From: Perna viridis
Taxonomy: Eukaryota
Length of the DNA stretch: 64,000 nt
Assembly: GCA_037379345.1 (NCBI GenBank)
Contig: CM074523.1
Coordinates: forward strand, 30,891,678 to 30,955,677
Direction: 5' to 3'
The notes beneath the pieces were generated by a model. The model saw only the letters and a program-made list of their open reading frames with translations. It was not told the DNA's origin and made no database searches. Shown here piece after piece: positions 1 to 64,000 of this stretch; position 1 is the stretch's first letter, and each line of letters opens with the position of its first letter. The position numbers were made by a program, and so were the translations under genes.

Positions 1-201
1 TAGGGTAAGGGACATAACTCTTTAAATCAGTGATATGGTTGTATCATATTCAATTACACAAAAACCTTTCTAGCTTTCCTTTGAAACAGAATGAAATCAG
101 TCCAAGTTACTTTGGTGCTTACATGTGATTGATGTAAAATAGTAAATACAAACCTTCCAATGATTTGTGAAAGTTGTGTCCCTTACCCTAGGTCTACCTC
201 C
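1..201. mobile_element. MITE family 1 (about 212 bp, TIR GGAGGTAGACCTAGGGTAAGGGACA, TTAA target; Kolobok-like), cut by window edge, inverted orientation
   Basis: Ends ccttaccctaggtctacctcc|ttaa; body homologous to the other copies. Confidence 0.85.
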
Positions 202-1239
202 TTAAAACTAGAATATTTTTGTAGAACATCACACCCCAAATCATTCAATGCTTGTCCAGTCAAAAGGAATAAGAATAACTAGTAATCAAGAAACATTTTA
301 TGCAGGTACTGGCTCTTCTGCTATTTAGAATATATATCAATTATTTGACGAAAACAATTTGTATTTCATCATTAAAAAATGATGAAATGGGAAATCTTTA
401 TCTCAATTTTCAATAATTTTAATTTTCAAGATTAAGTTGTTGAAGATTTTCCAGGTTTCATTTCAAACTTGTACGAGAAGTTATTAATATCTTAAGACAT
501 AACATGGGTCCCCCCTAAATGCATTGAAAGGTTTTACAATCTGATGCTCTACATGTGACGACAGTACATTTCACATTTCTGATTTTAGACAGTGCGTTAA
601 TGTATTGTGTATGTTTTGTACATGTGCAATATGTTTTCTGATGCGTTTTAGGATTGATTCATTCTACCAAGCAGGAGTGTTTTATAAACCATGGGATAAC
701 AACCTTACTTCTATGCACAAGTAAACATGGGATCGAAATTCGGTAAAAAATTTCCTACGGCTAAATTAGGAAAGGATCAATATGGAATATGTGAAAAGTG
801 TGAAAAACCTCATGCTAAAATTCTCAATAAATTCACAATAAACCTCAATCTGCATTTGAAATCTGAAATAAAATGTTCTATCATTATTAGGACATTTGAT
901 ATCTTTTAGGTTTTATACTGATGATTCCTTCCTCTCAGAATTGCGGAAAATCTTGTATTTAAAAAATGGTTAAAAGGTAGGTGATACTACCCTCCACTCA
1001 ATTTTATGTCCAAAACACCTGACACAAAATTGCCAGAGCATGAATATACTAGTATATGTGAATACTGAGATGAGCTGACATGTGTAGTTAAACATGCTAA
1101 TACATGTATGTAAGTTATGAAGTTTACATGTATGAGTTTTTGAAGAGCTCTAAATATACTATAGAGAAGAGGTTATAGACCCTGATAACCAGTTATGGAG
1201 TCCAAACTTGACTTAACTTAGGATATACTGAGTCCTTAT

Positions 1240-1400
1240 TCAATTTAACTCAAGATTGACCAAGTCAAATCTCAATTTAACTTAAGATTGACCAAGTCAA
1301 ATCTCAATTTAACTTCAGGTTGACCAAGTAAAAACTCAAGTTAGCTCAAGATTGACAAGATTAAGACTCAAATTAACTTAAAATTTACCAAGTCAAAACC
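1240..1400. repeat. Minisatellite, about 32-bp unit x 5
   Basis: tcaatttaactcaagattgaccaagtcaaatc repeated, decaying rightwards. Confidence 0.85.
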
Positions 1401-2322
1401 TGTGTAAACTATAAAAATTAACAGAAATGAGACCAGAGAAAACTTTGCTATGGAACTAAGTGTTGTTGATTAGTTTCTATATAAATCATCATATATATAG
1501 TTTCTGAATACAGTTTTAATATACCGGTTACATGGGAGAAGCTTTGGACTGTCTACTTATATTCTGCCATTTAAGTTATTGAAGCATATTTTATCCAAAA
1601 AAAAAAAAAAAGAAATTTTCTACAAATTTTCTAATTTACCATGCCACAACATTGAAATCTTCTAAAGAAATTTTCTACTGATTTTTTTTTCACAAACCAA
1701 ACCATCCCCATTACAATAAACATGCATCCCATCCAAATGCCCAAAATACATAATACCAGTTTCTGCAACACTGTCTGGAATTCCCTATACCCAAATTCCA
1801 TAACATAGAGTAAACAATGTATTCAAATACCCAAAATACCACAATGTACCCCAAAACACCCAAAATATCCCAATACCAGCCAAGCAAGTATATAGCCCAT
1901 CTAAATACCCATATATACTAGTAAGCCAAGAATGTTAAAATTTTTGAAATATTCTTCTAGAGTGGGTGCAATGTAGATATTTTTTGTGGTAAAATTAGTG
2001 AGAAATTAAAGTTTCAAATTAAAACCGCCTAAATCTACCCATGACAACCCATGCTTTGCAAATTTTAGAGGTGGCGCACACCTACTCGCCCCCGCCCAAA
2101 TCCACCCCTTTACTAATGTAAAAGAATAGCCTTGAAAGCACCCACAAAACAAAAAAAAAAAAAAAACAAAAAAAGAATCCCTCTCCATGAAAAAAAACCA
2201 TTGAAATGGTATATATATATATATATCATTGACAATGGGCACATCTGAAATAGAAAAATAACCACTAGGTCTGAATGTGGTAGGTTTTGTTTTGTTTGTG
2301 TGCTTGTCCATTACATTTGTAC

Positions 2323-4041
2323 CTGTGTGATTTCAAATGATTCATCCAGACCCTTTCCAGGGATGTCAGCCCTATGGACCTCTCTCTCTGCTGGAATCTC
2401 AAAAGACTCCTCAACATCCTCATCTGGAATGGCAACCTGTTGGATGACCTTAGTAGCAGCAACATGCTCTGCTGTTGGTCCCTCTGGTTGGTCATCAACA
2501 GAGAAACTTGCATCCTGGGAGGAAGTGTATGAGTCTTCCTCAGGGACTGTCTCAAGATAGTCAATAGTGTGGGTGACAAAGCCAATATTTTCTGGTTGTT
2601 CCCTGTCTTCATAAACAATCATTTCATCATCGATATCTTCTGGACTGAGATCTTCCTGAAGAGCTGCCTCTCTCTGGAGAAGGTCACCTGATATCTGTTC
2701 TGCTTCTCCAAGCTGATATCCATCAACACCTTCACCTGGGACTGGTACATCTGGAATCCTGAATTCCAGGGCAACATCTTCTCTGTCTAGCAGTGGTTTG
2801 GCAGGTAAAGATTCCTTAAAGATAGCAATCTCATCAACATCTCTTCCACCTTGCTCTTCAAGGGAAGTAACTCCTACAACAGCCTCAAAGGTGACCCTCT
2901 GAGGCAGTTCATCATCAGGAACAATGAATGTCTCCTTTTCTGGCTTCAGATAGATTCCAGTCCCTTCTTTGTCGTCTTTGACATCTGGTTTGATTTCTAC
3001 ATGTCCTTCAACAACATCAGGTTTCTTGGCCTTAGGAAACTCATCATCAAAAATTTCCTCAGGTCCTTCTACATAAGTGGGCTTCTTTGGAGCTTGGTCT
3101 CCCTCCTCCAACCCACCTACATACTTATCTTCATCAAAATATGGTTTCTGTGGAAAGTTAATGTCTTCTTGAATGTCCTTTGATAATACCTCAGGTTGTT
3201 CCTCTTGAGGAAGGACAACTTCCTCCTCAAATACTTCAGCAGGGTATTTATCCTTTTCAACAACATCAGGAACAATCTCTGGTTTTTTCTTAGTCTTTAC
3301 AGTATCATCAGTAAGTGGAATGTCCTCAATTGTGATCTTTTCAGATGATTTTGATCGTGTTTCATCATCAGGAATTTGTTTCTTCCTGTCTTCTTTATGT
3401 TTAGGTACTACATCAGGCATCAGAATCTCAAATCCTTTGTCTTCAATTTCTTCTTCAGATGTAACTGAAGAAACAGAGATGTCCTCCTCAATTTCCTCCT
3501 CTGGTAATTCTTCACTGGAAATTGAGACATCATCATCCACCTTAGGTTTTACTCCCATGTCACCAGCTAGAGGTTGTTCTTCCTCAAACGAGCTGGTAGA
3601 ACCTCCTGAGTATGGCTTGGCTTCCTTGTCATCATCAGAGGCTGTCTTTGGCAGGTCAAGGGTTGGAATTTCATCTTTGGAAATAATAGTAAATTCTTCC
3701 CCAAGTGGTTTCTCTGGTACTTGTTCACCAGAGATTACAACATACTCCTCATGTTTTTCAGGAATTCTGTCCTCTGGGAATATCCTCTCAGCCTCCCTGG
3801 GTTGTATTGGTGCTTGATCCTCAATTGAAATATCAGCTGATATTGATCTATCCTCTTCAAATGATGCCTCATAATTTGCATCCTCAGGTAACGACCTAGC
3901 TGTTGACACCTCTTCCTCAGTGTCTGGGTGAATAATCACCTCCTCCTTCAAAAGAGTGTGGGAAACTTGATCAGGATTTGGTGAGGACATGAGAGTCCAG
4001 GTGAAGCTATGTGTTGGCGTGCGGTCAATAGGTGACTCAAG
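2323..4041 (-). CDS. Exon Y, 1719 nt, non-repetitive acidic PEVK-like spacer (LESPIDRTPTHSFTW...SFEITQ), phase 0-0
   Basis: ORF 2311..4134, long polypyrimidine tract then cacag|CTT, CAG|gtacaa donor (read-through would stop after VQM). Confidence 0.85.
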
Positions 4042-6525
4042 CTGTGTGAGGAAGCAGAACAAAAAAAAAAAATCTGGGTTAAAAACAAGCAGACATGCCC
4101 ACATGTAACTTCCTGTTTCAGATATTGATGACAAGGATATTTCTGATTCATAAAACTGTTACGTCACTGAAATGTTTATTAATAATTTTGATATTCTTTA
4201 CTGAGCAAAAAGTACAATGTATTAGTTATAATATATATATTGAGAAACTGCCAACAGACAGTTTTAGTAAGGCTCTTTCAAATTTCATTGTTTGTTTGTT
4301 GGGGTTTAACGTCCGAGCAGCAATATTTCAGCTATTTCAAATTTCAAGATCTGGATTAAGGCCATCTAAAATAATTCTTGGTTCTAAGGCCCTTCTGGTA
4401 TCTTTTGAGAAAGTCTCATCACCATATAAAAAAAAAATTAGGACCAAAAAGTTCCTTTTTATCATATTTTTTTTTTGGGTAGTGAAAAATGTTTCAAAAA
4501 ATACAAACATCACAATTTAGGACAATAAAACAGTGAAGAGAAATGCCTCCCTCCCCCATTGATTTTAGTGAAAAAATGGCCTGAGAACCATGAAATGAAC
4601 TTTGTATGGCCTTACAGGATTGAATTATTCCTATACTTGATCCATGCTTTTTCAAATCAATATCAAAACACGAAGTCACAAAATCATAAAAATCATGCTA
4701 AATGAAAAAAAACTTTGCAAAAGTGATGCCTCAACTTATCAATACATCCTCATACAGAAATACAAAAAAGCATATCCAATCACAGTTCTCTATAAGCAGA
4801 TCACAAAACATTACACTCACGAAGTCTTTCAAATTTTTAATTTCAATTTCAAGGTAAAATTTTTTTTAAAAGAGAGATAACTCTGTCATTGCTAAATATC
4901 TTAAAATCAATTGCCTCTCAATGTAAATTTAAAAAAAAATCAACAAAATAAAATCTACCAAACTTTAAAACAGTTTCCATATCCTAATGAATAGTAGACA
5001 TGAGTTATTACTCCCTTTGCAGAAGTAATATAATTTTAGATTTAGGTTCAGAATAAAAGAAAAAAATAGTGGGAGTGAACGTGGAAGAGAAAAAAATAGT
5101 GGGAGTGAACGTGGAAGAGAAACCATGAAATACAACAATGTTTCTTACAAAAAACAAAAAAAAAAATATCATAGTTTTTTCCATTTACTGCCTACATTCT
5201 AGTTAAAGGGAAATAACTCCGAGACAAACTGGTTCACTACCTCATTCAAGAAAAACAGAACAGTAAAAAACTTTTCTACGGAACTAAAATGGGTCAACTT
5301 TGGTAATTACTTGGTCATTTTTTAAGTATTTGTTTTATTCTTTAAGAAAATAGTTCTTCCTTATCTACATGAGGCAGCCAACTCCCCTGTAGTACATCTA
5401 GTATGAATTATTTCCCTTGGCATGAAATATGACCATAATTATTGAATCAATAGCTATCATATTAATTTGTCTTCTTCTGTATTTACTCCCACTTTTTCTT
5501 GAAAAGAAGAACACAATTTGTTCACAGTTTAATTTGGAGAAAAAATCCAAGAAAAATGAAAAAATCCTGATCTGTTTTTTGCAATCTTAATCCATTTTCA
5601 CAGCAATTTAAAAAAATATATATGTATGCTGAATGGTATCCAGTTTGCCATTAATTTATTCTGCATTGATAACTATGAACAACTGGCCTCAAAGATGGTA
5701 TACATTTATTTGAATAAGAATAAATATATGTGTGCACTGTAAATTACTTCTATGTGCCCATAATGTATATATCTACTTCTAATCATAATTATCAGGTAGG
5801 ATCAAGTTAATTCTGATTAAACATGTGATTTGCCAGAATACCTGAGATATCACAGAACTAAAGCTATTACTCTTAAAAGTCTTAAAAGCAGAATGATTAT
5901 TGACATCCAAACAGTGTTTGATTATTGCTTCAGTAATCCTGAAATGTTAGTTAACTGCAATAATCCCCTGGTCTAGACAGTGCATAACTGTATGAATTTA
6001 CAGTAATAATAGAAAACAGCAAAGAAAAGCCAACACCAAGACTGACAGAAAAGTTAAAGATCTTTAATGAAAAGATTCATGCAAAAAAAGTATAAATGTT
6101 TACAACGGAGAATTTTTGGCCAACTTTAATGATAAACTATTGCATTCAAAATGGACTTTTAATTTCCTTGCAAGAATGCATCTTTTTAGTACATTGTAAG
6201 AAGATTTGAAATAACAAAAAAAATCCAAAAACAGCATGAATCTTATTCATTAATATGGCTAAAGCAGAATTTTAGAAAATTGCTGCTGACACTCACAATT
6301 GTTCTTGTTTTTGTGCAAAATTGACACATTTAAATAAAAAAAAACATGCCCAAAAACAATATCTTTTAAATGGTGAATTACATTGAAATTGATAAAAACT
6401 TAAAATAGGAAAACTACTTCCTTGTTGAAAACAAATTCACTTGAAATTTCACTTCACTCAACTTTTTTTTATTGGATACATGGACATCATTAACGTTAAT
6501 GAAAATAATTTTAAAGTCCTTTTAC

Positions 6526-6668
6526 CTCTACTTCCTGAGGTTGTTCTTTGTCCTCTGTGACCTTGAATGTGATCTCAGCCTCAGTTTGATCTTTGGGTTT
6601 GATTTCAAATGATGTCACTTCCTCTTCAACATCTTTGCTAGGCTTTGGTGACTCATCCTCAATCAGTT
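6526..6668 (-). CDS. Exon X, 143 nt (ELIEDESPKPSKDVEEEVTSFEIKPKDQTEAEITFKVTEDKEQPQEVE), phase 1-0
   Basis: aaacag|AA acceptor, GAG|gtaaaa donor. Confidence 0.87.
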
Positions 6669-6838
6669 CTGTTTACAAATAATTCGAATGATATTATTGC
6701 CCAAAAATACTATTTCTTCATAACAAGAAATAAAAAAAAAGCAATCAATTTTTTGAAAAGTTTGAATATGACTTTATGTCTGACACACATAGTTTATACC
6801 TAGGAACCATGTGAAGTTTCATTGAAATTAAATTTTAA

Positions 6839-7227
6839 GTAGCACTCCAGCTAAGAATCATGCAAAATGTGATTCATGGGTAAAAAGCCTACATATTTTT
6901 ATTTTTGATATTTTGTTTAAATTGCCATAGTAAACAGAAATTAACATTCAGTTTTTCATATAACCTGTGTTCTTAGGAAATAAAAAATTATATAGAATGC
7001 ACTGTAGATTTCAAAATTAAGGGAGATAACTCTGTAAATGACACTCAAATACAGTAGAATCTATTGGATTTTCAATATTGATTATCTCCTAAGCAGATTT
7101 GAATGAATAATTACATATTTCAAAGTATAGACCCATATAACAACTTAATTACAAACATAAAAATATGTAGCCTTTTTTGGGGTGTATCACATTTCAGATT
7201 TTGTATGATTCTCACAAAGACTACTAC
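6839..7227. mobile_element. MITE family 2 (about 390 bp, TTAA-flanked, imperfect TIR with AAGAATCA core)
   Basis: Colinear with 43665..44060; ttaa|gtagcactccagctaagaatcatg...atgattctcacaaagactactac|ttaa. Confidence 0.85.
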
Positions 7228-7578
7228 TTAATATATTACAGAACAATTAACATTTAAAAATGTTGCTGACAGACGTCCATGGGGGCATCACACACAGGAC
7301 AATATATGTCAGGCTTATCTCCAATTCCAAGCTCAAGCAAAAAATTATATTCCTTCACACACCTATGATGTCTAACCTTCCTATAAAGTTTTATCTTAAT
7401 ATATTGAGTGTTTGAGGAGGAATAACCCAAACAAGATTCCAACAAGTAAAATCTTTAAGTTGTATTATCTCCCTTTGCAGGCATTGGACAATAATTTTCT
7501 TCTTCCATCCATACAATGCCTTACCATTCATTCAAATTTTGTCAAAATCAATACAGTGGATGGGCTTACAAGATCTGT

Positions 7579-7655
7579 AGATGGGTGGACAGATGGACAG
7601 ACTGACTAAGTGATTCCTATATACCCACAAACTATGTTTGTGCATTGGAGGGGGA
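7579..7655 (+). mobile_element. Possible degenerate Helitron/Helentron-type non-autonomous element end
   Basis: (GGAC/AGAC)n microsatellite, then gtgattcctatataccc and a G-rich end; a similar remnant lies at 54606..54658. Confidence 0.35.
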
Positions 7656-7683
7656 AGGTGTCATAGCAAACAAAAATACAAAC

Positions 7684-7987
7684 CATTAACAGTAAGTACA
7701 GCTGTAGTCGCAGCCTCGCCAGCCTCGTTAATGGCCTTGACAGTGTATATACCACTGTCTTCTGGGAAGGCTTCAGGGAGTACCAGAGTGCTCTCCCCTG
7801 GTTCATCACCTGGAATCACCTGATAGATATCATCAGTTTTGATTGGCTGGTCATTGACAAACCATTGGATTTCAGGTGCTGGTTGACCTTTAGCCTTGAC
7901 TGTGAACTTGGTGGATTCACCTTCCTGTACTTTGAGGTCACCAATGCCGATGACAAACTCTGGTGACACAATATCTTCTGGCTGCTT
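7684..7987 (-). CDS. Exon W, Ig domain 7 (SPEFVIGIGDLKVQEGESTKFTVKAKGQPAPEIQWFVNDQPI...FPEDSGIYTVKAINEAGEAATTAVLTVN), phase 0-1
   Basis: ORF 7661..7969, tttcag|AAG acceptor, G|gtttgt donor. Confidence 0.93.
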
Positions 7988-8397
7988 CTGAAAAATGAAA
8001 ATAAAAAAAAAAACCTCTTAAATGTACCTCAGTTGAATGTTAAAGCCTATAAAGCCTATACCCTGAAATTTTTAGAGGTGGGTGGGAGAGTGGTTGTTTA
8101 TATTTGCTTCCAAGGAGGTTTGTTTCAGTTCTTGGAATACTCTGATTAAGTGTGTGATATATATATATATATATACGTCTGATCTCATTTGAACAGTACC
8201 CGAAGACAAACACTTGAAAGAATATAAACACAATATGCAATAATTCAAGTAACCTCAAAGCAGAGTGCTTTGATGTAATTTAAGCTGATCAAGTTAGACA
8301 AATCCTGAAGAAGGCTTACTCAAATACGTTGGATATTAAGTTCTCTGAATTGTTCCTAATATATTGTGTTATCCAGAATTTAGACAATTTATCATAC

Positions 8398-8485
8398 CTT
8401 TCGAAGAACATCTCTGTGGTCAACTTGTTCAGGTTCATAGACTGTTTCAGTCTTCTCAACATCAGTTGTGTCCTCAGCAAATTTC
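8398..8485 (-). CDS. Exon V2, 88 nt, variant motif 6 (KFAEDTTDVEKTETVYEPEQVDHRDVLRK), phase 2-0
   Basis: taacag|GAAATTTG acceptor identical to that of exon S, AAG|gtatga donor. Confidence 0.87.
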
Positions 8486-8868
8486 CTGTTAATAGGACAA
8501 GTAAACAGATAATGATTCTCATCTTCATCATCAATACTGCAATTATAATTTGTATCTGTCTCACTCTTATAAAGAATAATATTGAAATGCTTCAGAATGA
8601 GATACCATTTTTCATTTTACACTTTTCCTTTTTGGACTTCAAAAGTACATTTGACAACACGTCCTGTGAAGCTCCTTGTATTTATGAAAAGTAATTTTCT
8701 TGATGTCAAAAAATGGGTTTTTTTTTCAGTTCATTACAAAAAACAGTTCTTCACATTAAGCATTAAAAATTTATGACACATTTTACAAAATGTTAAAATA
8801 TTCAGACTAGCCAAACACATCTAAGTCTACTACATCCTTATGCCACATTAACCAAAGGTAAACATTAC

Positions 8869-8949
8869 CTGGATTTGAAAGTTGTTTTGTTTAGCACATT
8901 CCTAAAATCTAGCTGTTCAGATGTATAATACACACCGACTTTTGTTTTT
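8869..8949 (-). CDS. Exon V1, 81 nt, DFRxxL motif 5 (KTKVGVYYTSEQLDFRNVLNKTTFKSR), phase 2-2
   Basis: Weak gtgaag|A acceptor, AG|gtaatg donor. Same length, phase and KTKVG start as exon R. Confidence 0.85.
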
Positions 8950-9319
8950 CTTCACATGCAACAAAACACATAGAATGCAAAATTAGTACTGGGTTCAATC
9001 TAATTAAAATTATACTAATTATTCAATTCAGTCACTTCATCTAACAGCAATCTGTTCTACTTTCTGTTCAGATGACCATTTCAAAATCCTTTGGTTTCCC
9101 CATTACATAATGCTTCCACAATCATGAAAGCTGAAATCTGATTGGCTAATAAGAAAGGTCAACTCAACAGAAAATAGAGTGAAGTGATCCCACATGCAGT
9201 AAATGGAAAAATCAGTAGGTCTAATTTTAATTGAACAATACTTGGCTTTGTAGCACAAACATAAAAAATTCTTAATCTATAAAAATGAATTTTATGAATA
9301 TTCATGCCATGTGAAAGTA

Positions 9320-9787
9320 CACTGAAACCTCCTGTCTAAACTGAACCACATTGTTTCTTTAGGACAGGTGGCTGGTTTATGTAGAATCAAAATTTATAGA
9401 ATGTAATGGGACTTCAGAAGATGTTCAACTTAAACATGTTTATAGAATCTGATATGGAAGGATCATTCCTGTTAATCTTTGGAAAATATCATGTGGGAGA
9501 TTCTCCCCCACTGAAACTGTTTCATGTAGGAGATTCTCCCTCACTGACACTAACTAATATGGGAGATTCTCCCCCAGTGACTGTCTAATATGGGTGATTC
9601 TCCTCCACTGACAGTCCACTGTGGGGGATTCTCCCCCACTGACACTGTCTCATGAAGAATATTCTCCCCCATGGACACAGACTCATGTGGGAAATTCTCC
9701 CTGACTGACACTTTATCATGTGAGAGATTTTTTATATAAAGGAAATAGTTTTTTTTATTCAGGGCTTGGTGAGAACAGGTTTCACTG
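9320..9787. mobile_element. TA-type (Tc1/mariner/pogo-like) MITE carrying an internal minisatellite
   Basis: ta|cactgaaacct...aggtttcactg inverted ends; a related element lies at 18916..19074. Confidence 0.55.
9490..9730. repeat. Minisatellite, 31-33-bp unit x about 7, with palindromic core GGGAGATTCTCCC
   Basis: Unit starts at 9490, 9523, 9556, 9587, 9618, 9651, 9684, 9717. Confidence 0.9.
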
Positions 9788-10086
9788 TTTGCAAATTTGA
9801 ATTAATGGGAAAAGGTTCATTGCTTTTCATTGAAAACTCATGCAAAAAAAGAAAAAGTACAATTTGACAACAAAATTTCTAAACAAATGTTGTCCAAACA
9901 TTCTTCACACTTAATAATGACAAATTAAATAAATCAGAATTCATTGTTTAATTGCAGCATAAAAAATAGTTTACAATTTTTTCCCTCACATGCAACATTG
10001 AAAAGCCAACTTATTCATGCTGTAAACACTCCCTATCAAGTCTAATGACCATTGCAATTTATATTTCTGAGACATTCCATACTTAC

Positions 10087-10207
10087 ACTTCAGTTTTGAG
10101 AACACCCCTAAAGTCAAGTTGTTCAGCTTCCTGTGTGACGACCTCTACCTTTTCTATAACATCTGGTTTTGGAGCCTCTTCAATCTCTCCAGCATCCAAC
10201 TCATCAA
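10087..10207 (-). CDS. Exon U, 121 nt, DFRxxL motif 4 (VDELDAGEIEEAPKPDVIEKVEVVTQEAEQLDFRGVLKTEV), phase 1-2
   Basis: tattag|TT acceptor, GT|gtaagt donor (same junction as exon Q). Confidence 0.9.
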
Positions 10208-10390
10208 CTAATAAAAATAACAAACTTATCATTTAACATCTTAAAAATATAAAGTTAGCATTAATTCTTGTTGAATGCAAGTTTCATTTAAAGATAAGAA
10301 CCTGCTGACCTACAACATCTTGTGACCTGTAATGACCTTGTGAAAGTAAATCAAGTGACCTGTGAAACCCTGTAAAGTAAACCTCCTTAC

Positions 10391-10688
10391 CTGTGATGAC
10401 CTTGAGTACTGCTGAGCAGACAGCTTTTCCTGCCTCATTGACAGCTTGGACAGAATATTTCCCAGCATCCTCAGGGAATGTCTCTGATAACAGAAGAGTG
10501 CTCTCTCCTTGAACTCCAGGAATGACCTTGTAAATTTCATCATCTTCAATAGGCTGTTCGTCATGGAACCATGTGACCTCTGGTTGTGGTTTGCCCTTGA
10601 CCTTGGTGATAAATTTAGCCTCTTCTCCCTCCTGAACTTCAACACTCTTGATGGTCCTGATAAATTCAGGAGCTTCAGGGATCTCAGC
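10391..10688 (-). CDS. Exon T, Ig domain 6 (APEFIRTIKSVEVQEGEKAKFITKVKGKPQPEVTWFHDEQPI...FPEDAGKYSVQAVNEAGKAVCSAVLKVIT), phase 0-1
   Basis: tatcag|GCT acceptor, G|gtaagg donor. The ORF track shows only the wrong frame (10310..10645). Confidence 0.93.
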
Positions 10689-11116
10689 CTGATAAAAAAA
10701 ATAATTGAAAGATTCTTTATTTTACAATGTTGAATATATTAAAATGAATAGGCTGATTCATACACAAATAAAATCAGATATGGTTTGCCCAGTTGGAATG
10801 ATCTGAAACAAAAACTGAAAAATTTTCAGTTCAATATCTCAAAATATGGCCAATCAAAATTACTGAATTTGAGAAAGGAATGTGTGGATGATATTGTTCT
10901 ATGCTAATGCACTGTTAATGATATGACGAAGTTGAGCATTGGATGTTTCTGTGACTAATTGGTACCAAGGAATATCAAAAGGCAACCCCCTTCTCAAGTG
11001 GCAAGAAAGTAGTCTAAAAGGAAAAAATGTGACTGGAGGAAACACATTTATTGATTTCTTAGTGAAAATAACTTATTTGGAGAATGGTGTAAGTTACTGT
11101 TTTTCACAAAGCTCAC

Positions 11117-11201
11117 CTTTTTGAGGACTTCTCTGAAGTCTTTTTGTTCAGCTTCAGGTAAATCTTCAATTTCCTCTCCAGTAACATCTGACTCAAATTT
11201 C
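11117..11201 (-). CDS. Exon S, 85 nt, DFRxxL motif 3 (KFESDVTGEEIEDLPEAEQKDFREVLKK), phase 2-0
   Basis: taacag|G acceptor, AAG|gtgagc donor. Confidence 0.9.
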
Positions 11202-11245
11202 CTGTTAATATAAATCATTCAGTCATAATCATGTCTGTATCTTAA

Positions 11246-11423
11246 GAAGGTAGACCTAGGGTAAGGGACAAAACTCTTACAAATCATTTGAATGTTTGTA
11301 TTCATCATTTTACATCAATGTCATGTAAGCATCAAAGTAACTTGGACTGATTTCATTCATTTTCAAATGAAAGCTAGACAGGCTTTGTGAAATTGAATAT
11401 GATACAAACATATCACTGACTTT
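11246..11423. mobile_element. MITE family 1, truncated copy
   Basis: ttaa|gaaggtagacctagggtaagggaca, body to atatcactga, second TIR missing. Confidence 0.8.
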
Positions 11424-12069
11424 GGGCTCATGTTCTGTTGTACAATCATTATAGAGTTATTGTTCCATTTTACGGAGGTACACATTTTTGTCTGCTTCAA
11501 AACAAATATTTAACCCCCTTTCCCAAAATTATTTTTACACAATCCTTCTCCAAAACAAGTTTTTGAACCATACACATGCTTTAAATAGTAACATTTGAAT
11601 CCTCAAAGTTTAGTTCTTGCTCTAATGGACTATTTTACATGCCATACATGCATTCATGCCCAAACACTAGTATTTCAATGGCTTTGGTATCATTCAAATT
11701 TAATGGTAATACTGTTGGAATCAATGGATATTTTGGTTAAGTAGAAGGAACTGGATTAAAATGTATTCCTTAACTCTCAAGAAATGTGGCAATATATAAA
11801 GGGAAGTGTAGAGTGAAGGAAATGACCATACAAACATAAGGGGAGATAATTTAGGGTCATTTTCTACTGATGGGCAAGGAATCTCGGGAACTTTATTAAA
11901 AAGATGTGGCAGAAATTTCTATGTGATCTTCCAAGAAAGGGAGTCCATTATGTAGAAAAGTGTAGAAAGAATAATACACAAAAAGGTCAATTTATATACA
12001 AATTCATTTATCAAGGGAGGTACTAGTAACTTGTGACGACTTTTTTCAATTAAATTTTTTTCAACTTAC

Positions 12070-12150
12070 TTGGACTTGACAGTGGATTTCTGTAGTAAGC
12101 TACGGAAGTCTTTCTGCTCAGCTTTAAATTTCATTCCAACTTTTGTTTTC
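12070..12150 (-). CDS. Exon R, 81 nt, DFRxxL motif 2 (KTKVGMKFKAEQKDFRSLLQKSTVKSK), phase 2-2
   Basis: gtatag|G acceptor, AA|gtaagt donor. Confidence 0.88.
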
Positions 12151-13065
12151 CTATACATCACACAATACAAACATCATGCTAATTAGCCATGCAAAATAAT
12201 ATTATCCCCCTTTTCAATGCACATTTCTTGTATTCATTAGTACTACAAATTACATTAAATGCAGAATGTAATTAAATACAACCAACTAAATTTTCCACAA
12301 CTTGCATTCCCTAAAAAATAGAAAATGGTGAAAATGTCCCAATATAACAAAAGTTTACCCTTTGGAAATATATGGAAAAAGATTAGTAACTCACTGTCAA
12401 TACTCTATCGAAACTATTCGGCCATTTCTGCTACACTAAAAATAAACTCGGATGCAGAAAGGAGTATATCTTTTTGAAAAAAATGCCTGAATTGTAGTCA
12501 TACATGACTCAAAGTAGTTCTATCCACCAGGTGGCATTAAAAAAATTGGTTAATATCACTAGAAATAAAGAACAATAACTCTGTCAAGAATTTTGGCACA
12601 AAGCAAGGAGCTAGGAAAAAAAGAAGTAAAAATTTCAACCAGTAAGACTATAATTTTAAAACCAAATCGATCAAATTCTGGACAAATTCTTTTGCCTCCA
12701 AGGTTTTTCTTTAGTGTAACTAGAAAGGCTTAGGAGTTCCAATTGTGTCAATACTATGTTCTATAATGGCACTTAATACTCAATAAACTATAATACAATT
12801 TTTTCTTTGCATTGATGTTAATATTAACTATTACATGCATCTTTAATGTTTTAATTTGAAAAAAAAATCACAACAGATTTTGAAAACATGACACAATTTC
12901 TACTGCTACTAGAGTCACAATGTTATAAACTAAACAAAATAATACTATTTTTTATCATTCTAACAATATACACCGGTCATTTCTGATCATTACATCCTAA
13001 AAACTTATTTTCTCTTGTAATTTGATCATGCAATGAAAATTAATACTCCAATAAAGAGGCATCAA

Positions 13066-13337
13066 GTATCAGTCTCTGTAAGAATCAGGCAGTAGGTGAA
13101 ACATGAAAAAAAACCCATCATTTTGATAGTGTAATTAGACTATTTGCATCATCAGAATCAAGGAAACCAAACAAGATATTCCATATAATGCTGCAGCATT
13201 GAGTTAGAAAATCATACCACACAAAATAATAATAGAGAAAGTAACCTTCAGTGATATTACATTGTCATATCAGTGGGGTTTTGACAAACATGTTTCTGAT
13301 TTTTCCCATTTGGCCTGATTCTTACAAACACTTACAC
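13066..13337. mobile_element. MITE family 3 (TTAA-flanked, TIR core GTAAGAATCAGGC), internally shortened copy
   Basis: Homologous to 57484..57827; ends gcctgattcttacaaacacttacac|ttaa. Confidence 0.82.
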
Positions 13338-13546
13338 TTAATGATTCCCAAAAAAATATATAAATAAAATATTCAAATAGTTAAAAATTATAAAAAAAAA
13401 ACAACCTTTAACAGGCATTTTCTTTACAAAATGTTCTTAATTGGATGTGACCTCTTTAATTCTAAGACTTTAAGTGGAGCTATTACAGAAAATTGTCAAA
13501 CTTAAAAAAAACATCTTGAAATTTTCTCAAGTCCCAAAGTACTTAC

Positions 13547-13598
13547 ACTTGGGTTTGGAGTTGGTCCCTGAAGTCAGTTTGTTCTGGGCCTGATGGTC
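13547..13598 (-). CDS. Exon Q, 52 nt, DFRxxL motif 1 (RPSGPEQTDFRDQLQTQV), phase 1-2
   Basis: ttatag|GA acceptor, GT|gtaagt donor, phases match exons P and R. Confidence 0.88.
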
Positions 13599-14069
13599 CT
13601 ATAAATCCAAAAACAACAATCAAGATTAAATGGAAATCTATAGTCATATATGTTTATTACTATTTTGTTTCAAATCCCTTTGATCTTGCTATACAGTAAT
13701 TTTCAATCTTATGCCAATCAAGAAAGAATGAAAATTACAGCACAGCTGCACAACATACATGATGTTACGTAGCACTCTGCCGAAAAATAGTCCTTAAAGG
13801 AAACTTTGCAGTGCTTATCAAACTTACATATTTAGGTCAGGAAAACTGAAAACAAAAGAAAACTAATACTTTACACTTCTGCAAAACAGCGATAATTTTT
13901 TTTTTTCAACTCCTGGGAGTTTCTCCTGCTCATCTTGTCTCTCATTGAAAAAATATCAAATAATCTAATAATCTCTACATCCACATGAGATTAAAAAAGT
14001 TTGCTATTGCTGATATCATCATTATATTTTACATATAGAAATCTCAATTTAGTTGCCATGGATACTTAC

Positions 14070-14262
14070 TTTTCACCAGGAGAGAGACAGAGACAGTTGA
14101 TTCTCCGTGATCATTCTGAGCTATGACTTTGTAGGTTCCTGCATCTTCAGCTAGGACATCCTGGATGGTGATTGTTGTGTGGAAAAGGTGGTCATCTTGA
14201 ATTGTGTCAATCTGTGTTTTCTTGTCACTAGAAAGTGGCATGTCATTCTTGGTCCAGTGTAC
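14070..14262 (-). CDS. Exon P, C-half of Ig domain 5 (VHWTKNDMPLSSDKKTQIDTIQDDHLFHTTITIQDVLAEDAGTYKVIAQNDHGESTVSVSLLVK), phase 0-1
   Basis: ccatag|GTA acceptor, A|gtaagt donor. Confidence 0.92.
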
Positions 14263-14894
14263 CTATGGACAAAGAAATACCCATGTAAGAAAGTTTTAAG
14301 CTGTGCTTACAAATGAAGTTACTTAAGTCCCCTTACATTCCCAAACAGTTAAAAAAACTATAAAAAAATGAATTAGTTCAAAACCAAGTTCCATTCAATT
14401 TGGTTGAATTTTTAAGACTTTCAAAGAGGGCCCCTATTTTGAATTGTGGCCATATAGAATTTGCAGTTATCTTGGATATTCTGAAATATGTCATTCTTGA
14501 TTCAGTGTATCTATGGACAAAGAAAATCCATGTAAGAATAGTTTCAAATACAACATAATCATATTAATAAAGAGCTGCTCTTTAGTATAAATTTTGATTG
14601 AATAATTTTTGAACTTCTTTGTCTGTTTAAAAAAACTTGTTGATTACCTTTATAAAGTGATTAACTTTTTTAATAACACTTTGACTCTTAATTTTGAAAT
14701 GTTGCCTGCTGCAAAAGTTTTACAGGCTTGGAGTCAGAGAATTAGAAGAGGGTAGTCTCTAGGGTATTATTAGTCATTTGTTCAGGCAAAATAATGCATG
14801 AACACAATTTTTTTTTATTATGTCAAAGTTCTCATATGAAACATTGAAACATGTTAGTTCCTATTTCTCCTGGTCTTTATTCAAAGGTTATTAC

Positions 14895-15025
14895 CTGTGG
14901 TCCAGGATTGGCCACAATTTTGGCCTCGAAGGTAACTCTTTGCCCAACATCAACTGTTTGGAATTTAGGTTTCTGTACAAAGGATGGAGCCATCCATTCA
15001 GGCTCTTCAATGGTTTCTTCTGGGG
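14895..15025 (-). CDS. Exon O, N-half of Ig domain 5 (PEETIEEPEWMAPSFVQKPKFQTVDVGQRVTFEAKIVANPGPQ), phase 1-0
   Basis: ttacag|CC acceptor, CAG|gtaata donor. Confidence 0.9.
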
Positions 15026-15152
15026 CTGTAATAAATGAAACAAATTGTATTTATAGCAGCAGAAGGCCATTTACTCCCCAAATAAGACTGGTTGGGAATC
15101 AAACCTGGGACAATAAGTTTTGTCTTCATGTTTAGTCATTTTTTTCCTTTAA

Positions 15153-15521
15153 GTACTATTCTCTGTAAGAGTCAGGCAGTAGGTGAATCATCGTGGAATT
15201 TAAGTCTTTCCATAAAATCTTATTCAAAATGTTATTTAAAATGCAGAAAAGGCATTCATTACTTTTTAAAGTGTCAGTAATTACAAGTATAAATTAGATA
15301 AAATGCATTGCAATTTCATCATCAAAGGGAGGCAACTCACTTTTTCACTATCATTCTACAGTTACTTTGAACTCACTTTTCTGCATCCTCTGACTTTTCT
15401 AAGACAAACAAACCATCAATTCATCTTAAATAGACCATATGCTTTATGTCCATATTGTCAAATCTGTGTGTTTTTTTCTGAGCATGATTCATTATTTTTC
15501 AATTTTGCCTGATTCTAGTAC
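15153..15521. mobile_element. MITE with family 3-type termini and a different interior
   Basis: ttaa|gtactattctctgtaagagtcaggcagtaggtgaa...ttgcctgattctagtac|ttaa. Confidence 0.65.
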
Positions 15522-15642
15522 TTAATAGTTGAATGTCCTTATTCTGCTAAAGATATTTTGAGACCCAATTATCAAATGGCATTTTAATGGCCTAAATTCT
15601 GTTTGATTTCACTATCAACAATATAACAAACATCTCACATAC

Positions 15643-15945
15643 CGAGCACAACAAGTTCACAGGTTGTCATGGCAGTACCAACATCATTTTTAGCAACAAC
15701 CTTGTACTGTCCAGCATCTTCGGGATACACATCAGCAATGAACAGCGAGCATTCATCACCTTCATATGTGAGCTTGAATTCTTCTGACGGGAATATCATT
15801 TCCTCACCCTTGTACCATGTGACTGTTGGCCTTGGCAACCCAGTGACCTTGCAAACTAAGGTTGTCTGGCCTCCATCTTGTGCAGAAACATCTTGTAAGT
15901 ATTGGACAACTTCGGGAGCTTTGGTTATCTCTTTTTCTTCAACAG
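15643..15945 (-). CDS. Exon N, Ig domain 4 (APEVVQYLQDVSAQDGGQTTLVCKVTGLPRPTVTWYKGEE...YPEDAGQYKVVAKNDVGTAMTTCELVVL), phase 1-1
   Basis: ORF 15635..16003, cacag|CT acceptor, G|gtatgt donor, 303 nt. Confidence 0.94.
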
Positions 15946-16276
15946 CTGTGAAGGAAACATAAGCATACAGTTTCTCATACAAGACAACATTTTTGGCAAG
16001 CACATAAAAACATTTTAAAGGTTTTATTTCAAATAAAGAAATGTACTATATTCTTAAAATATTTTACGCAGCAAAATGTTTATGCTGTGCTGTATACTTT
16101 CTTAAACAAATTCTTAATTCTAAAGAATTCATATTAATTATTCAGATCCATAATTTTGTAACAAATAAATTGAAAGGAAGGTTAACATTATATCAATAAA
16201 ATCATTAAAATCCAGAGCATTTTGGAGTAATCAAACATCATGTCAACAGACTGACAGACAATGTTATACTTTGTAC

Positions 16277-16594
16277 CACAATGCATCAGTCAATAGACAT
16301 CCTATATAATGACACATATTGCATCAGTCAATAGACTGACCTATACAATGACAAACACTACATCAGTCAATAGATAGGCCTATACAATGACACATAATGC
16401 ATCAGTCAATAGACAGGCCTATATAATGACATGTACTACATCAGTCAATAGACGGGCCTATATAATGACATGTACTACATCAGTCAATAAACGGGCCTAT
16501 ATAATGACATGTACTACATCAGTCAATAAACAGGCCTATACAATGAGACATAATGCATCAGTCAATAGATGGGCTTATATAATGACACATACTA
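16277..16594. repeat. Minisatellite, 39-bp unit x about 8, overlapping the exon M donor
   Basis: catcagtcaatagacgggcctatataatgacatgtacta repeated. Confidence 0.92.
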
Positions 16595-16754
16595 AATTCC
16601 AAAGGAGCTTCAGTCTTTTCTTCAGTAATGGTGGTTTCTTCTTCTACTGGAGTTTGTTGTTCTCTTATTTCCTCAACAACCTTCTCTTCTACATCTTCGG
16701 AGGAAACAGAAAGAGATCTTCTTTCTTCGTCAGATATTCTCTCCTTCTCTTCTT
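16593..16754 (-). CDS. Exon M, 162 nt (EEEKERISDEERRSLSVSSEDVEEKVVEEIREQQTPVEEETTITEEKTEAPLEF), phase 1-1
   Basis: ttcatag|AA acceptor, A|gtatgt donor. Confidence 0.88.
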
Positions 16755-17396
16755 CTATGAATAGAAAAAGAACCCATTTTTATTGTGCTTCATTTTCAAT
16801 TATGGACAAATTTAATATTGAAATTCTTAATCATGCTGACATTTTTTTTTATCACGGTGAGATTGTTGTCTCTTTGATATATCCACTGTAGCTGTATTGA
16901 TATAAATATTGAAATTTTAATCATGCCTGAAATACTGAAAGCAATGACATACTGAATATTTGATTGGCAAATACAAAGAAATTTATTTCAAATATTGGAC
17001 TAATTTTGATCTCAAACAGATAGACCAATTGAATAATAATAAAAAATAATAATAAAAGTAGAAGACAAGAACCCTTTTGTTGTAAGGGAGCAACCATGTG
17101 ATTTTTATGGGGGCTAGGATCAAATTTAATGATTAACAAAATCTAAGATGAACAATTGGGTAAATCCAGGCTTGGCTAGAAAAAAAATAAAGTCAAGTCA
17201 GAAATAATACTGAAAAAAATTCAGGACACAAAATTTGATTCTAGCTCCTCCCCATAGAAATCATATATTTGCTTTTATTGTCCGTCTAATTAACATTTCC
17301 AACATCTCTGATTTATTATAACAATCTGTACACCCACATGAAGTGCTGCTGTGCCTGAAACCAGTATCATTTAGTAAATTCTTGTAAAAGACTCAC

Positions 17397-17462
17397 CAGC
17401 AGTAAGTTTCTCTTTCTCTGACAGAGTTTCAGCCAAGGTAAAAGCTGTTTCAACATCCTCAC
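17397..17462 (-). CDS. Exon L, 66 nt (GEDVETAFTLAETLSEKEKLTA), phase 1-1
   Basis: ttttatag|GT acceptor, G|gtgagt donor. Confidence 0.85.
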
Positions 17463-18046
17463 CTATAAAAAAATAAGACAACTAAGTCTACTTTCACTTT
17501 ACAAATGTTCAAACTATTCTTAGAACTGGTAAATTGAACTGAGCAAACTGTAAAAGTCAAAGTGAAAGTAAAAATAATGTGAGTGAAAGTAAAATTAAAA
17601 AGTACCAAAAAAACCACTAAAAGATTAATAAAGATAATCTTAAGTACAGATATGTAAAAAGTAAAAGCAAACAATGTAATTTCATTAATTTGAGAAGTCT
17701 AATTAGTTCAGTGCAATTTAATAGGAGAAAAGACACATCAAGAAAATTTAAATCTTTTTATGACCCTTTCTAGCTAAACTTGCTGCAAACATTTAATTCT
17801 TAAACCACAAGAACCACTAAGCAGCTCATATATCTAGCCAACCAGCTTCATAAACATAATTTCTGCTTAATTTGAACTCATGCCCAAAAATGTTTTCAGT
17901 ACAGAATCACCAAGCTTTCCACTATTTTGACTGAATCAGTGCACTACAACAACTGAATTAAAGACTCATGACATTACTTTTGTCAAAAAGAGGAAAATAT
18001 TAAGAGAAGAATCTTTTAAGAATTTTTCAAGTAAAAATGTCAATAA

Positions 18047-18254
18047 GTAGACCTAGGATAAGGGACACAGCTCTTAAAAATCATTGGAACATTTGTATGC
18101 AGCATTTTACATCTATCTTGTGTAAGCACCTAATTAACTTGAATTGGTTTTATTCTGCTTCAAACAAAAGCTTGAGAGGCTTTGGGGAAATTGAGTATGA
18201 TACAAACATATCACTGGTTTCAAGAGTTATGTCCCTTACCCTAGGTCTACATCC
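18047..18254. mobile_element. MITE family 1 copy (subfamily b)
   Basis: gtagacctaggataagggacac...gtcccttaccctaggtctacatcc. Confidence 0.85.
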
Positions 18255-18915
18255 ATAACTGATCATGGATGTGGAGGCTACTTTATGTAAAGAACAAGTT
18301 TGTTATAATTTTTTGTCAAACAAAAGTTTCATTTTCTAAAGATACAAATATCCTAATTACCCCTTTGCGCCCCCAAACAAAACCCTAATAAACTGGTTTC
18401 ACACCATGCATTCTCGAACATGTACCGTCAATGTTTGAAAGGACATTTCCATTGACAAAAGGCAACAAACCACATGCATCTCATGCAAACTTTGAAGCCT
18501 GCATTTATTTCTAAAAAAATACAAATTCATTTGAAATAAAAATCAATCTGCCATCAGCTTTTAAAGGCCAATAACATGGACATGTGAAGCCATAATTCTG
18601 CCATCATCTTTATAGGCCATGAACAAAGACAAAGTGTGGCCAAAAAAACTAAGCTGTGGTTGAGTGTTATATTTTGGTCAGTAGAACCACACACACAGCT
18701 CTAAATATAGCATACTGTGACTTGACTATGGTAGAGAGGTCTTTCTGGTCAAAATTAAAATCAATGTTAATTTTTGAGTGACAGATAGATGTAATTACAG
18801 GTAATAATTATTGAATGCTAATTTCCCTGAATATTTTTTGTGCAGTAAAACAAATACATCAAAATGAAAAATGAAATAATATACAACCAAAATTTCTTTT
18901 TTATTTTTGGATATA

Positions 18916-19074
18916 CAGTGTAACCTGTCTAAACAGAACCCTTGAACCTGTCTTAACCAGTCACCTTTTTGCATTCTTTCATATAATTTTAGATGCACTC
19001 TGAATATGAGCAACAGGAACACCTGCATAAACTGGACAAAATCTACAGGGGTTGGGTATAAACATGTTTCACTA
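18916..19074. mobile_element. Degenerate TA-type MITE related to 9320..9787
   Basis: ta|cagtgtaacctgtctaaacagaacc...aaacatgtttcact. Confidence 0.45.
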
Positions 19075-19558
19075 ATTTCGACTTAGAAATAAAAATTCTA
19101 ATAAAATATTTTTCTAGCCTTTAATTTTTAGCATATAAGAGTAATGTCAGACAGAATACACATATTACAATGAAACCTGCGTCAACCAAACCCTAAACAA
19201 ATCAAGGAAAGATAACTCAAAGTAATAAATACAGATGACAAAAAAAAAATGCCTTGGGAGAGGGGTGTACATAGGAAACCCTTCCCCTTTTAGAGAAAAA
19301 CTCTGTTAGTTTTGTACACAATTTTGGCCTAGAACACACCCCTTGCCCTTTCTATAAATTTCTGGATGAGAAACCCCTCCATTAGTTTTTGTTAATTTCC
19401 GCATCTGTCCTTGAATAGAATTCAACTAAATTGTTTGGACTTACTTATTTACTTTCCCAACCATAATTGATATATTTAACAAAAAATCTTAAGTTATTAC
19501 AAAAAGATGACAAGACATTTTGACTAATCCCCTACTTCTATACTTGCATAAATCTTAA

Positions 19559-19770
19559 GGCAGAAGACCTAGGGTAAGGGACACAACTCATACAAATCAT
19601 TGGAACGTTTGTATTCAGCATTTTACATCAATCTCATGTCAGCATCAAAGTAACTTGGATTGATTTCATTCTGTTTCAAATAAAAGCTTGAACGGCTTTG
19701 GTGAAATTGAATATGATACAAACATATCATTGATTTCAAGAGTTATGTGCCTTACCCTAGGTCTACCTCC
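19559..19770. mobile_element. MITE family 1 copy
   Basis: ttaa|ggcagaagacctagggtaaggg...cttaccctaggtctacctcc|ttca. Confidence 0.87.
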
Positions 19771-19873
19771 TTCAACGGACAAGTATATAAAAGAAGTTTG
19801 GTATACACAGGTTTCGTTGCCTATTAAAAGACCTCTAACCAACAGCCAAGTCCTATGCTGAGAAATTTACTAC

Positions 19874-22800
19874 CTTTCAATGACTCCTGTTTTACTTCAT
19901 GAAGAGTGGACACTTCAGAAGGAGCTATTTCAATGTCAGAAATTTCTGATTGTAAACTTTCCATTTTTGCCATATCTGAAGAAACTGACTTGTCTTGCTC
20001 TTCTTCTGGTACAACATTATCCAGTTTTTCAGAAATTACTGAAATTTCAGAAATCGCTTTCTCTGGAATGATTTCTGGAATGAAACTTTTCTTGGCTTCT
20101 ACAGTGTCTGTTTTTTCTTCTTCTATCTTTATAACAGTTTCTACCTCCTCCTCAGTAACTGAGGGTTTCTCACTTGGTTTTTCTATTTCAGAAATGACTG
20201 GCGTTTCTTCAGATACCATTTCTGAGGCTACTACTTCTTCTGGTCCAACTGAGATTTCTACTTCAGTTGGTTTTTCTGTCTTGGTCTCAATGACAATCTG
20301 AGACACTTCAGTTTTCTCCTTGTCAACAGAGAATTCAGTAATTTCAGGTTTTTCTTCTTTCACTTCCTTTGAAATTTCTGTTTTTTCGGCTTCTGTTGAA
20401 ATTCCAGTCTTGGTTGGTTTTTCAGTCTTGGTTTCAATGATAACCTTTGAAATTGTTGTTTTCTCTTTGTCCACTGAGATTTCAGTTATTTCAGGTTTTT
20501 CTTCCTGCATATCCTCAGGAATTGTAATGTCTTCAGCAGTTATTGAGATTTCAGAAACTTCCTTCTCTGGAATGATTTCTGGAATGAAACCTTTCTCAAC
20601 TTTTACAGTGTCTGGTTTTTCTTCTATTTTTACAACAGTTTCTACCTCCTCCTCAGTAACTGAGGGTTTCTCGATTGGTTTTTCTATTTCAGAAATGATT
20701 GGCGTTTCTTCAAAAATCGTTTCTGAGGCTACTACTTCTTCTGGTCCAACTGAGATTTCTACTTCAGTTGGTTTTTCAGTCTTGGTCTCAATGACAACCT
20801 GAGATACTTCAGTTTTCTCCTTGTCAACAGAGATTTCAGTAATTTCAGGTTTTTCTTCCTGCATATCCTCAGGAATTGTAATGTCTTCAGCAGTTACTGA
20901 GATTTCAGAAACTTCCTTCTCTGGAATGATTTCTGGAATGAAACCTTTCTCAGCTTCTACAGTGTCTGGTTTTTCTTCTTCTATTTTTACAACAGTTTCT
21001 ACCTCCTCCTCAGTAACTGAGGGTTTCTCGCTTGGTTTTTCTATTTCAGAAATGACTGGCATTTCTTCAGATACCGTTTCTGAGGCTACTACTTCTTCTG
21101 GTCCAACTGAGATTTCTACTTCAGTGGGTTTTTCTGTCTTGGTCTCAATGACAATCTGAGATACTTCAGTTTTCTCCTTGTCAACAGAGATTTCAGTAAT
21201 TTCAGGTTTTTCTTCTTTCACCTCCTCGGAAATTTCTGTTTCTTCAGCTTCTAATGAAATTTCAGTCTCGGTTGGCTTTTCAGTCTTGGTTTCAATGACA
21301 ACCTTTGAAATTGTTGTTTTCTCTTTGTCCACTGAGATTTCAGTTATTTCAGGTTTTTCTTCCTGCATATCCTCAGGAATTGTAATGTCTTCAGCAGTTA
21401 CTGTGATTTCAGAAACTTCCTTCTCTGGAATGATTTCTGGAATGAAACCTTTCTCAGCTTCTACAGTGTCTGGTTTTTCTTCTTCTATTTTAACAACAGT
21501 TTCTACCTCCTCCTCAGTAACTGAGGGTTTCTCACTTGGTTTTTCTATTTCAGAAATGACTGGCGTTTCTTCAGAAACCGTTTCTGAGGCTACTACTTCT
21601 GGTCCAACTGAGATTTCTACTTCAGTTGGTTTTTCTGTCTTGGTCTCAATGACAATCTGAGATACTTCAGTTTTCTCCTTGTCAACAGAGATTTCAGTAA
21701 TTTCAGGTTTTTCTTCTTTCACTTCCTTTGAAATTTCTGTTTCTTCAGCTTCTAATGAAATTTCAGTCTCAGTTGGCTTTTCAGTCTTGGTTTCAATGAC
21801 AACCTTTGAAATTGTTGTTTTCTCTTTGTCCACTGGGATTTCAGTTATTTCAGGTTTTTCTTCCTGCATATCCTCAGGAATTGTAATGTCTTCAGCAGTT
21901 ACTGAGATTTCAGAAACTTCCTTCTCTGGAATGATTTCTGGAATGAAACCTTTCTCAGCTTCTACAGTGTCTGGTTTTTCTTCTATTTTTACAACAGTTT
22001 CTACCTCCTCCTCCTCAGTAAATGAGGGTTTCTCGATTGCTTTTTCTATTTCAGAAATGACTGGCATTTCTTCAGAAACCGTTTCTGAGGCTACTACTTC
22101 TTCTAGTCCAACTGAGATTTCTTCTTCAGTTGGTTTTTCTGTCTTGGTCTCAATTACAATCTGAGATACTTCAGTTTTCTCCTTGTCAACAGAGATTTCA
22201 GTAATTTCAGGTTTTTCTTCCTGCATATCCTCAGGAATTGTAATGTCTTCAGCAGTTATTGAGATTTCAGAAACTTCCTTCTCTGGAATGATTTCTGGAA
22301 TGAAACCTTTCTCAGCTTCTACAGTGTCTGGTTTTTCTTCTTCTATTTTAACAACAGTTTCTACCTCCTCCTCAGTAACTAAAGGTTTCTCGATTGGTTT
22401 TTCTATTTCAGAAATGATTGGCATTTCTTCAGAAACCATTTCTGAGGCTACTACTTCTTCTAGTCCAACTGAGATTTCTTCTTCAGTTGGTTTTTCTGTC
22501 TTGGTCTCAATGACAATCTGAGATACTTCAGTTTTCTCCTGGTCAACAGAGATTTCAGTAATTTCAGGTTTTTCTTCCTGCATATCCTCAGGAATTGTAA
22601 TGTCTTCAGCAGTTATTGAGATTTCAGAAACTTCCTTCTCTGGAATGATTTCTGGAATGAAACCTTTCTCAGCTTCTACAGTGTCTGGTTTTTCTTCTTC
22701 TATTTTAACAACAGTTTCTACCTCCTCCTCAGTAACTGAGGGTTTCTCACTTGGTTTTTCTATTTCAGAAATGATTGGCGTTTCTTCAGAAACCGTTTCT

Positions 22801-25800
22801 GAGGCTACTACTTCTTCTGGTCCAACTGAGATTTCTACTTCAGTTGGTTTTTCTGTCTTGGTCTCAATGACAATCTGAGATACTTCAGTTTTCTCCTTGT
22901 CAACAGAGATTTCAGTAATTTCAGGTTTTTCTTCTCTCACTTCCTCTGAAATTTCTGTTCTTTCAATATCTGTTGAAATTTCAGTGTCCGTTGGTTTTTC
23001 AGTCTTGGTTTCAATGACAACCTTTGAAATTGTTGTTTTCTCTTTGTCCACTGAGATTTCAGTAATTTCAGGTTTTTCTTCCTGCATATCCTCAGGAATT
23101 GTAATGTCTTCAGCAGTTACTGAGATTTCAGAAACTTCCTTCTCTGGAATGATTTCTGGAATGAAACCTTTCTCAGCTTCTACAGTGTCTGGTTTTTCTT
23201 CTTCTATTTTTACAACAGTTTCCACCTCCTCCTCCTCAGTAAATGAGGGTTTCTCGATTGCTTTTTCTATTTCAGAAACGACTGGCGTTTCTTCAGAAAC
23301 CGTTTCTGAGACTACTACTTCTTCTGGTCCAACTGAGATTTCTACTTCAGTTGGTTTTTCTGTCTTGGTCTCAATGACAATCTGAGATACTTCAGTTTTC
23401 TCCTTGTCAACAGAGATTTCAGTAATTTCAGGTTTTTCTTCTTTCACTTCCTTTGAAATTTCTGTTTCTTTAGCTTCTGTTGAAATTTCAGTCTTGGTTT
23501 CAATGACAACCTTTGAAATTGTTGTTTTCTCTTTGTCCACTGAGATTTCAGTTATTTCAGGTTTCTCTTCCTGCATATCCTCAGGAATTGTAATGTCTTC
23601 AGCAGTTACTGAGATTTCAGAAACTTCCTTCTCTGGGATGATTTCTGGAATGAAACCTTTCTCAGCTTCTACAGTGTCTGGTTTTTCTTCTTCTATTTTT
23701 ACAACAGTTTCTACCTCCTCCTCAGTAACTAAAGGTTTCTCGATTGGTTTTTCTATTTCAGAAATGATTGGCATTTCTTCAGAAACCATTTCTGAGGCTA
23801 CTACTTCTTCTAGTCCAACTGAGATTTCTTCTTCAGTTGGTTTTTCTGTCTTGGTCTCAATGACATTCTGAGATACTTCAGTTTTCTCCTGGTCAACAGA
23901 GATTTCAGTAATTTCAGGTTTTTCTTCCTGCATATCCTCAGGAATTGTAATGTCTTCAGCAGTTATTGAGATTTCAGAAACTTCCTTCTCTGGGATGATT
24001 TCTGGAATGAAACCTTTCTCAGCTTCTACAGTGTCTGGTTTTTCTTCTTCTATTTTTACAACAGTTTCTACCTCCTCCTCAGTAACTAAAGGTTTCTCGA
24101 TTGGTTTTTCTATTTCAGAAATGATTGGCATTTCTTCAGAAACCATTTCTGAGGCTACTACTTCTTCTAGTCCAACTGAGATTTCTTCTTCAGTTGGTTT
24201 TTCTGTCTTGGTCTCAATGACAATCTGAGATACTTCAGTTTTCTCCTGGTCAACAGAGATTTCAGTAATTTCAGGTTTTTCTTCCTGCATATCCTCAGGA
24301 ATTGTAATGTCTTCAGCAGTTATTGAGATTTCAGAAACTTCCTTCTCTGGAATGATTTCTGGAATGAAACCTTTCTCAGCTTCTACAGTGTCTGGTTTTT
24401 CTTCTTCTATTTTTACAACAGTTTCTACCTCCTCCTCAGTAACTGAGGGTTTCTCGCTTGGTTTTTCTATTTCAGAAATGACTGGCGTTTCTTCAGATAC
24501 CGTTTCTGAGGCTACTACTTCTTCTGGTCCAACTGAGATTTCTACTTCAGTGGGTTTTTCTGTCTTGGTCTCAATGACAATCTGAGATACTTCAGTTTTC
24601 TCCTTGTCAACAGAGATTTCAGTAATTTCAGGTTTTTCTTCCTGCATATCCTCAGGAATTGTAATGTCTTCAGCAGTTATTGAGATTTCAGAAACTTCCT
24701 TCTCTGGGATGATTTCTGGAATGAAACCTTTCTCAGCTTCTACAGTGTCTGGTTTTTCTTCTTCTATTTTTACAACAGTTTCTACCTCCTCCTCAGTAAC
24801 TAAAGGTTTCTCGATTGGTTTTTCTATTTCAGAAATGATTGGCATTTCTTCAGAAACCATTTCTGAGGCTACTACTTCTTCTAGTCCAACTGAGATTTCT
24901 TCTTCAGTTGGTTTTTCTGTCTTGGTCTCAATGACAATCTGAGATACTTCAGTTTTCTCCTGGTCAACAGAGATTTCAGTAATTTCAGGTTTTTCTTCCT
25001 GCATATCCTCAGGAATTGTAATGTCTTCAGCAGTTATTGAGATTTCAGAAACTTCCTTCTCTGGAATGATTTCTGGAATGAAACCTTTCTCAGCTTCTAC
25101 AGTGTCTGGTTTTTCTTCTTCTATTTTTACAACAGTTTCTACCTCCTCCTCAGTAACTGAGGGTTTCTCGCTTGGTTTTTCTATTTCAGAAATGATTGGC
25201 GTTTCTTCAGATACCGTTTCTGAGGCTACTACTTCTTCTGGTCCAACTGAGATTTCTACTTCAGTGGGTTTCTCTGTCTTGGTCTCAATGACAATCTGAG
25301 ATACTTCAGTTTTCTCCTTGTCAACAGAGATTTCAGTAATTTCAGGTTTTTCTTCTCTCACTTCCTCTGAAATTTCTGTTCTTTCAATATCTGTTGAAAT
25401 TTCAGTGTCCGTTGGTTTTTCAGTCTTGGTTTCAATGACAACCTTTGAAATTGTTGTTTTCTCTTTGTCCACTGAGATTTCAGTAATTTCAGGTTTTTCT
25501 TCCTGCATATCCTCAGGAATTGTAATGTCCTCAGCAGTTACTGAGATTTCAGAAACTTCCTTCTCTGGAATGATTTCTGGAATGAAACCTTTCTCAGCTT
25601 CTACAGTGTCTGGATTTTCTTCTTCTATTTTTACAACAGTTTCCACCTCCTCCTCAGTAACTAAAGGTTTCTCGATTGGTTTTTCTATTTCAGAAATGAT
25701 TGGCATTTCTTCAGAAACCATTTCTGAGGCTACTACTTCTTCTAGTCCAACTGAAATTTCTTCTTCAGTTGGTTTTTCTGTCTTGGTCTCAATGACAATC

Positions 25801-27796
25801 TGAGATACTTCAGTTTTCTCCTGGTCAACAGAGATTTCAGTAATTTCAGGTTTTTCTTCCTGCATATCCTCAGGAATTGTAATGTCTTCAGCAGTTATTG
25901 AGATTTCAGAAACTTCCTTCTCTGGAATGATTTCTGGAATGAAACCTTTCTCAGCTTCTACAGTGTCTGGTTTTTCTTCTTCTATTTTTACAACAGTTTC
26001 TACCTCCTCCTCAGTAACTGAGGGTTTCTCGCTTGGTTTTTCTATTTCAGAAATGATTGGCGTTTCTTCAGAAACCGTTTCTGAGGCTACTACTTCTTCT
26101 GGTCCAACTGAGATTTCAACTTCAGTTGGTTTTTCTGTCTTGGTCTCAATGACAATCTGAGATACTTCAGTTTTCTCCTTGTCAACAGAGATTTCAGTAA
26201 TTTCAGGTTTTTCTTCTCTCACTTCCTCTGAAATTTCTGTTCTTTCAATATCTGTTGAAATTTCAGTGTCCGTTGGTTTTTCAGTCTTGGTTTCAATGAC
26301 AACCTTTGAAATTGTTGTTTTCTCTTTGTCCACTGAGATTTCAGTAATTTCAGGTTTTTCTTCCTGCATATCCTCAGGAATTGTAATGTCCTCAGCAGTT
26401 ACTGAGATTTCAGAAACTTCCTTCTCTGGAATGATTTCTGGAATGAAACCTTTCTCAGCTTCTACAGTGTCTGGATTTTCTTCTTCTATTTTTACAACAG
26501 TTTCTACCTCCTCCTCAGTAACTGAGGGTTTCTCGCTTGGTTTTTCTATTTCAGAAACGACTGGCATTTCTTCAGAAACCGTTTCTGAGGCTACTACTTC
26601 TTCTGGTCCAACTGATATTTCTACTTCAGTTGGTTTTTCTGTCTTGGTCTCAATGACAATCTGAGATACTTCAGTTTTCTCCTTGTCAACAGAGATTTCA
26701 GTAATTTCAGGTTTTTCTTCCTGCATATCCTCAGGAATTGTAATGTCTTCAGCAGTTACTGAGATTTCAGAAACTTCCTTCTCTGGAATGATTTCTGGAA
26801 TGAAACCTTTCTCAGCTTCTACAGTGTCTGGTTTTTCTTCTTCTATTTTTACAACAGTTTCCACCTCCTCCTCAGTAACTGAGGGTTTCTCACTTGGTTT
26901 TTCTATTTCAGAAATGACTGGCGTTTCTTCAGATACCGTTTCTGAGGCTACTACTTCTTCTGGTCCAACTGAGATTTCTACTTCAGTTGGTTTTTCTGTC
27001 TTGGTCTCAATGACAATCTGAGATACTTCAGTTTTCTCCTTGTCAACAGAGATTTCAGTAATTTCAGGTTTTTCTTCTTTCACTTCCTTTGAAATTTCTG
27101 TTTCTTCAGCTTCTGTTGAAATTTCAGTCTCGGTTGGTTTTTCAGTCTTGGTTTCAATGACAACCTTTGAAATTGTTGTTTTCTCTTTGTCCACTGGGAT
27201 TTCAGTTATTTCAGGTTTTTCTTCCTGCATATCCTCAGGAATTGTAATGTCTTCAGCAGTTACTGAGATTTCAGAAACTTCCTTCTCTGGAATGATTTCT
27301 GGAATGAAACCTTTCTCAGCTTCTACAGTGTCTGGTTTTTCTTCTTCTATTTTTACAACAGTTTCTACCTCCTCCTCAGTAAATGAGGGTTTCTCGCTTG
27401 GTTTTTCTATTTCAGAAATGACTGGCATTTCTTCAGAAACCGTTTCTGAGGCTACTACTTCTTCTGGTCCAACTGAGATTTCTACTTCAGTTGGTTTTTC
27501 TGTCTTGGTCTCAATGACAATCTGAGATACTTCAGTTTTCTCCTTGTCGACAGAGATTTCAGTAATTTCAGGTTTTTCTTCTTTTACTTTCTCTGAGATA
27601 TCTATTTTGATCTCTTTTATAGATACTTCACCTGTGTCTATTGGCAAAACCTTAGTTTGTTTTGTTCTGAGATTAGTCATCACCTCAGATATGGCATTAT
27701 CAATAATTGTCTCAATAAAGTTTGAAACCGAAGAAGATATCTGACTTTGAATAATCTCCTCATGTGGGTAAACTTCCTTCTCAATAGTTGTGACAT
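19874..27796 (-). CDS. Giant exon K, 7,923 nt (2641 codons): 18 x 119-aa units interspersed with 8 x about 49-aa units; phase 1-1
   Basis: ORF 19824..27863, cactcag|AT acceptor, G|gtagta donor, length divisible by 3. Confidence 0.88.
20030..27590 (-). repeat. Coding composite array: 357-bp units with optional 147-bp inserts (periods 357 or about 504 bp)
   Basis: Antisense stop positions spaced 501,357,501,504,357,357,507,486,357,357,357,357,504,357,504,357,504. Confidence 0.95.
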
Positions 27797-29539
27797 CTGA
27801 GTGAGAATACATATAAATATTATGTTGATCAAAAATAACCCATCTAAAGGGTTGTGACATCAAGGTAAAAGGTACAGGTAATTATATTTTTATTTTTGAA
27901 TTTCTGATCATCAAAATGAGATTGGTTTTCTTGCTCGAGTGAGAAAAGAGATCAAATGACAACCATTATTGCACAGTTTTGCAGATGAAGACAACAGACA
28001 TTTCCTTTGCCAATTTACTGTGCTTACAAAAGAAATACAACCTGAAAAAATTCAGTGTGACTGTCACATTGATGAATGAAGTAAGCTGCACAGATGTGGA
28101 AAGGATATCATACCTCATTATATATGGAACTATCCAAAGTTCGATTACAGATGATACAAGTCAAAACAAATATTAATAATAATAATAATAATAAAAATAA
28201 AAAAAAACAATCAAAGGCTGGAAAATTTATCTACATTTGATCATTTGTTGGTTCTATTTATTGTAAGGTATGATATCTGTCTTCACATGTTGTAATCACT
28301 TCACACTGATAGATTCAAAGAAAACTTAATAGAAATATCATAAAATAAAGAAGTAACTCCTGTTGGATGTTATAAAATGGCCACTTTTCTAAATATGATA
28401 AAAATGGGATACTCCCAATTCTAAATTTTTTTTTTATTAAAGTCTTGTTGAAACCTGCGGGCATGTGCATTATCTAATGGATAAAGTGAAGATTTGAAGG
28501 CTGATCTCCAGGAAAGAGATACACTACAGCTTGAAGGATTTTGCCATATCTTACTTGACAAATTAAGTACAAGTCTGTGTAACAAGCAGGCATAATGTTG
28601 AAAAAATAAACAAAAAACAAGAGAGCAACTGACTCAATATTGCATTTACACTCAGATATCTCCAGTATTAATATTTACCTATCTTAATGGTAGGAAATAT
28701 TTTATTTTTTTATTTGAATGTTAGAAAAAAGTTAACAAAGTAGGCTGCCCCTGAAATGTTCTTTGAAGTGCATTCCAATGGTTATCAAAAATATTAGAAA
28801 AAGTCTGTTTTATCTTTTAGTTCTCATAGAACAGGAAGTTAACTACTTTTTGTTCTGGCTATACGTCAATCACTGCCAAATTCTCACACAGACTGGCACT
28901 TTAGGAATCCTACAACCATTCAAAAGTTTTGGATATGGTATACCTCAATATAACTATCCACAAGCAAGTGAATAATTCATCCCACTATGGCGAACTAAAA
29001 TGACAATATCCACTTGTATTGCAGTGTATTTCAATCTATGCAATTGGAATTTTATACTACAAACTAAGGAAGATAATCTAAGGAAGAAAATCTAAAATGC
29101 TGTGCTACAAAATTAACTACCCTTAAGAAACTTTTACATGATTATGATGGATTGTACAATGAATAGTAAGAAACAACAAGACAAATTGGGTAATGGGGGA
29201 CTCACTACAACATAACTTATTGGGTTTGGAAGGAAAAATTAAATAATCATTCGCCATAGCCTCACAACTAAGAAAGTACGGGAGATAACTGTTTCTCATT
29301 CTTCCAAACAAGACTAACAAGGTAGGGGAGAGAACTCATTATTAATTCTCCCATTCTCCCCAACAGGACCAATAAGGTAGGGGAAAGGACTCATATATCA
29401 TTCCCAACACAACATGACTCAGAAGGTAGGGGAGAGAACTTAAATGCATAAGGAAAAGTCTGCATATAGATGATTTAAGGTTTAAAAGTAAACTGCCCAT
29501 TTGGGTTAGATTTATTATGGATTTGAGGAAAAAACATAC

Positions 29540-29617
29540 CTTTTTGAGGTGTTTCCTGAATACTGAGTTGAAAGTCTGCTGAAATTTCTTCTTGTACAGT
29601 TGTTCTCTCTTCAGGAG
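29540..29617 (-). CDS. Exon J, 78 nt (APEERTTVQEEISADFQLSIQETPQK), phase 1-1
   Basis: taacag|CT acceptor, G|gtatgt donor. Confidence 0.85.
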
Positions 29618-30269
29618 CTGTTAACAAAGAGCAATCATTATTTCATGTTAGGAAGAAAACCAAAATATCTATTTTTATAAATAACACAAAAAAAAAGTAA
29701 ACAGTAAAATGTGTAACAAAAAGTAGTAAAAAAACACCCACAAAGCCACAAAATATTTTCAATAACATGAACATTATAAATTATTTTAAATTTATAAAAT
29801 AACCAAGCTGCTACTTTTCTTAAATTAACCTATTTTTTGTACAATGATTTTCCTGCCCTTTGCTTGAGCATTAATGCATCATATTTTTACTAAATAATCT
29901 TACAAGACATTAAAACTGAAGCTGGAAATAGAAATCAATTTTCTTTTTAGAAATGTTAAAAATCAATCCAGTTGATTCCAAAACATTTTTAATGTGTGAG
30001 AAACCATGCCTAGGACATGCATTCACAATCAAAGTGTAATTTATAGTGAGAACCTTTTTTAAGAAATAACAAGTTGTTCCTGATAAAGCAAACAGAAATA
30101 TTATGAAGGTGTCCTGTAGAAGAAAGAATAATATCCTATACAAAGTTCTGAGCTTCACATAATTTTTGCAAACTCCACTTTTATAGCAAGTAATATAGTT
30201 AATAAAATTGAATGACATGATAAAATGCCTTAGAAGGTAATTAAATGAACAATTATTCAGGAGATTTAA

Positions 30270-30481
30270 GGAGGTAGACCTAAGGTAAGGGACACAACTC
30301 TTAAAAATCATTGGAACGTTTGTATGCAGCATTTTACATCCATCTTATGTAAGCATCTAATTAACTTGCATTGATTTTATTCTGCTTCAAACAAAAGCTT
30401 GAGAGGCTTTGGTGAAATTGAATAAGATACAAACATATCACTGATTTCAAGATTTATGTTCCTTACAATAAGTCTATCTCC
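30270..30481. mobile_element. MITE family 1 copy (subfamily b), TTAA on both sides
   Basis: ttaa|ggaggtagacc...agtctatctcc|ttaa. Confidence 0.88.
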
Positions 30482-31634
30482 TTAAACTTTCTATCATTTC
30501 ATAGGTATTTTAGCCCAAGTTTGGTAGAAAGTAAAACTCTGTCAATTGTCTAGTTAACTACCATCAGTTAAAATTCATCAGGTGATTGTCCTTTAATCAT
30601 GGGAATACCAACTCAACTCTATTCCCTGAAATTAACCATTTTACTAGCTGTAACACAATATGAAATAAATTGATTGACATTACACATATTCTCAAACATA
30701 AGTTATTTCCAAAGCTTTAGGATGATTTGAACCTAGAAAAAGGAAAAGCTCAGAATCTGTATAGACTGTGTATGCCTGTGACCAAAGGAGATGAGCTCTA
30801 ATCATTACAGCATATATAACAATGATGTTCAGGAGATAGAATTTGTTAAATGACATTCATCTGGTAAAAATCTTTAAGTATTTAACTGGAAGGACAATTA
30901 AGCAGACACAAATTTATATACTCAATGAATAAATCAACAAATATATTGTCAATTAACTAAGGCAGTTTATCAGGTGATCATTTAATCAATTAAAAACAAA
31001 TAGTAACCCTCTGAATGTTATCATTATATTTGCTGTAGTACAACTACGCCAGCAAAAGATGAGCTCTTCATTCACAAAGGTAAATTTATTTTCTTAAGAC
31101 ACCAAACTACCCACTTCAGACAACCGTATGTTTATAAACATATGAAGATACAAATTCATTTCTCATTCAACTATTTATAAATTAACATAATGGCATTCAA
31201 AAGGGGAAACAAGAACAAAATTATGTATTGATTTGATTAATTAACTTTTAACATTAGGCACAAAATTTATTAAAAAAGATTTAGAAAAAAAAACCTACAA
31301 GATTTTAAGGAATACAAATTCAGAAAATTTTAATGAACTACTATTTTTTTTAAGATATACAAAATTCAAAAATGCAATAAACACTTACAAAACTGGTAGC
31401 TGGATTAGGGTGAGAGGGTTCCTTTAATCTGTTCAGGCAACGTAACAACTTCAATTATCATTTCATGCAGTTTTGTATAAAGGAAAAGGCAAAACAAAAC
31501 ATGCCATTACAAGTCCTTAATTAATTTAACAGAAAATGTATTACATTTTTAAGCAGTTATTTCATTTTTCACATGCTGCCTGCAAGGAACAACAATGCCT
31601 AATATTTTATGAAATGGAAGCCACAGGCATGTAC

Positions 31635-34600
31635 CTTCTTCATCTTCACATATTGTAATGTTGTTTTCCTCAGATTTTGTAGGCTGGACATCTGTGTCCA
31701 TAATGGCAAGCTTATCAATATCAGTTAGAGTTTCTGTGGAGAAATCAGTGGCGAGTTTTTCTTCAGGTTTTTCTGAAAATGTTTCAACTTTGAAATCAGA
31801 AATACTTAAATTGTCTCTTTCAATTTTTATTTTTGACATATCTGGTTTTTCTTCAGATATTTCTTCAGACACTTTAGCAATTTCAGTTGTGATTGTTGTT
31901 TCAACTTCTTCAGATTTCTCAGTTGTAGTATCAATAGTGATTTCTGAAAGATTTGGTTTGTCCTTTTCAATAGTGATTTCTGAAATATCTGGTTTCTCTT
32001 CAGGTATTTCTTCAGATACCTCAACAATTTCAGTTGTGACTGTTGTTTCAACTTCTTTAGGTTTCTCAAGTGTAGTATCAATAGTAATTTCTGAAACACT
32101 TGGTTTGTCTTTTTCAATAGTGATTTCTGAAATCTCTGGTTTCTCTTCAGGTTTTTCCTCAGATACCTCAACAATTTCAGTTGTGACTGTTGTTTCAACT
32201 TCTTCAGATTTCTCAGTTGAAGTTTCAATAGTGATTTCTGAAACACTTGGTTTGTCATTTTTAATAGTGATTTCTGAAATATTTGGTTTCTCTTCAGATA
32301 TTTCTTCAGATATCTCAACAATTTCAGTTGTGACTGTTGTTTCAACTTCCTCAAGTTTCCCAAGTGTAGTATCAATAGTGATTTCTGAAATACTTGGTTT
32401 GTCTTTTTCAATACTGATTTCTGAAATATCTAGTTTCTCTTTAGGTATTTCTTCAGATACCTCCACAATTTCAGTTATGACTGTTGTTTCAACTTCTTTA
32501 GGTTTCTCAAGTGTAGTATCAATAGTAATTTCTGAAACACTTGGTTTGTCTTTCTCAATAGTGATTTCTGAAATATCTGGTTTCTCTTCGGGTTTTTCCT
32601 CAGATACTTTAACAAATTCAGTAGTGACTGTTGTTTCGACTTCTTCAGGTTTCTCATGTGTAGTATCAATAGTGATTTCTAAAACACTTGGTTTGTCTTT
32701 TTCAATAGTGATTTCCGAAATCTCTGGTTTCTCTACAGGTTTTTCCTCAGATACCTCAACAATTTCAGTTGTGACTGTTGTTTCGACTTCTTCAGGTTTC
32801 TCATGTGTAGTATCAATAGTGATTTCTAAAACACTTGGTTTGTCTTTTTCAATAGTGATTTCCGAAATCTCTGGTTTCTCTACAGGTTTTTCCTCAGATA
32901 CCTCAACAATTTCAGTTGTGACTGTTGTTTCAACTTCTTCAGGTTTCTCAAGTGTAGTATCAATAATAATTTCTGAAACACTTGGTTTGTCTTTTTCAGT
33001 AGCGATTTCTGAAATCTCTGGTTTCTCTTCAGGTATTTCTTTAGATATCTCAACAATTTCAGTTGTGACTGTTGTTTCAACTTCTTCAGGTTTCTCAAGT
33101 GTAGTATCAATAATAATTTCTGAAACACTTGGTGTGTCTTTTTCAGTAGCTATTTCTGAAATCTCTGGTTTCTCTTCAGGTTTTTCCTCAGATACTTCAA
33201 CAAATTCAGTTGTGACTATTGTTTCAACTTCTTCAGGTTTCCCAAGTGTAGTATCAATAGTGATTTCTGAAACACTTGGTTTGTCTTTTTCAATACAGAT
33301 TTCTGAAATTTCTGGTTTCTCTACAGGTTTTTCCTCAGATACTTTAACAAATTCAGTTGTGGCTTTTGTTTCAACTTCTTCAGGTTTCCCATGTGTAGTA
33401 TCAATAGTGATTTCTGAAACACTTGGTTTGTCTTTTTCAATACAGATTTCTGAAATTTCTGGTTTCTCTGCAGGTTTTTCCTCAGATACTTTAACAAATT
33501 CAGTTGTGACTGTTGTTTCAACTTCTTCAGGTTTCTCAAGTTTAGTATCAATAGTGATTTCTGAAACACTTGGTTTGTCTTTCTCAATAGTGATTTCTGA
33601 AATTTCTGGTTTCTCTCCAAGTATTTCTTCACGTACTTCAAGAATTTCTTTTGCGACTGTGGTTTCAACTTGTTCAGGTTTCTCAGTTGATGTTTCAATG
33701 GTGATTTCTTCAACACTTGGTTTGTCCTCTTTAATAGTGATTTCTGAAATATCTGGTTTCTCCTCAGGTATTTCTTCAGATATCTCAACAATTTCAGATG
33801 TGACTGTTGTTTCAACTTTCTCAGGTTTCTCAGTTGTAGTATCTATAGTGATTTCTGAAACACTTGGTTTGTCTTTTTCAATAGCGATTTCTGAAATCTC
33901 TGGTTTCTCTTCAAGTATTTCTTCAAATATCTCAACAATTTCAGTTGTGACTGTTGTTTCAACTTCTTTAGGTTTCTCAGTTATAGTTTCAACTGTGATT
34001 TCTGAAACACTTGGTTTGTCCTTTTTCATACTGATTTCTGAAATATCTGGTTTCTCTTCAGGTATTTCTTCAGATATCTCAACAATTTCATTTGTGACTG
34101 TTGTTTCTTCAACTTCTTCAGGTTTCTCAAGTGTAGTATCAATAATAATTTCTGAAACACTTGGTTTGTCTTTTTCAATACTGATTTCTGCAATATCTGG
34201 TTTCTCTTTAGGTATTTCTTCAGAAACCTCCACAATTTCAGTTGGGACTGTGGTTTCAACGTCTTCAGGTTTCTCAAATGTTGTATCAATTATGATTTCT
34301 GAAACACTTGGTTTGTCTTTCTCAATAGTGAATTCTGAAACATTTAGTTTGCCCTTTTCAATAGTGATTTCTGAAATTTCTGATTTTTCTCCAAGTATTT
34401 CTTCAGATATTTCAAGAATTTCTTTTGCGACTGTGGTTTCAACTTCTTCAGGTTTCTCAGTTGAAGTTCCAATAGTTATTTCTGAAATATCTGGTTTCTC
34501 TTCAGGTATTTCGTCAGATATCTCAACAATTTCAGTTGTGACTGTTGTTTCAACTTCTTCAGGTTTCTCAAGTGTAGTATCAATAGTAATTTCTGAAACA

Positions 34601-37600
34601 CTTGGTTTGTCTTTTTCAATAGCGATTTCTGAAATCTCTGGTTTCTCTTCAAGTATTTCTTCAAATACTTCAACAAATTCAGTTGTAACTGTTGTTTCAA
34701 CTTCTTCAGGTTTCTCATGTGTAGTATCAACAGTGATTTCTGCAACACTTGGTTTGTCTTTTTCAGTAGTGATTTCTGAAATACTTGGTTTGTCTTTTTC
34801 AGTAGTGATTTCTGAAATATCTGATTTCTCTTCAAGTATTTCTTCAAATACCTCAACAATGTCAGTTGTGACTGTTGTTTCAACTTCTTCAGGTATCTCA
34901 AGTTTAGTATCAATAGTAATTTCTGAAACACTTGGTTTGTCTTTCTCAATAGTGATTTCCGAAATTTCTGGTTTCTCTCCAAGTATTTCTTCAGATACTT
35001 CAAGAATTTCTTTTGCGACTGTGGTTTCAACTTCTTCAGGTTTCTCAAGTGTAGTATCTATAGTGATTTCTGAAACACTTGGTTTGTCTTTCTCGATAGT
35101 TATTTCTGAAACCTCTGGTTTCTCTTCAGGTTTTTCCTCAGATACTTCAACAAATTCAGTTGTGACTGTTGTTTCGACTTCTTTGGGTTTCTCATATGTA
35201 GTATCAACAGTGATTTCTGCAACACTTGGTTTGTCTTTTTCAGTAGTGATTTCTGAAATACTTGGTTTGTCTTTTTCAGTAGTGATTTCTGAAATATCTG
35301 ATTTCTCTTCAAGTATTTCTTCAAATACCTCAACAATGTCAGTTGTGACTGTTGTTTCAACTTCTTCAGGTTTCCCAAGTGTAGAATCAATAGTAATTTC
35401 TGAAACACTTGGTTTGTCTTTCTCAATAGTGATTTCTGAAACCTCTGGTTTCTCTTCAGGTTTTTCCTCAGATACTTCAACAAATTCAGTTATGACAGTT
35501 GTTTCAACTTCTTCAGGTTTCTCAAGTGTAGTATCTATAGTGATTTCTGAAACACTTGGTTTGTCTTTTTCAGTAATGATTTCTGAAATATCTGGTTTTT
35601 CGTCAAGTATTTCCTCGGATACTTCAACCATTTCACTTGTGACTGTTGTTTCGACCTCCTCGGGTTTCTCAGTTAAAGTTTCAATAGTGCTTTCTGAAAC
35701 ACTTGATTTGTCTTTTTCAATAGTGATTTCTGAAATATCTGGTTTCTCTTCAGGTATTTCTTCAGATACCTCAACAATTTCAGTTGTGACTGTTGTTTCA
35801 ACTTCTTCAGGTGTCTCAAGTGTAGTATCAATAGTAATTTCTGAAACACTTGGTTTGTCTTTTTCAAGAGTGATTTCTGAAATAACTGTTTCTTCATAAG
35901 GAATTTCATTTTCAATAATAACACCACCTGCTTCATCTTCAACTTCCGGTATGACAAATTCCTCATCAGGAAATTCAACAACATATTCTTCATCTGAACT
36001 TTCCTTCTCCTCTAATACCTCAATGGCAACTTCGACTTCATCTTCCTCTTCAGCTTCACTGTCAGTAAAGACAAAGTCATCTGGGACTTCCATCACAAAA
36101 CCTTCCGTTCCTGGACCAAGAGATTCATCATCGGTAACATCAACAATATCTGATATAGATCCCTGGATATCCTCTTCATCGATGATGTCATAGGAGTGAT
36201 CAATTTCTTCTATAACTTCAAAGTCTTCATGTTTGATTTCAATCGTTTCCTCAAAATCAACATCTTCTTTCACTTTGATATGTTTATCAAAAACTACGTC
36301 TGGACAAATTTCTTTTAATTCAGGTTTCTCTTCGATTTCAGGAATTTCCTTGAAAATCTCCTCTGGTTTTTCTTCTTCGGGGAGCAGTTCAATTGCAGTT
36401 TTGAACTTTTCCTCAAGTGTTTCTTCCATCTTTTCAGATGGCTGTTCCTGAATTGCAACGATGACTTCTTCTTTTTCCTCCGGTTTTTCAGTCACTTCAA
36501 GTGTTTCTCTTTCGGTAACAATGACCTCTTCTTCGGGTCCAACAATTTCTACCTCCTGTGCAGTTTCAGTTGTTACTTCCGTTACTTTAGTCACAGTTTC
36601 GGTGATTTTCTTGTCTACAGTGACATCTAATTGAACCTCTTCGAATTCAGGTTTCTTTTCGATCTCAATGGATTCCTTGAAAATCTCTTCAGATTCAGTT
36701 TTGAACTTTTCCTCCGGTGTTTCTTTCACCTTTTCAGATGGCTGTTCCTGAATTTCAACGATGACTTCTTTTTCCTCCGGTTTTTCAGTCACTTCAAGTG
36801 TTTCTCTTTCGGTAACAATGACCTCTTCTTTGGGTCCAACAATTTCTACCTCCTGTGTAGTTTCAGTTGTTACTTCCGTTACTTTAGTCACAGTTTCGGT
36901 GATTTTCTTGTCTACAGTGACATCTAATTGAACTTCTTCGAATTCAGGTTTCTTTTCGATCTCAATGGATTCCTTGAAAATCTCATCAGGTTTTTCTTCT
37001 TCGGGGAGCAGTTCAATTGCAGTTTTGAACTTTTCTTCGGGTGTTTCTTCCACCTTTTCAGATGGCTGTTCCTGAATTTCAACGATGACTTCTTCTTTTT
37101 CCTTCGGTTTTTCAGTCACTTCAAGTGTTTCTCTTTCGGTAACAATGACCTCTTCTTCGGGTCCAACAATTTCTACCTCTTGTGTAGTTTCAGTTGTTAC
37201 TTCCGTTACTTTAGTCACAGTTTCGGTGATTTTCTTGTCTACAGTGACATCTAATTGAACTTCTTCGTATTCAGGTTTCTTTTCGATCTCAATGGATTCC
37301 TTGAAAATCTCTTCGGGTTTTTCTTCTTCGGGGAGCAGTTCAATTTCAGTTTTGAACTTTTCCTCCGGTGTTTCTTCCACCTTTTCAGATGGCTGTTCCT
37401 GAATTTCAACGATGACTTCTTCTTTTTCTTCCGGTTTTTCAGTCACTTCAAGTGTTTCTCTTTCGGTAACAATGACCTCTTCTTCGGGTCCAACAATTTC
37501 TATCTCCTGTGTAGTTTCAGTTGTTACTTCCGTTACTTTAGTCACAGTTTCGGTGATTTTCTTGTCTACAGTGACATCTAATTGAACTTCTTCGTATTCA

Positions 37601-40600
37601 GGTTTCTTTTCGATCTCAATGGATTCCCTGAAAATCTCTTCAGGTTTTTCTTCTTCGGGGAGCAGTTCAATTTCAGTTTTGAACTTTTCCTCGGGTGTTT
37701 CTTCCACCTTTTCAGATGGCTGTTCCTGAATTTCAACGATGACTTCTTCTTTTTCCTCCGGTTTTTCAGTCACTTCAAGTGTTTCTCTTTCGGTAACAAT
37801 GACCTCTTCTTCGGGTCCAACAATTTCTACCTCCTGTGTAGTTTCAGTTGTTACTTCCGTTACTTTAGTCACAGTTTCGGTGATTTTCTTGTCTACAGTG
37901 ACATCTAATTGAACTTCTTCGAATTCAGGTTTCGTTTCGATCTCAATGGATTCCTTGAAAATCTCATCAGGTTTTTCTTCTTCGGGGAGCAGTTCAATTT
38001 CAGTTTTGAACTTTTCTTCGGGTGTTTCTTCCACCTTTTCAGATGGCTGTTCCCGAATTTCAACGATGACTTCTTCTTTTTCCTCCGGTTTTTCAGTCAC
38101 TTGAAGTGTTTCTCTTTCGGTAACAATGACCTCTTCTTCGGGTCTAACAATTTCTACCTCTTGTGTAGTTTCAGTTGTTACTTCCGTTACTTTAGTCACA
38201 GTTTCGGTGATTTTCTTGTCTACAGTGACATCTAATTGAACTTCTTCGTATTCAGGTTTCTTTTCGATCTCAATGGATTCCTTGAAAATCTCCTCTGGAT
38301 TTTCTTCTTCGGGGAGCAGTTCAATTTCAGTTTTGAACTTTTCCTCCGGTGTTTCTTCCACCTTTTCAGATGGCTGTTCCTGAATTTCAACGATGACTTC
38401 TTCTTTTTCTTCCGGTTTTTCAGTCACTTCAAGTGTTTCTCTTTCGGTAACAATGACCTCTTCTTCGGGTCCAACAATTTCTACCTCCTGTGTAGTTTCA
38501 GTTGTTACTTCCGTTACTTTAGTCACAGTTTCGGTGATTTTCTTGTCTACAGTGACATCTAATTGAACTTCTTCGTATTCAGGTTTCTTTTCGATCTCAA
38601 TGGATTCCTTGAAAATCTCATCAGGTTTTTCTTCTTCGGGGAGCAGTTCAATTTCAGTTTTGAACTTTTCCTCCGGTGTTTCTTTCACCTTTTCAGATGG
38701 CTGTTCCTGAATTTCAACGATGACTTCTTCTTTTTCCTCCGGTTTTTCAGTCACTTCAAGTGTTTCTCTTTCGGTAACAATGACCTCTTCTTCGGGTCCA
38801 ACAATTTCTACCTCCTGTGTAGTTTCAGTTGTTACTTCCGTTACTTTAGTCACAGTTTCGGTGATTTTCTTGTCTACAGTGACATCTAATTGAACTTCTT
38901 CGAATTCAGGTTTCTTTTCGATCTCAATGGATTCCTTGAAAATCTCATCAGGTTTTTCTTCTTCGGGGAGCAGTTCAATTTCAGTTTTGAACTTTTCCTC
39001 GGGTGTTTCTTCCACCTTTTCAGATGGCTGTTCCTGAATTTCAACGATGACTTCTTCTTTTTCTTCCGGTTTTTCAGTCACTTCAAGTGTTTCTCTTTCG
39101 GTAACAATGACCTCTTCTTCGGGTCTAACAATTTCTACCTCCTGTGTAGTTTCAGTTGTTACTTCCGTTACTTTAGTCACAGTTTCGGTGATTTTCTTGT
39201 CTACAGTGACATCTAATTGAACGTCTTCGTATTCAGGTTTCTTTTCGATCTCAATGGATTCCTTGAAAATCTCATCAGGTTTTTCTTCTTCGGGGAGCAG
39301 TTCAATTTCAGTTTTGAACTTTTCCTCCGGTGTTTCTTTCACCTTTTCAGATGGCTGTTCCTGAATTTCAACGATGACTTCTTCTTTTTCTTCCGGTTTT
39401 TCAGTCACTTCAAGTGTTTCTCTTTCGGTAACAATGGGCTCTTCTTCGGGTCCAACAATTTCTACCTCCTGTGTAGTTTCAGTTGTTACTTCCGTTACTT
39501 TAGTCACAGTTTCGGTGATTTTCTTGTCTACAGTGACATCTAATTGAACTTCTTCGTATTCAGGTTTCTTTTCGATCTCAATGGATTCCTTGAAAATCTC
39601 TTCGGGTTTTTCTTCTTCGGGGAGCAGTTCAATTTCAGTTTTGAACTTTTCCTCCGGTGTTTCTTCCACCTTTTCAGATGGCTGTTCCTGAATTTCAACG
39701 ATGACTTCTTCTTTTTCTTCCGGTTTTTCAGTCACTTCAAGTGTTTCTCTTTCGGTAACAATGACCTCTTCTTCGGGTCCAACAATTTCTACCTCCTGTG
39801 TAGTTTCAGTTGTTACTTCAGTTACTTTAGTCACAGTTTCGGTGATTTTCTTGTCTACAGTGACATCTAATTGAACCTCTTCGAATTCAGGTTTCTTTTC
39901 GATCTCAATGGATTCCTTGAAAATCTCATCAGGTTTTTCTTCTTCGGGGAGCAGTTCAATTGCAGTTTTGAACTTTTCTTCGGGTGTTTCTTCCACCTTT
40001 TCAGATTGCTGTTCCTGAATTTCAACGATGACTTCTTCTTTTTCCTTCGGTTTTTCAGTCACTTGAAGTGTTTCTCTTTTGGTAACAATGACCTCTTCTT
40101 CGGGTCCAACAATTTCTACCTCCTGTGCAGTTTCAGTTGTTACTTCCGTTACTTTAGTCACAGTTTCGGTGATTTTCTTGTCTACAGTGACATCTAATTG
40201 AACTTCTTCGTATTCAGGTTTCTTTTCGATCTCAATGGATTCCTTGAAAATCTCATCAGGTTTTTCTTCTTCGGGGAGCAGTTCAATTTCAGTTTTGAAC
40301 TTTTCTTCGGGTGTTTCCTCCACCTTTTCAGATGGCTGTTCCTGAATTTCAACGATGACTTCTTCTTTTTCTTCCGGTTTTTCAGTCACTTCAAGTGTTT
40401 CTCTTTCGGTAACAATGACCTCTTCTTCGGGTCCAACAATTTCTACCTCCTGTGTAGTTTCAGTTACTTCCGTTACTTTAGTCACAGTTTCGGTGATTTT
40501 CTTGTCTACAGTGACATCTAATTGAACTTCTTCGTATTCAGGTTTCTTTTCGATCTCAATGGATTCCTTGAAAATCTCTTCGGGTTTTTCTTCTTCGGGG

Positions 40601-43310
40601 AGCAGTTCAATTTCAGTTTTGAACTTTTCCTCCGGTGTTTCTTCCACCTTTTCAGATGGCTGTTCCTGAATTTCAACGATGACTTCTTCTTTTTCTTCCG
40701 GTTTTTCAGTCACTTCAAGTGTTTCTCTTTCGGTAACAATGGGCTCTTCTTCGGGTCCAACAATTTCTACCTCCTGTGTAGTTTCAGTTGTTACTTCCGT
40801 TACTTTAGTCACAGTTTCGGTGATTTTCTTGTCTACAGTGATATCTAATTGAACTTCTTCGAATTCAGGTTTCTTTTCGATCTCAATGGATTCCTTGAAA
40901 ATCTCATCAGGTTTTTCTTCTTCGGGGAGCAGTTCAATTGCAGTTTTGAACTTTTCTTCGGGTGTTTCTTCCACCTTTTCAGATGGCTGTTCCTGAATTT
41001 CAACGATGACTTCTTCTTTTTCCTTCGGTTTTTCAGTCACTTGAAGTGTTTCTCTTTCGGTAACAATGACCTCTTCTTCGGGTCCAACAATTTCTACCTC
41101 CTGTGCAGTTTCAGTTGTTACTTCCGTTACTTTAGTCACAGTTTCGGTGATTTTCTTGTCTACAGTGACATCTAATTGAACTTCTTCGTATTCAGGTTTC
41201 TTTTCGATCTCAATGGATTCCTTGAAAATCTCATCAGGTTTTTCTTCTTCGGGGAGCAGTTCAATTTCAGTTTTGAACTTTTCTTCGGGTGTTTCCTCCA
41301 CCTTTTCAGATGGCTGTTCCTGAATTTCAACGATGACTTCTTTTTCCTCCGGTTTTTTAGTCACTTCAAGTGTTTCTCTTTCGGTAACAATGACCTCTTC
41401 TTCGGGTCCAACAATTTCTACCTCCTGTGTAGTTTCAGTTGTTACTTCCGTTACTTTAGTCACAGTTTCGGTGATTTTCTTGTCTACAGTGACATCTAAT
41501 TGAACGTCTTCGTATTCAGGTTTCTTTTCGATCTCAATGGATTCCTTGAAAATCTCTTCGGGTTTTTCTTCTTCGGGGAGCAGTTCAATTTCAGTTTTGA
41601 ACTTTTCCTCCGGTGTTTCTTCCACCTTTTCAGATGGCTGTTCCTGAATTTCAACGATGACTTCTTCTTTTTCTTCCGGTTTTTCAGTCACTTCAAGTGT
41701 TTCTCTTTCGGTAACAATGACCTCTTCTTCGGGTCCAACAATTTCTACCTCCTGTGTAGTTTCAGTTGTTACTTCCGTTACTTTAGTCATAGTTTCGGTG
41801 ATTTTCTTGTCTACAGTGATATCTAATTGAACTTCTTCGTATTCAGGTTTCTTTTCGATCTCAATGGATTCCTTGAAAATCTCCTCTGGTTTTTCTTCTT
41901 CGGGGAGCAGTTCAATTCCAGTTTTGAACTTTTCTTCGGGTGTTTCTTCCACCTTTTCAGATGGCTGTTCCTGAATTTCAACGATGACTTCTTCTTTTTC
42001 CTTCGGTTTTTCAGTCACTTCAAGTGTTTCTCTTTCGGTAACAATGACCTCTTCTTCGGGTCCAACAATTTCTACCTCCTGTGTAGTTTCAGTTGTTACT
42101 TCCGTTACTTTAGTCACAGTTTCGGTGATTTTCTTGTCTACAGTGACATCTAATTGAACTTCTTCGTATTCAGGTTTCTTTTCGATCTCAATGGATTCCT
42201 TGAAAATCTCATCAGGTTTTTCTTCTTCGGGGAGCAGTTCAATTTCAGTTTTGAACTTTTCTTCGGGTGTTTCTTCCACCTTTTCAGATGGCTGTTCCTG
42301 AATTTCAACGATGACTTCTTCTTTTTCCTCCGGTTTTTCAGTCACTTCAAGTGTTTCTCTTTTGGTAACAATGACCTCTTCTTCGGGTCCAACAATTTCT
42401 ACCTCCTGTGTAGTTTCAGTTGTTACTTCCGTTACTTTAGTCACAGTTTCGGTGATTTTCTTGTCTACAGTGACATCTAATTGAACTTCTTCGTATTCAG
42501 GTTTCTTTTCGATCTCAATGGATTCCTTGAAAATCTCTTCGGGTTTTTCTTCTTCGGGGAGCAGTTCAATTTCAGTTTTGAACTTTTCCTCCGGTGTTTC
42601 TTCCACCTTTTCAGATGGCTGTTCCTGAATTTCAACGATGACTTCTTCTTTTTCCTCCGGTTTTTCAGTCACTTCAAGTGTTTCTCTTTCGGTAACAATG
42701 ACCTCTTCTTCGGGTCCAACAATTTCTACCTCTTGTGTAGTTTCAGTTGTTACTTCCGTTACTTTAGTCATAGTTTCGGTGATTTTCTTGTCTACAGTGA
42801 CATCTAATTGAACCTCTTCGAATTCAGGTTTCTTTTCCATCTCAATGGATTCCTTGAAAATCTCCTCTGTTTTTTCTTCTTCGGGGAGCAGTTCAATTTC
42901 AGTTTTGAACATTTCCTCAGGTGTTTCTTTCACCTTTTCAGATGGCTGTTCCTGAATTTCAACGATGATTTCTTTTTCCTCCGGTTTTTCAGTCACTTCA
43001 AGTGTTTCTCTTTCGGTAACAATGACCTCTTCTTCGGGTCCAACAATTTCTACATCCTGTGTAGTTTCAGTTGTTACTTCTGTTACTTTAGTCTCGGGTG
43101 TTTCTTCCACTTTTTCAGTTGGCTGTTCCTTTATTTCCTGTTTTTCTCCTTCATGAACCATTATTGTATGCCGTTCAACAACAATGACATCTTCAATAGG
43201 AGCAGATACCTCACTTTCAGAAGAAATGTCATCCACTGATTTCTCCACTAATTCTACCTCTGTAGACACAGATTCTACTTCCTCCTGAAGACTTCCTGTA
43301 TCTGGTAGAT
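31635..43310 (-). CDS. Giant exon I, 11,676 nt (3892 codons): about 21 x 109-aa repeats, a D/E-rich linker, about 28 x 49-aa repeats; phase 1-1
   Basis: ORF 31549..43269 is uninterrupted. caatag|AT acceptor, G|gtacat donor, length divisible by 3. Confidence 0.88.
31800..35890 (-). repeat. Coding tandem array, 147-bp (49-aa) unit with 33-bp sub-repeats, about 28 diverged copies
   Basis: ISEITIEKDKPSVSEITIDTTLEKPEEVETTVTTEIVEVSEEIPEEKPD; period 31981 to 32128 is 147 bp. Confidence 0.93.
36340..43130 (-). repeat. Coding tandem array, 327-bp (109-aa) unit, about 21 highly homogeneous copies
   Basis: Antisense ORF starts recur every 327 bp (36928, 37255, 37582...), with only codon-sized indels. 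Confidence 0.95.
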
Positions 43311-43664
43311 CTATTGTACAGTAGCAAATATCTATTACTTACCATTTGTTTATGTTACATTTATTCAATTTATTTTTAAAATAGGAACATAATTTTGACC
43401 ACATGAAACAATGCCAGCAAATCAAACTATTTTGCCAATTTGACTATTTTCTGCTTGAAGAATGCTTTTTTTTTTTATATATAAATAAAAAATTTTTTTC
43501 AAGTGTTGAAGAATTTTTTTTTAAGATTTTGGGTAAATTTTAAACATTTTAAATCAAGATAGAGATCAATTTCAGTTTGAAAAAGAAAAAAAAAACTTAA
43601 AACATTAACACGTATAAACAAAAACCAGTTTCTAGATAAATAATCTTTTGTAGCTGAAACTTAA

Positions 43665-44060
43665 GTAGCGCTCCACATAAGAATCATGCAAAATATGATT
43701 CATGGTTGGAAAGCCTACATATTTTTATTTTTGATATTTTGTTTGAAATGTCATAGTAAACTTAAAGTTACATGTGGTTTTTCATATAACCCATGTTCAT
43801 AGGAGATACAAATTATATACAATGCACTGTAGATTTCAAAATTAAGGGAGATAAGTCTGTAAATGACACTCAAATATAATAGAATCTACTGTATTTTCAA
43901 TGTTGATTATCTCCCAAGAGCAGACCGACATGAATAAATAATTACACATTTCACAATATAGACCCATAAAACAACCTTATTACAAAAATAAAAATATGTA
44001 GCCTTTTTTGGAGTGTATCACAGTTTTCATATTTTGCATGATTCTTACAAATACTGACAC
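43665..44060. mobile_element. MITE family 2 copy
   Basis: ttaa|gtagcgctccacataagaatcatg...atgattcttacaaatactgacac|ttaa. Confidence 0.85.
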
Positions 44061-45073
44061 TTAATTACTTAAGTTCGGTATACTAACAAAACAAACCATT
44101 GAATAGTAAAACAGAAATGCTGTTTCAATTGTCACATTATTAAATTTATCATAAACCTGGGAAAAGGAAAACAACTCATTTTTCAAAATCATAGCACAAA
44201 GGATAAAGTTCAGGAATAGGTGCCACAATTCAATGTTCAAGAAGGAATGTGTTTAAACAGAGGGAAAAGGTAAAAAATCAAACTGCACCTTAAACAAGAA
44301 CTTCAGGGAATGGAAAAAATAAGCAAACAATTCAATCACAAAATAAAGTGATTATCCTGAGTTCATTTTAAAACTTATTTTAAAGGGAGAAGAATACGCT
44401 AATTGAATAGCACTTTCAAGTGAACTCGAAGTAAACTTGAACTTTAGTAAAATTTTTAGAAACTAGCTCCATTGCAATTTGAAAATTTCCATTGTACTTA
44501 TTGTTTTTCCATGATGAAATATATAAAGGTATTTTTTCACTAAGTTATAAGCCCCAAAAGATGAGAAGGGTGCTTAAAAACTGTTCATCAAGAGGAGAGA
44601 AAGATGAGAGAATTTTTTTTGAATACATATATACATTGCAATACAAATTAGTGAAGAATCACCCCTGATAGGGTTATATGCCAAAAAACAATGAAATTTT
44701 TATAACACATAAGTGGTTATTTTCGCTATATCCTTCGTCAAAGTTGGGACACGAAAATTAAACAAGCGAAATATTTATGAAGATAAAATGGTTATTCATC
44801 TTTGTCTTATTCATTGAACAGTCTGTCAGCCACAAGAATTGCGTTATGCGAAAAACTTCACCCAGTTTCTGAAGAAAAACGCGAAATTTTCCACACGCAA
44901 AATAAAACGCTTCTATGGTATTACCTTTTTATTCATTTCACTGTTTTTAACAAAACACCATTTTCTCTATAAATGACAGAATCTACTTGTTTATAGTTTC
45001 TACTTATATAATCTACAACGCCTATATATATATTATCCAGTAAAGTAAAAAGACAGGAAAAATGGATTCTTAC

Positions 45074-45922
45074 CTTTGAGTAGTAGATCTGCTGATGTCA
45101 TAGCAGAACCAAGAGGATTTGTCGCCTTGCATATATATTCTCCTTCATCTTCTTTAAATGTTTTCTCAATTTCTAGAGTACATGTTCCATCTGGCAGATA
45201 TTCAGTCTTGTAAGTAGTAGTATCTGTAATTGGCTGGTCATCTAGTATCCAAGAAACTTCTGGGCGAGGACTACCCATCACAACACATATGAATTTGACA
45301 GATTTACCTTCAGTTATTGTAATATGTTCAAGGTATTTGGTAAAAACTGGGGCTTCCCCAGTGAGTGAGGTAGGCTTTTCCTCTTCCTGTTTCAAAATTT
45401 TCGGTGTCTCCTCAACGGGAGCTTCCTCGAACTGAGGAAGTTCCTCCTTGGGCTTGAACAGTTGTTCCTCAACATTTATTTCCCCTGAAATATCTTCCAT
45501 TTTCTTGTCTTCGCTGATGAGGACCTCAGTTTCCTCTGTGAAGGTTAATGAGACCTCTGGGAAAGTTGTTGTATGTTGAACATCTTCGGGTTTAGACTCA
45601 TCACTAATAAGTACTTCAGTCTCCTCAGTAAATGTTTCGGAGACTTCAGGAACTGTTGCCTTAAGAGGAACTTCCTTCTCCTCAGGAAGAGGTGTCTCAG
45701 TTATCGTAACTTCTTCTGGGGCAGTTTCTGCCTTCTCATCTGTTACGATTTCGAAAGAAACTTCCTCCGTCTCAGAAGTGATGATGTCACTTCCTGTAGT
45801 GTCTAATGGTGCTATTTCTGTTGTTGATGTTATGATCTTTTCTGGAACGTCAACTTCTTGACCCTCCAACGTTGTTGGCTTTTTGGCAGGTACCTCTTCT
45901 GCTTGTTCTTCAGGAGCAGTTT
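45074..45922 (-). CDS. Exon H, 849 nt: acidic spacer plus Ig domain 3 (APVFTKYLEHITITEGKSVKFICVVMGSPRPEVSW...EDEGEYICKATNPLGSAMTSADLLLK), phase 1-1
   Basis: ORF 45033..45869, ttccag|AA acceptor, G|gtaaga donor. Confidence 0.93.
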
Positions 45923-46154
45923 CTGGAAAAATGAGTTTTAAGTTGATAGGTCAAAGGGAAAAAGTTAACTAGTTTATCCATTATCAAGCTAAAAGTAGTT
46001 TAAAGTTTATTCTGCGTGATATGATTACCTGCACGTTTAAGTTAAAATATAATCATGATTTTGTTTTGATCATAAACATATGATAATAATGTGTTTGCAT
46101 AACAAACATCCTACACAACAACCAAAACAACCTATCAATTTTATTATGATTTAA

Positions 46155-46220
46155 GTAGCACTCCAGCTAAGAATCAGGTATGAATGTGATTCATACATGA
46201 AAAACCTACATATTTTTATT
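46155..46220. mobile_element. MITE family 2 terminal fragment
   Basis: ttaa|gtagcactccagctaagaatca...cctacatatttttatt. Confidence 0.7.
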
Positions 46221-46403
46221 GGCCTTTTAGTTTTCAATGCATGTGCCAGCACTTGTCGCCGAGTTAAAATGTTGAATACCAGTATTTTTTTTTTCATGGT
46301 TAACCAATAAACCCTTTTTCCACAGCAGTCAAATATATAACAAAATTTGAACCCACAATAATATATTTCAAAACTAGACAAACTATCTCTCTAATCAAAT
46401 TAA

Positions 46404-46537
46404 GGAGGTAGACCTAGAGTAAGGGACACAACTCTTAAAAATCATTGGAACGTTTGTATGCAGCATTTACATCAATTTTATGTAAGCATCTAATTAACTT
46501 GGATTCATTTTATTCTGCTTCAAACGAATGCTTGAGA
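46404..46537. mobile_element. MITE family 1 truncated copy (subfamily b)
   Basis: ttaa|ggaggtagacctagagtaagggacacaactc... Confidence 0.8.
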
Positions 46538-47070
46538 CATATACACCAAGTCCAAGCAAAGTTTGATATTTTGTTGTGTTTTTTTTTTCTATATAGGACT
46601 AACTCTTCCATTCTACACCCAAATAACAAATTTATCAAAGTGTATTCTTGGGTATTTGTATTAAGGTATGTTTTCTGTATTGCATGAACCAGTTTCAAGC
46701 TCAGTCATGTAGTCCACGAATGTGTTTTTTTTTTGGTCTACAGCTCTTGCTTGTTTTACTGTATCTTCTTTAGAAAGTTCACAACAACTGTATCACTCTT
46801 TTTGTGGGTTGTTGTACAGTAACTTGATATTTGATAGGGTATTTAATAGACAACTGTGTTGTATTGTTTTCCACCAAGCCCCATATGAAAAATCTTGAAT
46901 AAATACTTAAGTCAGAGCAAATTGTTTGTGACATCATCAATTTCAAAGATTTCTCAAGAAAATTCTCAGACTTAGGTTTTTTTTCAAGTTTTGTGGCACT
47001 CAGTCCTGAGGCAATGTGTACTGTACCATAAACATACTGCCTACTGTTTTATGAACATATTGTACTTGTA

Positions 47071-47280
47071 CACAGGCATATTATTATTCTATGACTGTCA
47101 TTTGAATGGAGCAGATTTTTGTAACAAGAGTCACATGAATTTCATGTAAATTGAACCTTTACTTGAAGTTCACATGAAATTTTCACATGATAATCATTAG
47201 AAGTGAATTTCATGTGAGCTTCATCTAATTTCATGTAACACTGCTTCCAATGAAAATCAGGTAATAATATTTTGCCTGTG
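47071..47280. mobile_element. TA-flanked MITE with internal TCACATGA/TCATGTGA palindromic repeats
   Basis: ta|cacaggcatattatt...aatattttgcctgtg|ta. Confidence 0.55.
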
Positions 47281-47529
47281 TAAACTTCAGAAGATGTCAA
47301 CTAATGTTCATGTTTCATGTTATTTTTTTTTGTTAACACTAATTTTCATATTTTGCAGCAATGAGAATGCTAGAATCTAAATGTAATTGAATGTAGGTCT
47401 AACATTGTGTCATGTGACTAACCACATAATCAAAACTAAATGAGAGACAGTATATGTTTTGATTTCATTTGGTAAAAAGAAAACTTCATAGAAATGGGAT
47501 CTCAGTTCAGTATAAAATTTCTCTCTTAC

Positions 47530-47574
47530 CGTGACCAGTGGTGACAGAGGCATGCTGGGAAACAATTGCTGATG
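47530..47574 (-). CDS. Candidate 45-nt microexon G (SAIVSQHASVTTGH), phase 1-1
   Basis: atttttag|CA acceptor, strong G|gtaaga donor, GC-richer island in an AT-rich intron, 45 nt in frame. Confidence 0.6.
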
Positions 47575-48754
47575 CTAAAAATAGCCATGCAAAAAAATGC
47601 AATGACAAGTAACAAACCATGTGATATATTATTTTTAGACACTGTCAGAGAAAACAATATTTGGTTTTTCAAAATTTTTGTTAAATCAGAAAATAAAGAT
47701 AAAAATCAAATAGCTAGATCTTTGACAGTATCAAATACAAACTAGAGGTATAAAAATGTGGCAGTGGGTTTAAGGATATAGAAGATGACAAATTTATGTA
47801 TAAAAAGATCACAAATACTTTCCCATTCACATTTTTTTTCCACTAAATTTATTTAGTTTAATTTAATAAGTTAAAAAAAAAAAATCATTTTTTATAACAA
47901 ATATCATAACAACAAAAGGGTTAGATATGAAAGAAAGAGTTAAATACTGATAAAACAATAGTGAGAAAAGTATTTGTGTGATACAACAGAAAAACTATTT
48001 CAAAATCTGAAAAAAAATCTTAGTTCATGAAAAAACCTAAAACAAAAAGAAAATGTTAAAGAGTCTTAAGACATAGATATCAGCTTTGGTTTGTAACATC
48101 TTGCCTTTTGTTAGTCTGAAAAATAAAGCACAAACTATAAATGACAAGGAACAATTATAGATCATACCATGCCTTGAGTAAGTCTCCAGATTCCAAATTA
48201 TATCGCTTAAAAACATTTTGAAAGTACAGTTCCAAATATAATCATATTGTATCATATCAGTCATAGTTCCACCTAAGTATCAGTTGCATAACCAAACAAT
48301 CAGTGATTCAAATCTTCTACACATTAAAAATTTGGCTGGTTACCCTTCAGACGAGCCAATAAGCAATGTTTTGATCAATGAAAAGTTTCAGAATGTTGGG
48401 TTAAGCAGATAAGCAGCTGAAATTTCTGTTAAATATTACTTTAAAAAAAAGTTCATGGATCATCAACACTACATGTACACACAGTCATCTCATCATGTGC
48501 AGCATTCCTAAGGAAGCAGGTTTATTAAGTACATGTATACTACTTAAGAATAAATTTAAAATTGATGATGAACAGATCTCTGTATGATTTTTAGATGGAA
48601 CTGTACCTAATCACTTAATTTAATATAGGTTTTCTAATAATATATTAGTAATAAAATGTATTGCAAATAACAAAACAAACAAAAAAACTTCAAAAAAAAT
48701 TAGCATTTGCAAAATAAAAGTAGAAAAAAAGTATGATAGAAATGTTTAAGTTAA

Positions 48755-48963
48755 AGAGGTAAACCTAAGGTAAGGGACATGACTCTTACAAATCATTTGA
48801 ATGTTTGTATTCAGCATTTTACATCAATCTCATGTAAGCATCAAATAACTTGGACTGTTTTCATTCTTTTTCAAAAGAAAGCTTGATAGACTGGTGAAAC
48901 TGAATATGATACAAACATATCACTGATTTCATGAGTTATGACCCATACCCTAGGTCTACCTCC
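48755..48963. mobile_element. MITE family 1 copy, TTAA on both sides
   Basis: ttaa|agaggtaaacctaaggtaagggacat...ccctaggtctacctcc|ttaa. Confidence 0.88.
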
Positions 48964-50061
48964 TTAACTTGTATCTGGAGAAATCTTCCTATATCAAACA
49001 TGATATGCAATTTTACAACATGAATATTCATAAGGTAAAAACATGCAGAATCAATAACTAAAATAAAATACACATGCAGCAAACATACAATTATAAAATG
49101 AATAATAAATATTATGCTAACTAGCAGGTGAGCTATTTACACATCTGTGTAACTAATTTAAATATGTACTTACTGAATTTCAATTAAAAACACTGAATTT
49201 GACAAAATCAACAATGGGCCAAAAAAGGACAAATAAATTTAAAATTACAACAATTAGATTATAACTACTTGTTTTTACTTTAAAAAAGACCATGCGGAAA
49301 AGATCTAAAAACATTTTAACACAGGAAAAATTCATGCATAATACAAAGATAAAAAAGAATGAGACATTTGAAAATTTTATATTAATTTTATTTGGTCCTA
49401 TTAAAATTTTCAACAGCAGTTAAACACACTTGCCTATAGATTTTTCTAATAAGTAAAAGATATTTTCTATAAATATCATTAATATCTATAAATATTCATC
49501 AACTCATTCATCATGAATATTCATTATTTTCAATAATGAATATTCATAAACCTCCTTAAGAAATATCACAGACTTTGCTCACCTGCTTTTGTCATCTTTT
49601 TTTGTGATTTTATTTAAAAAAAACCATGACCAACCTCAATCATTTATATGTTAATCAGAGCGCTCCCCCTCTAGATCAAATTTTCCTTCTTCCCTATCAA
49701 ATATCATTCCACCTTCATGTAAAGCTTTTTTTCAATCAATTTTTGCTTCTTGTATAAATTTGATTAATCTTCCTTAAAAGGGCTAAAAAATAGAAACAAA
49801 TTGTAGTATCAATTTTAATTTGAGAAATTTTATTATTATTTTTTTTTAAATTAAAAAAAAGAAACATTTCTTTTGCTGTCTGAATACCATGTAATAATTT
49901 AATTAACAAAGAGTAGATGTGACCAAACTCATGAATTAAATTTCAATCACAGATCTAAGATGACAAAGAATGACATAGGAATTTTAATCCAGAAAATTAT
50001 ATCATATATTAAATCCAAATATATGTTTTATTATAAGTTAATGTTTAAACACTACATCATT

Positions 50062-50353
50062 TACCCTATATCACATCCTAGACCTATATGGCATACCCTA
50101 TATCACACCTTAACCTATTTAGCATACCCTATATCACATCCATATTCCTATATGGCATACCCTATATCACACCTTGACCAATATAGCATACCCTATATCA
50201 CATCCTAGACCTATATGCCATACCCTATATCACACCTTAACCTATATAGCATACCCTATATCACATCCATAGAGCTATATGGAATACCAGAGATAACACC
50301 CATAGAGCTATATGGAATACCAGAGATAACACCCCTAGACCTATATGGAATAC
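50062..50353. repeat. Minisatellite, 31-33-bp unit x about 9 with alternating variants
   Basis: taccctatatcacatcctagacctatatggca / taccctatatcacaccttaacctatatagca. Confidence 0.9.
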
Positions 50354-51337
50354 GATATACAATATGATATATTGAACATGACATTTCAACCCTTAACCTT
50401 GGGGTGATATAGAAGTCTTGGGCTGATATAGGCATGATGAAAGACCAGATTCAGTGATATTCCTGGATTAAAACACCTTTACAGTTATAGTTCATTCAAT
50501 GCAATATATTGGCCAGTACCCAAAAATCTCTGAACTATTTAATCCCTGAGTTAGTCTATTCAAAATTACTGCCATTCTAACTATTTCAAATAAATGAAAC
50601 AAATGATAATAAAAGATTATATTTATTTTGGGTACTGACCTAATTTTAACTGAAGAGAAAATAAAAATTAAAAAAGCAAACAATAAGCATAAAACAAAAT
50701 AAACTTAAAAATAGCAGAAATCTAATAAAATAAAAACAAATGAAAATTAATAATTATTTCTAAAAAAATGAATGATGCCATTTATTCAGGTGAATATATA
50801 TTATCTAAAGCCTTAAAATCACATTCAACTTCACAACCAAAACTGACTGTTTTAAAAAAATCCCTCCATTGACTACTTTTAAATAGAAAAAAAAACATTC
50901 TGTGAAAATTCCCATTTTTCTATGTCAATAATGGTTGTTCACAATTCATATTTCATGAGTTGAAATAAATCATATCCTAATTAGACAATAGACATTCACA
51001 GGTAAAACAGAGGTGCTACATTGTTTTACACTTCCAGTGAGATTATGTAAATGTATATTTGATACTTTTTTATAATAATAGTTTTACAAGTTTCCGCTCA
51101 AACTCAAATAACTTAATTTTAGCATTATGAGGGTCTACTGAGTAATTGTAAAAATAAAAAGAAAACCTTACATATCAATACACCTCTGTTATACCCAAGC
51201 CAGAGACAGGAAAAGTAAACAAGACCAAAAACAAATCAAGACTTGAAGCAACAAGGAACAAAAGGGGCAAACAACCATTGTCAGGGCAATCAAAATGATG
51301 AAAAGATGCATGCAGTCATTGCTAAGATGATCCCAAC

Positions 51338-51427
51338 CTATTGTACAAATGGTCTCTTCTTCTGTTGACTGCTGAGTACGATCTGTTTCAACTATGTCTT
51401 GTTCACGTTCAGCAGCAATATGTGGTT
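51338..51427 (-). CDS. Candidate cassette exon F, 90 nt (PHIAAEREQDIVETDRTQQSTEEETICTI), phase 1-1
   Basis: ctttttag|AA acceptor, weak G|gttggg donor, length a multiple of 3, acidic composition. Confidence 0.55.
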
Positions 51428-51461
51428 CTAAAAAGATATATTTGAATTCCATTTGTATTGG

Positions 51462-51549
51462 ATTGTGAACAATGTCACAGCTAATTGTGAACTATGTCAC
51501 AGCTAATTGTGAACTATGTCACAGCAAATTGTGTACAATGTCACATCAA
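51462..51549. repeat. Minisatellite, 22-bp unit x 4, palindromic TGTGA-N6-TCACA
   Basis: attgtgaactatgtcacagcta repeated. Confidence 0.9.
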
Positions 51550-52201
51550 CTTTGCAGCTAGATACTACTAAAGCCTGCTACTAATTTCTACTAAAAAGGC
51601 AACTACATTTCTACTTAAACATGCCAAAGTTTCTAAACCAGCCATCTTAAACTAATTAAAACATATGCTGCTGCTCATGAATGCACCAAGACACTTCACA
51701 TGGATATTGTTTTGATATAAACATCTCACTGCCCCAGTACTTCATTCATACAACACATCCAATTATTTGAAGTTATATACAGTTTTAAATTTAAGCTACA
51801 CTGCCCCCTTCCTATATACTGATAGTCCTCATTTTTTGATTAGCTTGTTTTCTTTTAAGTCTCTGGCAATGTCTTTTCTAGCATTTATCAATATACATTC
51901 TATGATATTACTGTCAGGGGAAATATTTCACATAGTATAGAAAACTATTTTTTCAAAAAGGTAAATTTCACACATGTCAGGAATATGGAAAATTTACAGA
52001 TTTCTCAGATATAACTTTTTACAGATTTCTCAGATATAACTTTTGACTGTAAACAAAGTTTAAAAAATGGTAAGCAATTTTACCTACAATCTCATACAAA
52101 TACAATTTATTTCCCCTTCAAGTAAATTTGTGAAATCAATATTTAAAGAATTGTTGCTACAAGAAAGTATTGCTTAAATGTCATATTTGGTATATAAATG
52201 T

Positions 52202-52314
52202 CTATTTTCGGTTGTTGTTTTTCTCAATAGGTTCTTTCCTGTAGTATAGCTCCAACTCTACTTCTATCGTGATGATTTCTTCATGCAGAATTTTTTCGGC
52301 AGCATTCAGACATT
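52202..52314 (-). CDS. Candidate alternative terminal or degenerate exon (KCLNAAEKILHEEIITIEVELELYYRKEPIEKNNNRK-stop)
   Basis: cacctag|AA acceptor in phase 1, E/I-rich composition like neighbouring exons, TAG at 52202-52204, AATAAA (minus strand) at 52106-52111. Confidence 0.3.
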
Positions 52315-54166
52315 CTAGGTGAATATGAGAGAATTCTTATCGTTAATTTAAACAAACACAAGACAGATTAGAAACAGAAACAAACATGAGACACACATAA
52401 TGATGATACCCCATTCACAAAAAAAATACATTACATAACCCCCCCCCCCCCCCTTTCTTAGGAACATGTGTCCTCATTTACATGACTTAACATTATCCTC
52501 TGACAAAAAAATATCTTGTCCCCATACCTTTACATTCTATATCAACTAATTTATGTCTAAAGCAGAATTTCGAAATAACTTTTGAATTTCGTCAATGAAA
52601 AACACAATATTTAAAATCTGAATGATTCGTTCTATTGAAATTTTCACAGTAAAAGTAATCTTATAAAGTCAGGTTTCAATTATCAATTCAAGGTAATAAT
52701 ATTTAAACACAAAATTAAAAAAAAAAATTCAGATTTTCATTTTAAATAAACAAAACCAGAGAATATTTGTTAAAATGTATTAAACCCTTGGACTTAAGCC
52801 TTTTATATGCAGGTATGAATTTGGAATGATGAAAAAAAAAAATCACTGCTTTTAATGAACCTTATTAAGCATTGATATGCAACAACAGCTAGCCATATAT
52901 ATATGAAAAGTTATGTCAATGAAAAAAAATTTGATGAAATGAAAAAAAGAAAAAGGCTAGACCTGTAGAAATCTAAAAGGCTAGACCTGTAGAAATCTAA
53001 AAGGATCTTAACCAGTCAACATTTAAACCCTTAAAAACTTTGTATGTAGCTAAAAGAACAAACAAACAAAAATTATAAAAAATTTGTCCCTACTTCCTTA
53101 TTTTTTTTGTAAAATTTTCAATCAAAGCAATAATGATTAAAGTTAGCATGGTAAGAAAGTTATAAGCCATTTAAGGTCAGGTTTCATTATTAAGCCACTT
53201 ATTCGGACAGTACATAAGCCACATTATACACACTAACACACTTAAATATATGAATTAGATTAGCCATGCTTATCATTTTGTTTTCCCACATGCTACTAAA
53301 GACAATGTATTTATTTCTTAAAATTTTATTTCAGAAATTCGCAAATAAATTACAAATGTGCAAAAATACAAAAATAAATAAATGAAAAAATAACAATCTG
53401 AATCTGCACTTCAACTTATTTTGTTTACCATTAAAAATTACATATTTGTATAATGTGGCAGTGTACTTGATATGTAGCATATTTGACACACGAATTATCT
53501 CCCCATAACAGGTGAATTAAAAAGCACTACATTTCTCAACTGAAAAATAACTTAAATCCATATCTATGCTAAACTAATACTATTACAGCTACTTTGAAGA
53601 CAGACTATCTCTAAGCATTTAACATTCCATCTAACCAAACACTATATTTAAAAATTTAAAGATCAAAAATTAAAAAAAAAGCACAAGGACAAAGGTGATC
53701 ATCTTGGAAGAAAAAAGTAATTACAACTATTGATGAATTGTACATTTCTTTTTGAATTTTTAATTTTAAATACAAGAAACTCAACTAAAATCTGAATGAG
53801 GGCCTTCATAAACTTCTCTAAATCATTCTTAATTAGAAATCAATTCAAGAGAATATGAAAATTCAGATTTTAGATAATTTCGAAATCTTAAGACAGTGAA
53901 ATTAAAACAATTTTTTTTCAAAACAAGACAAGAAAACTGAGGTAAGGGCAATATAGGTTTGAGTATAATAGTTTATCATTACTATCAGGATATAATGAAT
54001 AACTAAATAGTATTCAAACCCATATTAAAATTATTCCTCCAAAATTTTTTGGCACTTAAGAAATCTACAGGTCTAGCTAACGAAATATGTGTGGTCAAAA
54101 GGTCATATATAAATAGCTGACATGCTAATAGTAGAGTTTGAATGAAAGTCTGTGATGATGGCTTAC

Positions 54167-54332
54167 TTTCTACGAAAAGTTCGACAACAGTGCTGGTACT
54201 GCCGAATTCATTTACAGCGGTACATTTGTACTCGGCTTCATCCTCCAAGAAAATATCATTGATATTTAATCGGCACACACCACTATCAAAGTCTATGACA
54301 AAATGTTCACTTTCTTCGAGTGGTTCTTCATC
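54167..54332 (-). CDS. Exon D, C-half of Ig domain 2 (DEEPLEESEHFVIDFDSGVCRLNINDIFLEDEAEYKCTAVNEFGSTSTVVELFVE), phase 0-1
   Basis: ttttag|GAT acceptor, A|gtaagc donor, completes the Ig fold begun in exon C. Confidence 0.92.
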
Positions 54333-54865
54333 CTAAAAATAAATAAAATCAAAGCACTGATGATAGATGGAAAGCTACAGAGGCATCTCTATGTATGTCA
54401 TATTAATTGATGAGATGAGTGAAAGTTTAAAAATAGGAAAAGTTTACTATATTTTTCTTTCAAAATATGAATCTGAGTAAAAATAAAAACATGAAGTTGC
54501 ATGCCTTTCAGGTAAACACCTACTTGTGTTTAAAGCGACGTACACAATTATAAATCAATCTGTCCAATAGCAGCTCAGATAATTGTTATGAAATTTGAAA
54601 GGGAAGACAGACAAGGTGATTCCAAAATACCACACACTGATTGAGTTTGGGTATAAAAACAATTTTCTCTGAACCAAAACAAAATGTGTATCTACAGAGC
54701 CATTTTCAGGGATGCCCAACAATCCACATTCCAGGTAATGGTTCTAAGACATTTCTCGCAAATGAAAATCACTCACATACTAGAAAAGGCAGAATATAAA
54801 ACAGAAACCTGGTAAACAGGAAAACATGAAATCATGAATTCTGATCAGTAGACTTTTTATGAGCA

Positions 54866-55100
54866 AGTCGGCCGGTGTTTCTAGAAAAGCAGAGGACGCT
54901 TACCCTACCGGTACACCTGGTCCATGCTCCCAATTTTTAGTGGAGTTCGAGTTGCTCATTTGCTTTTGTTACTTTGTAGGTATGATTTTAGTTACTTTAT
55001 GTTCTTTGTTGTGTATGTCTGTTTTCCATGTCTGGTCTTTGTCCCTGGATTGCATTCTTTTGATTACCACTATAACCTTGGTTCCCTTGATTACTCTTTC
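54866..55100. repeat. Dispersed repeat, probably retroelement-derived (copy 1)
   Basis: agaaaagcagaggacgcttaccctaccggtacacctggtccatgctc... is colinear with 56255..56460. Confidence 0.7.
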
Positions 55101-55334
55101 AGAGGAGATGTGCTGACAAGTATTGTCAGGTACAGAGGGACAAATGGGCTAATGGATGTACTGATTGACCCAAAGACAGAGGAACAAACAAGCAGGCAGA
55201 GCATAACCAGTAGCACTAAAGAGGCAGGCATCAATTGATGGCAAAATAAACATTAACTGCCACACGTTGTGCTAGACATACCCCCACTACTACTGGAAGT
55301 TGATATCAGAGATCAACTAAACTGATTTATAACA

Positions 55335-55641
55335 CATGCCCCCTCTAAATGAAGTCGCATACCATATTCCTACAGACAGTCTGAGTGTGCCCCATCCAAA
55401 TGAAGCCACACACCATATTCTTACAGACCAACTGAGTGTGCCCCATCTAAATGAAGCCACACACCATATTCCCACAGACGGACTGACTGTGCCCCCTCTA
55501 AATGAAGCCACACACCATATTCCAACAGACCGACTGAGTGTGCCCCATCTTAAATGAAGCCACACACCATATTTCCACCCACGGGCTGAGTGTGCCCCAT
55601 CTAAATGAAGCCACACACCATATTCCTACAGACGGACTGAC
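55335..55641. repeat. Minisatellite, about 51-bp unit x 6
   Basis: gtgccccatctaaatgaagccacacaccatattcctacagacggactgagt repeated. Confidence 0.92.
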
Positions 55642-55697
55642 AGATGAACAAGGTATACGAGCCACTTTTTGAGTGGAGTGTAATAAACAATACCTAC

Positions 55698-55876
55698 CTG
55701 AAACCATGTAACTGTAGGTACAGGTTGTCCGACTGTCACACATTCAAGAGTGACAGGTGTGCCTTCAATAGCATCAATGTGTTGTTGGAGGGTCTGTATG
55801 AAACGGGGAGCTTCAGGGACCCCTTCTTCAACCTCTTTGGGGACTGGAGCTTCCTTCACAATGATTTCTTTGGGTT
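55698..55876 (-). CDS. Exon C, N-half of Ig domain 2 (APRFIQTLQQHIDAIEGTPVTLECVTVGQPVPTVTWFQ), phase 1-0
   Basis: cacag|AA acceptor, CAG|gtaggt donor, Ig strands A-C. Confidence 0.92.
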
Positions 55877-56254
55877 CTGTGGAATATTAATTAATTATTT
55901 TTAATCATCTTATGGTAAAAATTTGTACTTAAATATAATGATCAAGCAACATGTTCTATATTTTAGGCCAACTAAAAGTATTTTTTTGGATCTAAGGTCC
56001 CCAATATCCTCATTTTTATTGCCATATAATTTAAATACTTTGAAAATAAAAACCAGCCTCATAAAATTGTTCTAATGGCTCTCATCAACTTTTTTAGCAA
56101 AAATCCTCACTCTCTTAAGATCATCACTACAGAAGTTTTATGTTCATCATCATGAACTTGTGGATAGTTATGGTGTATTCATCGGCACAATGAGAACTGA
56201 TTTGTTCAATGAATTGCCCCTGACTTGGCTTATTATCAGCAACTTGTTTTTTGT

Positions 56255-56460
56255 TTCCAGAAAAGCAGAGGATGCTTACCCTACTGGTGCACCTGGTCCA
56301 TGCTCTCAGTTTTTAGTGGAGTCTGAGTTGCTCATTTACTTCTGTTTCTTTGTACAAATTATTTCAGTTATTTTATGTTCTTTGTTGTGTGTGTCTGGTC
56401 TTTGTTCCAGGATTACATTCTTTGAATTTCTGCTAGAATCTTGCTTCCCTTGATTACTCA
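56255..56460. repeat. Dispersed repeat (copy 2)
   Basis: agaaaagcagaggatgcttaccctactggtgcacctggtccatgctc...cccttgattactc. Confidence 0.7.
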
Positions 56461-56535
56461 CTCATTGTTCTCAGAACCAAGAAAATAACTAATTTACAGC
56501 TCAATAAAAATGGTTCCATCTTTCTCAAATCTTAC

Positions 56536-56799
56536 CGGGTTTTGGGTGACCTTCAACTTCAATAGTTATGGTTGATTCTTGGTCTTTAGTAACCTCTAGT
56601 TCAGTTGTGACCTTTTCAGGCTTTTCTGTGATCTCAATCTGTGTTATACTTGTATCAACTGGTTTCTCCTGAACTTCAATCTCCATGGATACAACATCTT
56701 TTGGTTTTTCCTTGACTTCAATTTCCATGGTAATTTCAGTTGGTTCTGTTGTGACCTCAATTTCAGTGGATGTAGTCTCTTTTGGTTTTTCATCAAATG
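56536..56799 (-). CDS. Exon B, 264 nt, E/K/T/I-rich spacer (PFDEKPKETTSTEIEV...EGHPKP), phase 1-1
   Basis: ttttag|CA acceptor, G|gtaag donor, in frame with ORF 56525..56728. Confidence 0.88.
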
Positions 56800-56911
56800 C
56801 TAAAAATAGTATTAAAATAATATATATATTTTATATTCAAGTGAAATAGAAATAAACTTATACTATTGAAGACTTCCTTATAAATATCATAAAATTAAAT
56901 TTCAATATTAA

Positions 56912-57122
56912 GGCGGTAGACCTAAGGTAAGGGATATAACTCTTGAAATCAGTGATATGTTTGTATCATATTCAGTTTCTCCAAAGTCTATCAAGCTTTC
57001 ATTTGAAACAGAATGAAATCAGTCCAAGTTTTTTGATGTTAACATAAGATTGATGTAAAATGCTGAATACAAACATTCCAATGGTTTGTAGGAGTTGTGT
57101 CCCTTACCCTAGGTCTCCCTCC
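56912..57122. mobile_element. MITE family 1 copy, inverted orientation
   Basis: ttaa|ggcggtagacctaaggtaaggg...cccttaccctaggtctccctcc|ataa. Confidence 0.87.
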
Positions 57123-57483
57123 ATAAAATTAACCATAATTTATAAAAAAAAAAAGAATACAAAATATAAGAACACAGAAAAACTGGTTAGATTTTCAGAC
57201 TATCAAAATTCAAAAAACAAATTCAGCTTTTTACAATATGAAAATTATTTAAATTTAAAAATGGAAAAAGTGTTCATTCACTGGATACAAATGGATAAAT
57301 TGAATAGGAATTCAAGACTGGGTGAAGTATTCAAGATGCAAAGATTCAGAGAGTAAAAGTAAATTTAACAATTAAGTAAATAAATAAGTAAATTCCTTTT
57401 TCTGAAAATATGTCATATGTGTAAACAGGCCTCATTTATTGAGAGTAATATTCAGTTAAGTATAACAGCTTTTGAAAGTTTAA

Positions 57484-57827
57484 GTGTCAGTCCCTGTAAG
57501 AATCAGGCAGTCGGAGAAACATGGTATGAAAAACCCATCATTTTGATTGTGTTATTTCACTACTTGCAGCTTCAGAATCAAGGAAAACAGACAAGATTTT
57601 CCATATCATGCTGAACCACTGAATTACAATTTCAGTGAAATGAACTGAAAATGAACATTTCACGGGCAGATAACTCTGTCAAAAAGCCAGTGATGTAGAT
57701 ATTATATTGTGTTATTTTCAAATAGAAAACGTATCCTTGAGTGATATTTCATTGTCAGATCGGTGAGTTTTTGATATGCATGTTTCTGATTTTTCCAATT
57801 TTGCCTGATTCTTCCAAACACTTACAC
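57484..57827. mobile_element. MITE family 3 copy
   Basis: ttaa|gtgtcagtccctgtaagaatcaggcag...tgcctgattcttccaaacacttacac|ttaa. Confidence 0.85.
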
Positions 57828-57948
57828 TTAATCTACCTTATATAGATTACTTAAATCAAGGAAAAGTGTATTGCAGAGTTTACTAAAATAAAATGACAAC
57901 CCCTCCAACAATTTTAACCCTAACATTTCCTACTAAAAATTTACTTAC

Positions 57949-60900
57949 GTATAACCTGAACAAAACAGGTAGAGGTTGCTTTACCAGCCTCATTTTCAAT
58001 TACTGCTTTGTATTCCCCTTCATCTTCAGGGGAGATCTCAGAGATGACAAGAGTAGTTTGGGTCTTTTCAACAGTGACTTTGTATTCTGGTTGACCAGTC
58101 AATGGTTGCTCATCAACAAACCATGTCACAGTTGATTCAGGTTGACTAATAAATCCTACAGTAATTACCAACTCCTTTCCTTCAGGAATTTCAATGCCTG
58201 AGATTTCCTTGATAATTTTGGGAGATTGTGTATTAGTAGTTGAGATTTCAATAGTTGCTTGTTCTCTTTGAGATTCCTCGACTTCTATAAATACAGATGA
58301 TTCAATGGTATCTGGTTCATCTTCTATTTCATGAACAGAGACCACTTCAGTGATTGATTCCTCAGTTTCCTTTTCTGTAATCATCTCAGTAATGCTTTCT
58401 TCAGGTTTATCAATTACTTCAATTTCAATTGCCTCCTCAGAGGTAACAGGAGTTTCTTCTGATGAAACTTCTGTTGCTTTTTGTCTGTCAACTTCAGGTT
58501 TGACAGATATTTCAACTTCAATCACTTCAGTTGGTTGTTCGAGAACTTCTGCTGAAACTTCAGCTGTTTCCTCAGCAGTGACTGAAGTTTCCTCAGTGGG
58601 AACCTCAGCTGGTTTTTGCTCCTCAATTTCAGGTTTGACAGATATTTCAACTTCAGTCTTTTCATGTGGTTGTTCCGATTCCTCTGTTGTGATTTCAACT
58701 GTTTCCTCAACAGTGATTGGAATTTCTTCAGTGGGAACTTCAGCTGGTTTTTGCTCCTCAACTTCAGGTTTGACAGATATTTCAACTTCAGTCTTTTCAT
58801 GTGGTTGTTCAGATTCCTCAGTTGTGATTTCAACTGTTTCCTCAACAGTGACTGAAGTCTCCTCAGCAGGAACTTCAGCTGGTTTTTGCTCCTCAACTTC
58901 AGGTTTGACAGACATTTCAACTTCAGTCTTTACAGATGGTTGTTTAGATACTTCTGTTGTTATTTCAACTGTTTCCTCAACATTGACTGGAGTCTCCTCA
59001 GTGGGAACTTCAGCTGGTTTTTGCTCCTCAACTTCGGGTTTGACTGATATTTCAACTTCAGTCTTTTCAGTTGGTTGTTCAGATTCTTCAGCTGTGATTT
59101 CAACTGTTTCCTCAACAGTGACTGGAGTCTCCTCAGTGGAAACCTCAGCTGGTTTTTGCTCCTCAACTTCGGGTTTGATAGATATTTCAACTTCAGTCTT
59201 TTCATGTGGTTGTTCAGATTCCTCTGTTGTGATTTCAATTGTTTCCTCAACAGTGACTGGAGTCTCCTCAGCAGGAACCTCAGTTGGCTTTAGCTCCTCA
59301 ACTACGGGTTTGACAGATATTTCAACTTCAGTCTTTTCAGTTGGTTGTTCAGATTCCTCAGTAGTGATTTCAACTGTTTCCTCAACAGTGATTGGAGTCT
59401 CCTCAGTGGGAACTTCAGCTGGTTTTTGCTCCTCAACCTTAGGTTTGACAGATATTTCAACTTCAGTCTTTTCATGTGGTTGTTCAGATTCCTCTGTTGT
59501 GATTTCAACTGTTTCCTCAACAGTGACTGGAGTCTCCTCAGTGGGAACCTCAGTTGGCTTTTGCTCCTCAACTTCGGGTTTGACAGATATTTCAACTTCA
59601 GTCTTTTCAGTTGGTTGTTCAGATTCCTCAGTTGTGATTTCAACTGTTTCCTCAACAGTGATTGGAGTCTCCTCAGTGGGAACTTCAGCTGGTTTTTGCT
59701 TCTCAACCTTAGGTTTGACAGATATTTCAACTTCAGTCTTTTCATGTGGTTGTTCAGATTCCTCTGTTGTGATTTCAACTGTTTCCTCAACAGTGATTGG
59801 AGTCTCCTCAGTGGGAACTTCAGCTGGTTTTTGCTCCTCAACTTCAGGTTTGACAGATATTTCAACTTCAGTCTTTTCATGTGGTTGTTCAGATTCCTCA
59901 GTTGTGATTTCAACTGTTTCCTCAACAGTGACTGGAGTCTCCTCAGTGGGAACCTCAGCTGGTTTTTGCTCCTCAACATCAGCTCTGACAGATATTTCAA
60001 CTTCAGTCTTTTCAGTTGGTTGTTCAGATACTTCAGTTGTGACTTCAACTGTTTCCTCAACAGTGATTGGAGTCTCCTCAGCAGGGACTTCAGCTGGCTT
60101 TTGCTCCTCAACTTCAGGTTTGACAGATATTTCAACTTCAGTCTTTTCATGTGGTTGTTCAGATTCCTCAGTTGTGATTTCAACTGTTTCCTCAACAGTG
60201 ACTGGAGTCTCCTCAGCAGGAACCTCAGTTGGTTTTTGCTCCTCAACTTCGGGTTTGACAGATATTTCAACTTCAGTCTTTTCAGTTGGTTGTTCAGATT
60301 TCTCAGTTGTGATTTCAACTGTTTCCTCAACAGTGATTGGAGTCTCCTCAGTGGGAACTTCAGCTGATTTTTGCTCCTCAACTTTGGGTTTGATAGATAT
60401 TTCAACTTCAGTCTTTTCATGTGGTTGTTCAGATTCCTCTGTTGTGATTTCAACTGTTTCCTCAACAGTGACTGGAGTCTCCTCAGTGGGAACCTCAGCT
60501 GGTTTTTGCTCCTCAACATCAGCTCTGACAGATATCTCAACTTCAGTCTTTTTAGCTGAATGTTCAGATACTTCAGTAGTGATTTCAACTGTTTCCTCAA
60601 CAGTGATTGGAGTCTCCTCAGTGGAAACTTCAGCTGGTTTTTGCTCCTCAACTTCGGGTTTGATAGATATTTCAACTTCAGTCTTTTCATGTGGTTGTTC
60701 AGATTTCTCAGTTGTGATTTCAACTGTTTCCTCAACAGTGATTGGCGTCTCCTCAGTGGGAACTTCAGCTGGTTTTTGCTCCTCAACTTTGGGTTTGATA
60801 GATATTTCAACTTCAGTCTTTTCATGTGGTTGTTCAGATGCTTCTGTTGTGATTTCAACTGTTTCTTCAACAGTGACTGGAGTCTTTTCAGTGGGAACTT

Positions 60901-63900
60901 CAGCTGGTTTTTGCTCCTCAACATCAGCTCTGACAGATATTTCAACTTCAGTCTTTTCAGTTGGTTGTTCAGATACTTCAGTTGTGATTTCAACTGTTTC
61001 CCCAACAGTGACTGGAGTCTCCTCAGTGGGAACTTCAGCTGGTCTTTGCTCCTCAACCTCAGGTTTGACAGATATTTCAACTTCAGTCTTTTCAGTTGGT
61101 TGTTCAGATACTTCAGTTGTGATTTCATATGTTTCCTCAACAGTGATTGGAGTCTCCTCAGTGGGAACTTCAGCTGGCTTTTGCTCCTCAACTTTGGGTT
61201 TGATAGATATTTCAACTTCAGTCTTTTCATGTGGTTGTTCAGATTCCTCAGTTGTGATTTCAACTGTCTCCTCAACAGTGACTGGAGTCTCCTCAGCAGG
61301 AACCTCAGCTGGTTTTTGCTCCTCAACATCAGCTCTGACAGATATTTCAACTTCAGTCTTTTCAGTTGGTTGTTCAGATACTTCAGTTGTGATTTCAACT
61401 GTTTCCTCAACAGTGATTGGAGTCTCCTCAGTGGGAACTTCAGCTGGTTTTTGCTCCTCAACTTTGGGTTTGATAGATATTTCAACTTCAGTCTTTTCAT
61501 GTGGTTGTTCCGAAACCTCAGTTGTGATTTCAACTGTCTCCTCAACAGTGACTGGAGTCTCCTCAGTGGGAACTTCAGCTGGTTTTTGCTCCTCAATATT
61601 AGCTCTGACAGCTATTTCCACTTCAGTCTTTTCAGTTGGTTGTTCAGATACTTCAGTTGTGATTTCAACTGTTTCCTCAACAGTGATTGGAGTCTCCTCA
61701 GTGGGAACTTCAGCTGGTTTTTGCTCCTCAACTTTAGGTTTGACAGATATTTCAACTTCAGTCTTTTCATGTGGTTGTTCAGATTCCTCAGTTGTGATTT
61801 CAACTGTTTCCTCAACAGTGATTGGAGTCTCCTCAGTGGGAACTTCAGCTGGTTTTTGCTCCTCAATATCAGCTCTGACTGATATTTCAACTTCAGTCTT
61901 TTCAGTTGGTTGTTCAGATACTTCAGCTGTGATTTCAACTGTTTCCTCAACAGTGATTGGAGTCTCCTCAGTGGGAACTTCAGCTGGTTTTTGCTCCTCA
62001 ACTTCAGGTTTGACAGATATTTCAACTTCAGTCTTTTCATGTGGTTGTTCTGATTCCGAAGTTGTGATTTCAACTGTTTCCTCAACAGTGACTGGAGTCT
62101 CCTCAGCAGGAACCTCAGTTGGTTTTTGCTCCTCAACTTCAGGTTTGACAGATATTTCAACTTCAGTCTTTACAGATGGTTGTTCGGATACTTCTGTTGT
62201 GATTTCAACTGTTTCCTCAACAGTGATTGGAGTCTCCTCAGTGGGAACTTCAGCTGGTTTTTGCTCCTCCACTTCAGGTTTGACAGATATTTCAACTTCA
62301 GTCTTTATAGATGGTTTTTCAGATACTTCTGTTCTGATTTCAACTGTTTCTTCAACAGTGACTGGAGTCTTTTCAGTGGGAACTTCAGCTGGTTTTTGCT
62401 CCTCAACATCAGGTTTGACTGATATTTTAACTTCAGTCTTTTCAGTTGGTTGTTCTGATAATTCAGTTGTGATTTCAAGAGTTTGCTCAACAGTGATTGG
62501 AGTCTCCTCAGTGGGAACTTCAGCTGGTTTTTGCTCCTCAACTTTGGGTTTGATAGATATTTCAACTTCAGTCTTTTCATGTGGTTGTTCCGAAACCTCA
62601 GTTGTGATTTCAACTGTCTCCTCAACAGTGACTGGAGTCTCCTCAGTGGGAACTTCAGCTGGTTTTTGCTCCTCAATATTAGCTCTGACAGCTATTTCCA
62701 CTTCAGTCTTTTCAGTTGGTTGTTCAGATACTTCAGTTGTGATTTCAACTGTTTCCTCAACAGTGATTGGAGTCTCCTCAGTGGGAACTTCAGCTGGTTT
62801 TTGCTCCTCAACTTTAGGTTTGACAGATATTTCAACTTCAGTCTTTTCATGTGGTTGTTCAGATTCCTCAGTTGTGATTTCAACTGTTTCCTCAACAGTG
62901 ATTGGAGTCTCCTCAGTGGGAACTTCAGCTGGTTTTTGCTCCTCAATATCAGCTCTGACTGATATTTCAACTTCAGTCTTTTCAGTTGGTTGTTCAGATA
63001 CTTCAGCTGTGATTTCAACTGTTTCCTCAACAGTGATTGGAGTCTCCTCAGTGGGAACTTCAGCTGGTTTTTGCTCCTCAACTTCAGGTTTGACAGATAT
63101 TTCAACTTCAGTCTTTTCATGTGGTTGTTCTGATTCCGAAGTTGTGATTTCAACTGTTTCCTCAACAGTGACTGGAGTCTCCTCAGCAGGAACCTCAGTT
63201 GGTTTTTGCTCCTCAACTTCAGGTTTGACAGATATTTCAACTTCAGTCTTTACAGATGGTTGTTCGGATACTTCTGTTGTGATTTCAACTGTTTCCTCAA
63301 CAGTGATTGGAGTCTCCTCAGTGGGAACTTCAGCTGGTTTTTGCTCCTCCACTTCAGGTTTGACAGATATTTCAACTTCAGTCTTTACAGATGGTTTTTC
63401 AGATACTTCTGTTCTGATTTCAACTGTTTCTTCAACAGTGACTGGAGTCTTTTCAGTGGGAACTTCAGCTGGTTTTTGCTCCTCAACATCAGGTTTGACT
63501 GATATTTTAACTTCAGTCTTTTCAGTTGGTTGTTCTGATAATTCAGTTGTGATTTCAAGAGTTTGCTCAACAGTGATTGGAGTCTCCTCAGTGGGAACTT
63601 CAGCTGGTTTTTGCTCCTCAACTTCAGGTTTGACAGATATTTCAACTTCAGTCTTTTCACTTGGTTGTTCTGATTTGGCAATAGAAAATTCAACTGTCTC
63701 TTCAAATGTTTCAGTTGTATCTAAACCTGGCACTTCAGCTGGTATATTGTCAGTTACTGATGAAACAACTGTTGTTTCCACGACAGTTTCCTGTTTTAGT
63801 TGAATAAATTCTTCTGGTTTTGTTTCTGGGACCTCCTCTTCTGAAACTCTTTCGTCTTCTACTTTTACAACAGATAACTTCCTATCTTCGCTGGATGGTG

Positions 63901-64000
63901 TTTCTGCTGGTTGTTGTACTGTTTCTTCTGCAATCTGTGTAGCAATGGAGTCATCAGTCATGACAGATTCCATTATTTCTTTAGTATATTCTTCAGCATA
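57949..64000 (-). CDS. Giant exon A (5' end outside window): about 38 x 45-aa E/T/V/P/K repeats followed by Ig I-set domain 1
   Basis: ORF 57941..63973 is open to the window edge. It ends SPKIIKEISGIEIPEGKELVITVGFISQPESTVTWFVDEQPL...PEDEGEYKAVIENEAGKATSTCFVQVI. Donor C|gtaagt, phase 1. Confidence 0.92.
58480..63700 (-). repeat. Coding tandem array, 135-bp (45-aa) unit, about 38 copies
   Basis: Unit ...EQPTEKTEVEISVKPEVEEQKPAEVPTEETPITVEETVEITTEVS... Confidence 0.95.

Follow-up and report, generated by a model that had tools for sequence, protein, structure and literature searches.

Duplicated triads of MLCK-type DFRxxL motifs in a titin-like gene of Perna viridis, each a predicted F-actin anchor

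A locus of Perna viridis carries six copies of a motif best known from the actin-binding region of MLCK. This raises the questions of whether the copies lie in expressed exons, what protein they belong to, and whether they could hold actin there as they do in MLCK. In MLCK, high affinity for F-actin comes from a triad of DFRXXL motifs, with a stoichiometry of one MLCK to three actins, and MLCK-147 makes actin rafts (PMC2196421).

Six expressed motif exons in two units

We used a six-frame regular-expression scan to search the window (the whole 64,000-nt stretch of DNA analysed) and found exactly six EQxD[FH]RxxL motifs. All six are on the minus strand, and their D codons start at window positions 13575, 12110, 11140, 10115, 8909 and 8421. 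The motif was absent from all 400 shuffles of the window. The core D-x-R-x-x-L is present throughout, as DFRxxL in five of the six copies and as DHRxxL in the sixth; in long MLCK, DVRXXL is also accepted as a motif (PMC2185581). The exons are laid out as two units, each composed of three small motif exons and one I-set Ig exon, with AG acceptor and GT donor sites at every exon from E1 to E8. In order of transcription the features are:

14070..14241, minus strand: C-terminal half of an I-set Ig directly upstream of E1; partial Pfam I-set match, E 4.7e-8; exon ends at 14070, phase 1
13547..13598, minus strand: E1, motif 1, EQTDFRDQL; 52 nt, phase 1-2; joint 12149/13546 in runs X1, X2 and X4
12070..12150, minus strand: E2, motif 2, EQKDFRSLL; 81 nt, phase 2-2; contig joints on both sides; tentative in-frame cassette
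11117..11201, minus strand: E3, motif 3, EQKDFREVL; 85 nt, phase 2-0; motif scan and contig joints
10391..10688, minus strand: E4, I-set Ig; 298 nt, phase 0-1; Pfam I-set, E 1.6e-23; contig joints on both sides
10087..10207, minus strand: E5, acidic linker and motif 4, EQLDFRGVL; 121 nt, phase 1-2; motif scan and contig joints
8869..8949, minus strand: E6, motif 5, EQLDFRNVL; 81 nt, phase 2-2; contig joints; tentative in-frame cassette
8398..8485, minus strand: E7, motif 6, EQVDHRDVL, a DXRXXL variant; 88 nt, phase 2-0; motif scan and contig joints
7684..7987, minus strand: E8, I-set Ig; 304 nt, phase 0-1; Pfam I-set, E 1.7e-23; joint 7987/8398; contig pieces cover 7684-7987

The motif scan, exon bounds and Pfam matches bear out the arrangement proposed in a first-pass annotation of this DNA, in which each motif has its own small exon and each of two triads is followed by an Ig domain. 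The phases chain as that annotation had stated (1-2, 2-2, 2-0 and 0-1, twice), and nucleotide arithmetic returns the same motif spacings, 23 and 34 aa in the first triad and 23 and 35 aa in the second. The GT donor and phase of the partial Ig at 14070..14241 fit E1. The linkers between the motifs are acidic. E6 is a paralogue of E2 (15/26 identical) and E8 of E4 (53/92 identical).

Read contigs were examined over window positions 7650-13640. Assembled contigs from three studies (runs X1, X2 and X4) contain all seven junctions between E1 and E8, seen as CT..AC joints; these junctions had been put forward for checking against RNA. The RNA status of these runs is the tool's guess, but their spliced joints demonstrate processed transcripts. 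Splicing of the motif exons follows the prediction, and they are expressed. Unitigs end at the E5 donor, and a 5,121-nt X2 contig extends from E5 upstream past the 7650-13640 stretch. Two further joints skip the middle exons and keep the frame: one skips E2 (11200/13546; X4 only, one contig, 27-nt side) and the other skips E6 (8484/10086; X1 only, one contig, 29-nt side). The suggestion that the motifs arose by chance or lie in pseudo-exons that are not expressed has nothing in its favour and is refuted by the shuffles, by the spliced contigs from three studies and by the retention of the array in four gastropod proteins (below); we give it practically no credence.

A titin-like host gene

The motif exons are embedded among further Ig exons and long acidic open frames:

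57941..63973 (ORF bounds), minus strand: open frame of 2,010 aa, rich in E, T, V and P, with an Ig at its end; 135-nt tandem repeats
45033..45869 (ORF bounds), minus strand: acidic linker and I-set Ig; Pfam I-set, E 7.3e-23
31549..43269 (ORF bounds), minus strand: open frame of 3,906 aa, 33% acidic; 147-nt and 327-nt tandem repeats
19824..27863 (ORF, not exon, bounds), minus strand: open frame of 2,679 aa, rich in E, I, V, T, K and P, a PEVK-like acidic spring; 357-nt tandem repeats
15635..16003 (ORF bounds), minus strand: I-set Ig exon; Pfam I-set, E 7.2e-25
2311..4134, minus strand: open frame of 607 aa downstream of E8, 26% acidic, no Pfam domain; probably a linker exon, by prediction

The acidic repeat frames upstream of the motif exons total 8,595 aa, in keeping with the polyanionic spring of more than 8,000 aa that had been proposed. 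Over 184 kb of the minus strand there are 65 Ig and 53 Fn3 matches, with which Pfam spot checks agree. In the Fn3-rich part, about 43 Fn3 exons follow one another with no Ig detected between them, and a kinase of the titin/twitchin branch lies 92 kb downstream. Fn3 domains and a kinase had been expected left of position 1, and both are found downstream on the same strand. The PEVK-like spring, I-set arrays, Fn3 region, kinase and C-terminal Igs are collinear on one strand, as in titin-like proteins, and on this collinearity we tentatively assign the motif exons and the downstream kinase to one titin-like gene.

The first-pass annotation had envisaged a giant elastic protein, perhaps an orthologue of MYLK or stretchin-MLCK. 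The giant titin-like protein stands, with its spring, Ig/Fn3 domains and kinase, but the orthology does not. A motif array in common with MYLK and an MLCK/titin-branch kinase downstream could both be taken to indicate a giant MYLK or stretchin-MLCK. However, a separate MYLK-like gene is present at C13:25.08-25.17 Mb, 5.7 Mb from the window, with its own motif EQLDFRHVL just ahead of an Ig. The kinase exon of that gene is 67% identical to the Pecten 'myosin light chain kinase, smooth muscle-like' protein, its best Pecten match, which has the MYLK layout of Igs, one Fn3, kinase and terminal Ig; against the kinase downstream of the window (C13:30.80 Mb) it reaches 44%. The window-downstream kinase is preceded by about 53 Fn3 domains and has its highest scores with twitchin and titin kinases and a lower one with MYLK4. 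That the gene is a MYLK or stretchin-MLCK orthologue is contradicted by these results and is, in our view, very improbable. The best solved relative of the window-downstream kinase is the Aplysia twitchin kinase, which might instead place the exons in the twitchin (UNC-22) gene. Against that structure (1KOB), however, an exon at C8:2,853,258 is near-identical and scores 128 bits, whereas the window-downstream exon scores 69.8 bits. This puts twitchin on another chromosome and leaves the assignment of our exons to it scarcely tenable. By these sequence comparisons, the window gene is related to both MYLK and twitchin as a paralogue and is an orthologue of neither.

Gastropod counterparts and likeness to the MYLK array

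Alignment to molluscan orthologues, proposed as a check on the motifs, reveals that the array is conserved in four gastropod proteins. One orthologous array, of the type Ig-DFRDQL-DFRGVL-DFRHLL-DFRAVL-Ig, is present in 'titin-like' proteins of Aplysia californica ('titin, partial', P0174/P0057), Elysia chlorotica (P0175), Elysia marginata (GFS00815.1, P0132) and Lottia gigantea (XP_009049556.1, P0130). These protein names are automatic annotation, and none of the source names mentions the motifs.

As in the window, the gastropod proteins have an Ig, DFRDQL directly after it, two to three further EQxDFRxxL motifs and then an Ig. The Ig at 14070..14241 aligns with the pre-array Ig of Aplysia, Elysia and Lottia, and the Ig after the gastropod array is 43-56% identical to E4 (54/96 residues in Aplysia titin). 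The gastropods have one array of three to four motifs, whereas the window has a duplicated unit, with six motifs and two Igs. On the gastropod arrays, the counterparts from the two units fall on a shared segment in each case: E2 with E6, E3 with E7 and E4 with E8. Because Aplysia, Elysia and Lottia have one orthologous array, we infer that the motif unit is tandemly duplicated in the P. viridis lineage.

The likeness to MYLK was assessed with a profile built from 14 MYLK motif instances, all from deuterostomes (Varanus, Lampetra, Patiria and Antedon). Among 9,396 ORF pieces from 184 kb, the six exons take the first six ranks, with E-values from 2.6e-6 (E5, the best match) to 8.5e-3, and the next best piece has an E-value of 0.79. 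Flanking positions common to the window motifs and MYLK are E at -5, E at -3, Q at -2, V at +9, T at +11 and K/R at +12. The proposal that the motifs are MLCK-type beyond the core is thus upheld by a profile that picks exactly these exons, and the MYLK string that the annotation had quoted is close to AEQMNFRPTLQQVKPK, found in Varanus MYLK (P0073) at the equivalent motif. The Igs flanking the window arrays show no specific closest kinship with those flanking the MYLK array, so the case for homology is confined to some 20 residues per motif. Convergence on a common binding site, instead of homology, could also give rise to the likeness. The occurrence of the motif in both the true MYLK gene and the titin-like gene of one genome points to an old shared module, and links the MLCK actin-binding region to the wider titin family.

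Predicted actin anchoring and comparison with known systems

We think it likely, although well short of certain, that the locus encodes two duplicated units of a titin-like muscle protein in which each triad is a predicted F-actin anchor as in MLCK. Judged by the motifs and by analogy, the protein probably holds thin filaments through DFRxxL in the way that MLCK does. Each motif would bind one actin subunit of the thin filament, making a triad a multivalent F-actin anchor. The arrays are located between the acidic PEVK-like spring of about 8,600 aa and the long Ig/Fn3/kinase part, presumably on the thick filament, and from this location we propose that the end of the spring would be tied to actin. 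Anchoring of this kind could make the free spring shorter or stiffer, and two such anchors might, as the first-pass annotation suggested, also cross-link actin filaments. Skipping of an 81-nt middle exon would give a two-motif form with a spacing of about 30-31 aa and lower avidity; two DXRXXL copies may suffice in long MLCK (PMC2185581).

The same conservation could also arise if this is a linear motif of the titin/MLCK family that here binds a different partner or has a different role, for example as a regulatory, calmodulin-sensitive, myosin-binding or paramyosin-binding site, and resembles MLCK through common ancestry only. The motif spacing, which differs from that of MLCK (PMC2185581), and the acidity of the linkers would be compatible with such a role, as would protein P0022, in which each large repeat has just one Ig-EExVDFRKQLK unit and not a tight array. 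Because the units of P0022 are isolated, the motif can occur singly, and multivalent actin binding is less obvious there. Against another role, D, R and L are invariant in 17/17 mollusc motif copies, and F is kept in all of them except the sixth window copy, which has H. We know of no partner for the motif other than actin-containing filaments, which also counts against it. Moreover, mutated DFRXXL motifs in MLCK lower binding to actin-containing filaments (PMC2196421). We therefore regard a different role as rather unlikely, and favour the F-actin anchor.

A bolder reading, possible but doubtful, is that the arrays are splice-tuned MLCK-type thin-filament clamps between the acidic spring and the thick-filament part, and that MLCK inherited its region from a titin-like ancestor. 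If so, they would constitute a titin-based stiffness switch, or would tether thin to thick filaments in a manner resembling catch, and the actin-binding region of MLCK would come from an ancestral titin-like protein and not have been invented in MLCK. The questions touched are by what means titin-like proteins of invertebrates are attached to thin filaments, and whether muscle stiffness is tuned through titin-actin binding. They are touched by a motif of known stoichiometry in MLCK that now appears between the spring and the Ig/Fn3/kinase part of a titin-like protein, in an array conserved in at least four gastropod species and P. viridis.

Mytilus twitchin reportedly has a single DFRXXL near a phosphorylation site and is said to link thick and thin filaments. 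It is likewise a giant kinase-bearing mollusc protein said to carry the motif, but the window gene is a different one and has two triads. Titin-class proteins include vertebrate titin and the invertebrate Sallimus/kettin, TTN-1 and I-connectin. The window gene shares with them PEVK-like springs, tandem Igs, an Fn3-rich part and a near-C-terminal kinase followed by Igs, but its spring is strongly acidic (30-33% D+E), and its run of about 43 Fn3 exons has no detected Ig within it. To our knowledge, actin binding in this class has been attributed to PEVK, N2A or kettin Ig-linker modules and not to DFRxxL arrays.

The array of vertebrate smooth-muscle/non-muscle MLCK has three motifs in short MLCK and five in long MLCK, where the five DXRXXL motifs are 28-29 aa apart and target stress fibres (PMC2185581). 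As in MYLK, including that of Varanus, Patiria and Antedon, the window motifs stand in tandem in a non-domain linker between I-set Igs, and a same-branch kinase is predicted further along the host protein. The spacing in the window is uneven, at 23 and 34/35 aa in contrast to the regular 28-29 aa, even though three motifs together cover 57-58 aa, the length of two MLCK periods. The window also differs from MYLK in having two triads with an Ig between them, an exon for each motif (the middle one possibly a cassette), acidic linkers where the MLCK flanks are more basic, and H for F in the sixth motif.

Six motif exons in two arrays

A six-frame scan of the window located six motifs of the form EQxD[F/H]RxxL, the MLCK-type DFRxxL motif, on the minus strand between positions 8404 and 13575. 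The remaining minus strand of the window and the next 120 kb downstream contain no further copy, and none occurred in 400 shuffled versions of the window. Nineteen plus-strand matches to DFRNFL were rejected as a meaningless antisense reading of a tandem repeat. Each motif occupies a small exon of its own, and the exons form two triads, each followed by an Ig exon:

13598-13547, minus strand: E1, motif exon, AG acceptor and GT donor
12150-12070, minus strand: E2, motif exon, 81 nt, phase 2-2, AG acceptor and GT donor
11201-11117, minus strand: E3, motif exon, AG acceptor and GT donor
10688-10391, minus strand: E4, I-set Ig exon, E 1.6e-23
10207-10087, minus strand: E5, motif exon, AG acceptor and GT donor
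8949-8869, minus strand: E6, motif exon, 81 nt, phase 2-2, AG acceptor and GT donor
8485-8398, minus strand: E7, motif exon, AG acceptor and GT donor
7987-7684, minus strand: E8, I-set Ig exon, E 1.7e-23

The phase series 1-2, 2-2, 2-0, 0-1 occurs twice (E1-E4 and E5-E8), and the Ig exon on the 5' side of E1 has its end at 14070, where the phase is 1, compatible with E1. Phases and spacings were obtained by nucleotide arithmetic, the exons being searched and aligned singly. The motifs lie 23 and 34 aa apart in the first triad and 23 and 35 aa apart in the second, with 138 aa from motif 3 to motif 4. The scan, splice sites and arithmetic thus bear out the first-pass annotation, which had proposed six motifs, one per small exon, with chained phases and these spacings.

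Fourteen sequencing runs, none recorded as RNA, contain 21-30% of the stretch's words, approximately the exon share. Contigs from runs X1, X2 and X4 (three studies) on 7650-13640 contain each of the seven predicted junctions; the ends read CT..AC, corresponding to GT..AG on the minus strand, so that every joint predicted for E1-E8 is present in transcripts. Run X8 yielded intron-like pieces only, with no joints, and was left out. Two extra joints skip E6 (X1) and E2 (X4). Because both exons are 81 nt long with phase 2-2, the frame is kept in either case. Contigs that break exactly at the E5 donor agree with skipping, as does an Elysia marginata protein model in which an E5-like segment is joined directly to an E7-like segment. 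Each skip joint comes from a single contig with one side shorter than 30 nt, and the assignment of E2 and E6 as in-frame skipped exons is therefore tentative.

Several repeats lie in and near the arrays. Summed contig depth reaches thousands in all four runs within introns E1-E2 (13050-13449) and E2-E3 (11250-11449), against tens in the exons, and many loose contig ends fall at 11387 and 11419 in intron E2-E3. These stretches are high-copy repeats, probably transposon fragments. Intron E5-E6 contains repeated units (9500-9720) with the core GGGGAGAATC(T/C)CCCA, and a 39-nt tandem repeat is present in 8 copies at 16284-16594.

The titin-like host gene and its paralogues

Upstream of the arrays, three open frames, 2,679, 3,906 and 2,010 aa long, run through the window without interruption. 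Their repeats are arranged in tandem and measure 135-357 nt; acidic residues make up 30-33% and basic ones 8-11%, and E, T, V, I, K and P are abundant. On the 3' side of E8, a 607-aa acidic open frame devoid of Pfam domains (2311-4134, minus strand) may belong to the same gene as an extra, unique linker exon. Further downstream, home-made Ig and Fn3 profiles detected on the same strand, in this order, some 35 additional Ig domains, Fn3/Ig triplets and some 43 consecutive Fn3 domains, then, past a kinase, 13 Ig domains, for totals of 65 Ig and 53 Fn3 over 184 kb; ten spot checks of these assignments were confirmed with Pfam. The prediction that Fn3 domains and an MLCK/titin-type kinase would lie downstream was thus correct. 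The relevant loci are:

C13:30891678-30955677 (genome G000): the window
C13:30.799-30.801 Mb, same strand as the window gene: predicted kinase of the titin-like gene
C13:25080001-25170000 (L014-L022): MYLK-like gene, with a large exon at 25118615-25121761 (plus strand)
C8:2853258-2853467 (L023): kinase exon of the twitchin orthologue, almost the same in sequence as the twitchin kinase of Aplysia (128 bits)

The motifs had suggested a giant orthologue of MYLK, the smooth-muscle MLCK. We rejected this identity: a separate MYLK-like gene with its own motifs lies at C13:25.08-25.17 Mb, and its kinase exon is 67% identical to the Pecten MYLK-like protein. The motifs of that gene (TEDFRDIL, PHFRNVL and EQLDFRHVL) are in one 1,049-aa exon, with EQLDFRHVLKRHV just before an Ig. 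The kinase downstream of the window points elsewhere, with an N-lobe exon nearest to twitchin and titin kinases and a C-lobe exon matched about equally by DAPK, twitchin and MYLK4. Orthology to twitchin was also rejected, as against the twitchin kinase of Aplysia the exon at C8:2,853,258 reaches 128 bits and the kinase downstream of the window 69.8 bits; the twitchin orthologue is on a different chromosome. Because the titin-like, twitchin and MYLK kinases occupy separate loci, the genome contains three paralogous giant kinase genes, and the window exons probably belong to the titin-like one. Elsewhere, kinase gene copies form a large tandem array at C6:22858357-22920325 (minus strand), with about 25 near-identical Pkinase open frames (about 248 aa, about 2 kb apart, about 178 bits each).

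Gastropod arrays and duplication of the unit

A phmmer search with the E4 Ig against 1.84 billion representatives returned 150 Ig-rich proteins, in a ranking that tracked Ig-domain number and not orthology and from which the self-hit was absent. By regular expression, 10 of the 150 bear motif arrays. Among deuterostomes these include Varanus MYLK, a lamprey protein and the Patiria and Antedon 'MYLK smooth muscle-like' proteins; among molluscs, Aplysia 'titin, partial', Elysia marginata 'titin-like' and a Lottia protein. The Pecten 'MYLK-like' protein is also among the ten, with one motif. Annotation of the mollusc relatives goes no further than 'titin-like' or 'hypothetical'.

In both Aplysia and Elysia chlorotica a single array with four motifs (DFRDQL, DFRGVL/DFREVL, DFRHLL/DFRHML and DFRAVL) lies between two Ig domains; the Lottia array has three motifs. 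Local alignments place E2 and E6 on one shared gastropod segment, E3 and E7 on another, and E4 and E8 on one Ig, with 54/96 and 50/97 residues identical in Aplysia; the Ig upstream of E1 aligns with that preceding the gastropod array. Because paired exons map to single gastropod segments, the unit, made up of the motif exons and their Ig, was duplicated in the Perna viridis lineage. The duplication is not recent, as E4 and E8 are identical at only 53 of 92 positions.

Word-indexed searches with the motif regions, whose reach is limited by a length window and short words, returned three proteins for Aplysia (P0057) and only itself for Lottia (P0130). A genome-wide search with a six-exon profile found just the six exons, but is insensitive, having missed the MYLK gene's own motif. 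P0022 (UPI000228F5A2, 3,173 aa) has five copies of a unit in which EExVDFRKQLK comes directly after an Ig, at intervals of 340-780 aa. A larger repeat of another giant protein can thus likewise include one DFRxxL behind an Ig.

Candidate actin anchors and comparison with MYLK

The triads are most likely F-actin anchors, by analogy with MLCK, in which a DFRXXL triad gives one MLCK per three actins and mutated motifs bind less (PMC2196421). Each motif could contact one actin subunit, making a triad a multivalent anchor. The arrays would follow an acidic spring of about 8,600 aa and precede the long Ig/Fn3/kinase part; because of this position, actin binding would pin the spring end to the thin filament and alter the free spring length, and could link thin filaments to thick ones as well. 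With the middle exon skipped, two motifs 30-31 aa apart would remain and binding would be weaker. Against an anchoring role stand the uneven motif spacing, the H in place of F in motif 6 and the acidic linkers. A complex prediction with two Babylonia areolata actin chains (P0288) and a two-motif Aplysia fragment scored 0.07 against a mark of 0.34, and counts neither way. Neither the class of motif nor that of protein is new. Apart from MYLK identity, the first-pass reading of the arrays stands as a testable hypothesis.

Motif-name searches of the open-access literature found no paper with DFRXXL or DXRXXL on an invertebrate titin, nor the statement, made previously, that Mytilus twitchin has a single DFRxxL. 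C. elegans MLCK-1 is reported to lack the motif. Long MLCK has five DXRXXL motifs, 28-29 aa apart, that suffice to target it to stress fibres; as few as two may do (PMC2185581).

A profile of 14 motif instances, taken solely from the four named deuterostome proteins, was searched against 9,396 ORF pieces from the window and 120 kb downstream. The six motif exons ranked as the top six (E 2.6e-6 to 8.5e-3), with the seventh piece at 0.79. These ranks and the common flanks uphold a likeness to MYLK beyond the core: around D-F-R-x-x-L, the two groups have in common E at -5, E at -3, Q at -2, V at +9, T at +11 and K/R at +12. The Ig domains flanking the window arrays have no specific best match to the Ig beside the MYLK array. 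About 43 Fn3 exons (L006-L010, C13:30803950-30850753, minus strand) have no Ig detected between them, unlike titin and twitchin, whose super-repeats mix Fn3 and Ig; the 40-aa ORF cut-off may have missed Ig domains that are split over two exons. MYLK and mollusc arrays are alike in that the first motif directly follows an Ig. The Perna MYLK-like gene resembles echinoderm MYLK, with its last motif directly before an Ig, and carries all its motifs in one exon, whereas the titin-like gene has one motif per small exon.
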